Assembly (NCBI GenBank): GCA_963791725.1
Contig: CAWBTQ010000006.1
Location: forward strand, 111,519-175,518
Reading direction: 5' to 3'
Origin: an uncultured Chloroflexia bacterium
GTDB taxonomy: Bacteria; Chloroflexota; Limnocylindria; Limnocylindrales; CSP1-4
Length of the DNA: 64,000 nucleotides
Part shown: positions 1-64,000 of the stretch, one piece after another
Numbering within the stretch: the first letter of the stretch is position 1
How the letters are laid out: every line of letters begins with the position of its first letter
Notes under the pieces: model-generated
Seen by the model: only the letters and a program-made list of their open reading frames with translations
Told to the model about the DNA's origin: nothing
Databases searched by the model: none
Position numbers and translations under genes: made by a program

Positions 1-708
1 GGCCTGGGCGGCGAACAGGCGCTGCAGTCCGCCACCCGCCAGGTCGAGCATGCGGTCGACGTCGGAACGCTCGAACGGCTTGCCCTCGGCCGTGCCCTGG
101 AGCTCGACGTAGCGGCCCGCGTCGGTGGCGACGACGTTGAAGTCAACCTCGGCGCGGGAGTCCTCGGAGTAATCGAGATCGAGGTAGGTGCTGCCTCCGA
201 CTATGCCGACGCTCACCGCCGCCACGCGGCCGATGAGGCAGCGCTCCATGCCGTAGGTGCGCATGGCCGCGGCCAGGGCCACCCAGCCGCCGGTGATCGA
301 CGCTGTGCGCGTCCCGCCGTCGGCGTTGATCACGTCGCAGTCGATCGTGATCGTCCGCTCGCCGAGCTTGGCCATGTCCACGATGCCGCGCAGCGACCGG
401 CCGACGAGCCGCTGGATCTCGTAGGTTCTGCCGCCGAGCTTGCCCTTGGCGGCCTCACGGATGCTTCGCTCGCTCGTCGCCCGCGGCAGCATGCTGTACT
501 CGGCCGTGACCCAGCCGGTGCCCTTGCCGCGAAGATGCGGCGGGACCTTGTCTTCGATGGTGGCCGCGCAGAGTACCTCCGTGCCGCCGACCTTGATCAG
601 GCAGGAGCCCTCGGCCCATTTCTGCACGCCGAGGGTGAGGGTCAACGGCCGCAGGTCGGCCGGAAGGCGGCCGTCCGCCCGCTGCAACGGCTGAGCCCCG
701 ATTGTCAT
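1..708 (-). CDS. rph: Ribonuclease PH (3' end runs off the window)
   Basis: Translated by hand from the ATG at 708 (not in the ORF track): [13 protein letters not shown]...[17 protein letters not shown]...[14 protein letters not shown]...[14 protein letters not shown]...[22 protein letters not shown] overlap with the mazG stop. Confidence 0.97.
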
Positions 709-1985
709 CTTGTAGTCTCCTTCGGCGCCGAGGTCTGGCCCACCGCCGCCCCGTGATCGGCGGCCTCGGCTCGCGCCTCGGCCTTTGCAGCATCCCACAG
801 ATCGTCGAGTTGGGCGAAGGTCATGTCACGCAGCTGGACGTCCATCTCGCGGGCCATCCGCTCGACGCGCCGAAAGCGATCGCGGAACTTGTCCGCCGCG
901 GCACGCAGGGCCGCCTCGGCCTCGACTCCGTGGCGCCGGGCCAGGTTCGTGACCACGAGCAGGAGGTCGCCCACCTCCTCGCGTTTCTCGGCATCGGTAG
1001 TGGCCTCGTCGAGCTCGGCCAGCTCCTCGTGGACCTTGTCGATGATGCCCACGATCTCGGGCCAGTCGTAGCCGAGATGCGCGGCTCGTTCCTGCATCTC
1101 CTGGGCGGCGGCGAGGGCGGGCATCGACGGCGAGATGCCGTCGAGCGCGCTCCGGACCTCCGACCCGGCGGCGCCGCTTGCCGCCTCGTCCTCACGCTCG
1201 ACCCGCTTGATCTGCTCCCACTGACGGTTCACGTCGCCGGCGGTGGCGACCTTCGCGTCGCCGAAGACGTGGGGATGGCGGCGGACGATCTTGCGGCTGA
1301 TGGCCTCCTCGACGTCGGTCATGTCGAAGACGCCGGCCTCGGCGGCGAGCTGGGCGTGCAAGACGATCTGCAGGTAGAGATCGCCGAGCTCGCCGGCCAG
1401 ATCGAGGGTCGCCCCACCGTCGAGCGCGTCGTAGACCTCGTACGCCTCCTCGAGCAGATGCTTCTTGAGCGTGGCATGGGTCTGCTCCCGATCCCACGGA
1501 CAGCCGTCCGGCTGGCGCAGCCGATGCGCGATCCAGGGTAGGGACCACGGGCTCGCGAAGGCCAGCTCCGGCGCCAGCGGCGCCAGGTAGAGGGGGGAGG
1601 CTAACGCGGCCTCGTCGAGGTCGGCGATGGTGGTCGTCTCGGCCGCGCCCATCCGCCCGACGGGGTGATCCGCCGGATAGAGCCGCCGCAGAACGCCGAT
1701 CGCACCGCTCGCGCCGCTGGCCGCCGGGGCGTGCCGGCCGGGCAGCGGTTCGACCGCGGTCTCGGTCGATTCGGCGGCCCGCAAGGCCACGAGTGGCACC
1801 ACCAGGACGGGGCGCGACGGTTCGATGGGCGTGCTCGTCAGGCGCTCAGGCGTGACGATCTGAAGCCCGGCCGCCGGGTCCAAGCCCCAGCGGATCCTGG
1901 CCTCGGCGACGAAAGCGTCGAGCACCTGCGGGGCTAGGACGGCGTCGCGGGGGCCAGGGCGCTGACTGCCGCCGTGTCCTGCCAC
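705..1985 (-). CDS. mazG: Nucleoside triphosphate pyrophosphohydrolase MazG (tandem domains, N-terminal extension)
   Basis: Motifs [42 protein letters not shown] and a second domain KVHEELAEL...EEVGDLL. Exact start is uncertain. Confidence 0.95.
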
Positions 1986-3725
1986 ACCAGCGAGTTGGCC
2001 TGGAGCTCGGCCAGCCAGCGGGGGAATACCACCAGCTTGAGCTTGGCCTGTTGGGCAGCGTCGGGCGTCCTCGTCTGCTGGTCCAGGATCTTGTAAAGGA
2101 AGTAGCCGTTGCTGCTGACGATGTTGCTGACGCGACCGACCGGAGTCTGGAAGATCGCCGCCTGCTGATCCGCGGTGAGCATGTAGGGGGAGACCCAGCC
2201 GAGGTCGCCGCCCGTGACGGCATCGGCGGACTCGGAGTTCGCCTTGGCGACGGTGGAGAAGTCGACTCCCGAGTTGATCTGGAGCAGGTCGTCCGCGATG
2301 CGCTGGTCGGGCGCCGGCCGGCGACCCTGGTACTCGACGACCACGTAACCCTGCGAGGGCTCCTGGATGGGATCGAGGATCGCTCCGACGGCGAGGCCGG
2401 GAGCGAACACGAATTGGGCCACGTTGGTCAGGCCGAGTCCGGTGGAGCCCGCAGCCGTCTGGGCGTTGAAGAGGTCCGCGGGGATCCAGGGGATAGAGCC
2501 GCCACTGGAGCTCCAGTTCGGGTCGTCGTTGACGGTAGTGTCCGCGGCCATGGTGGCGAACTGGGAGGGATCGGCCCGCAGCTTGGCGACCGCGGCGTCG
2601 GCGCGAGCCTTGGCGTCATTCCAGGACGAGTCGGTCGTGGGCACGTTGGCCGCGTTCGACGCGTCGTGACCGGGCGCGAAGACCATCATCGAGATCTTGA
2701 CCTCGTCGCCGTTGCCGGGCTGGCCGTAACCGGGAGAGACGGCGATCTCGAGCACATTGCGCTGCACGGTCGCGCCGCTGACGTACTTGGCTTCGACCGC
2801 CGTACGGACCGCGGCCTGCGTTGCCTCGGCCCGGGCGTAGGCCTGGTAGAGACCGGAGTTCGAGGCGGCGCCGATCGAGTTCGCCCAGCTGGCGTCGGTG
2901 GAGGCCGGCACGATGCTCGGTCACCGTTGCGAAGCGGTAGGTACCGTCCGAGCCCTTGAAGATCGGGGTCACGTCGTTCGGCTTGGCCAGGGCGAAGATC
3001 GCGTCTGCGATGTCAGGGTCCACCTGGAGCGAGGTCTTGGCGACGAGCCCGATGTCTCCGACGCTCGTTCCGGTGCTCGCCGAGTTGGCCTCCTTGGCCA
3101 CGTCGTCCCAGGCCTTGCCGCCCTTGACCTCGTTGAGATAACCCTGGATCTTGGTCTGGGCGTCCGCGGTGTTCGTTGCCGTCACCACGCTGGATGGGGG
3201 CGTCGCCTCGGGAGTCACGCCGATGATCTTCACGTGGCGCATCTCGGCGATCGTGCCGTCGGTCCGGACCTGGTCGGCCACCATCTGATCGGTGACCGTG
3301 ATGTTGTTCTTGGCGGCGTACTGCCGGATCTCAGCCTCGTCGATCAGTTGCGTCAGCGAGCTGCTGTATATCGTCGACTGGCTCTCGTTCGTCTGAATCG
3401 TGCCAATCAGCGTCGAGTACTCGTCGCTCGTGATCTTGCCCTGGTTGCGCAGAGTCGTGTAATCCGCGATCTGCCGCGCGTATATCGCCAGGTTGAGGTT
3501 CGCCCTGTCGCGGACCGCGTCCTTGCTGATGGCCTCACCGTTGACCGCCGCGATGGATGCCCCATGGTCCGCGTAGTAGCCGGCGACGACTACCCCACCC
3601 ATCAGCGACAACGCGGCCACGATGGCCAGCGTGAAGCTGAGCGTCATATAGATCGTTCGCCGGCTGTCGTCGCGACGGACTCGGCGGCGGGTTGGCTTAG
3701 GAGCCGTTCTGGTGCGGAAGGTCAT
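1934..3725 (-). CDS. Membrane-anchored SurA/PrsA-like peptidylprolyl isomerase (frameshifted at ~2915)
   Basis: N-terminal TM, SurA-N-like IAAVNGEAIS...LIDEAEIRQYA, rotamase-like segments (RHVKII; FSTVAKANSES..GGDLGW..GRVSNIV). Joins ORFs 2616..3890 and 1934..2911 if the extra base at 2915 is removed. Confidence 0.8.
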
Positions 3726-3849
3726 CTGGGCGTCCTGGTGCGAGCGGGGTCCGGCAAGGCACGCCGGGTAACGGAGCCGTATGCTACCGCATTCCGCTTC
3801 CTGAAACGGCGGGACGCGGAGTCGAAATCGGCCCGGGCGGAGCCGGTCG

Positions 3850-5115
3850 TCATCGAGGTTTCGGGAGTTGGCCTGTGCCGCGGCCGCCACGGCCTGTGCC
3901 GCGGCCGCCTCGACGGGCCGTGAGCCGGTCCACGACCGACGTGTACGTCTCGGCCTGCCGCGTCCAGCTCAACTCGTCGACACGCCGGCGCGTCCGCTCG
4001 ACGCGAGCGGCCCGGTCCCGCTCATCGTCCACGAGCCGCAGCACGGCGGCGGCGAGCGAATCCGGGTCGCCCGGCTCGTATACGGAAAGTGTGTCGGGGG
4101 CGAAGTAGCGTTCAACGGTCGGCAGCCTCGACGCCACGACCGGCTTGCCCATGGCCGCGTACTCCAGCACCTTGGTCGACAGGCTCATGCCGGTGAAGGG
4201 ATCGAGCCGGGTTGGCGCCACGCCGATGTCGCCCGCGGCGACCGCCGCAGGAACGTCTTCGATGGGGATCCGGCCGGGGAAGCTGACGATCGTCGGCGAT
4301 CCCGAGTTCGGCCGCGAGTGCCTCGAGTGCTGGCAGGGCGTCGCCGCGTCCGTAGAACGTGGCCTGGATGCTGAGCGCAGGTCGTCGCTCGGACGATCGC
4401 GGCTATCGCGCGCAGGACGACGTCGAGCTCGTAGGTGGGCGTGAGCGCCCCGGCGTAGACGATCCGGAGCGAGCCGTCGGCCATGAACTCACGCTGCGGT
4501 TGGGCCGACGAGTCGAACAGTCCCAGGTCGGGGCTGTTGAGGACGACGGTCAGCCGCTCGGGCTCGACGCCGAGCTCGCGCAGCCGCTCCGCCAGCGGCT
4601 CGTTGACGGTCATGACCTCGTCCGCGAACGCTATCGACAGCTTCTCCTGGAGCCGCAGCAGACGGTAGCTCCAGGGATTGGCCGCCCGCGGGAAGCGGCT
4701 CCGGAAGAACTCCGGCATCGCCTCGTGCAGGTCCAGCAGCACGGGCACGCCCGCCATCTTGAGGGGCAGCGCGGCGAAGACCAGGTAGTCCGGCAGCGAA
4801 TGGACTTCGATCAGGCCGTAGCGGCGGCGCCGATGGGCGCATCGCGGCCGCCCACAGCGCCCGAACGAGGAACGCGCCGTACTCCGTCAGATACACGGGC
4901 AGTCCCGCTCCCTGGTGGCGGCGGACGGGCAGTCGACGCAGGTTCACCCCGGCAACTACGGCCGAGCCGCCCTCGCCCTGACGGCGCAGGCCGTAGACGT
5001 CGACCTCCCAGCCGGCGGCGACCAGCGTCTCCGCCTCGCGCCTGACGCGGGGATCCTCCTCGTAGTAGGCGTGGACGATCATGCAGATCGGGCGGCGCGG
5101 CGAGGCGGCGGTCAT
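3850..5115 (-). CDS. Glycosyltransferase family 4 (frameshifts at ~4840, ~4390, ~4285)
   Basis: Segments in successive frames: ICMIVHAYYEEDPRVRREAETL, VLLDLHEAMPEF, IVYAGALTPTYELD, SLSTKVLEYAAMGKPVVAS. Confidence 0.88.
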
Positions 5116-6254
5116 CGACCGGTCCCGGGTCCCGCTGTCGACGTACCGGCGAGGGCCAGGGCGGCGGCAATCCGCTCTGCGGCGCCGGACCCCGAGAGGT
5201 GCAGGTTCGCGGCACGCTCGGCCGCCCGCTCGGGGCCGCCGGCGCGTGGCGCTCGGCCCGCAAGCTCGCGCATCGCGAGATCGCGATCCAGGCCGACCAG
5301 CACGGCCGAGCTGGCCGCGCCTCCCACGGTCTCGACCCATTCGGTCGTAGTCCGGAGGACGAGGCAGGGGACCCCGAGCCAGGCCGACTCACGCTGGACC
5401 CCGCCCGAATCGGTCAACACGGCCGCCGCGTGCAGCTGGAGCGCGAGCGAGGTGCGGTAGCCCTGCGGCTCCACGACGACCACGCCGTCCGGCAGTGCGA
5501 TCCCGGCGGCCGCGAGCGCCGCCCGTGTCCCCGGATGGAGCGGCAGGACGACCGGCCGGTCCGGCGCCGCGACCGCGCCGAGCAGCCCGGTCCAGGCGGC
5601 CAGCGCGGCCGGGGCGCGGTTCTCGGCACGGTGAACCGTGGCGAACAGGAATCGGCCCGGCGCGAGCTGGATGCCGAGTGCGTCGGCGATGGGCCGCAGG
5701 ACTCCGGGGTCCCTCACCTCTTCCGCGGCGCGCGCGGCCAGGTCGAGCATCAGGTCGCCGACGAGGAGGACTCCATCCTCGATCCCTTCCGCGGCCAGGT
5801 TGGAGACCGCGGCCGGGGTTGGAGCGAAGAGCCAGCGGGACAGATGGTCCGCCACCACCCGATTCAACTCTTCGGGCATGCGCCGATCGAAGCTGCGCAA
5901 CCCCGCCTCGACGTGCGCGACCGGCAGCCCGAGCTTCGCCGCCGCCAGCGCCCCGGCCAGGGTGGAGTTGGTGTCGCCGTAGACCAGCACTGCGTCCGGC
6001 GCGATCTGGCGCAGCAGCGGCTCGAGCGCGATCAGCATCTGGCCGGTCTGGTGGCCGTGGCCGCCGCCACCGATCCCCAGCGAGTGGTCGGGCCGGGCCA
6101 GCCCCAGCTCCGAGAAGAAGTTGCCGGCCATCGCCTCGTCGTAGTGCTGGCCGGTGTCCACGAAGACGTCCTCGTGGCGCTGCCGGAGTACGGGTTGGAG
6201 GGCTGCGGCCTTGATCAGCTGGGGCCGCGTGCCGACGACGCTGACGATACGCAC
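5112..6254 (-). CDS. wecB: UDP-N-acetylglucosamine 2-epimerase, non-hydrolysing (WecB/WbpI-like)
   Basis: VVGTRPQLIK, TGQHYD, VYGDTNSTLAGALAA, HVEAGLRSFD..MPEELNR, TDSGGVQRE. GTG start at 6254 with an upstream GGAGG. Confidence 0.95.
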   Translation of the reverse strand: MRIVSVVGTRPQLIKAAALQPVLRQRHEDVFVDTGQHYDEAMAGNFFSELGLARPDHSLGIGGGGHGHQTGQMLIALEPLLRQIAPDAVLVYGDTNSTLAGALAAAKLGLPVAHVEAGLRSFDRRMPEELNRVVADHLSRWLFAPTPAAVSNLAAEGIEDGVLLVGDLMLDLAARAAEEVRDPGVLRPIADALGIQLAPGRFLFATVHRAENRAPAALAAWTGLLGAVAAPDRPVVLPLHPGTRAALAAAGIALPDGVVVVEPQGYRTSLALQLHAAAVLTDSGGVQRESAWLGVPCLVLRTTTEWVETVGGAASSAVLVGLDRDLAMRELAGRAPRAGGPERAAERAANLHLSGSGAAERIAAALALAGTSTAGPGTGR

Positions 6255-6266
6255 CGCCGGCCTCCG

Positions 6267-7712
6267 CCTACCTTGACTGACTCGCGGCGCGGGCCCTTGA
6301 CTGCCTGTTCGCGGCCTGCACCCCGACGCCGACGTAGCGGACGCCCTCCGGCAGTCCCGACGTCGCGCAGGCTGTTGCGGCCGTCGACGATCGCTTCGAG
6401 CTTTGGGAAGAGCGAGAAGTCGATCTGCTGCCAGAGCTTGTCCGCGGTCTGCGTGACGATCGCCCGGAACGGTGCCGGCTGGCCCCACTGGTACGGCGTG
6501 GCGCAGCAGCGCTCGATCACGTCGTTCGAGAGAAGCGGGTCGTAGGCGCTGACGTCGGCACCATGGAACGAGAGCCGCTCGATGAGCGGCAGGGCTCGGG
6601 AGTAGGCGAGCTCCTTGACGTTCTCGCGGTAGGTCAGGCCGAGGACCAGGACCGGGACCTCGTCGAGGCCGCCCAGCAGCCCCTCCAGGGCCTTGATGGC
6701 ATGACCGACCTGGGCGTCGTTCGTCCGGCGCGCCACGGCCACGACCTCGAGGTCAGGGGCGCGGCTGAGCAGCAGGTGCGGGATACACGGGGATGCAGTG
6801 GCCGCCGACGCCGATCCCGGGTTGGTGGATGTGCGAGTACGGCTGGCTGTTCGCGCCGTCGATGACTTCCTGGATGTCGACGCCGACGCGATCGGCGTAC
6901 CGGGCGAAGTCGTTGGCGAGGGCGATGTTGACGTCGCGATAGGTCGTGTCCGCGATCTTGCTGAACTCGGCCGCCTCGGCGCAGCTCATGGCCACGATCT
7001 CGGCGTCGAGGACGGAGTCGTAGAAGTTGGCCGCCCTTCGACCGGACTCGGGTCCGATGCCTCCGACGAGCTTGGGATACGTCGCCAGATTGGCGAAGAC
7101 GGCGCCCGAGTAGAGGCGCTCGGGCGAGAATGCGACGAAGAAGTCCGAATCTGCTTTCAGTCCGGAGGCCGCCTCGAGCCGCGGCGCGAAACGGCCGCGT
7201 GTGTCCCCGACGGGAAGAGTGGTCTCGAAGATGACCGTGACGCCGGCATGGACGCCGCCCGCGATCGAGTCCACGGCGGAATCCATGTAGCGGTAGTCGG
7301 GCTGCTGGGCGTCGTCGAGCATCACGGGCACGATCAGCACGGCGACATCCGCGTCGCGAACCGCGGCGGCCGCGTCGGAAGTGGCGCGCAACCGGCCGGC
7401 GGCGTGGACTTCGGCCACTCCCTCGGCCAGGCCCGGCTCCTCGGTCACGTGCGACCGGCCGGCATTGATCGCGGCAACGGCCTCGGGATTGATGTCAACC
7501 GCCGTCACTTGCCAGCCGTGGCGCGCGAACTGGACGGCGAGCGGCAGGCCCATCTTGCCGGCCCCGACGACGACGGCCCGGCCGACCGTGCCGGGTTCTC
7601 CAGCCCAGGGACTGGCCGATATCGGAGTCCCGTGGCGGCACGGGTTGACCGGCGGGTTTATCGAGCCGCCCAAGAAGCTGACGACCCGTGAGGGCCGTGA
7701 AACGACGGTCAT
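6267..7712 (-). CDS. Nucleotide-sugar 6-dehydrogenase (WbpA/WecC-like; frameshifts at ~6780 and ~6350)
   Basis: VVGAGKMGLPLA, FETTLPVGDTR, FSPERL, AEFSKIADTTYRDVNIALAN, PGIGVGGHCIPVYP, then VLGLTYRENVKE in the next frame. Confidence 0.9.
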
Positions 7713-8734
7713 TCGGCTGCGAGCCTCGAAGGAAGGTCGGACAAATCGATAGGGCGGCCCTCGGACGCCGCCGTCAAGAGGGCGCTGGCGATGGCGACGG
7801 CCCACAGGCCGTCCATGCCGTCGACGTACGGCTGATCGCCGGTGCGCAGAACGCGGACGAATTCGTCGAGCTGTGCCCGTAGCGGCTCGACGCTCTCGAC
7901 CGGAATATCGGCCACGTCGCCGGTGAAGGTCGTGGCATAGCCGTCGATCAGCTGCGGCCGTTCGACGTTGGAGCGGGTGAAGGTCAGCTTCTGGGTCAGA
8001 TAGTCGAGCTCGAACATACCCTCCTCGCCGACGGCTACGAGGCTGCGGCGCTTGGCCGGAGTGAGCCAGTCGACGTCGAGGAACCCGGTGGCTCCCGAGG
8101 GGAAATGCATCAGCCCAAACGTCAGGTCCTCGTGGCTGGCGTGGAGTCGCTGGGCCGTCTCGGCGTAGACGCGGACCGGCCGCTCGCCGGCGATCCAGGA
8201 GAGCATGTCCACGTCGTGCGTGCCCAGGTCGACGGTCACCCCTACGTCGCGGATGCGGGCCGGAAAGGGGCCGGCGCGGCGGCTGGTGATGGCGTAGATC
8301 GTGGACAGCCAGCCGGCCCGGAGCAGCCGGCCCATTTCGAGCACCGCCGGGTTATAGCGCTCCACGTGGCCCACCTGGACCCGGACCTTCCGCTTGCGGG
8401 CGGCCGATACGATGGCCAGCGCGTCGTCGACTGTCCCGGCCAGCGGCTTCTCGACCAGGACCGGCAGCCCGCGCTCGATAGCGGCCAGGGCCAGGACGAC
8501 GTGCGCCGTCGTGGGCGCGGCCAGGACGACGCCGTCGAGGTCGGCCTCGCGGATCATCGCCAGCGGATCGTCAAAGCCCCTCGCGCCGGTTTGTGCGGTC
8601 GCGGCCTCGAGAGCGGCCGGGTCCGGATCGGCGACAGCCGCGAGCGTCGTCTCCGGGTGGTTCGAGATGACCCGGAGATGGTTACGGCCCATCGAGCCAA
8701 GGCCCGCCAGGCCGATCCTCAAGGGCGGGGTCAC
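7709..8734 (-). CDS. Gfo/Idh/MocA oxidoreductase (WbpB/WlbA-like 3-dehydrogenase)
   Basis: IGLAGLGSMGRNH, VLVEKPLA, VGHVERYNPA, DLGTHDVD. GTGA overlap with the aminotransferase stop. Confidence 0.9.
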   Translation of the reverse strand: MTPPLRIGLAGLGSMGRNHLRVISNHPETTLAAVADPDPAALEAATAQTGARGFDDPLAMIREADLDGVVLAAPTTAHVVLALAAIERGLPVLVEKPLAGTVDDALAIVSAARKRKVRVQVGHVERYNPAVLEMGRLLRAGWLSTIYAITSRRAGPFPARIRDVGVTVDLGTHDVDMLSWIAGERPVRVYAETAQRLHASHEDLTFGLMHFPSGATGFLDVDWLTPAKRRSLVAVGEEGMFELDYLTQKLTFTRSNVERPQLIDGYATTFTGDVADIPVESVEPLRAQLDEFVRVLRTGDQPYVDGMDGLWAVAIASALLTAASEGRPIDLSDLPSRLAAE

Positions 8735-9839
8735 GAGCGGCTGCCAGTCCCGACGGCGTGGCGCAGCACGCACGTTCGCAGCGCGGCGGTCACCTGGGCA
8801 ATCTCGGCCTCGGTAAGGCCCGGGTACATCGGCAGAGACATGCTGTCGGCGGCGGCCGCGTCCGTGTTTGGCAGGTCCGCGTCGATGCCGAGCTCCATGA
8901 CGTACGCCTGGCGATGGCACGGGATCGGGTAGTAGATGCCGCATATCACGCCGGCGTCCTTCATGTCGGCCACGATCTGGTCTCGGGCCGGCCCAACGCC
9001 GATGGTGTACTGGTGGAAGACGTGGGTTCGACCCTCAGGCCAGGTTGGCAGCCGGACGGGCAGGTCGGCGAAGGCCTCGTCGTAGCGCTTGGCGACGGCC
9101 TGGCGGCGGGCGGTGTTCCGTTCGAGCTTGTCGAGCTGGACGAGCCCGATGGCCGCGGCGATGTCCGTCATGCGGAAGTTGTAGCCGAGGATTTCGTGGT
9201 GGTAGCGCTCGCGCATGCCCTGATTGCGGTACAGCCTGATCCAGTCGGCCAGCCGGTCGTCGTTCGTGTTGACGAAGCCGCCCTCGCCGGTCGTCATGTT
9301 CTTGGTTCCGTACAGGCTGAAGGCCGCGTAGCCGAAGCTGCCCGACACGCCGGCCGCGATACTCCGCGCCGTGAGCCTGGCAGGCGTCCTCGACTACCGT
9401 GAGGCCGTGGCGGTCGGCGATGGCCTGGATGGCGTCCATGTCGGCCACGACGCCGAACAGGCTGACCGGGCAGATGGCCCGTGTCCGCGGCGTTATCGCC
9501 GCCTCGATCCGCCCGGCGTCCATGAGGTACGTGTCCGGCTCGATGTCGACGAAGACGGGCGAGGCACCGGTGAAGAGGATCGAGCTGACGGTCGCGTTGA
9601 AGGTGTGCGAGACGGTGATCACTTCGTCGCCGGGGCCGAGGCCAAGTCCGGCGAAGATCGACATCAACGCCACGGTGCCGTTGGACAGTCGCGATGGCGT
9701 GCCTGGCGCCGCAGAAGGCGGCCCAGCGTTCCTCCAGCTCGGCGACCTTGCGTCCCTGGGCGACCATGCCGCTGTTCAGGACTTCCGTGACGGCGGCAAC
9801 CTCCTCGGGACCGAGGTCGGGGCGAGCTGGCGGGATCAT
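8731..9839 (-). CDS. DegT/DnrJ/EryC1/StrS aminotransferase (WbpE-like; frameshifts at ~9690 and ~9350)
   Basis: MIPPARPDLG, NGTVAL, VVEDACQAHGA, FSLYGTKNMTTGEGG (PLP lysine), LGYNFRMTDIAAAIG, IYYPIPCH. Confidence 0.92.
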
Positions 9840-10499
9840 GCTGAGACTCCTGTGCTCGTTACGGGCCGCTCCTCGAGCGAGCCGCTGTCGATGTGCGAAG
9901 ACAAACGCTCGACCGCATCGCGGGCAGGCGAGCGGGGCGTTCGGGGCTGGATTGGGTTCGGCGTCGGCGCCGTCCGGGCCGCTGAGACGCGTCCCGCAGG
10001 CACACACCCAGCCGAGGCGGCGGGCCGGGTTGCCGGCTACGAGGGCGTAGTCGGGGACGTCGCGCGTGACGATCGCGCCGGCTCCGACCGTCGCGAATCG
10101 GCCCACCGTGGTTCCGGCGACGACGACGGCGCCGGCGCCGATGGAGCAGCCGTCGCGAAGCTCGATCGGACTGACGACCCAGTCGTCGCCGCGAGCCAGC
10201 TCGCCTGTCGCGGTGACGGCGCGGGGGTAGCGGTCGTTGGTCAGGATGGCGCCGGGGCCGATGAAGACACCGTTTCCGACCGTCACGCCGTGATAGATCA
10301 GGGCCCCGTTCTGAACCTTGACCCGGTCGCCGAGTCGGACGCCTTCGTCGATGAAGGCGTCGCGGCCGATGATGCACTCCGCGCCGAGGCTCGCGCCATT
10401 GCGCAGCACGGCCCGGTTCCAGACACTCGTTCTGGGGCCGATGCTGACGTCGGCTTCGAGTTCTGCGGAGGCATGAACTCTCGCCGTGGGGTCGATCAC
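9836..10499 (-). CDS. Hexapeptide-repeat N-acetyltransferase (WbpD/WlbB-like; probable indel at ~9895)
   Basis: IDPTARVH, GDRVKVQN, VFIGP..ILTND..PRA, GAGAIVTRDVPDYALVAGNPARRLGWVCACG, C-terminal CPRCG. Confidence 0.9.
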
Positions 10500-10627
10500 G
10501 AGGAACTCCTCTGGCGGCTCGGAGTGGGCGGAGGGATCCTCAGGACGCCGCTCAGCCGGCACCGAGTATACCGGACGGCTCGCCGGGTCAGCCGGTGCAT
10601 GCCGGTGCGTGCCCCGCGTTCGAGCGG

Positions 10628-11299
10628 TCAGTTGTGTCGGCGCCGGGTCAGCAGGCCGACGACTATGCCAAGGGCGGCTCCGGCGGCGAGGGCGCCCCGC
10701 CAATCGAGCACCGTCCGCACGTCGCCTTCGACCTTTCGCGCAAGCAGCACCAGCGTGCCCGTCTGCTCTCCCAGCGTGACATGGTTGGCCACGACCGTCC
10801 CGACCGCGCCCTGCCTGACGTGGACGTCGCGGGCGAGTATCGTCCGGGTGAAGCCCTGAGTCACCGAAACATCGCCGCCCATGGCGAAGCCGATGGCGCC
10901 GAGCTCGGTCGATACATGTTCGCCCCGGGCAATGCCGATCGCTCCCATCCGAACGGCGATGTCGTCGGCTTGGGCGAGGCCAATGCCGCCCGTGATCACC
11001 GTGATGTCCTCTGCCGACGCGGCCCCGATGCCGCCCCGGCTGATCTGGATCGATTCGGCCTCGACCTCCGCGGCGCCGCCCTGGGTGATGGTGACGCTCG
11101 TGGCCTCGATGCGGCGTTCCCCGCCGACTGGCACGGTCGGAGCCGTCGCCGGCTCGCCGCCGGATATCTCGCCGCGACCCGGGGCCGGCGTGCCTTCGGG
11201 TGTGCCGACCCGATCGACGGCCGGCGCCTTGGCGCGCCGTCGAGCTCTCGTCCCTGGGGCAGGTGATTGGCTGCCCGGTTCCTCGCTCATGTCGGCCAT
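10628..11299 (-). CDS. Uncharacterised protein with eight 15-residue repeats and a C-terminal TM anchor
   Basis: 223-aa ORF with 15-aa periodicity over residues 64-183 and a hydrophobic C-terminus ending in RRRHN. Confidence 0.8.
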   Translation of the reverse strand: MADMSEEPGSQSPAPGTRARRRAKAPAVDRVGTPEGTPAPGRGEISGGEPATAPTVPVGGERRIEATSVTITQGGAAEVEAESIQISRGGIGAASAEDITVITGGIGLAQADDIAVRMGAIGIARGEHVSTELGAIGFAMGGDVSVTQGFTRTILARDVHVRQGAVGTVVANHVTLGEQTGTLVLLARKVEGDVRTVLDWRGALAAGAALGIVVGLLTRRRHN

Positions 11300-11465
11300 C
11301 TCCTCTTCGGCGAGTCGCCCGGCCCGGGCCGGCCGGATACGACTGCTCGTGCCAGCCTACATCGCCCGGCCAGCGCGAGTAGCCGACGAAACGGACGAGG
11401 CGTCGATTGGCGCGTCCGCCCAATCCGCGGCTCGGCCGCCGGGATCGGCAAGCCGCCCGGTCCTG

Positions 11466-13442
11466 CTACTTGAAGTAGCCGTTCACGTCCAGGATGAGCT
11501 GAGTCTGCCGGCCCGGAGCCGCTCCATACATGAGCTGGGCATCACCGGTGCCGGTCAACGGCGCGATGACTCCGTTGGCCCGGTTGTCGCCGACCGGGAA
11601 GTTGAGGTTGGAGAAAGGCGTGGCCGCGCTGATGCTCGGCCCGATCGCCGCCCAGCCGGCGTAAGTCTGGCTGGTTACGGTCAGGTTCGCGGAGATGGCC
11701 GAGGCTCCGGACGGGACGCCTCCGGCTCCGGTGATCTGGAGGGTCTCCGACGTGGAGGACGGGATGGGTCCGGTCAATCCGATCGCGGATCGAGAGTCGA
11801 GGATCCGAGTCGGGTTGAGGGTGTGGAACTGGGCCCCGCCCCCGGCCGTGAAGTAGCCGAAGATGTCGATCACCAGGTCGAGCCGGCCGGCCACGGAGCT
11901 GATGTAGACGGCGGAGATCGTTCCGTCCGTATTGACCGGGACGATGAAGTTGTTGGCCCTGATGTCGCCGCTCGGGAAGTTGATCGTTGACGAGGACGGC
12001 GTGCTGGTGGCCGTCGGGCCGACGAACACGTAGCCGCGGTAGGTCGGATTGACCACCGTCACGTTACCCGCCACCGCGACCACGCCCGTCGCCGGTATCC
12101 CGCTGACCCCCGCGACCTTGATCTGCCGCGGCGCCCAGCTGGCGAACTGCCCGCTCAGGCCCGTACCGTCTCGGGTGTCGAGAATGCGGTGAGGTCCGTA
12201 CTGGGTATAGCCATCGCCATCTGTGCCGAGGTAGTAACCGGTGACATCGATTATCAGATCGGTGGTGGCGCCGACTCTGCCGTCATACCAGGCGTCGAGC
12301 GTCCCAGACGCCGAGAGTGGCACCGTAACGCCGTTGGCCCGGTCGTCGCCGACCGGGAAATTGATCGTCGAGGAACCGGGCTTGGTCCAGATGGCCGGAC
12401 CGACGAACACGTAGCCGCCGTACGACTGGCCCGTCACCGTGACGTTCGCCGTGACGGCGATCGCACCGCTCGGCACGCCGCCCTTGCCCGCGATCTGGTA
12501 CGTGTAGGACCCGGCGGCGGACAACTTGCCGGTCGGCCCGATCCCCAGACCGCGCGTGTCGACGACTCGGGCCGGGGTGACCGGATGGTAGGTTCCGGAT
12601 TGGCTCACGAAGGGCGGCGTGGAACCGGAGACCGCGCTGTCGGTCGCGAGGCTCGGGATCGAAACCATGGAGCGGTAGTAGACGTCTCCGTCGGGCGCCG
12701 GGTGGTCCAGATCGGGGTCGATCTGAGAGGTGTAGCCGGCGCTGCGGCTGCTGGGCCAGGCCGATACGTGGTTGTGGAAGTCGTCTGCCGACTTCCACAC
12801 GGCATCGATCGTCGAATGCGACGCGAACAGCCCATCGATGTAGGACGACAGGTCGTCGAGGCCGTCGGCGATGACGGCTCTGGCGCCGCCGCGCAGGAAG
12901 CCCGAGGCGTAGCCGTCGACACGCTGCTGCGCAACCGACAAGGACGGCAGTCCCAGGCCCCACTCGTTGTCACCCGACGCGTAGCAGAGGTGGTTGAGAA
13001 GCACCACGGCGTTCGGCGCCAGCGCGAGTTGGGCCATGTAGTTCTCGCCGTAGTACTGGGTGTTGCTGTCGGAGCCTGACGCCGTGGCGTTGAGACCCAT
13101 GCCGTTGTCGGCGTTGGGCTGCAGGTAGCCGACGTATGGATTCGGATAGCCGCTGCCGTGACCGAGGTAGACGAGGATGTTGGCGCCCTGAGCGGCCGCA
13201 GAGACCGCGGCCCACGTGGCGTTGGGGGAGTACACCTTCGTGATGTTGCTCGTGTACTTCGAGAAGACCGCGGCGGCGGCATCGGCATCGGATCGGTACG
13301 AGGCGGTCGTGCCCTGTGTGGCGCCCACCACGATGACAACCTTGGCCTGAGAGGCCGCGGCCTTCGCGCTCTGCGGGGCAACGGCGGACGCGCTCGCCGC
13401 GACGAGCATGCTGACCGCGAGAGCGAGGACGAGCTTTCGCAT
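11466..13442 (-). CDS. Secreted surface protein: putative clan-CD (caspase/gingipain-like) domain plus three C-terminal repeats
   Basis: Signal peptide MRKLVLALAVSMLVAASASA; ILVYLGHG and VVLLNHLCYASG motifs; three ~120-aa repeats beginning PARVVDTRG, PHRILDTRD and PTRILDSRS. Confidence 0.8.
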   Translation of the reverse strand: MRKLVLALAVSMLVAASASAVAPQSAKAAASQAKVVIVVGATQGTTASYRSDADAAAAVFSKYTSNITKVYSPNATWAAVSAAAQGANILVYLGHGSGYPNPYVGYLQPNADNGMGLNATASGSDSNTQYYGENYMAQLALAPNAVVLLNHLCYASGDNEWGLGLPSLSVAQQRVDGYASGFLRGGARAVIADGLDDLSSYIDGLFASHSTIDAVWKSADDFHNHVSAWPSSRSAGYTSQIDPDLDHPAPDGDVYYRSMVSIPSLATDSAVSGSTPPFVSQSGTYHPVTPARVVDTRGLGIGPTGKLSAAGSYTYQIAGKGGVPSGAIAVTANVTVTGQSYGGYVFVGPAIWTKPGSSTINFPVGDDRANGVTVPLSASGTLDAWYDGRVGATTDLIIDVTGYYLGTDGDGYTQYGPHRILDTRDGTGLSGQFASWAPRQIKVAGVSGIPATGVVAVAGNVTVVNPTYRGYVFVGPTATSTPSSSTINFPSGDIRANNFIVPVNTDGTISAVYISSVAGRLDLVIDIFGYFTAGGGAQFHTLNPTRILDSRSAIGLTGPIPSSTSETLQITGAGGVPSGASAISANLTVTSQTYAGWAAIGPSISAATPFSNLNFPVGDNRANGVIAPLTGTGDAQLMYGAAPGRQTQLILDVNGYFK

Positions 13443-13834
13443 GGCGTTCTCCCTGTCGGCCCTGGCGGTTTGCTGAGGCAGCAGATCCGCCGGAGATGCG
13501 CCCATGCGGCGCGGGTCCTATGGGCCGAGTATCGATTGCACCAAGCCTGGTATGCGGCGTTTGCGGGGGCAATCGCGCCTTGGTACCAGTACCGGCAGGT
13601 AGGGTGGGGTTGGTTCTTGTGAACTGAGGTGGGGACGGGGCCAGCCCAGATGGGACTCGAACGGCGCCCATACTAGGCACGCTTTCGGGGTGGGACCCGA
13701 CGCATGAAGGAACCTTGACGGTTTCTTGGCCGTTCCCCGGCAACGTTCGCCCGCGGACACTCACGTGACGGAACGGCGTCCCCGGGACTTCGCGGGGCAG
13801 GTGCCAGGCGATTGGCCGGACGAATCGACCCGCG

Positions 13835-14800
13835 TCAGCCGCGAGCCGGGTCTCGCGACGAGATGCGGTCGATGTACTCGGCCAGTGCGGAGCGCCACTC
13901 ACGCAGAAGGCCGCCCGGAAGCGGCGTCGGCTCCATCACGCCCCAGGCCGGCGGCGTGGACGGGCGTGGCCACCTGCTCATCGGCACGTCTTCCGTGGCG
14001 ACGTCGAGGCCGGCGAGCCGGAGCGTCTCACGCGCCCAATCGGCGCGAGACGCACGTCCCGAGTTGACGACGTGGTGGATGCCGCCGAAACCGCGGCCGC
14101 CCGTACGAACGCTCTCGTCCAGCAACGCCACGATCGCCGCCGCCAGGTCGGGCGCGTAGGTGGGAGTCCCGATCTCGTCGGCGACCAGGCCGAGCGGCTG
14201 CCCCGCCGCCTTTGCCCGTTCCGCGGCGGCGAGGATCTTCTGCGGGAAGTCGGCCCCGGGCAGGCCGAAGAGCCAGGCGGTCCGCACGATCGCAAGCGGT
14301 ACGCCAGCCTCGGATTTGCGGCTGCCGGACTCCAGTGCGGCCGACTCGAACTCGCGGCCGGCGGCGCCATAGGCCGCTCGAGCCGCCAGCTCGCCAGCCG
14401 CCTTGGCCCTGGCGTAGCTGTTCTGCGGGTTCGCCGGGTCGGTCGGCCGGTACGGGCTGCCATCGATTCGCAGGCCGTCGAACACCTCGTTGGTCGACAC
14501 CATGACCATTCCGGCGCCGGCTCTTACGCATGCCTCCGCCATCTCACCGACGGCCGCGCCGTTGCGCCTGAGGGCCAGGGCGGGGTCCAGGGCACAGCCG
14601 TCGACATCAGTCCATGCCGCCGCGTGGATGACCACATCGGGCCTGTGGCGTGAAACGAGCCGTTCGGCCGAGCTGGGATCGTCCAGGTCGTGGTCCGGCA
14701 GATCCCAGGCGATGGTCTCTGCGACCGCCGGCGAATCTGAGAGGGCGGCGAGGAGGCTCGTCCCGAGGCGCCCACCGGCACCCGTGACGGCCACCCGCAT
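13835..14800 (-). CDS. rfbD: dTDP-4-dehydrorhamnose reductase-like SDR
   Basis: VAVTGAGGRLG, IHAAAWTDVD, VSTNEVFDG, YARAK, VADEIGTPTYAPDLA. Confidence 0.88.
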   Translation of the reverse strand: MRVAVTGAGGRLGTSLLAALSDSPAVAETIAWDLPDHDLDDPSSAERLVSRHRPDVVIHAAAWTDVDGCALDPALALRRNGAAVGEMAEACVRAGAGMVMVSTNEVFDGLRIDGSPYRPTDPANPQNSYARAKAAGELAARAAYGAAGREFESAALESGSRKSEAGVPLAIVRTAWLFGLPGADFPQKILAAAERAKAAGQPLGLVADEIGTPTYAPDLAAAIVALLDESVRTGGRGFGGIHHVVNSGRASRADWARETLRLAGLDVATEDVPMSRWPRPSTPPAWGVMEPTPLPGGLLREWRSALAEYIDRISSRDPARG

Positions 14801-14816
14801 CACCCGGCGGTCTCCA

Positions 14817-15908
14817 TCACGTTGCCTCGCGCGACCCGGCCAGGCGGGCAGCGTACTGGCGGCTGTAGTAGGCGTCCCACTCGCCCGACTTGATGGATCG
14901 CCACCAGTCCTTGTTCTCGAGATACCACTGCACTGTGGCGGCTAGACCATCCTCGAACTTCGTCCTGTTGGTCCAGCCCAGAGCTTCGAGCTTGGTGCTA
15001 TCCATGGCGTAGCGCCGGTCGTGGCCCGGGCGATCGTCCACGAGGCGGACGAGCGACCACGGTTTGCCGAGGAGCCCCAGCAGCGCCTCGACGACCTCGC
15101 GGTTCGAGCGCTCGTTGTTGCCGGCGACGTTGTAAGTCTCGCCCGAGACGCCGCGTTCGAGCACGTGGCCGATCGCACCGGCGTGGTCGGTGACGTAGAG
15201 CCAGTCGCGTCGCTGCAGCCCGTCGCCATAGAGGGGCAGCGGTTGGTCCTCGATGGCGTTGGTGATGAACAGGGGGATCAGCTTCTCGGGATGGTGGTAT
15301 GGCCCGTACGTGTTGGAGCCGCGAGTCAGCACAACGTCCAGCCCGTACGTGACGAAATAGGAGCGGACCAGCAACTCCCCGGCGGCCTTGGCCGCCGAAT
15401 ATGGCGAGCGAGGTTCCAGGCGGTCGTCTTCGCGGCTTTCACCGGACTCCACCGAACCGTAGACCTCATCAGTGGAGACCTGGAGAAACCTGGGGGCGAC
15501 CGCGCGCTCTCCCTTGACCGCCCGTTCGCGCTCGCGGCGGCAGGCTTCGAGCAGGACGTGAACGCCGAGGACATCCGTGCGGAGGAAGGCCTCCGGATCG
15601 AGGATCGAGCGGTCGACATGCGATTCGGCGGCGAAGTTGACGACGGCGTCGACCTCACCGACGAGCGGGGCCACGACGGCCGGATCGGCGATGTCGCCCA
15701 CCACGAAGCGGAGGCGCGCCGCCGTTTCCGGGTCGGCGTCAACCGGGGCGAGATTGGCCCGATTGCCGGCGTAGGTCAGCTTGTCGAGGACGGTGATGGT
15801 CGTGCCGTCGCGCCTGCCCAGGACGTCCCGGACGAAGCAGGACCCGATGAAGCCCGCGCCGCCGGTAACGAGCAGCCTGACGAACCGCCGATTCCCCGGT
15901 GTGCTCAC
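14817..15908 (-). CDS. rfbB: dTDP-glucose 4,6-dehydratase
   Basis: LLVTGGAGFIGS, DKLTYAGN, NFAAESHVDRSI, VSTDEVYGS, PYSAAKA, DRPGHDRRYAMD. Confidence 0.96.
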   Translation of the reverse strand: MSTPGNRRFVRLLVTGGAGFIGSCFVRDVLGRRDGTTITVLDKLTYAGNRANLAPVDADPETAARLRFVVGDIADPAVVAPLVGEVDAVVNFAAESHVDRSILDPEAFLRTDVLGVHVLLEACRRERERAVKGERAVAPRFLQVSTDEVYGSVESGESREDDRLEPRSPYSAAKAAGELLVRSYFVTYGLDVVLTRGSNTYGPYHHPEKLIPLFITNAIEDQPLPLYGDGLQRRDWLYVTDHAGAIGHVLERGVSGETYNVAGNNERSNREVVEALLGLLGKPWSLVRLVDDRPGHDRRYAMDSTKLEALGWTNRTKFEDGLAATVQWYLENKDWWRSIKSGEWDAYYSRQYAARLAGSREAT

Positions 15909-16663
15909 GGGGTTGGCCTGGCGGGCGGGGGGACGAGCCGGCCGGCGCCCGATTCCTGCTCGGCCAGCTCCGCGGCCCGGATGAGCGAGGTTACCGTCCC
16001 GGCGTCCGTCCACATACCCTCGAACGTCGGCGCAAAGAGCCGGCCCGGGAGGTAGTGGTTGAGCAGGTCCGTGATCTCGAGCTCTCCGCGCCGGGAGGGA
16101 ACGAGGTGGTCGACGACGGCGAAGGCATCCGGTCGGAGAAAGTACACGCCGATCGGGATCAGATTGCTCTTCGGCTGGGCCGGCTTCTCCTCGAAGCCGA
16201 CGACTTTCCCCGAAGCGTCCAGCTCCGCCACTCCAAACCGCTCCGGGTCGGCGACCTCGTATAGCAGCGTTCCGGCCCCCCAGGGGCCCGCCTCGAACTC
16301 GCGCGCGGTCTCCGCCAGCGGCGGTCCCAGGAGGACGTTGTCGCCGAGTACGCAGCAGAACGCGTCGTCGCCGACGAAGTCGCGAGCCAGACCGATGGCA
16401 TGGGCGATGCCGAGCGCTCCGCGCTGGTAGCGATAGGTGAGATCCAGGCCAAAATGCTCGCCGTCCGCGAGCAGTTCGACGACGTCGCCGACGCTCTTCC
16501 CGCCCACGATGACCATGACTTCCCTTATGCCCATCCCCGCCAGGGTGGCGATCGGGTAGTAGATCATCGGCCGGTCGTAGATCGGCAGCAGGTGCTTGTT
16601 GGTGACGATGGTGAGCGGGAACAGGCGAGTGGCCGTGCCTCCCGCCAGAACGAGACCCTTCAC
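15905..16663 (-). CDS. rfbA: Glucose-1-phosphate thymidylyltransferase (short form)
   Basis: KGLVLAGGTATRLFPLT..NKHLLPIYDRPMIYYP, GDNV, RGELEITD, WTDAGT. Confidence 0.9.
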   Translation of the reverse strand: MKGLVLAGGTATRLFPLTIVTNKHLLPIYDRPMIYYPIATLAGMGIREVMVIVGGKSVGDVVELLADGEHFGLDLTYRYQRGALGIAHAIGLARDFVGDDAFCCVLGDNVLLGPPLAETAREFEAGPWGAGTLLYEVADPERFGVAELDASGKVVGFEEKPAQPKSNLIPIGVYFLRPDAFAVVDHLVPSRRGELEITDLLNHYLPGRLFAPTFEGMWTDAGTVTSLIRAAELAEQESGAGRLVPPPARPTP

Positions 16664-16764
16664 TCAGTTTCCATGAGCATCAAGTTCCTCGAGCAGGACG
16701 GCCGTGGGCGTCCAGGTCGTGAGCGTAGCAGGTTTGAGATGCCCTCCGCCCGCGCCGCAGATCG

Positions 16765-17807
16765 TCAGTAACCCGACGTCGGAAGCAGAGTCGGCTTGAC
16801 CGTGGCTCTCGGGGTCGGCGTGCTCACCGGGGCGCCCGACCGGGTGGGGCCGGCGGAGGCGCTGGCGCGGGGAGAGCTGCCGGGACTGGCCGAGCTGCCG
16901 GGGCTAACGGAGCTGCCGGGGCACGGAATGATCGTGGATCCGAAGCCACCGTGGTAGTCCGTGATGACGAGCAGGAACGTGGCGTCGGCCAGGTGTGCGG
17001 CGGGTGTGATGACCGCGTTCTGGACGACCGCGTTCGGGTCGTTGGAAACTGAGGTTATCGTGCCGATGAGCAGGCCGGGCGGGTAGGGGGATATGTCGCA
17101 GGTGCCCGGGAGCACCTCGCCGGCCGTGACCACGGGCCGGCCCTTGAGCGTGGCCGCGACGTCCGGTGTCACGTCCACGTACTGCATCTGGAGCTGGCCG
17201 TTGACCGATCCCGAGATCGTGCCGGTGGCACCGGACTTCGCTTCCTTGCCGATCACTACCGCATTCGAGTCGTGATGAGCAGGACGGTGGAGACCGTGGC
17301 GTAGACCGTCTGAACCCGCCCCACCAGCGCTCCTCCGGCGTCGATCACCACCTGGCCTTCGGCGATCCCGTCGTCGCTGCCCTCGTTGATGATCAGCGTC
17401 CGCGGCCGCACGTCTGAGATGTCTCGCTCGATGACCCGGACGGCCGTGCTCGCGTATGGGATGCCTGCCGCGGCGGCGGTGATCTGCGACCAATCGTCGT
17501 TGAGCTTGGCGATGGCCGGCATCCGGTTCAGCTGCTCCTGGAGCTGCTGGTTCTGTTGGGTGAGCAGCTCGTTCTGCGTTCGGAGCCGGTCGATCTGCGT
17601 CAGGGCCGACCAGTAAGACCCGGCCGTGTCGGCCGCGTTGTTGAGGACGGTCTCGATCGGTCTGGCCGCCCAGTTCACGGCCGACTGGAGGTCGTGAGCG
17701 GTCGTCGAGCCGGATGCGCCCATCAGGCCGACGCTGATGATCAGGAGCGTTCCGAAGGCCGTCCATTCGCGACGGATGGTCCGTCTGGTAGCTGAGATCG
17801 CGTTCAT
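16765..17807 (-). CDS. mreC: Rod shape-determining protein MreC (frameshift at ~17270)
   Basis: N-terminal TM and coiled coil, LIINEGSDDGIAEGQVVI...LVGRV, TVLLITD, YPPGLLIGTI. Lies directly downstream of mreB. Confidence 0.88.
16855..16925 (-). repeat. Degenerate 18-bp tandem repeat encoding PGSS(V/A)S in the MreC tail
   Basis: gagctgccggg recurs with an 18-bp period; protein reads PGSSVS-PGSSAS-PGSSPR. Confidence 0.7.
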
Positions 17808-17832
17808 GCGGCCACCCTGGCCAGGCCGGTCG

Positions 17833-18891
<1,059 letters not shown>

Positions 18892-19195
18892 GATGCGAGG
18901 CTATTCCTTCATATCGTGGCGCTGGCTCCCCCACGATGGGGACGGGATAACCAGCCTGAGGACCCGGGTGATCGAGTGCTCCGAGAGCCTCGGATTGTGA
19001 CGGGGTGCCCCAATCCAATTTGCGGGAACTTCAGTCGACCCGCCCCGATCATGGAAAGCTTGAGCAGTATACGCGCCCGATCACGAGCGAGCGCTTTCGA
19101 GGCCCGAGCGTGCTCGCCGGGCTGCGGCAGTTTACCCCTCCCGTGCAAGTGCCTGCTCCGCATTTGTCAACGTCAGGAGGAACGCCACGGCTGTC

Positions 19196-19882
19196 TCAGC
19201 CGGCCCGGTCGAATTCCACGCCTCGATCCCGCAGAGAGACGAACCCGTCGCCGGCGATGATGAGGTGATCGAGGAGCTGGATGTCGAGGAGGCGGCCGGC
19301 CGCCAGCGCCTCGGCCGTGAGCCGCAGATCGTCAGGGCTCGGCGTGGAATCGCCCGATGGGTGGTTGTGGACCAGGATCACGCCCGTGGCGTTGAGGCGG
19401 ATGGCGTCCCTGAACAGCTCGCCGATACGCACCAGGCTCGACGAGACGTTGCCCTGGTAGACGGTCGATTGGCGCAGCACGGCATTGCGGGTGTTCAGCA
19501 GGATGACTCGCAACTCCTCGCGCTCCAGATACCCCATCTGCGGCACGAGCCTCTCGCCCACGTCGCGAGGCGCACGTACGGTCCAGCGGCCCTGCGGCCA
19601 GTCGGCCACGACGCGTCTGCCCAGCTCGAAGGCGGCGCTCAGCTGGGCCGCCCGCACGGGTCCCACACCGGTCACCTCTTCGAGCTCACCGTCCGTGGCG
19701 CGGGCCAGCCCGACGAGGCCTTCGTGAAGTCGCAACGCATCCGCTGCGGCCTCGACTGCGGTCTTGCCGCGGACGCCCGAGCCCCACAGGACTCCTATCA
19801 ACTCCGCCGCGCTCAGGGCGCCCGCGCCGTGGTGTGCGAGACGCTCCCTCGGCCGCTCGGAGAGAGGCAGGAAGCCCGCCAT
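19196..19882 (-). CDS. radC: RadC/JAB-domain protein
   Basis: ERPRERL, GVGPVRAAQLSAAFELGRR, ILVHNHPSGDSTPSPDD, LLDHLII. Classic radC-mreBC synteny. Confidence 0.95.
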   Translation of the reverse strand: MAGFLPLSERPRERLAHHGAGALSAAELIGVLWGSGVRGKTAVEAAADALRLHEGLVGLARATDGELEEVTGVGPVRAAQLSAAFELGRRVVADWPQGRWTVRAPRDVGERLVPQMGYLEREELRVILLNTRNAVLRQSTVYQGNVSSSLVRIGELFRDAIRLNATGVILVHNHPSGDSTPSPDDLRLTAEALAAGRLLDIQLLDHLIIAGDGFVSLRDRGVEFDRAG

Positions 19883-20219
19883 CTCCCTGACGCCTCGGCT
19901 CGCATCGCCGGCCCCGCGACGAGGCGCTCCTTGCCCGTCCAGCCCGAGTGACCGACCCACCGAACCGAATCCTCCAGGCGGCGAACGGGTGCGCAGGCTG
20001 CCCCCGGAGCCAAACGACGGAAGCCCGCCAATTCCTTCCGCCGTCGGGCTCCGGGAACGCAAGCGAGCCTACGCGGCGCCGCTTACCGGTCGCCCAACCG
20101 CGGCTTATCGGCCCTTCCCTCCTCGCCATTCGGCCCGACGCGGCCCAAACGGGTCCCCGGCGGGAGTGGAAATCACGCCGCCGGCGGTGGCTATCGAAGC
20201 GCAGCGGTCGGTCGTCGCC

Positions 20220-21674
20220 TCAGAGGAATGAGACCAGGCTTATGAGCCCGTTGAAGCCGCCGTGCAGGATTCCCGACGCCAGTATCGAACGCCGGCGCAT
20301 GTACAGCCAGCTGAGGGCGATCGCCACCGGGATCCTGGCGCCGAAATTGAAGATAGCCGCCCGAAGGGCGACGCCGCCATCACTGCCGGCCTGGACGTTC
20401 ATCACGTGGATGAACGCAAAGAACAGCGAAGCGCGCAGGATCGTAGAGCTCCGACTCAAGGATCGGCCCCAGGCATTCGTCGCGAAGCCGCGGAAGAAGG
20501 TCTCCTCGCCGATCGGGACGATGACGGCAATTGCGACGAGGGTCAGCAGCCGGTCGAAACCGCTCATGTGCGATGGAATCTGGGTCGCCACGTCCGTTGG
20601 ATGCAGGCCGAGTACGAGCAACATGGCCGACTCGAGGATGCTCGAGACGATCATCAACGGGAGGACCATGGCCAACGGCACCAGGATGTTGGCCAGCCTG
20701 GTACCGGTCATTCGAGAGCGCCATGTCTCGACCGCCCCGGTCGGCCTCCCGATCGCGTCCCAGGCCGGTGTCGAAGCGGTCCAGTCGTCCGGGCCGGGAG
20801 CCAGCTGCCCGGGCCGCGCGATGTCGTGCCAGCTCAAGCCGCCCGTTCGCACGACGAGGAGGTGGACGAGGCTGAGATACACGGCCAGATACAGCAGGAT
20901 CAGCACGACTGTTGCGGGAGCCGAGTCGAGATCGACGTTGAGGGACCTGAGGACGAACTCGAGCGGCAGCTGGATCGCCGTGATCATCGAAATGAGCGTG
21001 CCTGACACCAGCAACGGCGACGGGCCGTGGTAGTCCCGCCAGCCGTCGGCCCGCCGCTGGCGCGCCTGGGCGACGGCCCACCCGGCGGATCCGATGGCGG
21101 CGGCGATGGCCACCGCCTCGACGATCAACCACGGCGGGATGGGCCCGGAGTCGGGGGTGAATCCGGCTCTGACGCCTATCAAGTACAGCAAGAGCGTGGC
21201 GAAGCAGGGCAGGCAGACGATCAGGCTGAGCAGGTAGAGCCGTGCGGACGCTCGTCCTTCAATTGTGAGCAGGGAACGCCGCGGGGCGTCTGGGTGGAAA
21301 CTGCCCGGCGGCTCGAGGACAGGTGCAATCGCGGGTGGATTGGAGTAGCCCCAGGGGACGTATCCAACGGGCCAGAAGGCCGGAGCCGGAATCCATGGCG
21401 TCGGGTAGGCTCGCGGCCACTGACCCGGCTGCTGCCACTGACCCGGCTGCTGCCACTGACCCGGCTGCTGCCACTGACCCGGCTGCTGCCACTGACCCGG
21501 CTGCTGCCACCCGCTCGGCTGGGGCGACTGCCACGTCGCTGGCGGAATTGGCGCCCCCTGGGCACCCTCCGAGTTCCTCGGAGCGTCGCTCTCGGCTGGC
21601 CTGCGCCCGACCAATTCCGCCCCAGGCTCAGCGTCAGCGCCTGTGCGCTCCGTGTCTCGGGGGTCTTCGGGCAT
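20220..21674 (-). CDS. CPBP-family intramembrane metalloprotease with a long N-terminal extension
   Basis: PIGEETFFRG, FAFIH and GILHGGFN motifs; several TM helices; low-complexity N-terminus. Confidence 0.88.
   Translation of the reverse strand: MPEDPRDTERTGADAEPGAELVGRRPAESDAPRNSEGAQGAPIPPATWQSPQPSGWQQPGQWQQPGQWQQPGQWQQPGQWQQPGQWPRAYPTPWIPAPAFWPVGYVPWGYSNPPAIAPVLEPPGSFHPDAPRRSLLTIEGRASARLYLLSLIVCLPCFATLLLYLIGVRAGFTPDSGPIPPWLIVEAVAIAAAIGSAGWAVAQARQRRADGWRDYHGPSPLLVSGTLISMITAIQLPLEFVLRSLNVDLDSAPATVVLILLYLAVYLSLVHLLVVRTGGLSWHDIARPGQLAPGPDDWTASTPAWDAIGRPTGAVETWRSRMTGTRLANILVPLAMVLPLMIVSSILESAMLLVLGLHPTDVATQIPSHMSGFDRLLTLVAIAVIVPIGEETFFRGFATNAWGRSLSRSSTILRASLFFAFIHVMNVQAGSDGGVALRAAIFNFGARIPVAIALSWLYMRRRSILASGILHGGFNGLISLVSFL
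21421..21510 (-). repeat. Perfect 18-bp tandem repeat x5 (tgacccggctgctgccac) encoding WQQPGQ repeats
   Basis: Five identical units with no spacers, in frame within the CPBP gene. Confidence 0.97.
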
Positions 21675-21706
21675 GAGGCGGGTTGAGGCCTCCGAGGATG
21701 CTCGCC

Positions 21707-22318
21707 TCAGCCACCCACGGCAGGCTTGCGGTTGGTGATCGTAGCGCCCACCGGCCTGGCCGGTGCGGACGTGCCGGTGATCGGCGGCGCAGGAGCCACG
21801 ACCGCGTCTGGGGCGGCGACCGGTCGCTCGACCGTCACCGGTCGCTCGAAGTCTTTGCCGCACCAGGCACAGAGCGTCCAGTCCAGGCCCACCAGGCGCT
21901 CACAGTTCGGGCAGACGCGGTTGAGTCGCGCCCGGCACCACGGGCAGATGATCCATTCTTCGTTGACGCGTCGGTCGCAGCTGCGGCAGGTCTTCACCGC
22001 CTCCACTTCCGCCAGGAGCGCCTCTTCGGCGAGGTTGCGCTCGTACACCTCGCCCAGTCGCTCCGCCGGTCGGATGACGCGGTACACGACGACGCCAAGG
22101 ATGAAGAGGAACGGAGTAGGCAGCAGGATCAGGGCGGCCGCGACGTAGGGCAGGGCCGGGTTCTCGGTGCGGTCGTGCATGTCCCGGAAGGCCCAGTACG
22201 CGGCGGCCAGCCACACGATGAACAGGTACAGCACGATCGAATACAGGATTAGCTGAACCATCGCGCTCGCGAAGAACGAGTTGACGGCGTTTCCTAGCTG
22301 TCCTGTGAGGTCCGACAT
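21707..22318 (-). CDS. Membrane protein with a double zinc ribbon
   Basis: Two N-terminal TMs (PLDc_N-like), then CRSC..CPWC..CPNC..CAWC. Confidence 0.88.
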   Translation of the reverse strand: MSDLTGQLGNAVNSFFASAMVQLILYSIVLYLFIVWLAAAYWAFRDMHDRTENPALPYVAAALILLPTPFLFILGVVVYRVIRPAERLGEVYERNLAEEALLAEVEAVKTCRSCDRRVNEEWIICPWCRARLNRVCPNCERLVGLDWTLCAWCGKDFERPVTVERPVAAPDAVVAPAPPITGTSAPARPVGATITNRKPAVGG

Positions 22319-22527
22319 CTACCTTGGTTCTCTCTTGTCTGCGCTCTCTCGAGGCGTTCTCCGTCGCTTCGAAAGGCGCTTGGCAGTGTATCAGGCGGGG
22401 TTGGGCTATTGCCGATGATCGACTCGCTGAGACGACTCCATCGCCCGCTTGGTGACGATCGGGCCGGTCGGCGCCGACCCCCAGGCGAAACGCCCGGACA
22501 GAAGGCTTGATCAGGCGGCCACGGGCC

Positions 22528-23676
22528 TCAATTGTGCTTTTCTAGTGCGTCGGGAGAGGCGAAGAGCGAGACGACGGCGCCGGCGATCGCCAGGCAGGCT
22601 CCGATGAACAGCGCGTCCAACCCCGACCCGTAACCCGACGGTAGCGTGAGATACAGGAGGAAGACTCCCAGATACAAGCCTCCCAGGATCATCGGCAAGA
22701 CGACGTCGGTGACGCGACCGAGTACGCCGGCCAATCTCGGTAGCCGCTCGAGGAGACGATCTTTACCCGCAAGGGCCCCGAGGGCGATCCCACTGAGCAG
22801 AAGGAGTGGAATGCCGGCAGGCATGCCCCAGCCCCATTGGTTGGCCGGCGGCGCCGCGTTCGCCGTCGCGTAGTTGCCGATGCCGATGCCACCGCCATTT
22901 GCCCACGGCAGAAACAGGCTGGCCACCCCGATGAGCGCGCCCGCCGCGACCAGGCCGAATGCAACGAGCTCCGCCGTCGACTCCTTGCCGGTCGGCTTCG
23001 CCGCCGGCGCCGACGCTGGCGCAGACGCGAGCGACGGAGGAGATGGCGGCGTCGGCACGGCCGGAGCTGGGATATCGCCCGGCTCGGGATGCACCGCCGG
23101 CGCAGCCAGAGGGGCATCGCTCGCGGCTTCGACCGGCTCTGCCGTGTCGACGTGGTCAGTCGCGGGCGGCGCGGGGCGGAGCGACGCGGGAGTGGCCCCG
23201 ACCGAAACGCTCAGTCCCGGCCCTGGCTCATCGCCTCCAGGACTCCTGCGCGACGGCTGCAGCGCCCAGGGTGGGGGGTCGCTCCCGGCTGATGGCGGGA
23301 CGTAACCGCCGGGAGTGCGGGCGGGAGACGCCTCCTCGAACTCGGTCGCGGCGACCGGCTCGGGCTCCGGCGTCGAGGTGGGCTCTGGCGGCGCCGCGGG
23401 CTGCGGCGAGGTGGGCCCTGGGGGCGCGGCGACCGGCGCGGGCTCTGGCAGCGCCGCGGGCTGCGGCGAGGTGGGCTCTGGGGGCGCGGCGACCGGCGCG
23501 GGCTCTGGCGGCGCGGGTGGCTGGGGCGCAGCGACCGGCTCGGGCTCTGGCGCCGCCGCGACCGGCGCGGAAGTCGAGCTGTCCGATACAGGTGCGCCGC
23601 ACGACGCGCAGAAGGACCAGCCCTCAACCAGCGGCGAGGAACACGTCCGGCACAGCGACAATTCAACCACGAGCAA
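22528..23676 (-). CDS. Zinc-ribbon membrane protein with a Pro-rich linker
   Basis: N-terminal CRTC...CASCG, Pro/Ala-rich linker, ~4 C-terminal TM helices. Confidence 0.8.
   Translation of the reverse strand: MLVVELSLCRTCSSPLVEGWSFCASCGAPVSDSSTSAPVAAAPEPEPVAAPQPPAPPEPAPVAAPPEPTSPQPAALPEPAPVAAPPGPTSPQPAAPPEPTSTPEPEPVAATEFEEASPARTPGGYVPPSAGSDPPPWALQPSRRSPGGDEPGPGLSVSVGATPASLRPAPPATDHVDTAEPVEAASDAPLAAPAVHPEPGDIPAPAVPTPPSPPSLASAPASAPAAKPTGKESTAELVAFGLVAAGALIGVASLFLPWANGGGIGIGNYATANAAPPANQWGWGMPAGIPLLLLSGIALGALAGKDRLLERLPRLAGVLGRVTDVVLPMILGGLYLGVFLLYLTLPSGYGSGLDALFIGACLAIAGAVVSLFASPDALEKHN
23350..23570 (-). repeat. Imperfect tandem repeat with a ~60-bp period (PEPAPVAAPP/PTSPQPAA)
   Basis: Near-identical 60-mers starting gcgggctgcggcgaggtggg at ~23396 and ~23456. 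Confidence 0.85.
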
Positions 23677-23710
23677 TCCTCCGCCTATACGGCCGACACC
23701 GCTCGGTCAT

Positions 23711-24817
23711 TTACCGTCGAGGTTCCCCGGGGAGTGGTCCAAGAGTCAACCCCCCGATCTCCGATGGCGCATCCGATAGTCCCGACGAGTCCGTCTCGGA
23801 GGTCGCGACCACCCCGCCTTCCGCGTCGGACGTCTCAAGAGTAAACGCGGCGCTTCGCCACGCCGACGCGATCCCGGACAGCGCCGCGGCCGCGACCCAG
23901 ACCACGGCCAGAACGACCGCCGTCAGGATGAAGACCGCGGGCCTGAAGTCGCGGGTGGTGCTGAGCGAGCCGGCGCCGATGGTTATCGCGATCGGGGCCT
24001 GGTTGCGCGCGGCGACCAGGCACCAGTCGAAGGCGGTGGCCGTGGCCGCGATCGCGAGTCCGGTCGCCACGAGACTCGCTCCATACGACAGAACCACCGT
24101 CAATGCCGATGACAGCGGCCGGCGTCCGAGTTGGGCGAGCGCGCCGCCGATCGAGCGCCAGACGCCTCGATCGAGAAGGACGAGGCGTCTCACCGCAATT
24201 CCGGCGACGACTTCCGAGGCGAGCCACGCCAGGCCGACTACAAGCACCGCGTCCGCCGCGCTCTCGACGACTCTCACCGCCAGTGGTGTGGCCAGGTTCG
24301 TCGGGGTAGTCAGTTCGTTGTACGCGGCGTCATAGAGTCGGGAGCTCGCCCACGCGATCGCGGCCGCGAGCGGCAGCATGCATACAGCCCGTATCGCGGC
24401 CATGTCCAGGAGGACTCGGAGGTCGGGCAGCTCTCGCGGCTCGCCCATGGATCGTTCATGCGGATCAAGTGTGACCTCGATGAGCCAGACGTCGACGAGC
24501 GATCCGACAATCGCCGCCAGCATCAGCCATGCCGCTGCGACGACTGAGCCGATCGCGACGATCTCGAACAGCCAGGCGGTCGGCCGGCCATCGATCCCAA
24601 AGGCGTTGACCCCGATCGCGCCGGCGATGCCTATGACCGAAGGCAGCACCGTGCTCGGAACCAGCAGCAGCACGATCCCGCCGCGCAGGAGGAACCCCGC
24701 GAGGGCGACGAGCATCGCGTCCCGATCGGTGCCAAGCGCCACCGCCCTGCGCATCCGCCCGGACCAGCCCGTTCTTGCGGGCGCTGGGTTAGCGGCCACG
24801 AGGCCCATGACGCCCAT
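23711..24817 (-). CDS. Uncharacterised multi-pass membrane protein
   Basis: 368-aa hydrophobic ORF that starts 11 bp after the UPF0182 stop. Confidence 0.7.
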   Translation of the reverse strand: MGVMGLVAANPAPARTGWSGRMRRAVALGTDRDAMLVALAGFLLRGGIVLLLVPSTVLPSVIGIAGAIGVNAFGIDGRPTAWLFEIVAIGSVVAAAWLMLAAIVGSLVDVWLIEVTLDPHERSMGEPRELPDLRVLLDMAAIRAVCMLPLAAAIAWASSRLYDAAYNELTTPTNLATPLAVRVVESAADAVLVVGLAWLASEVVAGIAVRRLVLLDRGVWRSIGGALAQLGRRPLSSALTVVLSYGASLVATGLAIAATATAFDWCLVAARNQAPIAITIGAGSLSTTRDFRPAVFILTAVVLAVVWVAAAALSGIASAWRSAAFTLETSDAEGGVVATSETDSSGLSDAPSEIGGLTLGPLPGEPRR

Positions 24818-24827
24818 GAGCTCCCTG

Positions 24828-27800
24828 TTAAGGACCAGACGGTGCGGGTGTGCCCAGCACCTTCTCGAGCTGTGACAGGAGCTGGCCGACTGTGTTCATC
24901 TCCTGCTGATAGGTCGCCAGGTCGCCGTTGTGAAGAGCCGTCTGGGCGGCCTGGTAGTGTGCGTTGGCCTGTGCGATCAACTGCTGAGCGGTACCCGTCA
25001 GCGACACGCTCGGCAGCGCGCTCGGGGTCGGGCCAGCTGTCCCCGACGACCCCGGCGTGGCCGAGGCTCCGGGCGACGGCGAGCTTCCGGGCGTGCTGGC
25101 GCCCTGGCCGGCGTAGATCTGGTTCAGCGAGTCCTGCAGCGTGTTGCCCCAGACGATCTGAGTCTGGGTACCGACGATGACTTTCTGGAACACCGGGAGT
25201 CCGTTGCTCGACGCTTGCAGGTATACCGGTTCGATGTACATCAGCGAGTTCTGGAGTGGAATGACGAGCAGGTTGCCCAGGATGACCTTGCTGCCGACCT
25301 GACCCCACAGCGTGATCTGCTGGCTGATGTCCTTGTTCTGGGCTATCAGCGCCTCGATCTGCTGGGGTCCGAAGACATTCGAGGCGCGCGGGAAGTCGAA
25401 GATGCTTACGCCTCCGTATTTGGACGGGTCGTTGTGGGCGGCGACCCAGGCGATCATGTTCTGGCGGCCCTGAGGGACCATCGGCTGGAGAAGGACGAAC
25501 TCGGGGTTGGGCTGACCGGGAATTCGCATCTCGACGTAGTAGGCCTGCAAGCCGAGCTGCGTCGCGCCGTTGCCGGTAGTGTCGGCGCTCGGGGGTAGCT
25601 GCCAGACGTCGTTGTTCTGGTAGAAGACGCTCGGGTCGGTCACGTGGTACTTGGAGAACATGGACGTCTGAGCGTTGAAGATGTCTTCGGGGTAGCGCAG
25701 ATGACCGGGGTCGCTGGCGTCGCCGCGGATGTCGGCCGGCATATCGGAGAGCGGCTTGAACATACCGGGGAAGACGCCCTCCCAGGCTTGAATGATCGGG
25801 TCGGTCGGATCGGCGACGTAGAACGACATCGTGCCGTCGTAGGCGTTCATCACGACCTTGACGCTGTTCCGAACGTAGTTGAAGGGATCGCCGGCGAGGC
25901 CGTTGGCCCCCGTGTCGGTGCCCGCGTTGAACGTGTTCGCGTCTGGGAACGCGGCACTCGTCGTGTACGCGTCCTGGACGTAGTCGAGCTGGCCGCTCGA
26001 CGTCACGACCATGTACGGATCCTTGTCAAAGCGCAGGAACGGGGCTATCGCGTTGACGCGCTCACCGATGGAACGGTTGTACAGAAGCTGGCTGCTACCG
26101 GTTATCTGGCTGCTGATGACCATGTTGAGGTCGCCGAACTTGGCCCCGAATAGCAGGCGGGCCAGCGGTGTGTCGAGCTTGATGCCGGAGTTGCCGGTCC
26201 AGGTCGTGTACTGGTCCCCGCCCGTACCGCTGGCCGACGGGTAGTCGAATTCCTGGCTGGCGGCGTCGACGATCACGTAGCTGCTGGGCTGCGTGCCAAA
26301 GTAGATCTGCGGCTGTGTGACCTTGGGCACGCCGGCAACGGAGACCGGCGGGAAATCGCTGATAAGCAGGTTCGGCTGGCCGCTCTGGGCGACCTCGTTG
26401 ACCGGGACCATGACCAGGCCGTAACCATGCGTATACGTGATGTGCTGGTTGACCCAGCTCTGGTCGCCCTGGGTCAATTGGGCCAGCTGGCCCGGATCGA
26501 GCTCGCGGCCGGCCAGCATCACCTGCCTCACGCAGGGCGGCGCCGACGGTGCGCAACTGGCCGCGTCGGTGAAGACGTATCGATCGGTCGCGACGCTCGG
26601 GAACTTGTAGTACTGCCGAAGAACCTGGAGCCCGTCGAGGGTCGTCCCGAGCGGGCTCGATATCCCACAGCCGGACGTTCTGGATGGTCGCGGACTCGGC
26701 CTGCACCGCCGCCTGGGTGAAGCTCGGTTCGGGCGTGTACTGGGTCGTATTGGCCGTCCAGGTCGTCAGGTCGAACCCGAGCCGGGTCATGGCGATGTTG
26801 TTGACGATGTAGGGCGCTTCCTGGGCCTGCTGGTTTGGCTCGACTGAGAAGCGCTGGACCAGCTGCGGGTAGCCGACGTCGAGGACGAAGTACGCGCCGA
26901 TCCAGAAGACCAGCGTCAGAGCCAGGGGCGTTCGCCAGCGGGTGAACGTGAAGGCCAGGACGAAGCAGCCGATGAAGGCCGTCAGCACGGTCATGACGTT
27001 GATGGCGAGCATCTTGGCGTTGAAGTCCGAGTAGCTGACACCCTGGAAGATGCCGCTCGTGTTGCTGTAGACAAGCTCGTAGCGGTCGAGCTGATAGCCG
27101 ATGGCGATGGACCACAGATACAGTGCCGCCAGGAGCCCGAGGTGGACGCGCGCCGCCGTGGGCATCGGGGCGCCCGAGACGACGGCCACGAGGTACCGAA
27201 TGCCGGCCAGGGCCAGGCTCAGCAGCAGGACGACGTTCGCGTACGACTGGACCAGCCGATAGAACGGCAGCTCGAACATGAAGAAGCTGATGTCCTTGCC
27301 GAAGGTCGGGTCGACCTGGCCGAACGCCACGCGGTGCATGAACAGCTGGATCGTGTTCCAGCCCCCGAGGGCCAGGCCGCCCATGCCCAAGGCCACCAGC
27401 AGCGAGATGCCCAGGAGGCTCCAGAAGACCGGACGCCCCACGTCGGGCACCTGGATGGGCTCGCCCCTGACGGTGCGAGCCGGCGGGGTCCCGAACTGCC
27501 CGCCACCGAAGCTGCCCCCGCCCATGTAGCGGTCGATGCTGAGCCGGTCGAGAAGATCGTCGAGCGAGAAGCGTCGCAGCTGTCCCTTCGGAATGAGCCT
27601 CCCGGCGAGCCAGAGGTTGAACCAGAGGGCCACGAAGGCGATGGCCGCACCGACCACGAAGAACAGGACCTGAGAGCCGACGCGGGTCCAGAAGACGTTG
27701 CCGAAGCCCACGCTCTGGAACCAGATCGCGTCCGTCGCGAACCCGACGGTCATCGCAAACACCGAAAGGAGGACGACGATCAGCAGGGCGATCGCGCCCA

Positions 27801-28128
27801 ACACCATCCAGCCGCGACCTATATGGATCTCGGGAAACTCGCCGTCGGTCGGGCCGCCCACGTACCGCCGCCGGCCACCGCCGAAACCCCCACCGCCGAA
27901 ACCGCCCCGCCGGAAGATAGGGCTGGGCCCCTTATCTTCGTCGTCGTGTTCGGTGTCGCCAGAGTCGGGTCCGGCTGAGCTCATCGTCTCGTCCTCCTGA
28001 GGTCCCTCGTCTGACGGGCCCGCGTCGGCAGCGTCGTCCGAGCCGCTCTTGGGTCGTCCGTCACGGGCTGCGGCCTCGGCCTGCCGCCGGCGCAGCTCCT
28101 CCATGAAGTCGTCGAACATGTTCTTCAC
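24828..28128 (-). CDS. UPF0182 family membrane protein (frameshift at ~26655)
   Basis: TDAIWFQSVGFGNVFWT, DPTFGKDISFFMFELPF, NVRLWD, YTHGYG, LRYPEDIF, LLVIP, YIEPVYLQA. Confidence 0.93.
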
Positions 28129-28201
28129 ACCCGGAGTCTAGCGACCTGAGTCGATTGGGGACGAATCCACTGCTCCTGGATGGCCCGGCCGTTCGATCGC
28201 C

Positions 28202-28663
28202 TCAGTACGAGAGCCGCAGCAACGCGTCGCGGAAGGCGCGCAGCACGGTCTGGGCAAGCTCGGAGTCGCGCATGGCCAGCTGGCGCGCCGGCTCGAAGCG
28301 GAACCCGGCGATGACGGCGAGCGGCGCGTCCCACGGTCGCTCGTCATCCTCGGGCGGCTGGCCGAGGCGCAGCCGCAACTGCTGGCGGCCGCCTTCCTCC
28401 ATGATCAGCCCCGAGAGAGTGCCCGACAGACCCGGGCCAAGGCGAAGCAGCGGCGAGCCGGGAGGCGTGCCGTAAGTCGGGGCGAGATCGTTGAAGTTCA
28501 ACATCGAGCCGTCCTGCTCGCACCACAGCAACGTCACCCACCATCCGTCGGCCAGGGTCTGCGGTTGCGTCATGCCGACGCGCCGGCCGTCCCCCGGTCG
28601 CAGCTCGATCGCGCGCAGGAACGACGGGCCCGGTGACGGGAGACGGGAAGTTGGCTCGGCCAT
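28202..28663 (-). CDS. Hypothetical protein
   Basis: 153-aa ORF with globular-looking composition, co-oriented with its neighbours; no motif recognised. Confidence 0.65.
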   Translation of the reverse strand: MAEPTSRLPSPGPSFLRAIELRPGDGRRVGMTQPQTLADGWWVTLLWCEQDGSMLNFNDLAPTYGTPPGSPLLRLGPGLSGTLSGLIMEEGGRQQLRLRLGQPPEDDERPWDAPLAVIAGFRFEPARQLAMRDSELAQTVLRAFRDALLRLSY

Positions 28664-28768
28664 GCCTCGGAGGATAAGCGGTAGCAGCGCAGGGCGCCGC
28701 GGGCCGGATCGCCTGGCGGCGGGTCGCGACGGCGTTCGAGGATGCGACAGGCTCCGGCGACCCGGTGC

Positions 28769-29923
28769 CTAAGAAGGCGGTTCGGCTGAGTCTCCGTCCC
28801 CTGGAGGCGCGACGACATCGACGCTCGGTGCGGCGTCTTCCGTAACGGCGCCGTCACCGCCGGGTGCGGCCGGCTCCGCCGGCTCTGCGGACGGCGCAAG
28901 GCTGGCGGCGATTTCGGCGTCCAGGCGGGCCATCTCGGCCTTCAATTCGGGTGTGGGCGGCCTCAGAGCCGAGGCGTCGCTAGGAGGCGGCGCGTTCCGG
29001 ATCGGGGGAATCGCGTCGTCGCTGAAGAGGATCGTGAGCAGGCTCTGCTTCCGCTTCTTAGTGCCGGCCGTCTCGGCATAGCGCCGCAGGTCGGAGGGCA
29101 CTTCGGTGAGGCCGGGGATGGGCGCCGCGTCCGCCGCGCCCGTATCCAGGGAGGCGTGGCAGTTCGGGCATTCGGTCGCCGCCGCCGGGATCTCGCTCGA
29201 ACACCATGGGCAGGCTCGCCGCTCTTCCGACCCCCGCGGTGAAGCCGGCGGGGTCGGTCGCTGCACTTCAGCATCCGGTCCCGCGCCCGTGCCGGCCGTG
29301 CCCGCTGCACCGAGTGGCTCTGGCGAAGCGGGGGAGTCCGGCGCCGCTGTCGCACCGGGCGCCGCTGCCGCACCAGGCGCCGCTGCCGCACCAGGCGCCG
29401 AGATCGCCGGGCTCGGACCTTCCGGGGTTGCGGGCGCTGCCGGGTTGCCGGCAGGCTCCGGGTCGGAAGCCATGCTCCGAGCCGGGGTTTCGCCGGCGGA
29501 TTCGGAAAGGGCGATTTCACGAGGGACGAGCTCGCCACCGATCCACAGCGCGGCAGCGCCGGCGATCAGCGGCAAGCCGAAAGCGCGACCAAGAGCGTCG
29601 GGGGCGAGCACCAGCCCCGCCACCGCCATGCCCGCGGCGAGGAACCTGAGATTGGGCTGCGGATCCGGCTCGAGCATCCAGGTCCGCAGCGCCGCCGCCG
29701 CGAGAACGGCTGCCACGAGGTAGACGGTCAGGATGGCCGCGGCGTTGACGCCGTAAACGTTGACCGGCGGCGTCTCGCCCGCGGCGACGGCGAGCCCAAA
29801 GTATTGCGAAACCACGATTCCGGCCACAGCCCCGACCAGAATGGTGGCCCAGCCAACGATCACGGCGAATGCTCCCAGGACCCGCTGCACGTAATTCGCT
29901 CCCGGCCGATCTGCCGCGGTCAT
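28769..29923 (-). CDS. Membrane protein with a C-terminal zinc ribbon
   Basis: ATG at 29923 overlaps the guaA stop (ATGA); ~4 N-terminal TMs, Pro/Ala linker, CPWC...CPNC. Confidence 0.78.
29340..29400 (-). repeat. 18-bp tandem repeat x3 (PGAAAA)
   Basis: ggcgccgctg(t/c)cgcacc(g/a) repeated three times. Confidence 0.85.
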
Positions 29924-31528
29924 TCCCACTCGATAGTGGCGGGCGGCTTCGAGCTGATGTCGTAGACGACGCGGTTCACGCCAGGCACCTCGTTGACGAT
30001 GCGAGAGCTGATCCTGCCGAGAACCTCGTAGGGAAGCTTGGCCCAGTCGGCGGTCATCGCGTCCTCCGAGGTGACCGCCCGGATCGCCACGACGTTGGCG
30101 TAGGTCCTGCCGTCGCCCATGACACCCACCGATCGAACCGGCGTCAGGATGGCGAACGACTGCCACACGCTGCGATACAGGCCGGCCGCCTTGATCTCGT
30201 CGATCACGATCCAATCGGCCTCGCGGAGGATATCGAGCCGTTCGGGCGTCACCTCGCCGATTATGCGAATGGCCAACCCGGGGCCCGGAAACGGCTGGCG
30301 CAGGACCATCGAATCGGGCAGACCCAGCTCCGTTCCGACTGCGCGCACCTCGTCCTTGAACAGGTACCGCAGCGGCTCGATCAGCTCGAAGCGGAGGTCG
30401 TCGGGCAGGCCGCCTACGTTGTGGTGAGTCTTGATCTTGGCCGCGGACTTCTCCTTCGACGAGGTCGCGGACTCGATGACATCCGGGTAGAGCGTGCCCT
30501 GCGTGAGGAAATCGATCTGGCCGAGCTTCGAGGCTTCTTCCTCGAAGACGCGGATGAACTCGCCGCCGATGATGCGCCGCTTCTCCTCGGGATCGATGAC
30601 GCCCTGGAGTCTCCGCACGAATCTCTCCCGGGCATCGACCACGATGACCTTGACGCCAAGCTGCTCGAACGCCGTCTGCAGCAGCGCCGTCTCGTTCTTG
30701 CGCATCAGCCCGTGGTCGACGTGGACGCACGTGAGGCGGTCGCCGACGGCGCGATGGACGAGGGTCGCGGCCACGGCCGAATCCACTCCGCCCGACAGCG
30801 CGCATAGAACGCGCCCATCGGTGCCGCTCGCCCGGCTGTGCTCGTCGACGCGGCGCCGGATCTCCTCGACCGTGGAGGAGATGAAGTTGGCCGCGGTCCA
30901 CGTCTGGCGGGCGCCGGCGATGCCGACCACGAAGTTGCGCAGGATCTCGCGGCCCCTCAGGGTGTGGACGACCTCCGGGTGGAACTGGATGCCGTACATC
31001 GCCCGGGCGGTGTCGGCGACGGCGGCAAACGGGGTCGAGTCGGTGCTCGCCGGTCGGGACGAAGCCGTCCGGCAGGCGCTCGATCGAGTCGCCGTGACTC
31101 ATCCAGACCGGCTGCTCGGGCTCGAGGCCCGCGAATAATCCGTCGTGTGCCGTCACTGAGACGACGGCCGGCCCGAATTCCTTGCGCTCGAACGAGACGA
31201 CCTCGCCGCCGAGGGCCTGGGCCATCAGGTGCAGCCCGTAGCAGATCCCCAGGATCGGGACGCCGGCACTCCATAGGGCCGGATCGGGATGGGGCGAGCC
31301 GGGGTCGTAGACGCTCGACGGCCCCCCGGACAGGATCACGGCCCGCGGCTTGCGGGCGGCGATCTCGCTCCACGAGGTGTCGAACGGGAGCAACTCCGAA
31401 TAGACGTGGAGCTCGCGCACGCGGCGGGCGATGAGCCGGCTGTACTGGCTGCCGAAGTCGAGCACGATGACGGTGTCGACGTCCGCGCCGCCGGGCGCAT
31501 CGTCGACGCCCTTCGTCCGATTCTCCAC
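29920..31528 (-). CDS. guaA: GMP synthase (glutamine-hydrolysing; frameshift at ~31050)
   Basis: [70 protein letters not shown]. Confidence 0.97.
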
Positions 31529-31595
31529 TCGTCCGCCGATCAATCCCGACCTCCGCTGCTTGCCCGCGTCAAGTCTAGCGGGACGGGGTCGCGAG

Positions 31596-35372
<3,777 letters not shown>

Positions 35373-35527
35373 GGCCCTGCCTCCTTCTCCGCGAAGTGTA
35401 CCGAGCCGATCGAAAGGCGCCCGGCAGAGCCGAGCAGCGATCGCGGCCTGTCGGTCCGTTCCAAAGCCTCCAGGGTTGGCGCCCGCGCATCGCGCCTCGC
35501 TGGCTGAAGTGGGACCATGAACCCGCC

Positions 35528-36619
35528 ATGAAAGAAGCAGCCGGCATCGGCCGAACCCTGGATCCGGGCGGCCCGTCCGATCGAGTCTTCGACTGCGCGA
35601 TTGTCGGCGGCGGGCCGGCCGGCCTCTCGGCTGCCGTGAACCTGGCCCGGATGCGCCGCAGCGTCGTCGTCATCGACGATCGCGACGGGCGGTCTCTCTG
35701 GGGTCAGATCAATCGAAACTACCTGGGCTTCCCGGACGGCATCCCCGCGGCCGAGATACGGCTTGCGGGACGGCGCCAGGCGGCCCGTTACGGTGCCCGG
35801 TTCATGCTCGGGCAGGTGACTGCGGCGAATCGCGACGGCGACCTCTTCCGGCTGACGGTGGCTGGAAACGTAAACAGCGGCCCGACGGCGGACACGGCAG
35901 GAACGGATGCCAACGTGGCTCGCGACGAGGAGCTGGGCCGGTCGCTTGGCGAAATCCTCGTCCGCCGCGCTGACGAAGTCGTAGCTCGTTCGGTCGTCCT
36001 GGCGACCGGGGTCCGCGACCAATTCCCCAGGTTCGAGGGTCGGGACGAGTGCGTTGGCCGCAGCCTCTTCTGGTGCATCGTCTGCGACGGCTACGAGACG
36101 ATCGATCGTGCCGTGGGGGTGGTGGGCCACGACGAAGAGGCGGTCGAGATGGCTCTCGACCTGCTCGAGTTCACGGACCGGATCTCACTGGTTGCGGGTC
36201 GGGCAGAGGGCTTCAGCGTTCCCGAGGCGCGGCTGGCCGACCTCGCCGCGAACGCAATCGCCGCCTACAGCTGGCCGGTTGCTTCGTACCCCAACGAGGG
36301 CGGGCAGATACGCGAGCTCGCGCTCGGCGATCCGGCCGGGACTCGGATACCCGTCGAAATGGTATTCACCTCGCACACGCCAACCGCCCGAAATGAAATA
36401 GCCCGGCAACTCGGCGTCGAGTTGAACGCGCTGGGCCAGATCGTTGTAGATACGGAACAGCACACGAACGTGCACGGGCTGTACGCGGCCGGCGACGCGA
36501 CGAGCGTTCACGACCATCAAGTCAGCGCGGCCGTGCACGAAGGCAACCAGGCGGCCTGCGCCGCCAACTACTACCTCTACCGGCCGGTCCAGAAGGCGCC
36601 CGAGCAGGAGGAATGCTGA
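35528..36619 (+). CDS. NAD(P)/FAD-dependent oxidoreductase, thioredoxin-reductase-like
   Basis: [22 protein letters not shown], redox-active [15 protein letters not shown]. Confidence 0.9.
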
Positions 36620-36691
36620 CGGTTCGCGGTCGGCCCCCGATCCCTCTTTGGTTCTTCTGCGGCGCCGGGTTCGGGGCTCCCTCGGCCTAGC

Positions 36692-37459
36692 CTATGACCG
36701 GCGCGCCAGGACAAAGACCGACGGCCCGGGCGTGATCGAACCGAGACGCTCCTGAAGCGGAGCTTCGAGCCGGGCCAGGGCGTCGGGGGGAAGCCTTCTG
36801 GCCACGCCGGGGAGCCGGAAGAGCGAGGCGGCTCGCATCCGTTCGACCTTGAACCCGGCCGCGCGCAGAGCTCGCCGAACCGTGACCGGGGCGTGGTCGT
36901 GATGCAGCTTCTTGTACTCGACCGACCCGAGCCCGAACGGCGACCAGCTCTGTCGTCCCAGGAGCCGGCGCGCGATCGACTTGAGGTTGCGCTTGTTGGC
37001 GTACTCCAGCACGAGCATCCCGCCCGGACGCACGACGCGTCCGAGCTCGGCGATCAGGGGGGCCGGATCGGCGAAGTGGTGGAGAACTCGGACGCAGACC
37101 GCGGCGTCGAAATGGCCGTCGGGGAAAGGCAGCGCGAGCGCGTCGCCGACGACGATCTCGTAGCGGCGATCGCCACCGAGGGTCTCGAGGGCGGCGGCTA
37201 CGTGAACGGACGATGAATCGAGCAGGAAGACCCGATCGTATCCAACGTACTCACCGGCCAGTCTGCCGAAGCCCGCTCCGACCTCGATCAGCCGGCCGCC
37301 GGTCGGCGGCAGTAGAGCCCGCAACGCGATGCGATCGCAGGCGTCCTCATAGGTGCGGGCCATCCAGAACACGTCTCGATACCCGAGATCCTCGTAAGTG
37401 GCGAGAGGCTCGGACGGCGGGCTGGAGGCGGTCGAAGGATTGGACACGTCGCTGCTCAC
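36692..37459 (-). CDS. Class I SAM-dependent methyltransferase
   Basis: LIEVGAGFGR, GDALALPFPDGHFDAAVCVRVLHH, RVVRPGGMLVL. Confidence 0.92.
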   Translation of the reverse strand: MSSDVSNPSTASSPPSEPLATYEDLGYRDVFWMARTYEDACDRIALRALLPPTGGRLIEVGAGFGRLAGEYVGYDRVFLLDSSSVHVAAALETLGGDRRYEIVVGDALALPFPDGHFDAAVCVRVLHHFADPAPLIAELGRVVRPGGMLVLEYANKRNLKSIARRLLGRQSWSPFGLGSVEYKKLHHDHAPVTVRRALRAAGFKVERMRAASLFRLPGVARRLPPDALARLEAPLQERLGSITPGPSVFVLARRS

Positions 37460-37481
37460 GGAGATGCGACTCCGCAGGGGG

Positions 37482-37658
37482 TCAGGACGGACTGGCCGCG
37501 CCGACTGCCCGACGGTGGACGGCGAAATCGTCGGCGTTCCCCGACCAGCCGCAGTCGCACCGAACGACGTTCGTGCGAGCGTTGTACTCCTCGATCAGGT
37601 GTGACTTGACCGGTCGGAGAGGGTTCGGTGCGACCGCCGTGCGGACTGGCCGAGCCAT
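37482..37658 (-). CDS. Small (58-aa) putative zinc-finger protein
   Basis: Strong SD GGAGGAGG 4 nt before the ATG; RCDCGWSG...F..H motif. Confidence 0.7.
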   Translation of the reverse strand: MARPVRTAVAPNPLRPVKSHLIEEYNARTNVVRCDCGWSGNADDFAVHRRAVGAASPS

Positions 37659-37952
37659 GGTTCCTCCTCCATCTCCCAACCCTGACGTCGCCGCCGCGTT
37701 CGATCGATGGGCGACCGCCGCCAGACGAAACAGCGGACACTCAGACACGGCCACGCCAGTTGGGAATTCGCCTCCATTCTAGCAGAAGGAGGCTCCAGCT
37801 CGATTCGACGCCATCTGGCCGGCGTCTGGCGGCGGGGCCGAACTCTCAACGCTGCCGACACATTGGCTCCGCCTGTAATTCAGAACCCACGGTCGCGGGT
37901 CCCGGGCCTTAGAATCTGGCTCAGAGAGGAATTACTCCCCGGGGAGCCCAGC

Positions 37953-39029
37953 GTGCCCGTGGAACTGTTGATTGGGATCATCGTTGCCAGCGTGGCCGTG
38001 AACCTCACGCTACTGCTGTGGCTGTCGCGAGCGGATCACGTCAAGGTTCGCTGGTCGCGGTCCGGCGCCAATTCGGTCCTGGCGCGCCCGCCCGAACCGG
38101 AGTCTCAGCCCCTCCGACGGCGTGCGCTCTACGTGGCTGTACCGCCGTCGCTCGCCGGTCCGGTGCCCCCGACGGTGTCCGAAGGTCCCCATACCCCACT
38201 GGTCGAGATGCTGCCTCCCGAGCTTGCCGAGTTCGTCTCCCGGCCGGCGACGATTTCGGAGCACTCTAACGGCTTCGACCACACGGCTTCGCGCGATGGC
38301 GCTTCCCCAACCGAGCAGCCTGCGCGGCGCCCCGACTGGCGCGAGCGGCGCCAGATCGTGACTCGCTTCTCGACCGCCGAACACGACTCCCACGGCCACC
38401 TGGATCCACTCACGCGTGTAGAGGATGTCGAAGGCTGGAGCCGGATCGTGGCGGTTGAGAACGCGCGCCTGCTCCGTTACCGGAGGCCGATCGCCGTCGT
38501 CCTGGCCGAGCTCGAGGGTCTGCCGCGGCTGTCCGAACGCCTCGGAGACGGGGTCGCGGATCGATTACCGCCCGTGATCGCCGACGCCTTCCGGCGAGAA
38601 GCCCGCACGTCCGATTGGGTCGCTCGAATCGGCCCCTGTCGTTTCGCCACAATCCTTCCCGAGACGAGCGAGACTCAGGCCATCAACTACGTCGAGCGGA
38701 TCCGAATCGCGTGCGAACCCTGGCTGGCCGCCGCGGCCGTACCGTTGCGCCTGGCCATCGGCTGGTCCGGCCCGACCGCCTCGTCGGACCTGGAGTTCGC
38801 GGTCCTGCGGGCCGAGGAGAGGATGGACGCCGACAGGCGGATGGCGGGCAAGGCCATCCTGCCGCTAATCGGAGTTCCGCCTGCCGAAACGGGCAGGTCG
38901 GGGGAGTGGTCCAGCTTACAACCGGGGCAAAACCCCGTTCCGGCTCGGTCGGGCGATGTTTCGAGAGGAAAAGAGCATCCGGACCCGGCCCGGTCGAGGT
39001 CTGCGCCCCTCGGCGGAACGGACGTCTGA
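37953..39029 (+). CDS. Membrane-anchored protein with a degenerate GGDEF domain
   Basis: N-terminal TM; DPLT..., R..D.VARIGPCRFATILPET at the GGDEF position; LAIGWS...RAEERM. Confidence 0.85.
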   Translation: MPVELLIGIIVASVAVNLTLLLWLSRADHVKVRWSRSGANSVLARPPEPESQPLRRRALYVAVPPSLAGPVPPTVSEGPHTPLVEMLPPELAEFVSRPATISEHSNGFDHTASRDGASPTEQPARRPDWRERRQIVTRFSTAEHDSHGHLDPLTRVEDVEGWSRIVAVENARLLRYRRPIAVVLAELEGLPRLSERLGDGVADRLPPVIADAFRREARTSDWVARIGPCRFATILPETSETQAINYVERIRIACEPWLAAAAVPLRLAIGWSGPTASSDLEFAVLRAEERMDADRRMAGKAILPLIGVPPAETGRSGEWSSLQPGQNPVPARSGDVSRGKEHPDPARSRSAPLGGTDV

Positions 39030-39207
39030 ACCAGGGCCGTGACTTTCGTTCGCACCCGCAAGACCTATCTGGTCACGCCCCGGAGCGGGGTGTAGGCTGC
39101 GCACGTTCTCAACGGCCTGAGGTCCGTCATGCAGGCCGACAGGAGCGTGGTAGCCAGACGGCCCGCCACGGGCGGTGCGCGTCCAGTTGGAGAAGGAGGC
39201 TGTACTC

Positions 39208-39681
39208 GTGCTACAGGAAATCTGGGCGAAAATCTCGGCTCGCGAGCGCTTCGTCGTATACGGCGCGGTGGCCATGCTCGTCGGCTGGCTGGTGGGCCAG
39301 TTCATCGCAACCTTCAACCCTTGTGCGGGCTACAACCTCGGAAATCTCTGCCCACTCTCTTCCTTCAGCTACTTCAGCGCCGGTAACGCGGGCACCTTCG
39401 CGCTGATCGGCCTCCTCGCCGCAATCGTGGCGGTTGTGGTCGTCTATCTCAAGGTTGCGCCGAACATGAACATCAACTGGCCCATGCCGGTGGCCCAGGT
39501 TCTGTTGGGCGTGTCGGGTCTGGCGCTCATCTGCGGCGTCCTCGTGGTCCTGATGCAGGTCTCGTACGGCCTGGGCGACGCCCCTGTCACGATGTGGCTG
39601 GCCGACGTCATCTTCATCGCCGGCGGCGCGGCGATGGCGTACTTCTCCTATCAGGAGTACCTCGGCACCAAGGCCGCGTAA
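39208..39681 (+). CDS. Hypothetical 4-TM membrane protein
   Basis: SD AAGGAGG 8 nt before the GTG at 39208; four hydrophobic helices; ends at a terminator. Confidence 0.8.
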   Translation: MLQEIWAKISARERFVVYGAVAMLVGWLVGQFIATFNPCAGYNLGNLCPLSSFSYFSAGNAGTFALIGLLAAIVAVVVVYLKVAPNMNINWPMPVAQVLLGVSGLALICGVLVVLMQVSYGLGDAPVTMWLADVIFIAGGAAMAYFSYQEYLGTKAA

Positions 39682-39692
39682 CCCTCGCGAAC

Positions 39693-39734
39693 AAAGCGGC
39701 GGTCGCCTCCGGGCGACCGCCGCTTTTCGTTTCT
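39693..39734. terminator. Bidirectional intrinsic terminator
   Basis: aaagcggcggtcgcc-tccg-ggcgaccgccgcttt followed by tcgtttct, between convergent genes. Confidence 0.9.
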
Positions 39735-39747
39735 GCGAGGTGCTTGA

Positions 39748-40062
39748 TTACTGCGCGTGGACGACGCGGAAGCAATCGGAGCAGTAGACGGGCCGGTCCA
39801 TGTGCGGCTTGAACGGCACCTGGGCTTGATTGCCGCAGCGGGTGCAGATTGCCGCGAAGTACTCTCGCGGTCCGGCGTTGCCGGGTTCGCGCCCGGAACC
39901 CTCGGCCGAGTCTCGCATTGATCGTCGTGAAGCCCGGCAGGTCGAGCAGCGTTTGGGGTCCGAAACGAACCCCTTGAGGGCGTAGTACTCCTGGTCCTCG
40001 GCTGAATGGACGAACTCCGCGCCACAGTCAACGCAGGTCAGGTTCCGATCGACGTATGTCAC
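39748..40062 (-). CDS. Zinc-ribbon protein (zf-trcl plus CxxC-x17-CxxC)
   Basis: DRNLTCVDCGAEF..SAEDQEYY..KGF..PKRCSTCR and CTRCG...VPFKP...PVYCSDCF. SD GGAGGAG before the GTG. Confidence 0.92.
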   Translation of the reverse strand: MTYVDRNLTCVDCGAEFVHSAEDQEYYALKGFVSDPKRCSTCRASRRSMRDSAEGSGREPGNAGPREYFAAICTRCGNQAQVPFKPHMDRPVYCSDCFRVVHAQ

Positions 40063-40473
40063 GATTCTCCTCCCGGAGCCGCGTTTTCCGGGCCGACGGT
40101 CTCGTGACGGGCGAACCGAGATGGCGCCGGGCCGCGTTGGGGCGCTGGGAGGCTATTGCGGATCCGGTCGACAGTCTTCGATTCACTGATGCCTGTCCGG
40201 GACGCACCGGCAGGGCGGCAGGATAGCACCGAGTCCGGCCGGATTGAATGAGCGTCCCGGTGGGTCGGACAGGGCCGCAGGCAGGCCCGAGAGGCATCCA
40301 ACTGCATTGCGTCACGGCCCCTTGAACCTGGCACAATCGCCAGCGTCGGTTCGTAACCGCGGCGCGGATGCTGCGGCGTCGGACTGGGCGCTTCGATGCT
40401 GCGGCAACCCGCGAAGCCTCAGTGGTTCGGGCGCGAATCCGGGTAGTCGGGGCGCAAGAGGAATTCCGGTCCG

Positions 40474-41688
40474 ATGCTGCGCTTGCTACACACAGCCGAC
40501 GTCCATCTGGGCGCCCGGCACACGGACCTCGGCGAACGCGCCGCCGTCCTGCGCGAGCGCCAGTTCGCCGCCTTCAGGGCCTCGGTCGAACTGGCGATCG
40601 TCGAGAAGGTCGACCTCTTCCTCATCGCCGGCGACCTGTTCGACTCGAATACCCAACCGCGCCGCTCAGTCGAGCGCGTCGCCGCGGAACTCGGCCGCCT
40701 CGCGGGTGCCAGCATCCGCACCGTCATCATCCCCGGCACGCACGACGTCTACGACGGCTCGTCGATCTACCGCTCGTACGACCTTGCGAGCATGGCCGGC
40801 GCGTCAGGCGCGTCAGGCGCGGCCGGCGACTGGGTCGTAGTGCTTACGCCGAGCGCGCCCGAGGTGGTCTTCCCGCCACTCGACGCGATCGTCTACGGCC
40901 GAGTCTTCGATACGAAGCGCTCGCCGCGCAGCCCTCTCGCGGACCTCGATGCGCGGGCCGACGCCCGCGCCAATTGGAAGATAGGCATGGTCCACGGTGC
41001 CCTTTCGATCCCCGGCCGCACCGATTCGGACTCGGTGGTGTTCACACAGGACGAGATCGCCCATACCGGCCTCGATTACCTCGCCCTGGGCCACTGGCAC
41101 TCCGCATTCGGCGGCCGCGCCGGAAACGTCGAGTACGCCTACTCCGGCGCCCCCGAGCCGGTGGCGGTGGACCAGGACGGAGCCGGCCAGGTGCTGCTGG
41201 TGACACTCGACGAGAGGGCCGGCCGCCACATCGTCAGCGTCGAATCCAAGAGGGTCGGCCAGACCTGGGCGGAGAAGCTCGACCTGGACGTCAGCGGCAT
41301 CCACGGCCAGCCCGATCTGATCGACATCCTCGGGCGCCACGCCGATCCGAACCTCGCCTTCGACGTCCGTCTGACGGGCCTCTATCCGGACGAGCTCGAC
41401 CTCGACCTCGACGAGATCGAGCGGGCGCTGTCGCCGTCCTTCCTGCGTTTCCGCCTCCGCAACGATTCGATCCCGGCCTCGCCCGACGCGGCCGCCCCAC
41501 CGCCGGACACGGTTCTCGGGGCCTTCGTCCGAACCGTCGATGAGCGCATAGCTGAGCTGGAGGAGATCGCCGCGACCCGTGGGCTAGGGGCCGACTCGCC
41601 CGAGCCGGATCCGGATGAGCTGGCCGATATGCGCGAGGTCCTGCGACTGGGCCGGCACCTCCTCGAAGGCCGCCAGGTGACCCTGTGA
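40474..41688 (+). CDS. sbcD: SbcD/Mre11-like metallophosphoesterase nuclease
   Basis: LHTADVHLG, IAGDLFD, PGTHD, GMVHG, LALGHWH, YSGAPEP. Confidence 0.88.
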   Translation: MLRLLHTADVHLGARHTDLGERAAVLRERQFAAFRASVELAIVEKVDLFLIAGDLFDSNTQPRRSVERVAAELGRLAGASIRTVIIPGTHDVYDGSSIYRSYDLASMAGASGASGAAGDWVVVLTPSAPEVVFPPLDAIVYGRVFDTKRSPRSPLADLDARADARANWKIGMVHGALSIPGRTDSDSVVFTQDEIAHTGLDYLALGHWHSAFGGRAGNVEYAYSGAPEPVAVDQDGAGQVLLVTLDERAGRHIVSVESKRVGQTWAEKLDLDVSGIHGQPDLIDILGRHADPNLAFDVRLTGLYPDELDLDLDEIERALSPSFLRFRLRNDSIPASPDAAAPPPDTVLGAFVRTVDERIAELEEIAATRGLGADSPEPDPDELADMREVLRLGRHLLEGRQVTL

Positions 41689-41704
41689 TCCGGGACGCGG
41701 ACCG

Positions 41705-43984
41705 ATGAGGATCACCCGGGTCCAGCTGCACGAGTTCGGCCGGCATCGCGATCTGGACATCGAGCTGGCGCCCGGCTTCACCATCATTCGCGGCCCGAAC
41801 GAAGCCGGCAAGTCGACGATCCAGCGCGGCCTGGAGCTGGCCCTTTTCCGCAAGCCAACAGCATCAGGCGCGGAGATAGAGGCGCTGCGGTCGTGGGATG
41901 CCGACGGAGATGAGCGCTCTCGCACGCGGCTCGAGTTCGTGATGGACGACGACCCCAGGACCGACGTCGAACCGCCGAAGGGCGTGCTGGAGAAAGAGTT
42001 CCGCGGCCAGCGCGGCCGTGTGTCGCTCGAATTCGACGGCCATTCCTATACGGATCCGGCTCGAGTCGATGAGGTCATCGCCGATCTGGCCGGCATCCCG
42101 AACGAGGCATTCTTCCGCTCGACTGCTTCGATACGACATGAGGAGCTGGACGACCTCGATCGCGACGAAGGCGCGCTGCGGGACCGCCTGCAGGCCAGCA
42201 TCGGCGGCGGAGACAGAGGTTCGTCGCGAGCGAAGGGCCGCCTCGAGGACGCCATACGCGTCCTCAAGTCCCGCGGCGACAAGAATCCGGGGCGGCTCAG
42301 GATCGCCGAAGAGGCCGTTGCCCGAGCCGAGCTGGCGCTCAAGAACGGCGAGGCGGCGCTGGAGAAGCTCGAGAGGGATCGCGACGCCCTCGCCCAGGCC
42401 CGAGATGCGCGCCTGCGAGCCGACGCCGCGCTGGGCGAGAGCCGGAACATGCTCGAGGGCGCCCACCAGGCCGAACGACTCCGGTCGGACCGAGCGGTCA
42501 TAGCCGAACGCTTCGAGCGCTACCGGCAGGCCGCCGAGGCGCAGCGTCGGCTGGCGGAGCTAGAAGCCATGCCGGAGAGGTCCATTTCCGGGTTGCGCGA
42601 GCAGCTCGACCGGATGCGGACGCTGCAGAGCCGCGTCTCGATCATGCGGGAGACGCTCGAGGACGACGTCGGTCCGGAGATCGAGCCGAACGAGCCCGAG
42701 CCGGACTACCTTCGGCCGCTGGCCGCCGCGCTCGTCATGCTCGCCCTGTCGGCCGTCTCCCTCTTCCTGGGCGTGGCGATGCCGCTCCTGCCGGCCATCG
42801 TGATCGGCGTCGCCCTCCTGGGCCTGGCTGCGGCGCTGGGGTATCGAGGCTGGCGACGTCGCTCGATGGCGGCGAACGTCCGAAGGACCAACAGCGCCCG
42901 CGAGCGCGATCGGAATCTTCGCCGCCAGGGCCGGGTCGGCACCGAAGAGGGCTTGCGCGTCGCGGAATCCGGACTGGAGAACATCCTCCGGGAGTTGGGC
43001 GTGGCCGACGTCGAGTCGGCGGAGAAGCTGCTCACCGAGGATCAGGCCAGGCGTCAAGAGATAGCGACGCTGCAGGTGCAGGTCGCGGCGTTGCTCGCGG
43101 GTCAGAGCGGCAGCGTCCTGGAGCTGCGCGACAAGGCCGCGCTCGAGATGGAGCAGAAGCAGGCCGCGCTCAATTCGCTCGGACCGATAGCCAACGACGC
43201 GCGGGCCAGGGAACGGCTCGAAGCCGAGGTGCGAGACCGCCACGCGGCGTTGGAGCGGGCTCGCGACAGCGAAGCCGCAGCGGTCGCCCGCGTCGAGGCG
43301 AACACCGTCGACTCGGAGCAGGTCGCCGGCGAGGCCGAGCGGCTGGTCACCTGGCAGGGCCAGCTGGCTGCGCTGAAACGACGCATTCGAATCTACGAGA
43401 TGACCCTCGCGGCGATCGACGCCGCGGAGAGCCGCACGATGCGGAAGGCTACCCGCTTCCTCGAGCAGCAAGTCGGCTCCGACATCGCCCGGCTGACCGG
43501 CGGGCGTTACCGGCGCGTCCTGATCGACGACGCGACGTTGGACATCAAGGTCTGGACGCCCGAACGCGGAGACTGGATCGCGGCCGGCCTGCTGAGCAAG
43601 GGCACGGTCGATCAGGTCTTCCTGGCGGCGCGCATCGGGTTGGTAAGGCTGGTCACCGGGGGCAAGCACCCGCCGTTGATCCTCGACGACCCGTTCGTGA
43701 CCTTCGACGACGCCCGGGCGGAAGCGGCGGCCCTGCTGCTGCGCGACCTATCCTCGGACTTCCAGGTGATCTACCTGGCCTGCTCGAACCGCTACGACCG
43801 ACTCGCGGATGCCGTCGTCGAGTTGCTCGGGCCGGCCGACGCCGAATCCGAAGGAGCGGCGGCGGACGGGGTGCCGGCCGCGCCCGGACCGGCCGCCATT
43901 ACGGGCTCCGAGGCAGATGCAGCCGCCGCCGCGGACCGCGCGGCCGTTCCCGCGCCCCCCGATCGCGATCTGGCCGAGTCGTAG
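41705..43984 (+). CDS. Rad50/SbcC/YhaN-like coiled-coil AAA ATPase
   Basis: Walker A GPNEAGKST, signature LSKGTVDQ, Walker B LILDDPFVTFD, long coiled coils and a central hydrophobic hairpin. Confidence 0.9.
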   Translation: MRITRVQLHEFGRHRDLDIELAPGFTIIRGPNEAGKSTIQRGLELALFRKPTASGAEIEALRSWDADGDERSRTRLEFVMDDDPRTDVEPPKGVLEKEFRGQRGRVSLEFDGHSYTDPARVDEVIADLAGIPNEAFFRSTASIRHEELDDLDRDEGALRDRLQASIGGGDRGSSRAKGRLEDAIRVLKSRGDKNPGRLRIAEEAVARAELALKNGEAALEKLERDRDALAQARDARLRADAALGESRNMLEGAHQAERLRSDRAVIAERFERYRQAAEAQRRLAELEAMPERSISGLREQLDRMRTLQSRVSIMRETLEDDVGPEIEPNEPEPDYLRPLAAALVMLALSAVSLFLGVAMPLLPAIVIGVALLGLAAALGYRGWRRRSMAANVRRTNSARERDRNLRRQGRVGTEEGLRVAESGLENILRELGVADVESAEKLLTEDQARRQEIATLQVQVAALLAGQSGSVLELRDKAALEMEQKQAALNSLGPIANDARARERLEAEVRDRHAALERARDSEAAAVARVEANTVDSEQVAGEAERLVTWQGQLAALKRRIRIYEMTLAAIDAAESRTMRKATRFLEQQVGSDIARLTGGRYRRVLIDDATLDIKVWTPERGDWIAAGLLSKGTVDQVFLAARIGLVRLVTGGKHPPLILDDPFVTFDDARAEAAALLLRDLSSDFQVIYLACSNRYDRLADAVVELLGPADAESEGAAADGVPAAPGPAAITGSEADAAAAADRAAVPAPPDRDLAES

Positions 43985-43993
43985 GAGGAAGCC

Positions 43994-44320
43994 ATGTCAG
44001 AGGAGATTCCCCAGGGCCTGGCCATCGAAAGTATCTGGGTGGTTGAAGCGACGCTCGCTGCCGATGCGGCCGAGCGGCGGCCGGCCGTCCGGCCCGAGCA
44101 TTTGAGCAGGCTGGCCGGGCTTCGTGCGGCCGGCACGTTGCTCGAGGCAGGCGCGTTCGCCGACATGTCGGCATCGCTTCTGCTCGTCCGGGCCGTGAGC
44201 GAGGAGGCGGTCTCGAAGCTGGTTCGGGAGGATGTCTACTACCGCTCGGGCGTCTGGTCCGGTTTCCGCGTGAGGGCCTTTGGGCGGATGGCCAGGCTCG
44301 ACGAGCTCACGCACGGCTGA
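43994..44320 (+). CDS. YciI family protein
   Basis: RRPAVRPEHL..L...GTLLEAGAF...SLLLV...DVYYRSGVW. SD GGAGG. Confidence 0.85.
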   Translation: MSEEIPQGLAIESIWVVEATLAADAAERRPAVRPEHLSRLAGLRAAGTLLEAGAFADMSASLLLVRAVSEEAVSKLVREDVYYRSGVWSGFRVRAFGRMARLDELTHG

Positions 44321-44405
44321 TCGCCCAGAAGCGAGAGCGGTCTCCGCGCCGGCGCGTCGGGTCGGGCGTCAGTGCGGCCCCACCCGACAGACGCTGGGAC
44401 GGGTG

Positions 44406-45332
44406 TCAGGGAAAGGCGATCGTCGCCGTCAGGTTGGGTCTCCCGGCGTCGGCGCTGTCGTTGTAGAGGGATATGCGGTAGGTCTTCGCCGACTCCACCG
44501 CATGGGAGTACTGGGGCGACACCGAGCCGGCAGCGGCGTAGGCCATCGAATCCACGGGCGACGGAGTCGGCCCGCTGACGTCGGTGAGCGTCAAGGTCGC
44601 GTGCACGATCGCCGGCGGCCAGGCCGCATCGAATGTGACGTTGCCGGCGATCCGTGGCTTGAACGTCGCGACCAGCGAGCGAAGGGTGTCCAGGTTCGGC
44701 GAACCCTGGAAGCGGCAGTTGGTGGCTGTGATCTGAGGATGGTCGGTTGGCCAGCCGACGGCCACGTCCACGGTCGGTGACGACTCGTTCGTCGAGAGGA
44801 CGGTCACTTTCCAAGTCGTCTGAGCCGCGGACGCGAACCCGTCTACGCCAGGCATAGGACCCGAGCTGCACTTGGCCGGCAGCGCGTCCTGGGTCAGGCA
44901 GATCTCCGACGAGTCGTTCAGCGAAGTCGCGACCACATGAGCGGAGACCGCCCCGGGACCGTCGCTCACGAACGTGAAGGTTCGAGGAGCGCCGGCCGGA
45001 TCGATCGATGGATCCAGCTTCAGGCCGTTGAATGTGATGGTCGCCGTGGGCGAGGTCTGCGAGGGCCCTGCTGTGGCCGTTGGCGCCGTCGACTCATTCG
45101 CTGTGACGACAGGGCTGGCTGAGGGCGAATAGGGGGTGGGAACGAGAGAAGCCGTCGGAACGGCAGCCGAGCTGTCGCCCGGGGACCCGGCCGGCGCCGC
45201 AGGCGTGGCCGGACCTCTCAGCAACCAGGCGGCGCCGGTGAAGCCGACGACGAGCGCAATGAGCAGCGCGAGTGCCGGCCCGGCTCGCCGTCGCCGCCTC
45301 ACCCTTCTCAGGTCGCCCAACTGGACCTCCAC
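44406..45332 (-). CDS. Membrane-anchored extracellular protein (paralog 2)
   Basis: Arg-rich start, single TM, Ser/Thr/Pro linker, beta-rich domain. Confidence 0.8.
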   Translation of the reverse strand: MEVQLGDLRRVRRRRRAGPALALLIALVVGFTGAAWLLRGPATPAAPAGSPGDSSAAVPTASLVPTPYSPSASPVVTANESTAPTATAGPSQTSPTATITFNGLKLDPSIDPAGAPRTFTFVSDGPGAVSAHVVATSLNDSSEICLTQDALPAKCSSGPMPGVDGFASAAQTTWKVTVLSTNESSPTVDVAVGWPTDHPQITATNCRFQGSPNLDTLRSLVATFKPRIAGNVTFDAAWPPAIVHATLTLTDVSGPTPSPVDSMAYAAAGSVSPQYSHAVESAKTYRISLYNDSADAGRPNLTATIAFP

Positions 45333-45376
45333 TCATCGCGTCGGAGCGAGCTCCGGCGAACCATCAGGTGTGTATA

Positions 45377-46276
45377 TCAGGGGAAAGTGATCTGCGCCGT
45401 CAGATCAGGACGCTCGCTGTCGGCGGAGGTGTTACGCAACTCCACCAGATAGGTCTTGGTGTTGTCGACTTTCGCCGTGAATGCCGGGTTTATGTAGGTG
45501 GCGCCCTGGTACTGGCGCGTGTCTACGGTGACGGAGGGCGCGCTCGTCGCGTCCATGAGCGTCATGGTGGCGTCCGCCGTGACCAGCGTCCACGTGGCCT
45601 GGACGTTGACGGCCCCCGGAGCGCGAGGCTTGAACGTGGCGCTGAAACCGTTCAGCGACTCCGGAACGCCGCTCGTGGAGCTGCCCTGGAATCGGCCGTG
45701 GCTCATCGTGATCTTGGGCGATGCGGTCGGCCATGTGAAGGTCACATCGACCGTGGGCTTCGAGGTGCCGTATCCAACCACGGTGGCGGTCCAGGTGTTG
45801 TGACCGGGGTCCGACTTGCCCTTGGGGAAGTTCGGCAGCTTGCCCGCGCCGCCAACCTGGCAGGCGAACGCGCCGGCGTCGACCTTTATGCACAGTTTGG
45901 CCGTGCCGCCGGCCGAGATCTTGGTGACGGCGAACGTGACGGACCCGGCGCCGTCGCTTATGAAGGTGAAGGTTCGCGCGGTGCCCTTGGCGTCCTTGGC
46001 CGCGTCGAGGCCCAGGCCGTTGAAGGTTATGGTCGCGGGGCTGGGCACGCCCGGAGTGGGCGTCACAGCGAGCGTGGCGCTCGCCTGCGAGGCGCCGCCG
46101 GATGGCACGGCGCCGTTGCCCGAGCCCGATGCCGCGGCCACGTCCGTCGCTCCTGGCTCGGCCGTGGGAGTCGAGTCGCGGTGGCCTACGATCATCAGGG
46201 CGCCGGCCACGCCGATGAGCAGCGCGCACACCACGCCCAGCACGATCGATACGTTTTTCCAGACTCTATCGTCCAC
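45377..46276 (-). CDS. Membrane-anchored extracellular protein (paralog 1)
   Basis: GTG at 46276 with an upstream AGGAG; single TM, linker and a domain similar to the 44406..45332 protein. Confidence 0.8.
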   Translation of the reverse strand: MDDRVWKNVSIVLGVVCALLIGVAGALMIVGHRDSTPTAEPGATDVAAASGSGNGAVPSGGASQASATLAVTPTPGVPSPATITFNGLGLDAAKDAKGTARTFTFISDGAGSVTFAVTKISAGGTAKLCIKVDAGAFACQVGGAGKLPNFPKGKSDPGHNTWTATVVGYGTSKPTVDVTFTWPTASPKITMSHGRFQGSSTSGVPESLNGFSATFKPRAPGAVNVQATWTLVTADATMTLMDATSAPSVTVDTRQYQGATYINPAFTAKVDNTKTYLVELRNTSADSERPDLTAQITFP

Positions 46277-46467
46277 CGGGCTCCTCCTGTCCGATCCATC
46301 CACCCTCGGCGATGGACGTGCGAAAGATACCGCCTGGAGGCCCGATGGGGATAATCGGGGCGTCATCCGCCTCGTCGAGCCCGGTCGGCGCGCGGCCGCG
46401 CCTCCGGGCTGGGTGCCTTCGTCCCAGCCGGCAAGCCGGTCCTTTTCGGCTCCGCTAGGCTGCCCGG

Positions 46468-47733
46468 GTGAACCCCAGACCCGCGCCGGACTGGCGCCCA
46501 CTGCTCGCCGTCTACTGGCTCACCTCGTTCGTCGAGGGGTTGGGGGTGGCTCAGATCTACGCCTTCATGCCCAACCGGCTTCTCGAGGTCGGCGTGGCCG
46601 CGGCTGACATCCCGCGACTGGTCGGTCTCCTCGGAGCGATGTTCTTCCTGACCGGCCTGCCGTTGATACCGCTGTGGGGGGTCTGGGCCGACAAGTACAG
46701 CCGCAAGGCCGTGATCATCCGCAGCGCCCTCGTTGAGGCTGTTGTCTTCGGCGTGATCGCCGCCAGCCGGACGCCCTGGCAGCTGGTCGTCGGGATGCTC
46801 ATGGTTGGGTTCCAGTTGGGCAACAGCGGCGTCATGATGGCCGCCATCCGCGATGCCACTCCGCGTGGCCGGCTCGGTCTGGCGATGGGCATCTTCGCGG
46901 CCAGCAGCCCGCTCGGGTTCGGGGTGGGTCCGGCGCTCGGCGCGTTCATGATCGACGATCTCCATCTCACCAGCGCTGTCGTGTTCGCCCTCGCCGCAGC
47001 CATGTCGCTGGTAGTTGCGCTCGTTCTGGCGGTCGCATCTGCAGACGTGCGGCCCGACGTGGTGCCGACCGGCAGCACCCTGCAGCTGGCATTCGGCGCA
47101 GTGCGAGGCGTCATGGCCGATCCCATCGTGCGGTGGCTCTTCGTCGTGTATGGGGCGGTCTTCGTCGGGCGCCAGATGTCGACCCAGTACATGCCAGTGC
47201 TGATCCACAGTGTCGAGAATGCGAGTTACCACGTGGCGGGGTCGGTAGGCATCCTTGGGCTGGCCGCCGTGGTCGGGGCGGCCGTCTCGCCCGTCGGCGG
47301 CTGGGTGGCCGACAGGCTGGGTTTCAGGAGGGTTCTCGTCGGCGCCATCGCCGGCGTTGCCGTCTCCTTCGGCGTGCTCTCGTTCGGCACCAGCGTGGCC
47401 TGGCTGGCCATCGCCTACAGCGTGGCCATCGCCTTCCAGACGGTCGTCGCCGCCATGGTGTCCAGCCTCCTGGCCACCGAGACGCCTCCGGAGCGCCGGT
47501 CCGCAACGTTGAACCTGATCTATCTGCCCCTGTACATCGGGGGCATCGCCGGGCCGGCGATTGGGGCGGGCGTGGTGACGTTCGGAGATCAGGCGGTCTT
47601 CTTCACGGCCACGGGTGTGCTCGTCGGTGCCACGGCTCTGGCCGTCGCCTTCGTGCGACGCACGGGCGGGCACGCGCCCGTAAACGCCGCCCACGCCGCC
47701 GGACCGGAGGTTACGACCGAGCCCCGAGTCTGA
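46468..47733 (+). CDS. MFS transporter
   Basis: Motif A WGVWADKYSRKAV and GWVADRLGFRRV; ~12 TMs. Confidence 0.93.
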   Translation: MNPRPAPDWRPLLAVYWLTSFVEGLGVAQIYAFMPNRLLEVGVAAADIPRLVGLLGAMFFLTGLPLIPLWGVWADKYSRKAVIIRSALVEAVVFGVIAASRTPWQLVVGMLMVGFQLGNSGVMMAAIRDATPRGRLGLAMGIFAASSPLGFGVGPALGAFMIDDLHLTSAVVFALAAAMSLVVALVLAVASADVRPDVVPTGSTLQLAFGAVRGVMADPIVRWLFVVYGAVFVGRQMSTQYMPVLIHSVENASYHVAGSVGILGLAAVVGAAVSPVGGWVADRLGFRRVLVGAIAGVAVSFGVLSFGTSVAWLAIAYSVAIAFQTVVAAMVSSLLATETPPERRSATLNLIYLPLYIGGIAGPAIGAGVVTFGDQAVFFTATGVLVGATALAVAFVRRTGGHAPVNAAHAAGPEVTTEPRV

Positions 47734-47774
47734 GTCGGCGCGGGTCGGCCTCTTCTACGACCGAAGTCGGGCCG

Positions 47775-48959
47775 CTACCGAGAGTTCAGCTTTGGGACGT
47801 CCATTTCGGCCGGGCCCACGTAGCGGGCATCGGGCCGGATCAGCTTGTCGGCCGACGCCTGCTCGATGGCGTGAGCGCTCCAGCCGGCCATTCGCGCCAG
47901 AGCGAACGTCGGCGGGAAGAGGTCCGGCGGAAGACCGACACCCTGCAGGACCGCGGCCGCGTAGTACTCGACGTTGGTCTTGATTACGCGGTCGGGCTTG
48001 AGCTCGCCAAAGACCCGCAGCACGACGTCCTCGACCTTGACCGCGGTGTCGAGCCAGTCGGCCATGTCCGCCATGCCCTCGGCCACCTTCCGCAGAGCGG
48101 CAGCCCGCGGGTCATAGGCTCGGTACACACGATGGCCGAAGCCCATGATCCGGTCGCCGCGGGCGATGGCCTCCCGAACCCATTTCTCCGCGCGATCCGG
48201 TGAGCCGATCTCATGGAGCTGGCTGACCACTTCGGCCGGGGCGCCGCCGTGCAGCGGGCCCTTGAGCGCGCCGATTGCCCCGCAGATGGCGCTGGCCAGG
48301 TCGGACCGGGTCGAGATGATCACCCGGCAGGTGAACGTGGAGGCGTTGAGGCCATGCTCGGCGCCAACGATGAAATACGCGTCGAGGGCGCGGGCGGCGG
48401 CCGGGTCCGGGTCCGCACCGGTCAGCTGCTGCAGGAAGCCGCCCGCAAGAGAGAGCTTGGTGTTGGGTTTGACCGGCTCGAGGCCGTTGCGGAGGCGGTG
48501 GAAGGCTGCCAGGGCGGATGGGGCGAAAGCGGTGAGCTCGCGCGCCTGGTCGACGGTCGGCGGCCAGTGCGGCCGGCGCCACGCACCCCAGACGGAAACC
48601 GCCGTTCGAAGCGCGTCCATCGGATGGGTGTGGCTCGGCAGTTCATAGAGCGCGCACATCACAGGCTCGGGTATCTCGCCCGGGGCCAGCGTCGCGCTCT
48701 TCCGCCACTCGCCCGTCCACAGGAGCTCCGCCACGCGGCCGTAAGTCCCCTTCTCGACGAGCTGCCCGATCGGGTAGCCGCGGTAGAGCAAGCGGCCGTT
48801 GGCGCCGTCGACCATTCCGATGGCGGTCTCGGCGGCAATCACCCCCGCGAGGCCGGGAGAGTAGGCGCGCTCGACAGGGGCCTTCTGCTCTGCGGGGACG
48901 GCTGCCTCGGGCGTCTGCGACTTCGCGGACGCGGCGTCGTCTGTGTTGCTGGTCGTCAT
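47775..48959 (-). CDS. Citrate (or 2-methylcitrate) synthase, CitA-type
   Basis: YSPGLAGV, LLYRGY, AEHGLNASTF, GPLHGGA, MGFGHRVYRAYDPRA, TNVEYY. Confidence 0.93.
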   Translation of the reverse strand: MTTSNTDDAASAKSQTPEAAVPAEQKAPVERAYSPGLAGVIAAETAIGMVDGANGRLLYRGYPIGQLVEKGTYGRVAELLWTGEWRKSATLAPGEIPEPVMCALYELPSHTHPMDALRTAVSVWGAWRRPHWPPTVDQARELTAFAPSALAAFHRLRNGLEPVKPNTKLSLAGGFLQQLTGADPDPAAARALDAYFIVGAEHGLNASTFTCRVIISTRSDLASAICGAIGALKGPLHGGAPAEVVSQLHEIGSPDRAEKWVREAIARGDRIMGFGHRVYRAYDPRAAALRKVAEGMADMADWLDTAVKVEDVVLRVFGELKPDRVIKTNVEYYAAAVLQGVGLPPDLFPPTFALARMAGWSAHAIEQASADKLIRPDARYVGPAEMDVPKLNSR

Positions 48960-49108
48960 CGTCGCCCTCCTTGGGGCCTTGCGCGCGAGCGGCCATCCTG
49001 GGTCCGGAGCGGCAGCTGCCCGGGCGGCCTGGACTGGTGCCGAGCATGCTACCGCGATCTCGACCAGTGGCGCTGGCAGGGTCCGTCCGGGGCCAGCCTG
49101 ACGAAACG

Positions 49109-49127
49109 GGTAGGGGGCTGCCCTACC
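49109..49127. promoter_or_regulatory. Perfect inverted repeat GGTAGGG-N5-CCCTACC, candidate operator
   Basis: Lies 150 bp upstream of the citrate synthase start; related sites occur at 52987 and 53012. Confidence 0.5.
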
Positions 49128-49154
49128 AGTCGAGCCCGTGCTTCCCCCCGGGAC

Positions 49155-49442
49155 CTAGCGGTGCTCGCCGCCCCGGCCGCTGCGCCCGTCGGACTCGAGA
49201 GCATCGAGGATGAGCCGGATCACCACTGCGCCGAGGAAGGCCACCACCAGGGCGCCGAGGAAGCCGTGGGTGCTGTCCATGTGCAGTTCCTCGGTGGCGA
49301 ACCAGCCGCCAAGAAGGCCGCCGAGGACCCCTACGACCGTGTTCGCGAGACAGCCGTGCGGTCCTCTCGCGACGACCGCGCCGGAGAGGGCTCCCGCAAA
49401 GAAACCCACGACGATCCAGCCCACGAAGTCCATGTGCGGCAC
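49155..49442 (-). CDS. GlsB/YeaQ/YmgE (transglycosylase-associated) membrane protein
   Basis: WIVVGFFAGAL...G.LANTVVGVLGGLLGGW...LVVAFLGAVV. Confidence 0.9.
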   Translation of the reverse strand: MPHMDFVGWIVVGFFAGALSGAVVARGPHGCLANTVVGVLGGLLGGWFATEELHMDSTHGFLGALVVAFLGAVVIRLILDALESDGRSGRGGEHR

Positions 49443-49641
49443 GAGTGACTCCCAGACACTGACGATGGTTGGGTTTGGTCGACTTCGATCTTACCGGCGC
49501 CACCTCCCGGCCGGATCAGTCCGCGGCACGATTTCGAGTCACCCTCGAGCAGGAGTAGCCGTCCGCGGACCGGCTCGGGCATGAGGCCGCCGATCGAGAC
49601 ACTTCACCCGGCGGCCTGCGACCGTACGACCCGGACAACCC

Positions 49642-49890
49642 CTACAGGGCATCCTCCCAGGCCGGCATCGTCTTCATGTAAGCCCGGGCCTTCTCGCGGG
49701 CGGCCGTGTAGTCGAGGCCCTCCTGTCGCATCGTCCACTGGGTGAAGCGCTCGAGGCGTTCCTCGACCGTCGACAGCTTGCCTTCGGGTGCGCAGTAGCC
49801 GCAATACGGAATCGATGCGTCTGAGAGAGCGTGATCCTCGGCCCCGGCGAGGGGCATGCCGCAGCTTTCGCAGTTGATCGCAACAGTCAT
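49642..49890 (-). CDS. Small zinc-ribbon protein (Zn_ribbon_2-like)
   Basis: CESCGMPL...YCGYC...G...MPAW. ATGA overlap with the MarR gene. Confidence 0.85.
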   Translation of the reverse strand: MTVAINCESCGMPLAGAEDHALSDASIPYCGYCAPEGKLSTVEERLERFTQWTMRQEGLDYTAAREKARAYMKTMPAWEDAL

Positions 49891-50489
49891 CGGAGCTTGT
49901 CCCTTTCTGTGTCGCGCGCGGCGCCAGACACGGTCGCCGCGGGTGGTTTGTCGATATCCGCGGAGGCGAGCAGCTCGAAGCCGCGGACGACGGTCGCTCG
50001 TTCCTCGGGTGACAGTGTCGCCATTACCTGGGCGATCAGATCCGGCGCCAGAACCTGGCCGACCCTGGCCACGACGCTGCGCCCGGAGTCGGTCAACCAG
50101 ACGAGCACGCGACGTTCGTCGCGCTCGTCACGGATTCTGGCGACCAGACCCTTCGCCTCGAGACGTTGGAGCAGCTCCGAAACGGAGTTGCGCCGCAGCC
50201 CGAGATGCGCCGCTTGTTCGCCGACGGTCAGTGGCCCGCTCGCCGAGAGGTGCTGCAGCACCTCCAGCGCGCGGCGGGTGACCGGCAGCTCGCCGCCCTG
50301 GACTCGATTGGCCCAGTGGTAGCGCCGGTAAACCTCCGGGAAGAGACGAGCGACGCGTTTGGCTGCCCCGGCGGCAGTGATGTCGGCCGCTGGCGTGGAG
50401 TCGACGGCGCCGGCTGCCTCGGCCGCAGCCTGCCGGTCGGACCCGTCGGTTCGCTCCGGTTCTTGCGGGATTCCAGTCGTGACGATCAT
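49887..50489 (-). CDS. MarR family transcriptional regulator
   Basis: LTVGEQAAHLGLRRNSVSELLQRLEAKGLVAR.RDERDERRVLVWLTDSG. Confidence 0.92.
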   Translation of the reverse strand: MIVTTGIPQEPERTDGSDRQAAAEAAGAVDSTPAADITAAGAAKRVARLFPEVYRRYHWANRVQGGELPVTRRALEVLQHLSASGPLTVGEQAAHLGLRRNSVSELLQRLEAKGLVARIRDERDERRVLVWLTDSGRSVVARVGQVLAPDLIAQVMATLSPEERATVVRGFELLASADIDKPPAATVSGAARDTERDKLR

Positions 50490-50546
50490 GTCGCCACGAA
50501 TATCCGGGTGCGCGGGCTCGCCGTCAACGGATCCGATCGGTCGCTA

Positions 50547-50560
50547 CGACATATCTGTCG
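50547..50560. promoter_or_regulatory. Palindrome CGACA-TATC-TGTCG, candidate MarR operator
   Basis: Lies ~60 bp upstream of the MarR start, inside a wider GGATCCGA/TCGGATCC inverted repeat. Confidence 0.4.
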
Positions 50561-50801
50561 GATCCGGGCGACGCCGAAGAGCCGGGCGCCGCCGTGGTCT
50601 ACCGATCGCGCGACCAGGGCGATGCCCCACGAGGTCCGCAGCCACACCCGAAGGAGTCCGTCTACTCCCGAAAGCTTCGTGCCGCAGCACAGGACAGGCA
50701 ATTCGCTCCACGTCCATGCACGCCGCTTCGGCGCATAGTGCTCCCCGAATGAGTGGGCCGAGCCGAGAAACAATGTCGGCGACCCGTTCCCGAGGCCCGT
50801 T

Positions 50802-52220
50802 ATGTATCGCCGTCGCTGGTTCGCTGTCGTCGCCTCTGTCCTGATCGTCGGGACCGTCGAAGTCTTGAGTGACACCGTCTTCGATGCCGTCCTGCCCTTC
50901 CCATTCCACACCCTGCTCGTGGTCGCGGTCGTCACCCTCGTGGTGGCCACCGGGGCTACGTTCTCTTTCCGCCGCATCGATCGCCTGGCGGGCGACCTGC
51001 GCGAGCGGAATGAGGTCCTCCAGTCGCGCAACGCCGTCCTGCGCGCGGTCTACGACGTGAGCCTCGCCGTCTCGGGTCAGGCGGACCCCGAGCAAACGAT
51101 CGCCACAATCGTCGACCACGCTCGCTCGCTCCTCAATGTCGACGCCGCCCTGCTCGTCCTCGACGGTCCGGTCGGGGAGCTCAAGCTGCGGGCGGCGAGC
51201 GCCAGGCCCGGCGTCCTTGTCGGCGACGAACCTCACGCTGTCATGGCGCAGGAAGAGTCCGAGCTCGAGTGCTATCTGCAATCGGGATACAAGATCGCGC
51301 TCTCGGCTCCCGTCGGCCACGGCCCGAAGCGCGTCGGCATCCTGGCTCTGGCGACCCCGACCAGGGCCCGGCGCCGATTCGACGTTTCGGAGGTGGAGAC
51401 GCTTTCCGGACTGGCGACCCAGATCGGCCTGGCGCTCGAGGCGTCCAGGCTCCACGGTGAGTTGCGGGTCCTGGCGATACAGGCCGAGCGTGAGCGCATA
51501 GCTCGCGAGATGCACGACGGCCTGGCTCAGGTTCTCGGCTACGTCAACACCAAGTCTCAGGCCGTCGAGGAGCTACTCGCCGAGGACCGTGTGACCGACG
51601 CGCGGCGGCAGCTGGCCGAGCTTGCGGCCGCGGCTCGCTCGGTGTACGTGGACGTTCGAGAGGCGATCCTGAGCCTCTCGACGCCGGTGCCATCGGAGCG
51701 GGGAGTGGTCGCGGCTCTCGAGGAGTACGCGGCCGAGTACGCCGAATCGTCCAAGCTCGCGGTCAAGTTCGGCGCCAGTGCCGGTGCCGTGGAGGCTCAG
51801 CTGCCGGCGGCGGTCCAGGCGGAGATCTTCAGCATCGCCCGTGAGGCCCTGACAAACGTTCGCAAGCACGCCCGCGCCCAGCGTGTGAGCGTGAGCGTGG
51901 CCATCGAGGACGGCGAGTTGGCGCTGCGCATCGAGGACGACGGCGTCGGCTTCGAGGCGGAGCTGCTCGCTACCGGACCGGAGCGGTGGCCGCACTTCGG
52001 CCTGGCAGGGATGCGCGAGCGGGCCGAGTCCGTCGGTGGGCGGATCGCCTGGCGCAGCCATCCCGGTGCGGGGACCCTTGTCGAGCTGCATGTTCCGGTA
52101 GGGAACGGCCCGTTGACTTACCCACTCAATAGAGTTGCTTCGGGAGATGAGACCGCGCATCCTGAAGCGCAGCATCAGGCGGTCCGATCGCCCGCTGCGG
52201 TCGCATCGGAGGCAGACTGA
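50802..52220 (+). CDS. GAF-containing sensor histidine kinase (HisKA_3, NarX-like)
   Basis: Two N-terminal TMs, GAF-like region, ERERIAREMHDGLAQ, EALTNVRKHARA, IEDDGVGF, FGLAGMRERA. Confidence 0.95.
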   Translation: MYRRRWFAVVASVLIVGTVEVLSDTVFDAVLPFPFHTLLVVAVVTLVVATGATFSFRRIDRLAGDLRERNEVLQSRNAVLRAVYDVSLAVSGQADPEQTIATIVDHARSLLNVDAALLVLDGPVGELKLRAASARPGVLVGDEPHAVMAQEESELECYLQSGYKIALSAPVGHGPKRVGILALATPTRARRRFDVSEVETLSGLATQIGLALEASRLHGELRVLAIQAERERIAREMHDGLAQVLGYVNTKSQAVEELLAEDRVTDARRQLAELAAAARSVYVDVREAILSLSTPVPSERGVVAALEEYAAEYAESSKLAVKFGASAGAVEAQLPAAVQAEIFSIAREALTNVRKHARAQRVSVSVAIEDGELALRIEDDGVGFEAELLATGPERWPHFGLAGMRERAESVGGRIAWRSHPGAGTLVELHVPVGNGPLTYPLNRVASGDETAHPEAQHQAVRSPAAVASEAD

Positions 52221-52224
52221 CGCC

Positions 52225-52920
52225 ATGAGAACTGTGCTCGTCGACGACCATGCGCTCTTCCGCGACGGGGTCGCATCGCTACTGCTGGCGTGGGGCCATG
52301 AGGTAGTCGGTCAGGCTGCCGACGGTGCCGCAGCGGTGGAAATCGTGGATGAAACCTCACCGGACGTCGTGCTCATGGACGTTCGCATGCCAAACGTGTC
52401 GGGCCTGGAGGCCACGGCCAGGATCAAGGAGCGCCATCCCGAGGTCGCCATCGTCATGCTGACGGTGAGTGAGGATGAGGCCGACCTCTTCCGCGCGATC
52501 AAGGCCGGCGCCCAGGGCTACCTGCTCAAGAACCTGGAAGCGCCACAGTTGCGATCGATGCTCGAAGGAGTAGCCCGCGGCGAGCCTGCGATCACTCCGG
52601 CCACTGCGGCGCGGATCATCGACGAGTTCCTCAGGACGCCCGGCGGAACGCCCCAGCCGAACCAGCGCCTGACCGATCGCGAACTCGAGGTTCTGCAGCT
52701 CGTGACGGCCGGCCAGCGCAACCGCGAGATCGCGGTCGAGCTCGGCATCAGCGAGAACACCGTCAAGTTCCATCTCAAGAACATCGTCGAGAAGCTCCAC
52801 GCCCAGAACCGGGCCGAGCTCGCCGCTCGGGCGGTACGTGAGGGGCTCGTGCCCGACCTTCCGCGCGACGGGTCCGCCCACGACCGGCCCCGCCAGGACC
52901 TGTCGTATCGCCGCCGCTGA
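52225..52920 (+). CDS. NarL/LuxR family response regulator
   Basis: VLVDDHALFRDG, VVLMDVRMP, GAQGYLLK, LTDRELEVLQL...NREIA.ELGISENTVKFH. Confidence 0.96.
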   Translation: MRTVLVDDHALFRDGVASLLLAWGHEVVGQAADGAAAVEIVDETSPDVVLMDVRMPNVSGLEATARIKERHPEVAIVMLTVSEDEADLFRAIKAGAQGYLLKNLEAPQLRSMLEGVARGEPAITPATAARIIDEFLRTPGGTPQPNQRLTDRELEVLQLVTAGQRNREIAVELGISENTVKFHLKNIVEKLHAQNRAELAARAVREGLVPDLPRDGSAHDRPRQDLSYRRR

Positions 52921-52986
52921 TTCCCGCTGCGGGGACTGAGGTCGGTTCCGCGCGTTGCCGGCCCGGTCGCCGCGTCCCGGGTAAGG

Positions 52987-53030
52987 GGTAGCTGGTTGGC
53001 CCACCTCGCAGGGTAGGGCAACTCCTTCCC
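52987..53030. promoter_or_regulatory. Two degenerate GGTAGGG-N5-CCCTACC-like sites, candidate response regulator operator
   Basis: GGTAGCT-ggttg-GCCCACC (52987-53005) and GGTAGGG-caact-CCTTCCC (53012-53030), 70-115 bp upstream of the ATG at 53101. Confidence 0.45.
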
Positions 53031-53100
53031 TCCGGCAGTGTACGAAGGAGCCCTCGGGCGCCATTCTCAGGCCCAGCATATTCGCAGGCCGAGGCGTTCT

Positions 53101-55113
53101 ATGGGCTACCGGATCCAGATCGAAAACGATGGCTGTCTGAACTGCGGCGTCTGCATGGACGTCTGCCCGGTCCAGGCCCTCGACATGAGCCGACCGCAAC
53201 GGCCCGGGGTAGAAGGAGCCGGTGTCTTCGGCAAGCCCTTCGACTGGATGATGGAGTACCCGGTCCAGGTTGGGGAATGCATCGGCTGCGGCATTTGCGT
53301 CCGCGAGTGCCCGACCCACGTCGTCCTCCTCGACAGCCTGCCCGGGTTGACGCCGCTCGCCGCCCGCCAGGGCCCGATCAACCGACCCGCGGAGCCGGCG
53401 CCCGCCTGGCAGCCGCTCGGCGAGGTCACCAGCGAATCGCTCAAGCCGGCTCGTGTCTCGCCGTGGGGCCGCCTCTTCCAGTGGAACGTCAGCGAGCGGC
53501 CCGAGGACTGGCAGGTCTGGCGGTCCATGGTGACCGACTCTCGCGTGGATCCCATAGCGCCCTGCCAGGAGGCCTGCCCCGCCGGAACGGACGCCGGTCG
53601 CTACGTCGGCCTGATCGGCCAGGGCCGCTATGACGAAGCCTATGCCGTCGCCGCCGAAGTCAACCCGTTTCCCTCGGTCTGCGGCTGGATCTGTACCGCT
53701 CCGTGTGAAACGGCCTGCCGCCGTGGCACGCTCGACGAACCGATCTCCATCCGGCGGCTGAAGCGATTCGCCGCCGAGCAAGGCAAGCTGCCGCCCGTCG
53801 CTCCCCCCACGAAGAGGCTGGGCAAGAAGGTCGCGATCGTTGGCGGCGGACCGGCCGGCATGTCGGCCGCGTACTACCTGGCCAGGCTCGGGTACACCGT
53901 CACCGTCTTCGAGGCGATGCCGGTGCCGGGCGGCATGATGGCCATCGGCATCCCCGAATACCGCCTGCCTCGAAACGTCATCCGCGAAGAGATCGACAGG
54001 ATCGTCGGCCTCGGAGTCGAGCTCAAGCTCGACAGCGCCATGGGCCGCGACTTCACCCTGGCCGACCTGGAGTCAAAATTCGACGCCATCTTCCTGGCCA
54101 CGGGCGCTTCCCGCAGCCGCAAGCTGGGCGTCCCGGGCGACGGCCTTGTTGGCGTCGTCCCCGCGACCTTGTTCCTCAAGCAGGTCAACCTCGGCGAGAA
54201 GCCCGTGATCAAGGGTGCGGTCGTCGTTGTCGGCGGCGGCAGCACGGCGATGGACGCGGCTCGATCGGCCCTTCGATCCGGCGCGTCGTCGGTGACGATC
54301 CTCTATCGCCGCGGCCGGGCCGAGATGCCCGCCCAATCCGAGGAGGTCGAGGCCGCCGAGCACGAAGGCATCAAGATCCTGTTCGAGGCTGCCGTGACGG
54401 AAGTCAAGGGCGGCGACAGGGGCGTGACCTCGGTCACGTACATAAGCCAGCGACCGACCGGCAAGTTCGAAGGCGGCCGCGCCGTCTACGAGCCGATCCC
54501 GGGCAGCGATCGGGCGATCGACGCGTCGACTGTCATGGTGGCCGTCGGCGAGGAGCCGGACCCATCCATCCTGCCCCCCGGCGCCGGCATCGAGACGAGC
54601 GGGTTCTCGGGGATCGTGGCGGATTCGGGCCTGGCCACCGGACGCAAGGGCGTCTTCGCCGGAGGCGACGTGGTTTCTGGCGCCAAGACGATCATCCATG
54701 CCGTCGGCGCGGGTCGCCGAGCCGCCGGTTCGATCCACGAGTACCTGTCCGGCAGCAAGAACGGCGAGGCCGAGATCATGGCTACCGTCCGGGTGCCCAA
54801 GGCTCCCGAGCCGGTCCTGACCGTCGACCTGGCCGTGCGGCCGCGTGTCGGCATGGAGTTGCCGGCCTACACGCCGGGCTCCTTCGCGGCCACGCAGCCG
54901 AGCCTGGAGCCGGCCGCGGCGAGGGCGGAAGCGTCGCGCTGCTTCCGGTGCGATGCCGTGTACCGCTGCGAGACCGCGCACGTCCAGTCGGGGCGCGGGC
55001 CGAGGGACGGCCCAGATGCCAGGTCCAACGAACCAGCGCCGGCGCTCGGTGGCCGGCCCAATCTCGCCGGCTCGGCGAGCACTCCGCCGTCGATCCCAGG
55101 AGGTCGCGACTGA
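53101..55113 (+). CDS. Fe-S flavoprotein: N-terminal 2x[4Fe-4S] ferredoxin fused to a GltD/NfnB-like FAD/NAD(P)H oxidoreductase
   Basis: [91 protein letters not shown]. Confidence 0.92.
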   Translation: MGYRIQIENDGCLNCGVCMDVCPVQALDMSRPQRPGVEGAGVFGKPFDWMMEYPVQVGECIGCGICVRECPTHVVLLDSLPGLTPLAARQGPINRPAEPAPAWQPLGEVTSESLKPARVSPWGRLFQWNVSERPEDWQVWRSMVTDSRVDPIAPCQEACPAGTDAGRYVGLIGQGRYDEAYAVAAEVNPFPSVCGWICTAPCETACRRGTLDEPISIRRLKRFAAEQGKLPPVAPPTKRLGKKVAIVGGGPAGMSAAYYLARLGYTVTVFEAMPVPGGMMAIGIPEYRLPRNVIREEIDRIVGLGVELKLDSAMGRDFTLADLESKFDAIFLATGASRSRKLGVPGDGLVGVVPATLFLKQVNLGEKPVIKGAVVVVGGGSTAMDAARSALRSGASSVTILYRRGRAEMPAQSEEVEAAEHEGIKILFEAAVTEVKGGDRGVTSVTYISQRPTGKFEGGRAVYEPIPGSDRAIDASTVMVAVGEEPDPSILPPGAGIETSGFSGIVADSGLATGRKGVFAGGDVVSGAKTIIHAVGAGRRAAGSIHEYLSGSKNGEAEIMATVRVPKAPEPVLTVDLAVRPRVGMELPAYTPGSFAATQPSLEPAAARAEASRCFRCDAVYRCETAHVQSGRGPRDGPDARSNEPAPALGGRPNLAGSASTPPSIPGGRD

Positions 55114-55745
55114 TGGATTCCGCAGCATTCGGCGCAGCCGAGCAATTCGTCGAAGGGACGATTGCCGCCGCCCTTGTAGCTCTCTGGTTGCTGGCCGTGG
55201 CCCTGCACCTGGCCAGACCCTACATGCTCGCCCTGACGCGCAAGTTCACTCTCCGGCTCGGTGCCGACCTGTGGTGGACCATCTACGTCGGGATGCGCGA
55301 CATCTTCCTGCTCCAGGTCTTCCTGGGCAGCTTCATCTTCTTCTACCCCGACGTGGTGGGCGCCAACGATCTGCCGATCACCGGCGGCCTCGCAGGAGCA
55401 TGCGCTTTCGCGGCTCTGCTGCTCAAGCTGATGACGCGGGCCGACGCGGACGCGCGCAGCTTCAACGCCCAAACGTTCCTGATCGGGGCCGGTGCCACCC
55501 TGTACCTGGTGCCCTATCTCCTCGGCGTTCAGGTGACGACCGTCGGCAGCAGCATCTCGAACCAGCTGGCGTCGGTCCTGGTCAGTTCGCACAACCCCAC
55601 GCTGGCGCTGGCGCTGTGCTACCTGTCCGGCTTCCTCGTCGGGGTCATGGGTCTGGTGGCCGTCTTCTACAACCTCCGTCTTGCCGGGTCCGCACCGCGC
55701 AAGCCCGTTCCCGGCGCTGCCTCGCAGCCCGCGGCGCAGAGCTAG
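55113..55745 (+). CDS. Uncharacterised ~5-TM membrane protein (paralog A)
   Basis: ATG overlaps the flavoprotein stop; SD GGAGG; hydrophobic helices. Confidence 0.85.
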   Translation: MDSAAFGAAEQFVEGTIAAALVALWLLAVALHLARPYMLALTRKFTLRLGADLWWTIYVGMRDIFLLQVFLGSFIFFYPDVVGANDLPITGGLAGACAFAALLLKLMTRADADARSFNAQTFLIGAGATLYLVPYLLGVQVTTVGSSISNQLASVLVSSHNPTLALALCYLSGFLVGVMGLVAVFYNLRLAGSAPRKPVPGAASQPAAQS

Positions 55746-55754
55746 GAGATAACG

Positions 55755-56381
55755 ATGTCTGACCAGCAAGCTCTCGTTACGGGCTCGCAGTACTGGATGA
55801 TCCTCTCTATTGCGGCGATCCTGCCGATCCTGTGGGCCTTCACCCTGGCGCTCCACTTCGCCCGCCCCTATGTCATTCGCTATCTGCAGACGCTGACCTT
55901 GCGGTTCGGTGGCGACGTGTGGTGGCTGAGCTACGTCCTGATCCGCGATGGGCTGCTCGTGGTGACCTTTGCCCTGAGCGCGATCTTCCTCTTCCCCAAC
56001 GTCTACATGAGCGCCGACCTGGGCGTCCCGATCACGGCGCCGATAGCCGCCCTGGTCCTCTTCTGGGCCCTGCTCGCCAAGCTGACGGGTGACTCCGACG
56101 ACGACCCGCGCACGTTCCGCATCGTCTCGGTCCTGCTCGTCGTGGCGTCGGCGCTCTACATCGTTCCGCAGATCTACGGCGTCGAGGCCGGCGACCAGGT
56201 CGACTCGCTGAACTCGATCGCCAACCTGGGCGGCATCCCCGGAGCGCTGGTCAGCGGCTCGAACCCGAGCCTCTCGTACCCGATCCTGAACCTCAGCCTG
56301 CTTGGCTTCGCCGCCACGGGCGCGGTCATCTTCCTCTGGTTCATGAGCAAGACCAAGTTCGAGGCTGCCGAAATCGCGTAA
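55755..56381 (+). CDS. Uncharacterised ~5-TM membrane protein (paralog B)
   Basis: SD AGGAG; aligns by eye with paralog A over its full length. Confidence 0.85.
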   Translation: MSDQQALVTGSQYWMILSIAAILPILWAFTLALHFARPYVIRYLQTLTLRFGGDVWWLSYVLIRDGLLVVTFALSAIFLFPNVYMSADLGVPITAPIAALVLFWALLAKLTGDSDDDPRTFRIVSVLLVVASALYIVPQIYGVEAGDQVDSLNSIANLGGIPGALVSGSNPSLSYPILNLSLLGFAATGAVIFLWFMSKTKFEAAEIA

Positions 56382-56412
56382 CCGGCGATCCAGTCACTCG
56401 CCGCAAACGCAC

Positions 56413-56446
56413 AGGACCGCCGCTCTTCGGAGCGGCGGTCCTTCTG
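56413..56446. terminator. Intrinsic terminator with a C(UUCG)G loop
   Basis: aggaccgccgctc-ttcg-gagcggcggtcct followed by tctgatt, between convergent operons. Confidence 0.88.
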
Positions 56447-56473
56447 ATTCCGAGGGCGGGAGTGGACGACCTG

Positions 56474-57364
56474 TCAGCGCTGGCGATCGCGACCGGTGCC
56501 ACGGAGATTGGGCGGGATCGCGGCGGCGGCGGCCTCGTCCACGATCCAGATCGCGCCGGTTCGGCGGGTGCGCTGAACCGGCCAGCGGCGGTCGTCTCTG
56601 ACTTCTCCGAACACGTGACCGAGGGCCTCGGCCTTGGCCGCTCCGTTGGTAACGACCAGGACCGGTGCCGCTTCCAGCAGCCGCGGATTGACGGTCACGC
56701 GGGGCAAGTGCGGTCCGATATGCGCCGGCGCCGGTACGCCCATCGTCCAGGCCATGCTCTTGAGCGCCGGCGAATCCGGGAAGCACGACAGCACGTGGCC
56801 GTCGTTGCCCACGCCGACGAGGATCAGGTCGAAGGCAGGCCAATTGCCTTCGACGAGCGGCAGTTGAGCGGCCATCTCCTCCGCGTATCGTGCCGCACAC
56901 CAGTGGGTGTCGTGGTATTCGGCGATGGCGCGATCCGTCGGGAAGGGGTGGACGTTGGCCGACGGCACCGGGGCTCCGCCGGTCGATTCCGCGCCGCCCA
57001 GGAGAACGTCGTCGAAGGCGGCAACATTGGACTCGGGGTGGCCCCGGGGCACGAAGCGATCGTCGCCCCACCAGACGTGGACGTTCGCCCAGGGGATCAG
57101 ATCGACCAGGGGCGACTGCGACAGCAACCTGTAGATGGGTATCGGTGTATTGCCGCCCGTGGTACAGAAGTCGGCCCGACCGCGTCGGTCGACTGCCGCG
57201 ACGAGCACCGCCGAGATCCTCGCAGCCGCTTCTCGGGCCACGTCGTCCACGGTCGCCGCTACGACGAGCTCCGGCTCGCCCATGTTGGGGGCCGGCAGCG
57301 CGATCGCGGTCGTTCCGGACATCCCATTGGCTCCGGGGGCGAGGTCCGGCTCCTGCTCACTCAT
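56474..57364 (-). CDS. pgl: 6-phosphogluconolactonase
   Basis: TTGGNTP, VWWGDDRFVP..HPESN, FDLILVGVGNDGHVLSCFP, RVTVN. Follows opcA. Confidence 0.93.
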   Translation of the reverse strand: MSEQEPDLAPGANGMSGTTAIALPAPNMGEPELVVAATVDDVAREAAARISAVLVAAVDRRGRADFCTTGGNTPIPIYRLLSQSPLVDLIPWANVHVWWGDDRFVPRGHPESNVAAFDDVLLGGAESTGGAPVPSANVHPFPTDRAIAEYHDTHWCAARYAEEMAAQLPLVEGNWPAFDLILVGVGNDGHVLSCFPDSPALKSMAWTMGVPAPAHIGPHLPRVTVNPRLLEAAPVLVVTNGAAKAEALGHVFGEVRDDRRWPVQRTRRTGAIWIVDEAAAAAIPPNLRGTGRDRQR

Positions 57365-58728
57365 GGTCCTGGCTCCTGTACCGGGTGGGCGCGCTCGGCC
57401 CCCTGCTGGTCCTTGCCATGGTCCTCGATCGGGGCCGCGGCGTTCCTACGTGCCGGCCCGCCAGATCCGGCCTTATGCGAATTCGAATCTGCGCCCAGAA
57501 GTCGATGGGCCATGGCAAGTGCGTCCACCGCGACCGGATCGGCGGCCCCTTCCTCCACCGCACGCGCCAGAAGATCGACGTCTGAGAGGCGAGGCGCGGC
57601 ATAGTTGCGCCGGATCCGCTCGCGTCCGTCGTCCGACACCGACACGTCGACGTGACGATCGTCGGCCGCGACCCTGCCGATCAGTTCTGCGCCGCGCAAC
57701 CGTGAGGTTATCTCCACTCGGGCGGTGGAACCCGGTCCGAGATCCGAAGAGACGGACCGCAGCACGACCTCGACCGCGTGGTCCCGCTGACGGAGAGTGG
57801 CGAGCCGCCGCCCGCGCTCCGCCCGGCTCATCGGCGAGACGACGGTCATTCCAAGTCGCGACGCCAGCCAGGCCACGTGGTAGAGCGGGCGGACCACGTT
57901 CGTCGTCCAATCGGGGTCTCCCGGCGTGGCTGCGGCGTACTCCACTTCGATGCGGCGGACCGCCCCGAGATGCGGCCGCAGATCCGGCAGGTCGTACATC
58001 GATGCCAGGGCCTCGCGCCACCGGTACTGCCGCAGCAACGCCCAGTCCGCGACCACGAGTCTGCGCTCCTCGGCAACAACCGCCAGCCTGTCGAGCAAGT
58101 CGAGGCCGTCACCGGACCAGGCCGACCCGTCGACGATCAGCCGGTCGGCGATGGGCAGGAGGCGATCGGCCCGGTGGCTGCCGAACGGCGGGTCGTTCGG
58201 CCACCACATCGCGACGGGGAGATCGTGCACGAGCAGCGGCACGATGATCGAGGCCAGGTGGTTGCCGGTCTCGCCGCGGGCGGTGACGTAGATCGTTTCG
58301 GCCCCAGTCTCGGCTCGGCCGTCGGCTGTGGTCAACGACAGGGCCTCGATCTGAGCTTCGAGACCCGCCTCACCCTCGGGCTCATTCGCGGAGAGGATGA
58401 TCGACCGCGAGGCGTGGCGGCTAGCCGTCGCGGTGATGATCGCCGCGCACCGCCTGGCCGTGCTGCTGTCGCCGGCCAGCACGACCAGGTTCAGCACACT
58501 GGTGCGGGCCGCGACGTGGTGGGCGGCGGCATCGCTCGTCTCCCGAGCCGCGGCGAGCGCGGCTGCGGCGCGAGCCGCGGCCTCCGCCTGAGCGGCGACG
58601 AGCGCCGCCTCGGCCTTCGCCGCTTCGGCCCTGGCGACGGCGGCGTGGGCCCAGAGCTTGCCCAGCTGGCCCTCGATCTCCGAGACGGAGCGGGCCACGG
58701 GAGGTGAGGGTTTCAGATCCTTCGCCAC
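57361..58728 (-). CDS. opcA: Glucose-6-phosphate dehydrogenase assembly protein OpcA
   Basis: RTSVLNLVV, HASRSI, SIIVPLLVHDLPVAMWWP, RLIVDG, ADWALLRQYRWREALA. Confidence 0.9.
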   Translation of the reverse strand: MAKDLKPSPPVARSVSEIEGQLGKLWAHAAVARAEAAKAEAALVAAQAEAAARAAAALAAARETSDAAAHHVAARTSVLNLVVLAGDSSTARRCAAIITATASRHASRSIILSANEPEGEAGLEAQIEALSLTTADGRAETGAETIYVTARGETGNHLASIIVPLLVHDLPVAMWWPNDPPFGSHRADRLLPIADRLIVDGSAWSGDGLDLLDRLAVVAEERRLVVADWALLRQYRWREALASMYDLPDLRPHLGAVRRIEVEYAAATPGDPDWTTNVVRPLYHVAWLASRLGMTVVSPMSRAERGRRLATLRQRDHAVEVVLRSVSSDLGPGSTARVEITSRLRGAELIGRVAADDRHVDVSVSDDGRERIRRNYAAPRLSDVDLLARAVEEGAADPVAVDALAMAHRLLGADSNSHKAGSGGPARRNAAAPIEDHGKDQQGAERAHPVQEPGP

Positions 58729-60341
58729 CGTCTACCGTCCCGTTCCAAGAGCTCATCGGCCGACTCCGGCCCCCAGGAGCCGGCGGCGTAGTTGGGGAAA
58801 TGCGGCGCCTGCATCTCGGACCAGGCGTTGATGATCGGCGTGACCACGGCCCAGGCGGCCTCGACCTCGTCCGACCGGGTGAACAGCGAGGCGTCGCCAA
58901 GAAGCGAGTCGAGGATCAGCGTCTCGTAGGCATCCGGCGAATCAACGACGAACGAGGTGTCGTAGGCGAAGTCCATGTTGACGGTCCGGACGTCCAGTCC
59001 GAGTCCGGGCACCTTGGCGGCGAAGCGGAGCATGATCCCCTCGTCGGGCTGGATACGCATCGCCAGCACGTTCGGTGCCGGATCGCCGGTGGACTCGCGG
59101 AAGAGCCGCAGCGGCACCTCCTTGAACTGGATCGCGATCTCGGTCGCGCGCTTCGGAAGCCGCTTGCCCGCGCGGAGGTAGAAGGGGACGCCGCTCCAGC
59201 GCCAGTCGTCGATCTCGAACCGGCCGGCGACGTAGGTCTCGGTCTCGGACTCGGGGTCTACCTCGGGCTCCCCGCGGTAGCCGGAGGCCGGCTCGCCCTG
59301 GACCCAGCCGGGGCCGTATTGACCACGCACCACGTTTCGGCGGACATGCTCGGCGTCCGGGGCCGCGATCGCCCGGAGGACCTGAAGCTTCTGGTCGCGC
59401 AGCGCGTCGGCCTGGAACGACGACGGCGGCTCCATGGCGACGAGGGTCATCAGCTGCAGGAGGTGGTTCTGGAGGATGTCGCGGCTGGCGCCGGTCTCCT
59501 CGTAGAACGAGCCTCGATTTTCCACGCCGATCGATTCGGCAACGGTGATCTGGACGTGGTCGACGAAGCTGCGATTCCAGACCGGCTCGAAGATGCCATT
59601 GCCGAACCGGAAGACGAGCAGGTTGCGGACGGTCTCCTTGCCCAGGTAATGGTCGATGCGATAGACCTGCGATTCGCGGAAGACCTTGTTCACCTCGTGG
59701 TTGAGGTGGCGGGCCGATTCCAGGTCGCGGCCGAACGGCTTCTCGACGATCACGCGCCGCCAGCCCGTCCCGCGGACCTCGTGGTCGAGCCCGACTCGGC
59801 CGATCTGGCGCACGATCTCGGTGACCTGCGAGGGCTGCGTGGCGAGATAGAAGAGCCGGTTGCCGGCCGTGCCGCATTTCGCGTCGAGCTCGTCGAGCGC
59901 CTCGACCAGCCGGTCGAACCCGGCGTCGTCCGAGAAGTCGAGCTGCTGGTACTTGATGCGCTTGGCCAGCTCGGCCCAGGCGGCTTCGTCGATCGGCTGG
60001 ACGCGGGAGTACTTGTCCAGCGAGGCCCGCAACTCCGCCGCGAACGCCTCGCTGGAGTACGGCCGGCGAGCGACCGCGACCAGGCTGAACTCGGCCGGCA
60101 GCAGATTGGTGCGCCACAGCTGGTAGATCGCCGGGACGACCTTGCGGTGGGCGAGGTCGCCCGTGGCGCCGAACAGGACGAAGGCGCATGGGTCCGGCAC
60201 CCGTTCCAGGCGGAGACCCTGTCGGAGGGGGTTCACGTCGACGTCGGACCGCGCGCGGCGGCGGGCGGCGGCGGCGGCTTCGCGGAGCTGCAGCGCCGTT
60301 CGGGCCGGCGGTCGCGGGCTCGGCGCTCGAGGAGGGCTCAT
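58713..60341 (-). CDS. zwf: Glucose-6-phosphate 1-dehydrogenase (start uncertain)
   Basis: VLFGATGDLAHRK, IVEKPFG, YRIDHYLGKE, DILQNHL, RWSGVPFYLRAGK, DAYETL, YAAGSWGP. Confidence 0.97.
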   Translation of the reverse strand: MSPPRAPSPRPPARTALQLREAAAAARRRARSDVDVNPLRQGLRLERVPDPCAFVLFGATGDLAHRKVVPAIYQLWRTNLLPAEFSLVAVARRPYSSEAFAAELRASLDKYSRVQPIDEAAWAELAKRIKYQQLDFSDDAGFDRLVEALDELDAKCGTAGNRLFYLATQPSQVTEIVRQIGRVGLDHEVRGTGWRRVIVEKPFGRDLESARHLNHEVNKVFRESQVYRIDHYLGKETVRNLLVFRFGNGIFEPVWNRSFVDHVQITVAESIGVENRGSFYEETGASRDILQNHLLQLMTLVAMEPPSSFQADALRDQKLQVLRAIAAPDAEHVRRNVVRGQYGPGWVQGEPASGYRGEPEVDPESETETYVAGRFEIDDWRWSGVPFYLRAGKRLPKRATEIAIQFKEVPLRLFRESTGDPAPNVLAMRIQPDEGIMLRFAAKVPGLGLDVRTVNMDFAYDTSFVVDSPDAYETLILDSLLGDASLFTRSDEVEAAWAVVTPIINAWSEMQAPHFPNYAAGSWGPESADELLERDGRRWRRI

Positions 60342-60393
60342 CGGGCTGCCGCTCCGAGGATCGTGCGCTTGTCGAAGCCCAGGTCCATCTGCG

Positions 60394-62167
60394 TCATCCC
60401 TCCGCGAGAGCGGCGGCCATGGCCCGACCGAGGACGGCAAGACCGGAGTCTGGGTCCTGCCCGAGATTCACTCGGAGGATCGGGAGCTTGTGGTCCTCGA
60501 TCGTCCGAGCGTCACCCAGGGACTGGGCGCCGATCAGCTGGCCGAAGGTATAGGCGCGTGCCGGGGATTCCGCGATCCTCCGGGTGCTCGGCCACGAGCT
60601 GCAGGAACCAGCCGATCGGGGCTCCGCCCTTGTGGAGCTGGCCGGTGGAATGCAGGAAACGCGGTCCGTAGCCCACCGTGGTGGCTCGATGGGTCCGGTC
60701 GCGCAGCTGGGTCCGGATCGCGGCCAGGGCGGCGTCGCGGGCCGGCGTCTGGGCGATGTATGCCTGGATCGAGGCGTAACCGTTCGGAGCGAGGTTCGCG
60801 AGGTGCGCCTTGATGGCCGCCGACAGGGCCACCTCGTCGGCGGCGCCGATCGCCGGCGAGGTATCCCCGGCCGCGCCTCCGCCCGACTCGAACTGGGCCA
60901 GAACGGCCCGGGTGTTGGTCTTTGCCTCCTCGACATTCGGCTGGTCGAACGGGTCGATGCCGAGGACGGCGCCGGCGAACGCGGTCGCGATCTCCCAGCG
61001 AACGAACTCCGCGCCGAGCTCGATCGTCGAGCCGACTTCGAGGCGGATGACGGGATGACCGGCGGCGGCCAGCTCCGCCAGGCGAGCGTCGACGTTCGTG
61101 CCGATCACCGGCTCCGGCCCGGCCGAGCCGGCCAGGGCGATGCGCACGAAGACCCGATCGTCGCCGTACGCGGGGAGAGTGCCCAGCGGCTCTCCGTCCA
61201 CCGGCACTACGCCGACGCCGCGCCCATCGGCAGAGCCGAGCGGCGCCTTGCCGGTGGACTCGGCGATGAGCTGCTCGACCCATGGCCCGAAGGCGGCCAG
61301 CTCACGGTCGATGACGAATGTCAGCTTGTCGCGCCCTTCGCGGGCGAAGACGCCCATCGCCAGGCCCAAGGCCAGACCGGGGTTGGCGGCCGGATCGGTG
61401 ACCGTGCACGCCTCGACCATCGCCCGAGCCTTTTCGAGGAGCGTGTCGAGTTCTACTCCGAGAAGCGCACCCGGAACAAGCCCCACGTAGGTCAAGGCGG
61501 AATAGCGGCCGCCCACGTCCGGCGGGTTCAGGAAGACCTCGCGCAGGCGGTCGTGGTGGGGGATCGACTTGAGGCTCTTGTCCGGGTCCGTGATTGCGGC
61601 CATGAAGTTGCCCGGCTCTGCCGGCCAGACGCCGGCGACCTCCTGAGCGGCTTCGATGCGGGCCCACTGGTAGGCCTGGAACGAGAGCGACTCGGCCGTG
61701 GTGCCGGACTTGGTCGAGACGATGAACAGCGTGGAGAGAGGATCCAGGTCGTCGAGGGTCGCACTGACTGCGGCCGGGTCCGTAGAGTCGAGGACGCGGA
61801 CCAGAATGCCGTCGTCGGACGAACCGAAGACGTGGGTCATGAGTGCAGGGGCGAGGCTGCTGCCGCCCATTCCGCCCAGGACGGCGGCCTTGAAACCCTC
61901 GGCCCGAAGCTCGCCCGCGAATGCCTTGAGCTCGGCCGTCTCGTCGGCGAAGTGGAACGGCGCCTCCAGCCAGCCAAGGCGCGTGGCTATCGCACGCTGG
62001 ACGACGTCTTCCTTGCTCCATACCGACGGGTCGCGCCGGCCGATCGCCCGCTCGGCCCAATCCTCGGTGACCGCACGGTCGCGCGCGGCGGCCAACGCCG
62101 CATCCAGCCTCGCGTCCTCGAGCGTGAGGTCCAGAGCGAGAGAACGGGCGGGAGTCGGTTCGGTCAT
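60394..62167 (-). CDS. pgi: Glucose-6-phosphate isomerase (Tal-Pgi C-terminal type; frameshift at ~60555)
   Basis: RLGWL, GMGGSSL, STKSGTTAE, VGGRYSAL, EQLIAESTGK, PFDQPNVEEAK, GPRFLHSTGQLHKGG. Confidence 0.9.
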
Positions 62168-62241
62168 TTGCGGAGGCCTCATGTTTGGCTGGAGCGTTGC
62201 GGCGGCCGGCTGAGCCCCGTGCGTTGGCCGGTCGTCATGGA

Positions 62242-62712
62242 CTAGCCGGCCCGCTCCATGCGGGCGGCTTCCTTCTCGATGGCGTTGATCTTGCCGACGC
62301 GCCGGACGTGGCGAGCGGCCCCGCTGAATCGTGCAGCAAGGAAACTCTCGGCGCACGAGACGGCCGTCTCCACGCCGATCACGCGGGCTCCCAGAGCCAG
62401 CACGTTCATGTCGTCATGCTCGACGCCCTGACCGGCGGAGTAGGTGTCGTGGCAGAGCCCGGCTCGTATCCCGGGCATCTTGGACGCGGCGATCGAGGCG
62501 CCCACGCCGCTGCCGCACACGAGTATGCCGCGCTCGGCCCGGCCTTCGAGGATCGCCAGGGCCAGGGCTCGAGCGTAGTCCGGGTAATCGTCCTGCGGGT
62601 CAGAACCGTCGCCACCGAGGTCGATCAGCTCGTGGCCCAACGGCCGGAGACGGTCGAGCAACTCGGCTTTGAGCTCGAATCCGGCGTGGTCTGCCGCCAA
62701 TGCGATCCTCAT
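62242..62712 (-). CDS. rpiB: Ribose-5-phosphate isomerase B
   Basis: [51 protein letters not shown]. Confidence 0.95.
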
Positions 62713-62720
62713 GTCGCTCC

Positions 62721-64000
62721 TCAACAGCTCTCCGGACCATGTTCGGCCGTCGGAACGCGCCCGCTGAAGCCGTCGCGTACGACCTTGCGGCCGATCTCGG
62801 CGACTCGATCGGCCGTGAAGCCGAAGTGGCTCATGACCACGCCGCCGGGCGCCGACGCCCCGAAGTGATCGATGCCGATGATCGCCCCGTCGGTTCCGGC
62901 GTAGCGTTCCCAGCCGAGCGGGCTCAGAGCTTCCACGCTCACCCGTTTTCGCGAGGAACGGGGCAGGACGGACTCACGGTAGGCTGCCGCTTGAGTCTCG
63001 AAGCGTTCCCAGGACGGCAGGCTCACGACTCTGGTTCGGATGCCCTCCCGCTCCAGAGACTCCGCCGCGTCGGATGCCAGCTCGAGCTCCGAGCCGGTGG
63101 CGATGATGATCAGGTCCGGCTTGGCCGCGTCGCCGGATGCGTCGCGGAGGACGTATCCGCCCCTGGCCACGCCCTCGCGGGCCTTCTCGGCGGTCCCGGC
63201 CATCGTCGTCACTTTCTGGCGGGTCAGGATCAGCGCGGTAGGGCCATCCCGGCGCTCGATTGCGCAGCGCCAAGCCGCTACGGCCTCGTTGGCGTCTCCG
63301 GGCCGTATCACGTCGAGGTTGGGGATCGTCCGCAGCGCCGCCACGTGTTCTACTGGTTGATGCGTCGGGCCGTCCTCGCCGAGCGCGACCGAGTCGTGGG
63401 TCCAGACGTAGATGACCCCCAGGCAGCTCAACGCCGCCAGCCGGACCGCACCGCGCATGTAGTCGCTGAAGGTCAGGAACGTGGCCGCGTAAGGGATGAA
63501 GCCGCCGTAGAGCGCGATGCCGTTCGCGATCGCGCCCATGCCGTGCTCGCGGACGCCGAAGCGGATGTTGCGGCCGCCTGCGTCGCCGGCCTCGAACAGG
63601 CCGCCGCCGGCGACGTCGGTGAGGTTCGATTCGGAGAGGTCGGCCGCCCCACCGAAGAGCTCCGGCAGCCTGCCGGCGAGGGCGTTTATGGCCTCGCTGC
63701 CGGCCTTCCGGGTCGGCACCCCTTCGCCTGCGGCATATGTCTTCAGACCGCTCGCCCAGCCGTCGGGCAGCCGGCGGTTCAAGCGGCGGTCCAGCTCCGC
63801 GGCCTCGGCCGGATAGTCCTTGCGGTAGCGAGCCAGGCTCTCGGTCCACTCCGCCACCAGCTTCTCGCCGGCCGGACCGGCGGCGCGAAAGACGGCCAGC
63901 GCCTCGTCGGGGACGAAGAAGTGCTTGTCCGGATCCCAGCCATAGGACTGCTTTGCGCCGCGAACCTCGTCTTCGCCCAGGGCGGCCCCGTGCGCCTTCT
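62721..64000 (-). CDS. tkt: Transketolase (5' end runs off the window)
   Basis: [57 protein letters not shown]. Confidence 0.97.

Follow-up and report, generated by a model that had tools for sequence, protein, structure and literature searches.

An operon in the genome of a peat-soil Chloroflexota (Limnocylindrales) encodes an Fe-S flavoprotein and two paralogous membrane proteins, A and B, of a family that appears to be undescribed, since no family model, solved fold or literature account was found for the family or the system. The constant partner of this family, called M here, is a ferredoxin module, which in this operon forms the N-terminus of the flavoprotein; it is not the GltD-like core of that protein. 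The operon product may be a three-subunit, membrane-docked NADPH oxidoreductase. All the gene features named in a preliminary description of this DNA (kinase, regulator, 670-aa flavoprotein, paralogous pair, overlapping or 9-bp-spaced starts, and terminator) were found in the window, the whole stretch of 64,000 nucleotides analysed (Table 1).

Table 1. Features of the locus, with positions counted from the first nucleotide of the window.
Feature	Position	Strand	Description
Sensor histidine kinase (HK)	50802-52220	+	472 aa; Pfam GAF, HisKA_3, HATPase_c
NarL/FixJ-type response regulator (RR)	52225-52920	+	231 aa; Pfam Response_reg + GerE
Candidate operator palindrome	53001-53016	.	CCACCT-CGCA-GGGTAG; ~100 nt 5' of flavoprotein ATG
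Fe-S flavoprotein gene	53101-55113	+	670 aa
Ferredoxin module, 2x[4Fe-4S], family-specific	53101-53550	+	Flavoprotein residues 1-150
GltD/NfnB-type core	53548-54780	+	Fer4_20 cluster domain, FAD Rossmann fold, NADPH-type Rossmann fold
C-terminal CxxCx5C motif	54940-54969	+	C614, C617, C623 of flavoprotein
Membrane protein A (M1 clade)	55113-55745	+	210 aa, 5 TM, N-terminus outside (predicted)
Membrane protein B (M2 clade), paralog of A	55755-56381	+	208 aa
Terminator hairpin	56413-56442	+	13-bp stem, UUCG loop; common to convergent pgl

The flavoprotein gene starts after a gap of 180 nt from the regulator gene. Its TGA stop shares one base with the ATG of A, the spacer from A to B is 9 nt, and the Shine-Dalgarno sequence of B includes the TAG stop of A (TAGGAGATAACGATG). 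The terminator stem is perfect over its whole length and folds at -29.9 kcal/mol (z = -4.28), and none of 200 shuffled sequences was as stable. A simple terminator scan missed this hairpin because its U tract (UCUGAUU) is weak, although it is evident on folding; with minus-strand pgl ending at 56474, the hairpin is flanked by convergent genes. The neighbours are genes for MarR, a Transgly_assoc protein, citrate synthase and an MFS protein upstream and pgl-opcA-zwf-pgi downstream. Partner genes of the GltB, NfnA, formate dehydrogenase, hydrogenase, SfrA/FDH-like or Bfu type were absent within about 7 kb on either side, and no NfnA/GltB/SfrA/Bfu-type partner recurred in 80 related loci, where the only constants were HK, RR, A and B. 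The five genes hold together within Limnocylindria while the outer flanks get lost. An Rfam scan of 50000-57000 gave a single match at chance level. A search for sequence data covering this stretch turned up metagenome DNA contigs and no RNA runs.

To Pfam, the flavoprotein consists of a 2x[4Fe-4S] Fer4 region (residues 1-90), Fer4_20 (153-227) and Pyr_redox_2 (242-538), and the profiles of GltD/NfnB-type modules matched at 9.2e-17 (PF14691) and 1.3e-38 (PF07992). In a PDB sequence search the core was nearest to the modules of NfnA(Bfu), StnC, NfnB and GltD: residues 143-620 align end to end, with E values from 7.5e-108 to 8e-41, with 9n5u_A (the NfnA of a Bfu-type Nfn, 7.5e-108), 9bov_A, 8oh5_C (StnC), 4ylf_B and 5jca_L (NfnB), 2vdc_G (GltD) and DPD (1gt8). 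Cluster cysteines and both Rossmann motifs of these modules are kept, including the NADPH-type VVVVGGGSTAMDAA...YRRGR (GGGSTAMD...YRRGR), which agrees with the NAD(P)H linkage claimed in the preliminary description. The NCBIfam model for an NAD(P)-binding subfamily, PRK12771, gave 473.1 bits and its cut-off of 516 was not reached. Two [4Fe-4S] clusters would call for eight ligands, and only six cysteines of the Fer4_20 cluster domain are invariant (C155, C159, C194, C198, C202 and C206). As the match to the Fer4_20 profile lacks its first 29 positions, the C-terminal CxxCx5C motif, invariant in 86 orthologs, probably completes a GltD-type cluster; this motif falls in the part of the flavoprotein (query up to about 620) that aligns with StnC/9bov-type proteins. 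Compared with GltD/NfnB-type modules, the flavoprotein adds the dedicated ferredoxin module, and two membrane proteins are co-encoded in place of a GltB, NfnA, formate-dehydrogenase-like or Bfu partner.

The ferredoxin module has eight invariant cysteines and aligns with stand-alone ferredoxins of 146-169 aa that adjoin M genes elsewhere. It resembles NuoI/TYKY-type proteins (FpoI, HycF, NdhI) in its 2x[4Fe-4S] build with an insert between the Cys motifs, and NuoI was the top NCBIfam match, as a single stretch, for three of four stand-alone partner ferredoxins. Membership in NuoI (TIGR01971) was rejected, with 34.9 bits for the module in the window and 35-45 for the stand-alone partners, far short of the 113-bit cut-off. 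Generic ferredoxin models do about as well, the module has a basic PWG[RK]..W tail of its own, and a NuoH or NuoB partner is absent here.

A and B are 41% identical (E 2e-31), each with about five hydrophobic helices, and A carries the motif LH-LARPY..KFTLRLGADLWW..Y..RD. That the pair falls in no known family, as had been supposed, was upheld by a search of A and B against Pfam and NCBIfam in which no model matched; across 33 M family members Pfam gave no match at E<=1. The AlphaFold (AF2) model of A is confident (pLDDT 94.2). A read-through A-linker-B chain, a fused-chain workaround on a shallow alignment, reached a pTM of 0.72 with disorder confined to the linker. Neither model had a PDB analogue at E<=0.001, and Foldseek TM-scores were below 0.3. 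We define the M family by a core of about 200 aa with five TM helices and the N-terminus outside, by the motifs ARPY, LRxGADxWW, RD, a DxDxD loop and NP before TM5, and by adjacency to a dedicated ferredoxin, as a gene or as a domain; A and B carry every motif. The family comprises 253 clusters among 1.84 billion representatives. B has homologs in 1577 clusters at 90% identity, and the best 120 of these, named Limnocylindrales, are 84-94% identical, so that B is under strong constraint.

Residues R35 and Y37 (ARPY), R48, D52 and W55 (LRxGADxWW) and R62/D63 at the start of TM2 are invariant in the family. The N-terminus is placed outside because some M forms carry a signal peptide; in this orientation the invariant charged and aromatic residues, together with the DxDxD loop, are on the cytoplasmic side, to which a ferredoxin lacking a signal peptide is confined. 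The M loop is acidic, and the tail of the ferredoxin is basic. On the outer face P79, P88-T90-G91 and N161-P162 are conserved. No redox cofactor ligand is conserved in the family: none of its Cys positions is conserved, and many homologs have Gln in place of the TM1 His. A bis-His haem between A and B was considered and rejected, as H32/H34 are invariant only within Limnocylindria and are Gln in many distant members. Four apparent flavoprotein-M fusion proteins (P0125, P0214, P0242 and P0249) proved to be frameshifted translations and not natural fusions, and an apparent Fd-M fusion is unreliable, with a contig frameshift inside the ferredoxin (L133).

The ferredoxin module adjoins the M gene in 146 of the 147 loci that could be judged, in bacteria and archaea (Micrarchaeota and Marsarchaeota among them) with GC contents of 30-71%, and in five gene orders: M-Fd, M-Fd-M, Fd-M-M, M-M-Fd and [Fd-flavoprotein]-M-M. 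The GltD-like core is an addition in Chloroflexota-type loci, and archaeal M-Fd cassettes have no flavoprotein. The earlier proposal that the membrane pair is the partner of the flavoprotein therefore stands as far as sequence can test it, with the refinement that the ferredoxin module is the constant partner; the expected co-occurrence of M homologs with the flavoprotein held for this module and, for the GltD-like core, only in Chloroflexota-type loci. A third conserved partner of M-Fd was not found, the neighbours being heterogeneous. One archaeal-type locus has the genes of a two-subunit 2-oxoacid:ferredoxin oxidoreductase immediately 5' of M-Fd and in the same orientation, which fits M-Fd taking low-potential electrons. 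The phylogenetic tree has a deep split between single-copy and two-copy M forms (support 100). Among the latter, M1 (with A) and M2 (with B) are sister clades that each contain all the two-copy gene orders, which indicates that A and B stem from one ancient duplication and that the pair was always retained, as expected for a heterodimer.

The preliminary description could not assign the system to any named complex, and our searches of family models, solved folds and the literature likewise provided no assignment. Its design resembles that of E. coli FrdABCD (complex II-type, with haem-free anchors), where a flavoprotein and an Fe-S chain work with a pair of small related membrane subunits, and its logic that of DsrMK, HdrED and NarGHI, in which a cytoplasmic Fe-S protein sits on a small membrane subunit. 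Quinone sites of complex II have conserved Arg, Asp, Tyr and Trp at the cytoplasmic interface, and the conserved Arg, Asp, Tyr and Trp of A and B are placed similarly. However, A and B have no sequence or fold relation to complex II-type anchors; they have five TM helices each and no haem ligand, and the proposed donor is NADPH and not succinate or quinol. The absence of Pfam matches, the low TM-scores and the frequent Gln in place of the TM1 His set them apart from the SdhCD/FrdCD anchors. RnfA/RnfE and NqrD/NqrE are likewise two small paralogous membrane subunits working with an Fe-S protein, but RnfA and RnfE are mutually inverted whereas A and B share one predicted orientation, and neither an Rnf-Nqr Pfam match nor conserved Cys for an intramembrane Fe-S centre were found in A and B.

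The kinase has two N-terminal TM helices with an outer loop of about 10 aa ahead of its GAF domain, and its kinase core resembles NarQ, NarX and LiaS, with scores far under their NCBIfam cut-offs. The domains of the regulator matched Pfam at 1.5e-29 (Response_reg) and 1.5e-21 (GerE), and its top NCBIfam models, MadR and NarL, were both under cut-off. Together they have the domains of a NarL/FixJ two-component system, a HisKA_3 + HATPase_c kinase and a receiver + GerE regulator. The likeness to NarXL/DevSR-type systems lies in this architecture, while every equivalog cut-off, including those of NarX, NarQ and NarL, was missed. Of 69 species-level relatives, 63 have HK and RR beside the operon even though the outer flanks change; five relatives keep the operon without them. 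The palindrome has the consensus C[CT]ACCC-N4-GGGTAG, matched at 10 or more of 12 positions in 46 of 66 relatives (about 1 expected from shuffles), at a fixed distance of 92-103 nt 5' of the flavoprotein gene. Its TACCC/GGGTA half-sites are similar to NarL heptamers, with a spacing 2 bp shorter than in the NarL 7-2-7 arrangement. We infer that the regulator binds this palindrome as a candidate operator, and the conservation of both speaks for the switching by the two-component system that had been suggested.

We propose that NADPH would reduce the FAD of the GltD/NfnB-like core, and that electrons would then pass through four [4Fe-4S] clusters, two in the core and two in the fused ferredoxin module. 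This module would dock on an A/B heterodimer at its cytoplasmic face. An acceptor site there could be formed by the invariant residues R35, Y37, R48, D52, W55 and R62/D63 and the acidic DxDxD loop, and electrons would leave A/B for a membrane acceptor, most likely quinone. The GAF kinase and NarL-type regulator would switch the operon on through the palindrome. We consider the chances of this route, from NADPH through FAD and the four clusters to A/B and then probably to quinone, to be about even; what is inferred in it is that the subunits dock, which way the electrons flow and that quinone accepts them. Any acceptor site is conjecture, since M has no conserved redox ligand, and the fold searches of A and of the A-B chain gave no similarity to a quinone-reducing subunit.

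An acceptor outside the cytoplasmic membrane is an unlikely alternative, though one to be taken seriously: the system would be a reductase of metal or of an extracytoplasmic protein, or a redox-coupled ion or metal transporter with a polar path of R62/D63 and the conserved outer-face residues. Conserved residues occur on both faces of M and the Arg-Asp pair is buried. In some M homologs an Ig-like or His/Asp/Glu(/Met)-rich N-terminal domain comes after a signal peptide, and one homolog is fused to a TM helix and a beta-propeller. One locus (L086) has the gene of a multicopper oxidase between M and Fd, and in another (L119) only 4 nt separate M from the end of a preceding gene, which encodes a 1055-aa MtrC-like multihaem cytochrome. 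These domains and neighbours hint at an acceptor outside the cell, but they are sporadic and absent from A and B here, the membrane domain has no haem, Fe-S or Cys and thus no evident carrier across about 30 angstroms, and the model is unlike any known transporter.

The nearest solved relatives of the flavoprotein are bifurcating (NfnB 4ylf_B and 5jca_L; StnC/NfnA(Bfu) 8oh5_C and 9n5u_A) and it has the extra invariant C-terminal Cys motif, so its flavin might split NADPH electrons between a high-potential membrane acceptor, via A/B, and a low-potential soluble ferredoxin, or in reverse form NADPH from quinol and reduced ferredoxin. We regard this as improbable: no NfnA-like second flavin or [2Fe-2S] subunit is nearby, archaeal M-Fd cassettes lack any flavoprotein, and GltD-like modules also occur in the non-bifurcating GltD and DPD. 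We give an equally low probability to A/B and the flavoprotein being a redox-sensing accessory of an intramembrane-type kinase, a signalling device and not a metabolic enzyme. Such kinases often depend on accessory membrane proteins, and the extracytoplasmic loop of the kinase here is minimal. Linkage of the two-component system to the two-copy clade is tight and extends to a low-GC organism (L004), and in other lineages a PadR gene is directly upstream instead. Nevertheless, the conserved palindrome is placed 5' of the flavoprotein gene, where a target operon would have it, single-copy M-Fd cassettes mostly lack a sensor in their vicinity, the five relatives noted above do without the two-component system, and a 670-aa, four-cluster enzyme would be a heavy investment for sensing. 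That A/B are functionally unrelated to the flavoprotein and simply co-transcribed with it is hardly credible, given the near-constant adjacency in bacteria and archaea, the translationally coupled starts and a synteny that outlives the loss of the flanks.

The occurrence of the M family beside one particular ferredoxin suggests an unstudied electron route into the membrane. It is a tentative and rather doubtful extension that M and its ferredoxin form an unrecognised haem- and cysteine-free redox module, spread over abundant Chloroflexota of soil and peat and over archaea that include Micrarchaeota and Marsarchaeota; this module would admit low-potential electrons from ferredoxin, or from NADPH in the fused form, and could conserve energy via the buried Arg-Asp pair in a fold with no solved analogue. 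In Micrarchaeota a Nuo-type complex has been proposed to accept ferredoxin electrons (PMC5864196), so that there is no obvious gap to fill there. With three proteins and a new membrane fold, the operon is a compact target for structural work, and it comes with a candidate regulator/operator pair. Among the Chloroflexota of peat, permafrost and soil, Limnocylindria are one of the most abundant groups. Should the module turn out to reduce quinone, it would be an unlisted NADPH dehydrogenase in Limnocylindria and a ferredoxin-to-membrane link in small archaea, and metabolic reconstructions from such genomes would change.

The window has a GC content of about 68%, and its real genes were told apart by codon-position GC. 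Domain and family-model searches returned the domains that the preliminary description had given for the GAF histidine kinase (HK), the NarL-type response regulator (RR) and the Fe-S flavoprotein. The two membrane proteins of the operon, A and B, are paralogous as proposed (41% identity, E 2e-31), and the strong terminator said to close the operon was found again as the hairpin listed in the table.

Features of the operon and of the genes facing it
Feature	Position	Strand	Remarks
HK, 472-aa histidine kinase	50802-52220	+
RR, 231-aa NarL-type regulator	52225-52920	+
Gap from RR to flavoprotein gene			180 nt
Fe-S flavoprotein, 670 aa	53101-55113	+
Membrane protein A	55113-55745	+	ATG shares one base with flavoprotein TGA
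Membrane protein B	55755-56381	+
Terminator hairpin, perfect 13-bp stem, operon end	56413-56442		-29.9 kcal/mol, z -4.28
pgl, opcA, zwf, PGI-domain gene	56474-62356	-	converge on operon

The hairpin faces the convergent genes pgl-opcA-zwf-pgi of the oxidative pentose phosphate pathway, a source of NADPH, and this neighbourhood is retained only in relatives of 79-93% identity. As the preliminary description had noted, the neighbouring genes of the operon include none for GltB, NfnA, formate dehydrogenase or hydrogenase. The A-B spacer is 9 nt long and contains the ribosome-binding site of B; the TAG stop of A lies within the Shine-Dalgarno sequence, TAGGAGATAACGATG (55743-55757), and B is read in the frame of A. 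Where relatives have the two genes in one frame, the stop of A is likewise TAG in most of them. Read-through of this codon is unnecessary as an explanation of the recurrent TAG and the common frame, since the TAG belongs to the ribosome-binding site of B, which suffices.

A and B have about five transmembrane (TM) helices apiece. Grouped at 90% identity, the homologs of B, named Candidatus Limnocylindrales, make up 1577 clusters; identity to B is 84-94% in the best 120 of these. Neither A nor B was matched by a model of Pfam or NCBIfam, and at E<=1 no family was common to more than four of 33 diverse members of the family that contains them (M). Run against 1.84 billion representatives, a profile built from A and B retrieved only 253 clusters (50% identity). 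A was modeled with confidence by AlphaFold2 (pLDDT 94.2, pTM 0.87), and the best Foldseek match of this model in the PDB reached only E = 1 with TM < 0.3. The membrane pair is thus as unassignable to a known family as first supposed, and M is a small, well-defined family without a solved structural analogue. Five database proteins that looked like flavoprotein-M or A-B fusions (P0125, P0214, P0242, P0249, and P0121) were rejected as frameshifted read-throughs of high-GC contigs.

A relative is encoded in 357 species. With our own profiles, 80 species-representative and 80 diverse metagenome loci were scored. Distant M genes are adjoined by a 2x[4Fe-4S] ferredoxin (Fd) of 146-169 aa, which aligns with flavoprotein residues 1-150, the C-terminal PWG[KR]..W tail included. 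The same ferredoxin module lies directly beside M in 146 loci, and 20 further loci end before a judgement is possible. Among the judgeable loci, L062 alone has no detectable module; it also lacks the RR, has a partial flavoprotein match, and may be a degraded copy. The constant partner of M is this ferredoxin. Most loci have the order M-Fd (GC 30-70%); the others are arranged as M-Fd-M, Fd-M-M, M-M-Fd, or [Fd-flavoprotein]-M-M. The single-copy M-Fd cassette is present in Micrarchaeota and Marsarchaeota. Local regulators aside, no third conserved gene was found beside M-Fd in the loci surveyed.

Individual loci carry other neighbours. At L125:7064-9803, M-Fd is immediately preceded, in the same orientation, by genes for a two-subunit 2-oxoacid:ferredoxin oxidoreductase, whose alpha subunit has 612 aa and whose beta subunit has 285 aa. 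At L119:6755-9919, the gene for a multihaem cytochrome c of 1055 aa, which has MtrC-like and PKD domains, ends 4 nt upstream of the M gene in an M-Fd cassette. A multicopper oxidase gene separates M from Fd at L086:1748-2893, and L085 has a Rieske/cytochrome b/Tat cluster by M-Fd. The contig of L051 is labelled Candidatus Sulfotelmatobacter (Acidobacteriota), yet has a Limnocylindria-type operon at 61% identity, and its matches to RR (42% identity) and HK (29%) are downstream on the opposite strand; it may be mis-binned.

Several M homologs have a Sec signal peptide at the N-terminus and, after it, a domain that is Ig-like or rich in His/Asp/Glu, and one homolog (L099:1442-3562) is extended at its C-terminus by an additional TM helix and a domain resembling a beta-propeller. 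Together these forms place the M core N-out and C-in. R35, Y37, R48, A51, D52, W55, R62, D63, and P79 are invariant or near-invariant across the family, and D113 and N161 are also conserved in the distant set. Most of the conserved residues map to the cytoplasmic side or to the inner third of TM2, and an acidic DxDxD loop joins them there. The ferredoxin lacks a signal peptide and ends in a basic tail. A bis-His haem was excluded, since the TM1 His common to the paralogs is Gln in many M members.

The M tree is split deeply between single-copy and two-copy forms (support 100). In the two-copy clade the A-type (M1) and B-type (M2) proteins are sister groups, and each includes M-Fd-M, Fd-M-M, and flavoprotein-linked forms, so that a single duplication took place before the gene order changed and before the flavoprotein was fused. 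Both copies are always retained, as an obligate A/B heterodimer would predict. When the TAG of A was read as Gln, the resulting A-QEIT-B chain gave a model with pTM 0.72 and disorder confined to the linker. The support that it gives to the heterodimer is modest, the construct being artificial and the alignment shallow. No fold analogue of this model was found in the PDB.

Flavoprotein residues 143-620 align with NfnA of the Bfu-type Nfn (9n5u_A, 7.5e-108) and also with 9bov_A, StnC (8oh5_C), NfnB, GltD, and DPD. Among 86 orthologs, eight Cys of the ferredoxin module, six of the GltD-type cluster domain and those of a C-terminal CxxCx5C motif are invariant, an inventory consistent with FAD and four [4Fe-4S] clusters. 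After the second Rossmann motif comes YRRGR, the NADPH-type signature of this family.

The best-supported reading of the window operon is a membrane-docked NADPH oxidoreductase, in which electrons would flow from NADPH to FAD, through the four clusters to the A/B heterodimer and on to a membrane acceptor. A physical complex of the flavoprotein with A/B is highly probable, and NADPH is the likely electron donor. Quinone, the most economical choice, is a tentative prediction for the acceptor by analogy with the haem-free types of complex II anchor, which the operon design parallels; Arg, Asp, Tyr, and Trp, conserved at the interface, are residue types that occur in such sites. The lack of cofactor ligands in M and the extracellular additions of some homologs weigh against quinone. 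Micrarchaeota also already possess a Nuo-type complex that has been proposed to take ferredoxin electrons (PMC5864196).

The proposed two-component control was explored in the relatives. Of the 69 with sufficient upstream sequence, 63 have HK and RR next to the operon, among them the group of 58-71% identity, whose operons are no longer flanked by citrate synthase, MarR, and pentose-phosphate genes; the linkage extends to the low-GC organism of L004 too. A candidate operator, the palindrome C[CT]ACCC-N4-GGGTAG, was found 92-103 nt upstream of the flavoprotein start (53001-53016 in the window); 46 of 66 loci match it at no fewer than 10 of 12 positions, where about one locus would be expected to. 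Its TACCC/GGGTA half-sites resemble NarL heptamers. The coding region of citrate synthase contains, in its 5' part, an operator-like sequence, CTGCCCGATCGGGTAG (48762-48777, 11 of 12 positions), which may be a chance match or another site for the regulator. The perfect palindrome GGTAGGG-GGCTG-CCCTACC (49109-49127), which precedes the citrate synthase start by about 150 nt, has similar half-sites in the opposite arrangement; none of 24 relatives with citrate synthase here keeps it within two mismatches. In one subclade (L129, L148, L154, and L166) a PadR-family gene (102-103 aa) immediately upstream of M-Fd makes a three-gene cassette. With HK/RR in one group and PadR in another, the M-Fd module tends to come with a regulator of its own, and conditional use is thereby suggested.

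Follow-up and report, generated by a model that had tools for sequence, protein, structure and literature searches.

A paired five-helix membrane protein family beside a ferredoxin-flavoprotein in Limnocylindria: a candidate heme-less acceptor for an iron-sulfur wire

The window analysed, a stretch of 64,000 nucleotides from an uncultured Chloroflexia bacterium of the Limnocylindria, carries a two-component system, an iron-sulfur flavoprotein and two small membrane proteins in direct succession, all on the forward strand:

50802..52220, + strand: membrane sensor histidine kinase (Pfam: N-terminal TM region, GAF, HisKA_3 and HATPase_c)
52225..52920, + strand: NarL/LuxR-type response regulator (Pfam: Response_reg and GerE)
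53038..55113, + strand: ferredoxin-GltD/NfnB-type NAD(P)H iron-sulfur flavoprotein, a 691-aa ORF from GTG 53038 with a likely start at ATG 53101
53101..53532, + strand: 2x[4Fe-4S] ferredoxin module of this flavoprotein (ORF residues 22-165), ending in a Trp-rich tail
55113..55745, + strand: memA, 210 aa, five TM helices, N-out/C-in, of a previously undescribed family
55206..55208, + strand: codon of His32 of memA (column in A-locus copies: H 88, Y 5, Q 2)
55755..56381, + strand: memB, 208 aa, paralog of memA with identical five-TM topology
55854..55856, + strand: codon of His34 of memB, aligned with His32 of memA (column in B-locus copies: H 91, Q 2, F 1, W 1)

The start of memA at ATG 55113 agrees with its 210-aa homologs (100% coverage), is preceded by AGGAGG and shares one base with the TGA of the flavoprotein gene; the memA-memB junction reads TAG GAG ATA ACG, with GGAG as the Shine-Dalgarno sequence of memB. 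The two proteins had been described in the initial annotation as tandem paralogs with common motifs, and this description is confirmed by BLASTP (67/165 identities, 41%, E 2e-31), the shared motifs being ALH(L/F)ARPY, TLR(L/F)G(A/G)D(L/V)WW, RD, P(I)T, KL, D.D, LY.VP and LVS..NP. Such similarity is far above chance level, and the genes are, as judged from their sequences, true ancient duplicates. A single duplication separates an A clade and a B clade in the tree (clade support 96/87), memB lying in the latter, and both clades also take in pairs from two non-Chloroflexota contigs; the duplication is an old one, both copies having apparently always been retained.

The membrane family, which comprises 257 clusters at 50% identity, is carried by 28 of the 301 Chloroflexota genomes, nearly always as two adjacent copies. 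The order flavoprotein-A-B is kept in nearly all of the approximately 110 bacterial loci, the stop codon of the flavoprotein gene overlapping the start of A in 81 of them and the stop of A often overlapping the start of B. As regards topology, the helices of memA in the structural model span residues 4-33, 48-77, 91-107, 114-143 and 162-190, and the positive-inside count places both proteins N-out/C-in, an orientation corroborated by the signal peptides and N-terminal extensions of some membrane homologs. The AlphaFold (AF2) read-through model of A and B is confident (pLDDT 82.2, pTM 0.79). Together with the adjacency of the pairs and the separate clades, this model supports the obligate heterodimer proposed in the initial annotation, in the form of a parallel dimer with five TM helices in each subunit. 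Single-copy homologs do not dominate in bacteria, where pairs prevail; the archaeal relatives are mostly single-copy.

No relatives of known structure or function were found for these proteins. Neither memA nor memB matched any Pfam or NCBIfam model at E<=1, and a sequence profile search of the PDB with the membrane proteins gave no match. In Foldseek searches against the PDB the A-B model reached a best E of 0.19 with a TM-score of about 0.2, with no membrane, transporter or channel fold among the matches, and a ternary read-through model from contig L118, in which a free ferredoxin lies between two membrane homologs (A'-Fd-B'; AF2, pLDDT 83.2, pTM 0.73), likewise gave no membrane match.

The protein encoded upstream of memA is better characterised by homology. 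It matches the Pfam families Fer4 dicluster, Fer4_20 (5e-17) and Pyr_redox_2 (1e-38), and its Fer4_20 domain with two [4Fe-4S] sites, followed by FAD/NAD(P)H Rossmann domains, identifies it as GltD/NfnB-type. The closest matches in the PDB by sequence are NfnA (9n5u, 8e-108), NfnI (5jca, 3e-78) and GltD (2vdc, 3e-60), and residues 164-640 can be aligned in full length to NfnA (9n5u), 9bov, 8oh5, NfnI (5jca) and GltD (2vdc). The best NCBIfam match is PRK12771 (1.5e-141, 472.8 bits against a cut-off of 516), while the protein falls far below all cut-offs of the named NCBIfam equivalogs (GltD, AegA, YgfK and others). The known NfnB/GltD/StnC-type modules are soluble proteins whose electrons go to ferredoxin, NAD+, glutamate synthase or molybdo-enzymes, and we know of none coupled to integral membrane subunits. 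The window protein shares their NAD(P)H-FAD-2x[4Fe-4S] architecture but differs from them in its N-terminal ferredoxin module, which is specific to the A/B system.

This module follows the pattern CxxCGxCMDxCP...RP...WMMxxPxQ...CxGCxxCxxECP...WxPL...T...PW...W. All eight Cys are invariant in the 49 homologs aligned (49/49), and the motifs of the Trp-rich tail are also conserved. Only generic dicluster models, all under cut-off, were matched in NCBIfam, and only generic dicluster domains (FwdF, PorD; E about 0.05) by Foldseek. Assignment to the NuoI/TYKY-type subunits was considered and rejected, the TIGR01971 score of 32-36 bits being far from the cut-off of 113 and many generic dicluster models scoring equally.

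The linkage of this ferredoxin to the membrane genes extends well beyond the flavoprotein. Although the flavoprotein lies directly upstream of A in all Chloroflexota loci but one, the neighbour of A and B in the exception (G110) is a free ferredoxin module that lacks the flavoprotein body, so that the ferredoxin alone suffices as a neighbour of the pair. Free-standing modules are also found beside A and B in L117-L121, and outside Chloroflexota a membrane gene stands beside a 146-177-aa homolog of the module in six further contigs, archaeal (L114-L116) or other (L117-L121). The window module and the free 177-aa ferredoxin beside an archaeal membrane homolog are 38% identical (E 1e-28). Taken together, in the window, in all Chloroflexota loci with enough upstream sequence and in L114-L121, the membrane gene lies at most one gene away from a ferredoxin bearing both the core and the tail motifs. 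The five-TM protein and its dedicated ferredoxin module appear from this strict linkage, shared by bacteria and archaea, to form a new family, and A/B is very probably the membrane partner of the module. In the ternary model of L118 the Trp-rich ferredoxin tail is of low confidence (pLDDT 45-72), so the model itself does not demonstrate docking on A/B.

The initial annotation had also drawn attention to a His at the same position near the end of the first TM helix of both proteins, and suggested that the two residues could jointly bind a heme b or a metal. The position was described correctly, since His32 of memA and His34 of memB both lie at the cytoplasmic end of TM1 according to the model and the positive-inside count. 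An arrangement of the SdhC/SdhD kind, in which the two His would hold the heme b or metal ion at the dimer interface and A/B would act as a cytochrome-type anchor, could draw on the retention of His in both partners in 96 of the 109 Chloroflexota pairs, none of which has lost both, on the invariant Arg after the His, a possible ligand of the propionates, and on the confident dimer model. However, the alignment of homologs proposed to examine the invariance of His, Arg and Asp showed that the Arg and Asp residues are near-invariant and that the His varies. In 12 of the 109 pairs the His of one partner is replaced by Tyr, Gln, Phe or Trp; the column reads H/Q (A/B order) in L117 and Q/H in L118; Gln is found in each of the six archaeal copies examined, the two of the L121 pair among them; and among cluster representatives the counts are H 74, Q 19, Y 6 and others 6, about 30% being without His. 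Gln and Tyr, with which the His is interchangeable, are typical hydrogen-bond donors and not heme ligands. Moreover, no His, Met or Cys elsewhere in the alignment is invariant, and the His sits at the extreme end of TM1, on the cytoplasmic surface and outside the bilayer interior. Joint ligation is thus unsupported as a family feature, and the A/B family has no invariant heme or metal ligand.

The comparison with the succinate dehydrogenase and fumarate reductase anchors is nevertheless instructive. In SdhC/SdhD and FrdC/FrdD, a cytoplasmic flavoprotein with its Fe-S wire is held at the membrane by a pair of small hydrophobic subunits, with the quinone site at the cytoplasmic face near the last cluster; the heme b of E. 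coli SQR is held by one His per subunit, and E. coli FrdCD is heme-free. A and B resemble them as paired small membrane subunits beside a flavoprotein/Fe-S wire. They differ in having five TM helices per subunit instead of three and no invariant axial His in each subunit, and none of the Pfam, NCBIfam, PDB sequence and Foldseek searches described above revealed any likeness to the Sdh_cyt or cytochrome b families, or to other known quinone-reactive anchors. Furthermore, a dicluster ferredoxin module takes the place of SdhB, and electrons are supplied by NAD(P)H by way of a GltD/NfnB-type module. A shared heme or metal in A/B is accordingly judged very improbable.

Two other groups of membrane redox proteins offer partial parallels. 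The NrfD/PsrC-type subunits (PsrBC, NrfCD, ActBC/F) are heme-less and exchange electrons directly with a docked [4Fe-4S] ferredoxin subunit; conserved charges are implicated in their proton pathways, and ActC and ActF are tandem paralogs. A/B would be similar in combining a heme-less membrane subunit with a ferredoxin partner, but the partner in NrfD/PsrC systems has four clusters and is periplasmic, whereas the A/B ferredoxin has two, is cytoplasmic and bears the Trp-rich tail. Membership of this group is not indicated, as there was no Pfam NrfD match and no Foldseek match to the PsrC, ActC or NrfD chains in the PDB, which have an eight-helix double four-helix-bundle fold. RnfA/RnfE and NqrD/NqrE are, like A/B, adjacent small polytopic paralogs; they are of about 200 aa and form a heterodimer within a ferredoxin/NADH-linked membrane redox complex. 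Within each Rnf/Nqr pair the two members are inserted in opposite orientations, and conserved Cys residues hold an Fe-S centre, in contrast to A and B, which are both N-out, have no conserved Cys in the alignment and gave no Pfam Rnf-Nqr match.

What is conserved in A/B is a set of some 20 near-invariant polar and aromatic residues, common to the paralogs (which are about 40% identical) and kept from bacteria to archaea. They include Arg35-Pro36-Tyr37, Arg48, Asp52, Trp55, Arg62-Asp63 and Lys105, with Asp111 also counted among those of the cytoplasmic face; the Arg62-Asp63 pair lies in the middle of TM2 and is invariant in both subunits. By the predicted topology the invariant polar residues are on the cytoplasmic side of the membrane, where the flavoprotein, having no signal peptide, must also reside. 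It could still be supposed that A/B is a passive tether holding the flavoprotein at the membrane, with a soluble or another membrane protein as the true acceptor, and the lack of identified cofactor ligands and of relatives of known function would suit that idea. Nevertheless, a tether would need neither so many residues conserved across two domains of life nor two conserved subunits with Arg-Asp pairs in mid-membrane, and we find this explanation improbable.

From the constant adjacency to the ferredoxin module, A/B probably supplies the membrane half, free of heme, of an electron-transfer enzyme driven by NAD(P)H. In this reading the dedicated 2x[4Fe-4S] module, which in the window genome is the N-terminal domain of the NfnB/GltD-type flavoprotein, would have the heterodimer as its integral-membrane partner. 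Electrons would pass from NAD(P)H to FAD, through the two Fer4_20 [4Fe-4S] clusters and the two clusters of the ferredoxin module, to an acceptor site at the cytoplasmic face of A/B, a face that carries His/Gln32 and the residues listed above other than Arg62-Asp63; through this last pair, which occurs in both subunits, ion movement could be coupled to the reaction. The likeliest acceptor is menaquinone, in which case the three proteins would represent a new family of heme-less NAD(P)H:quinone oxidoreductases. We give this reading as a whole, that is, the heterodimer as heme-less acceptor for an Fe-S wire that probably reduces menaquinone, a probability of about 0.5.

A quinone as the acceptor is close to an even call, slightly on the doubtful side. 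The window genome encodes MenA and NuoH, from which menaquinone should be available, and in L121 the module adjoins genes for Rieske, cytochrome b and TatAC proteins. To our knowledge, no quinone-binding motif has been defined for the A/B family, and a literature search for a ferredoxin/NADPH:menaquinone oxidoreductase of this kind turned up only plant FQR/PGR5 papers. Against a quinone it also counts that complex I is already present in the genome, so that it is not obvious why NAD(P)H should need a further point of entry, and that features of some homologs hint at a metal-related role. The membrane homologs of L118 bear acidic, His-rich extracytoplasmic extensions (DAHADE repeats), those of L117 have periplasmic His-rich neighbours, and a multicopper oxidase gene, seen beside the membrane gene in L119, lies in one locus between the membrane gene and the ferredoxin.

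These same features, together with the four buried charges provided by Arg62-Asp63 of each subunit and the near-invariant Arg48, Asp52 and Lys105, could be read as signs of a channel or transporter lined by Arg, Asp and Lys, where the Fe-S flavoprotein would reduce an arriving substrate, for example a metal ion, in the manner of MerT/MerA; the initial annotation had likewise suggested a channel lined by conserved charges. We regard this as unlikely, since the window proteins lack the extensions and the oxidase, which turn up only sporadically, Foldseek retrieved no transporter or channel fold, the membrane domain has no conserved metal-binding Cys/His motif, and no metal-resistance genes were seen near the module in the window or the compared loci.

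Regarding regulation, the GAF sensor kinase and the NarL-type regulator upstream probably control the operon. The order kinase-regulator-flavoprotein-A-B is conserved in Limnocylindria, the two regulatory genes being found upstream in nearly all loci long enough to show them, and in the unrelated low-GC contig L118 the module again follows a HisKA_3-type kinase and a LuxR-type regulator. As HisKA_3 kinases are often paired with accessory membrane proteins (LiaFSR-type systems), the whole ferredoxin-flavoprotein-A/B set might instead be a redox-sensing accessory that informs the kinase of the NAD(P)H or membrane redox state and not a bulk oxidoreductase. There is little likelihood of this, however, because the module occurs with neither kinase nor regulator in all archaeal loci and in most Chloroflexota other than Limnocylindria, a sensor would hardly call for a flavoprotein of 670 aa and four clusters, and the gene order suits a regulated target operon.

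If A/B and the ferredoxin module do reduce quinone, the Chloroflexota abundant in peat and soil (Limnocylindria) and several archaeal lineages would have an unknown route for electrons from NADPH or ferredoxin into the respiratory chain. In its widest form, which we hold to be doubtful, the proposal would see the five-TM protein (archaeal homodimer or bacterial A/B heterodimer) and the dicluster ferredoxin as an unrecognised heme-free electron-entry module, acting as ferredoxin:quinone oxidoreductase and, when fused to the NfnB/GltD-type body, as NADPH:quinone oxidoreductase, with the Arg-Asp pairs possibly making it ion-translocating and energy-conserving; if true, it would add a new structural class of respiratory dehydrogenase to complex I, NDH-2, Nqr and Rnf. 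Since the three-gene system is small and could be expressed heterologously, it is directly testable whether, besides complex I, Rnf and Nqr, there is a simple enzyme that passes electrons from ferredoxin or NADPH to quinone. Whatever the acceptor, the linkage across domains defines a new membrane protein family, whose members have no homolog of known structure or assigned function, and a new ferredoxin subfamily, both of which merit family models.

Finally, some minor observations can be added. The flavoprotein and A are fused in one genome only (L010 = L032 = L098), and as Rosetta stone evidence a single genome weighs little. In L120 a Pyr_redox_2/Reductase_C flavoprotein is encoded two genes downstream. 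A search for RNA runs returned only DNA metagenomes. The palindrome GGTAGGG-N5-CCCTACC occurs without mismatch at 49109 and with two mismatches at 53012, and at up to three mismatches its three copies show no excess over the 2.8 in shuffled sequences. The downstream genes pgl-opcA-zwf were discarded as part of the system, being convergent and linked to it almost only in close relatives (at least about 80% identity in A); pgl alone is linked to the module in one more distant locus.

Adjacent to one another in the window, on DNA of approximately 68% GC from a Chloroflexota MAG (Limnocylindria/'Candidatus Limnocylindrales'), lie the genes of two five-helix membrane proteins, A and B:

55113-55745, + strand: memA, ORF of 210 aa
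55755-56381, + strand: memB, ORF of 208 aa

Their description in the initial annotation as tandem paralogs with common motifs is borne out: both ORFs lie at these positions, every motif quoted was found, and the resemblance (BLASTP: 41% identity across 165 residues, E 2e-31) is confirmed as far beyond chance. The memA ATG overlaps the TGA of a 691-aa flavoprotein ORF (ctgATGg) and lies 3' of an AGGAGG; the memA-memB junction reads TAG-GAG-ATA-ACG, with GGAG as the memB Shine-Dalgarno, and both genes share one reading frame. The family is small: 1.84 billion cluster representatives, searched exhaustively with a profile, yielded only 257 clusters at E<=0.001, and neither protein has a Pfam family, an NCBIfam family or a sequence relative in the PDB. 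Members occur in 28 of 301 sampled Chloroflexota genomes, nearly always as two adjacent copies, the window's own genome having exactly two, memA and memB.

The flavoprotein comprises, according to Pfam, an N-terminal 2x[4Fe-4S] dicluster (the ferredoxin module), Fer4_20 and Pyr_redox_2 (FAD/NAD(P)H). Its residues 164-640 match solved NfnB/GltD-type modules end to end, namely NfnA (9n5u, 8e-108), 9bov, 8oh5, NfnI (5jca, 3e-78) and GltD (2vdc, 3e-60), and its scores against named NCBIfam equivalogs all stay under the cut-offs. The longest ORF begins at GTG 53038; the true start is probably ATG 53101 (MGYRIQ...), and the first 21 codons are probably untranslated, because all homologs start at this position, with an MGYR/MAYR motif, and a GAGG lies just 5' of it. 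Farther upstream are encoded a histidine kinase (membrane-bound, GAF/HisKA_3) and a regulator of the NarL/LuxR type. The palindrome GGTAGGGGGCTGCCCTACC has a perfect copy at 49109-49127 and a 2-mismatch copy at 53012-53030, 70-90 bp 5' of the likely flavoprotein start, and could be a candidate site for the NarL-type regulator; it is not enriched in the window (3 copies with <=3 mismatches, 2.8 in shuffles).

The gene order flavoprotein-A-B has been found in every one of 113 bacterial loci (two being the window's own region) with sufficient upstream sequence, save in one Chloroflexota genome, G110, where a free 145-aa ferredoxin module lies 5' of A and B (locus L029, 8928-10695), with no GltD-type body nearby and the unrelated purA and dnaB beyond the module. 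In 81 loci the stop codon of the flavoprotein gene overlaps the start of A, and overlap of the A stop with the B start is frequent. In the Limnocylindria locus L032 (6478-9099; same genome as loci L010 and L098), flavoprotein and memA form one 873-aa ORF with no intervening stop, reflecting a natural gene fusion or else an indel of the assembly; being a single open frame in one genome, it is weak evidence. The kinase and regulator genes lie upstream in nearly all Limnocylindria loci of adequate length, and one alternative is that the ferredoxin-flavoprotein-A/B complex acts as a redox-sensing accessory of the histidine kinase.

Outside Chloroflexota, where the most distant family representatives were chosen, the ferredoxin is the recurrent partner. 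In Nitrososphaerota-type archaeal contigs, a single membrane gene stands directly before the gene of a dicluster ferredoxin of 171-177 aa, which one of these contigs supplements with a second small ferredoxin. The archaeal ferredoxin matches residues 24-164 of the window flavoprotein (38% identity, E 1e-28), including an unusual insert, WMME.P.Q, and a Trp-rich tail, W.PL..T...LK...S.W...W....VWR.M. The pairing recurs in four further contigs (L117, L118, L120 and L121).

Gene arrangements in contigs outside Chloroflexota (Fd, ferredoxin; HK-RR, histidine kinase and response regulator)
L117: order Fd-A-B
L118 (GC 33%), 1772-3916: order HK-RR-A-Fd-B, with the A, Fd and B genes in one frame; YutD-like gene nearby
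L119, 940-3511: gene of a 382-aa multicopper oxidase between the membrane-family gene and the ferredoxin
L120: membrane gene, then Fd; Pyr_redox_2/Reductase_C flavoprotein two genes downstream
L121 (archaeal), 1128-7478: tandem pair plus Fd, divergent from Rieske, 542-aa cytochrome b, TatA and TatC

The gene neighbourhood in L121 might connect the system with a quinol-oxidising complex. In L118, both A and B have a signal peptide; A has in addition an acidic, His-rich extension of about 80 aa (DAHADE repeats) outside the membrane, and B an HGHE motif, features that may hint at metal binding. Among 49 aligned ferredoxin modules, all eight Cys are invariant and the tail motifs are kept. Since the pairing recurs with and without the flavoprotein, in both bacteria and archaea, the constant core is the ferredoxin module plus the five-TM membrane protein, with the NAD(P)H flavoprotein as one among several options for electron input.

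An obligate A/B heterodimer had also been proposed, and this is supported. In the maximum-likelihood tree, bacterial first genes form one clade and second genes another (support for B, 96/87), between which the L117 and L118 pairs are split; the archaeal members make up a clade of their own (100/99), within which L121 shows a duplication that arose independently. The expectation for an obligate heterodimer thus holds, because after a single old duplication both copies were universally kept as neighbours. Moreover, the natural A-B read-through (TAG read as Gly) was folded from 49 rows, of which 33, counting the window row, were paired read-throughs gathered from other loci. The model (mean pLDDT 82.2) has five long helices per half and disorder confined to the linker 193-220; its pTM of 0.79, so high for linked halves, means defined mutual packing but is no test against homodimers. 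The L118 A'-Fd-B' read-through reached pLDDT 83.2 and pTM 0.73, with low confidence in the ferredoxin tail.

Concerning topology, Lys and Arg residues, counted per loop in 96 sequences of A and as many of B, are most numerous in loop 1 (3.6-3.8), loop 3 (1.0-1.7) and the C-tail (0.8-1.4); the N-terminus, loop 2 and loop 4 have about 0-0.5. These counts predict that A and B are parallel, N-out and C-in, in agreement with homologs bearing signal peptides and extra N-terminal domains. This orientation would therefore place His32, Arg35-Pro36-Tyr37, Arg48, Asp52, Lys105 and Asp111/113 on the cytoplasmic face, the side on which the flavoprotein, having no signal, must also lie. Arg62-Asp63 is located mid-TM2.

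As regards the suggested invariance of His, Arg and Asp, R35, R48, D52, R62 and D63 are, together with W55, P79 and K105, at least 95% conserved everywhere, but the His is exchangeable. Its column contains H 88, Y 5 and Q 2 in locus-derived A, H 91, Q 2, F 1 and W 1 in locus-derived B, and H 74, Q 19, Y 6, L 2, F 2 and T 2 in 50%-identity cluster representatives. Chloroflexota pairs are H/H in 96 loci and have exactly one His replaced in 12 (A/B: Y/H 5, Q/H 3, H/Q 2, H/F 1, H/W 1), one more having H in A and an unscorable B; L117 is H/Q and L118 Q/H, and Gln occupies the position in every archaeal copy examined, both of L121 included. An axial heme or metal ligand is disfavoured because Gln, Tyr, Phe and Trp replace His in otherwise intact operons, and the A/B alignment holds no further conserved His, Met or Cys. 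Joint ligation of heme b or a metal by His32 of A and His34 of B, as first put forward, is thus not supported as a family-wide trait, and a bis-His heme is now unlikely; the residue could instead be a hydrogen-bonding one at a substrate site.

In the proposed mechanism, the GltD/NfnB-type body would take electrons from NAD(P)H at its FAD and pass them by way of its two Fer4_20 clusters to the two of the ferredoxin module, which would dock onto the A/B heterodimer from the cytoplasmic side. At this site the electrons would most likely go to menaquinone (the genome encodes MenA and the complex I subunit NuoH), and ion coupling could be a role of the invariant Arg-Asp pairs in mid-membrane. Alternatively, A and B could be a channel or transporter that delivers its substrate (a metal ion, for example) to the reductase, or a passive membrane tether. 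Electron transfer to A/B would be of a general kind already known, in which small subunits in the membrane are connected to a soluble Fe-S/flavin module. The A-B model found no match by Foldseek among 350,542 PDB chains (best E 0.19, TM-scores of about 0.2), and the ternary A'-Fd-B' model only generic dicluster ferredoxins (FwdF, PorD, oxalate oxidoreductase delta subunit). The membrane part is therefore unlike the known anchors SdhCD, FrdCD, NarI, PsrC/NrfD, ActC/F and RnfA/E, each of them represented in the PDB. The membrane family, the dedicated ferredoxin subfamily and a membrane-coupled NfnB/GltD-type module are undescribed in Pfam, NCBIfam, the PDB and the literature searched.

Finally, pgl, opcA and zwf lie downstream of memB on the opposite strand and, with a pgi/tal-like gene (56474-62356, - strand), converge on the operon. 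NADPH producers of the oxidative pentose-phosphate pathway thus adjoin a putative NADPH oxidiser, a linkage almost confined to close relatives.
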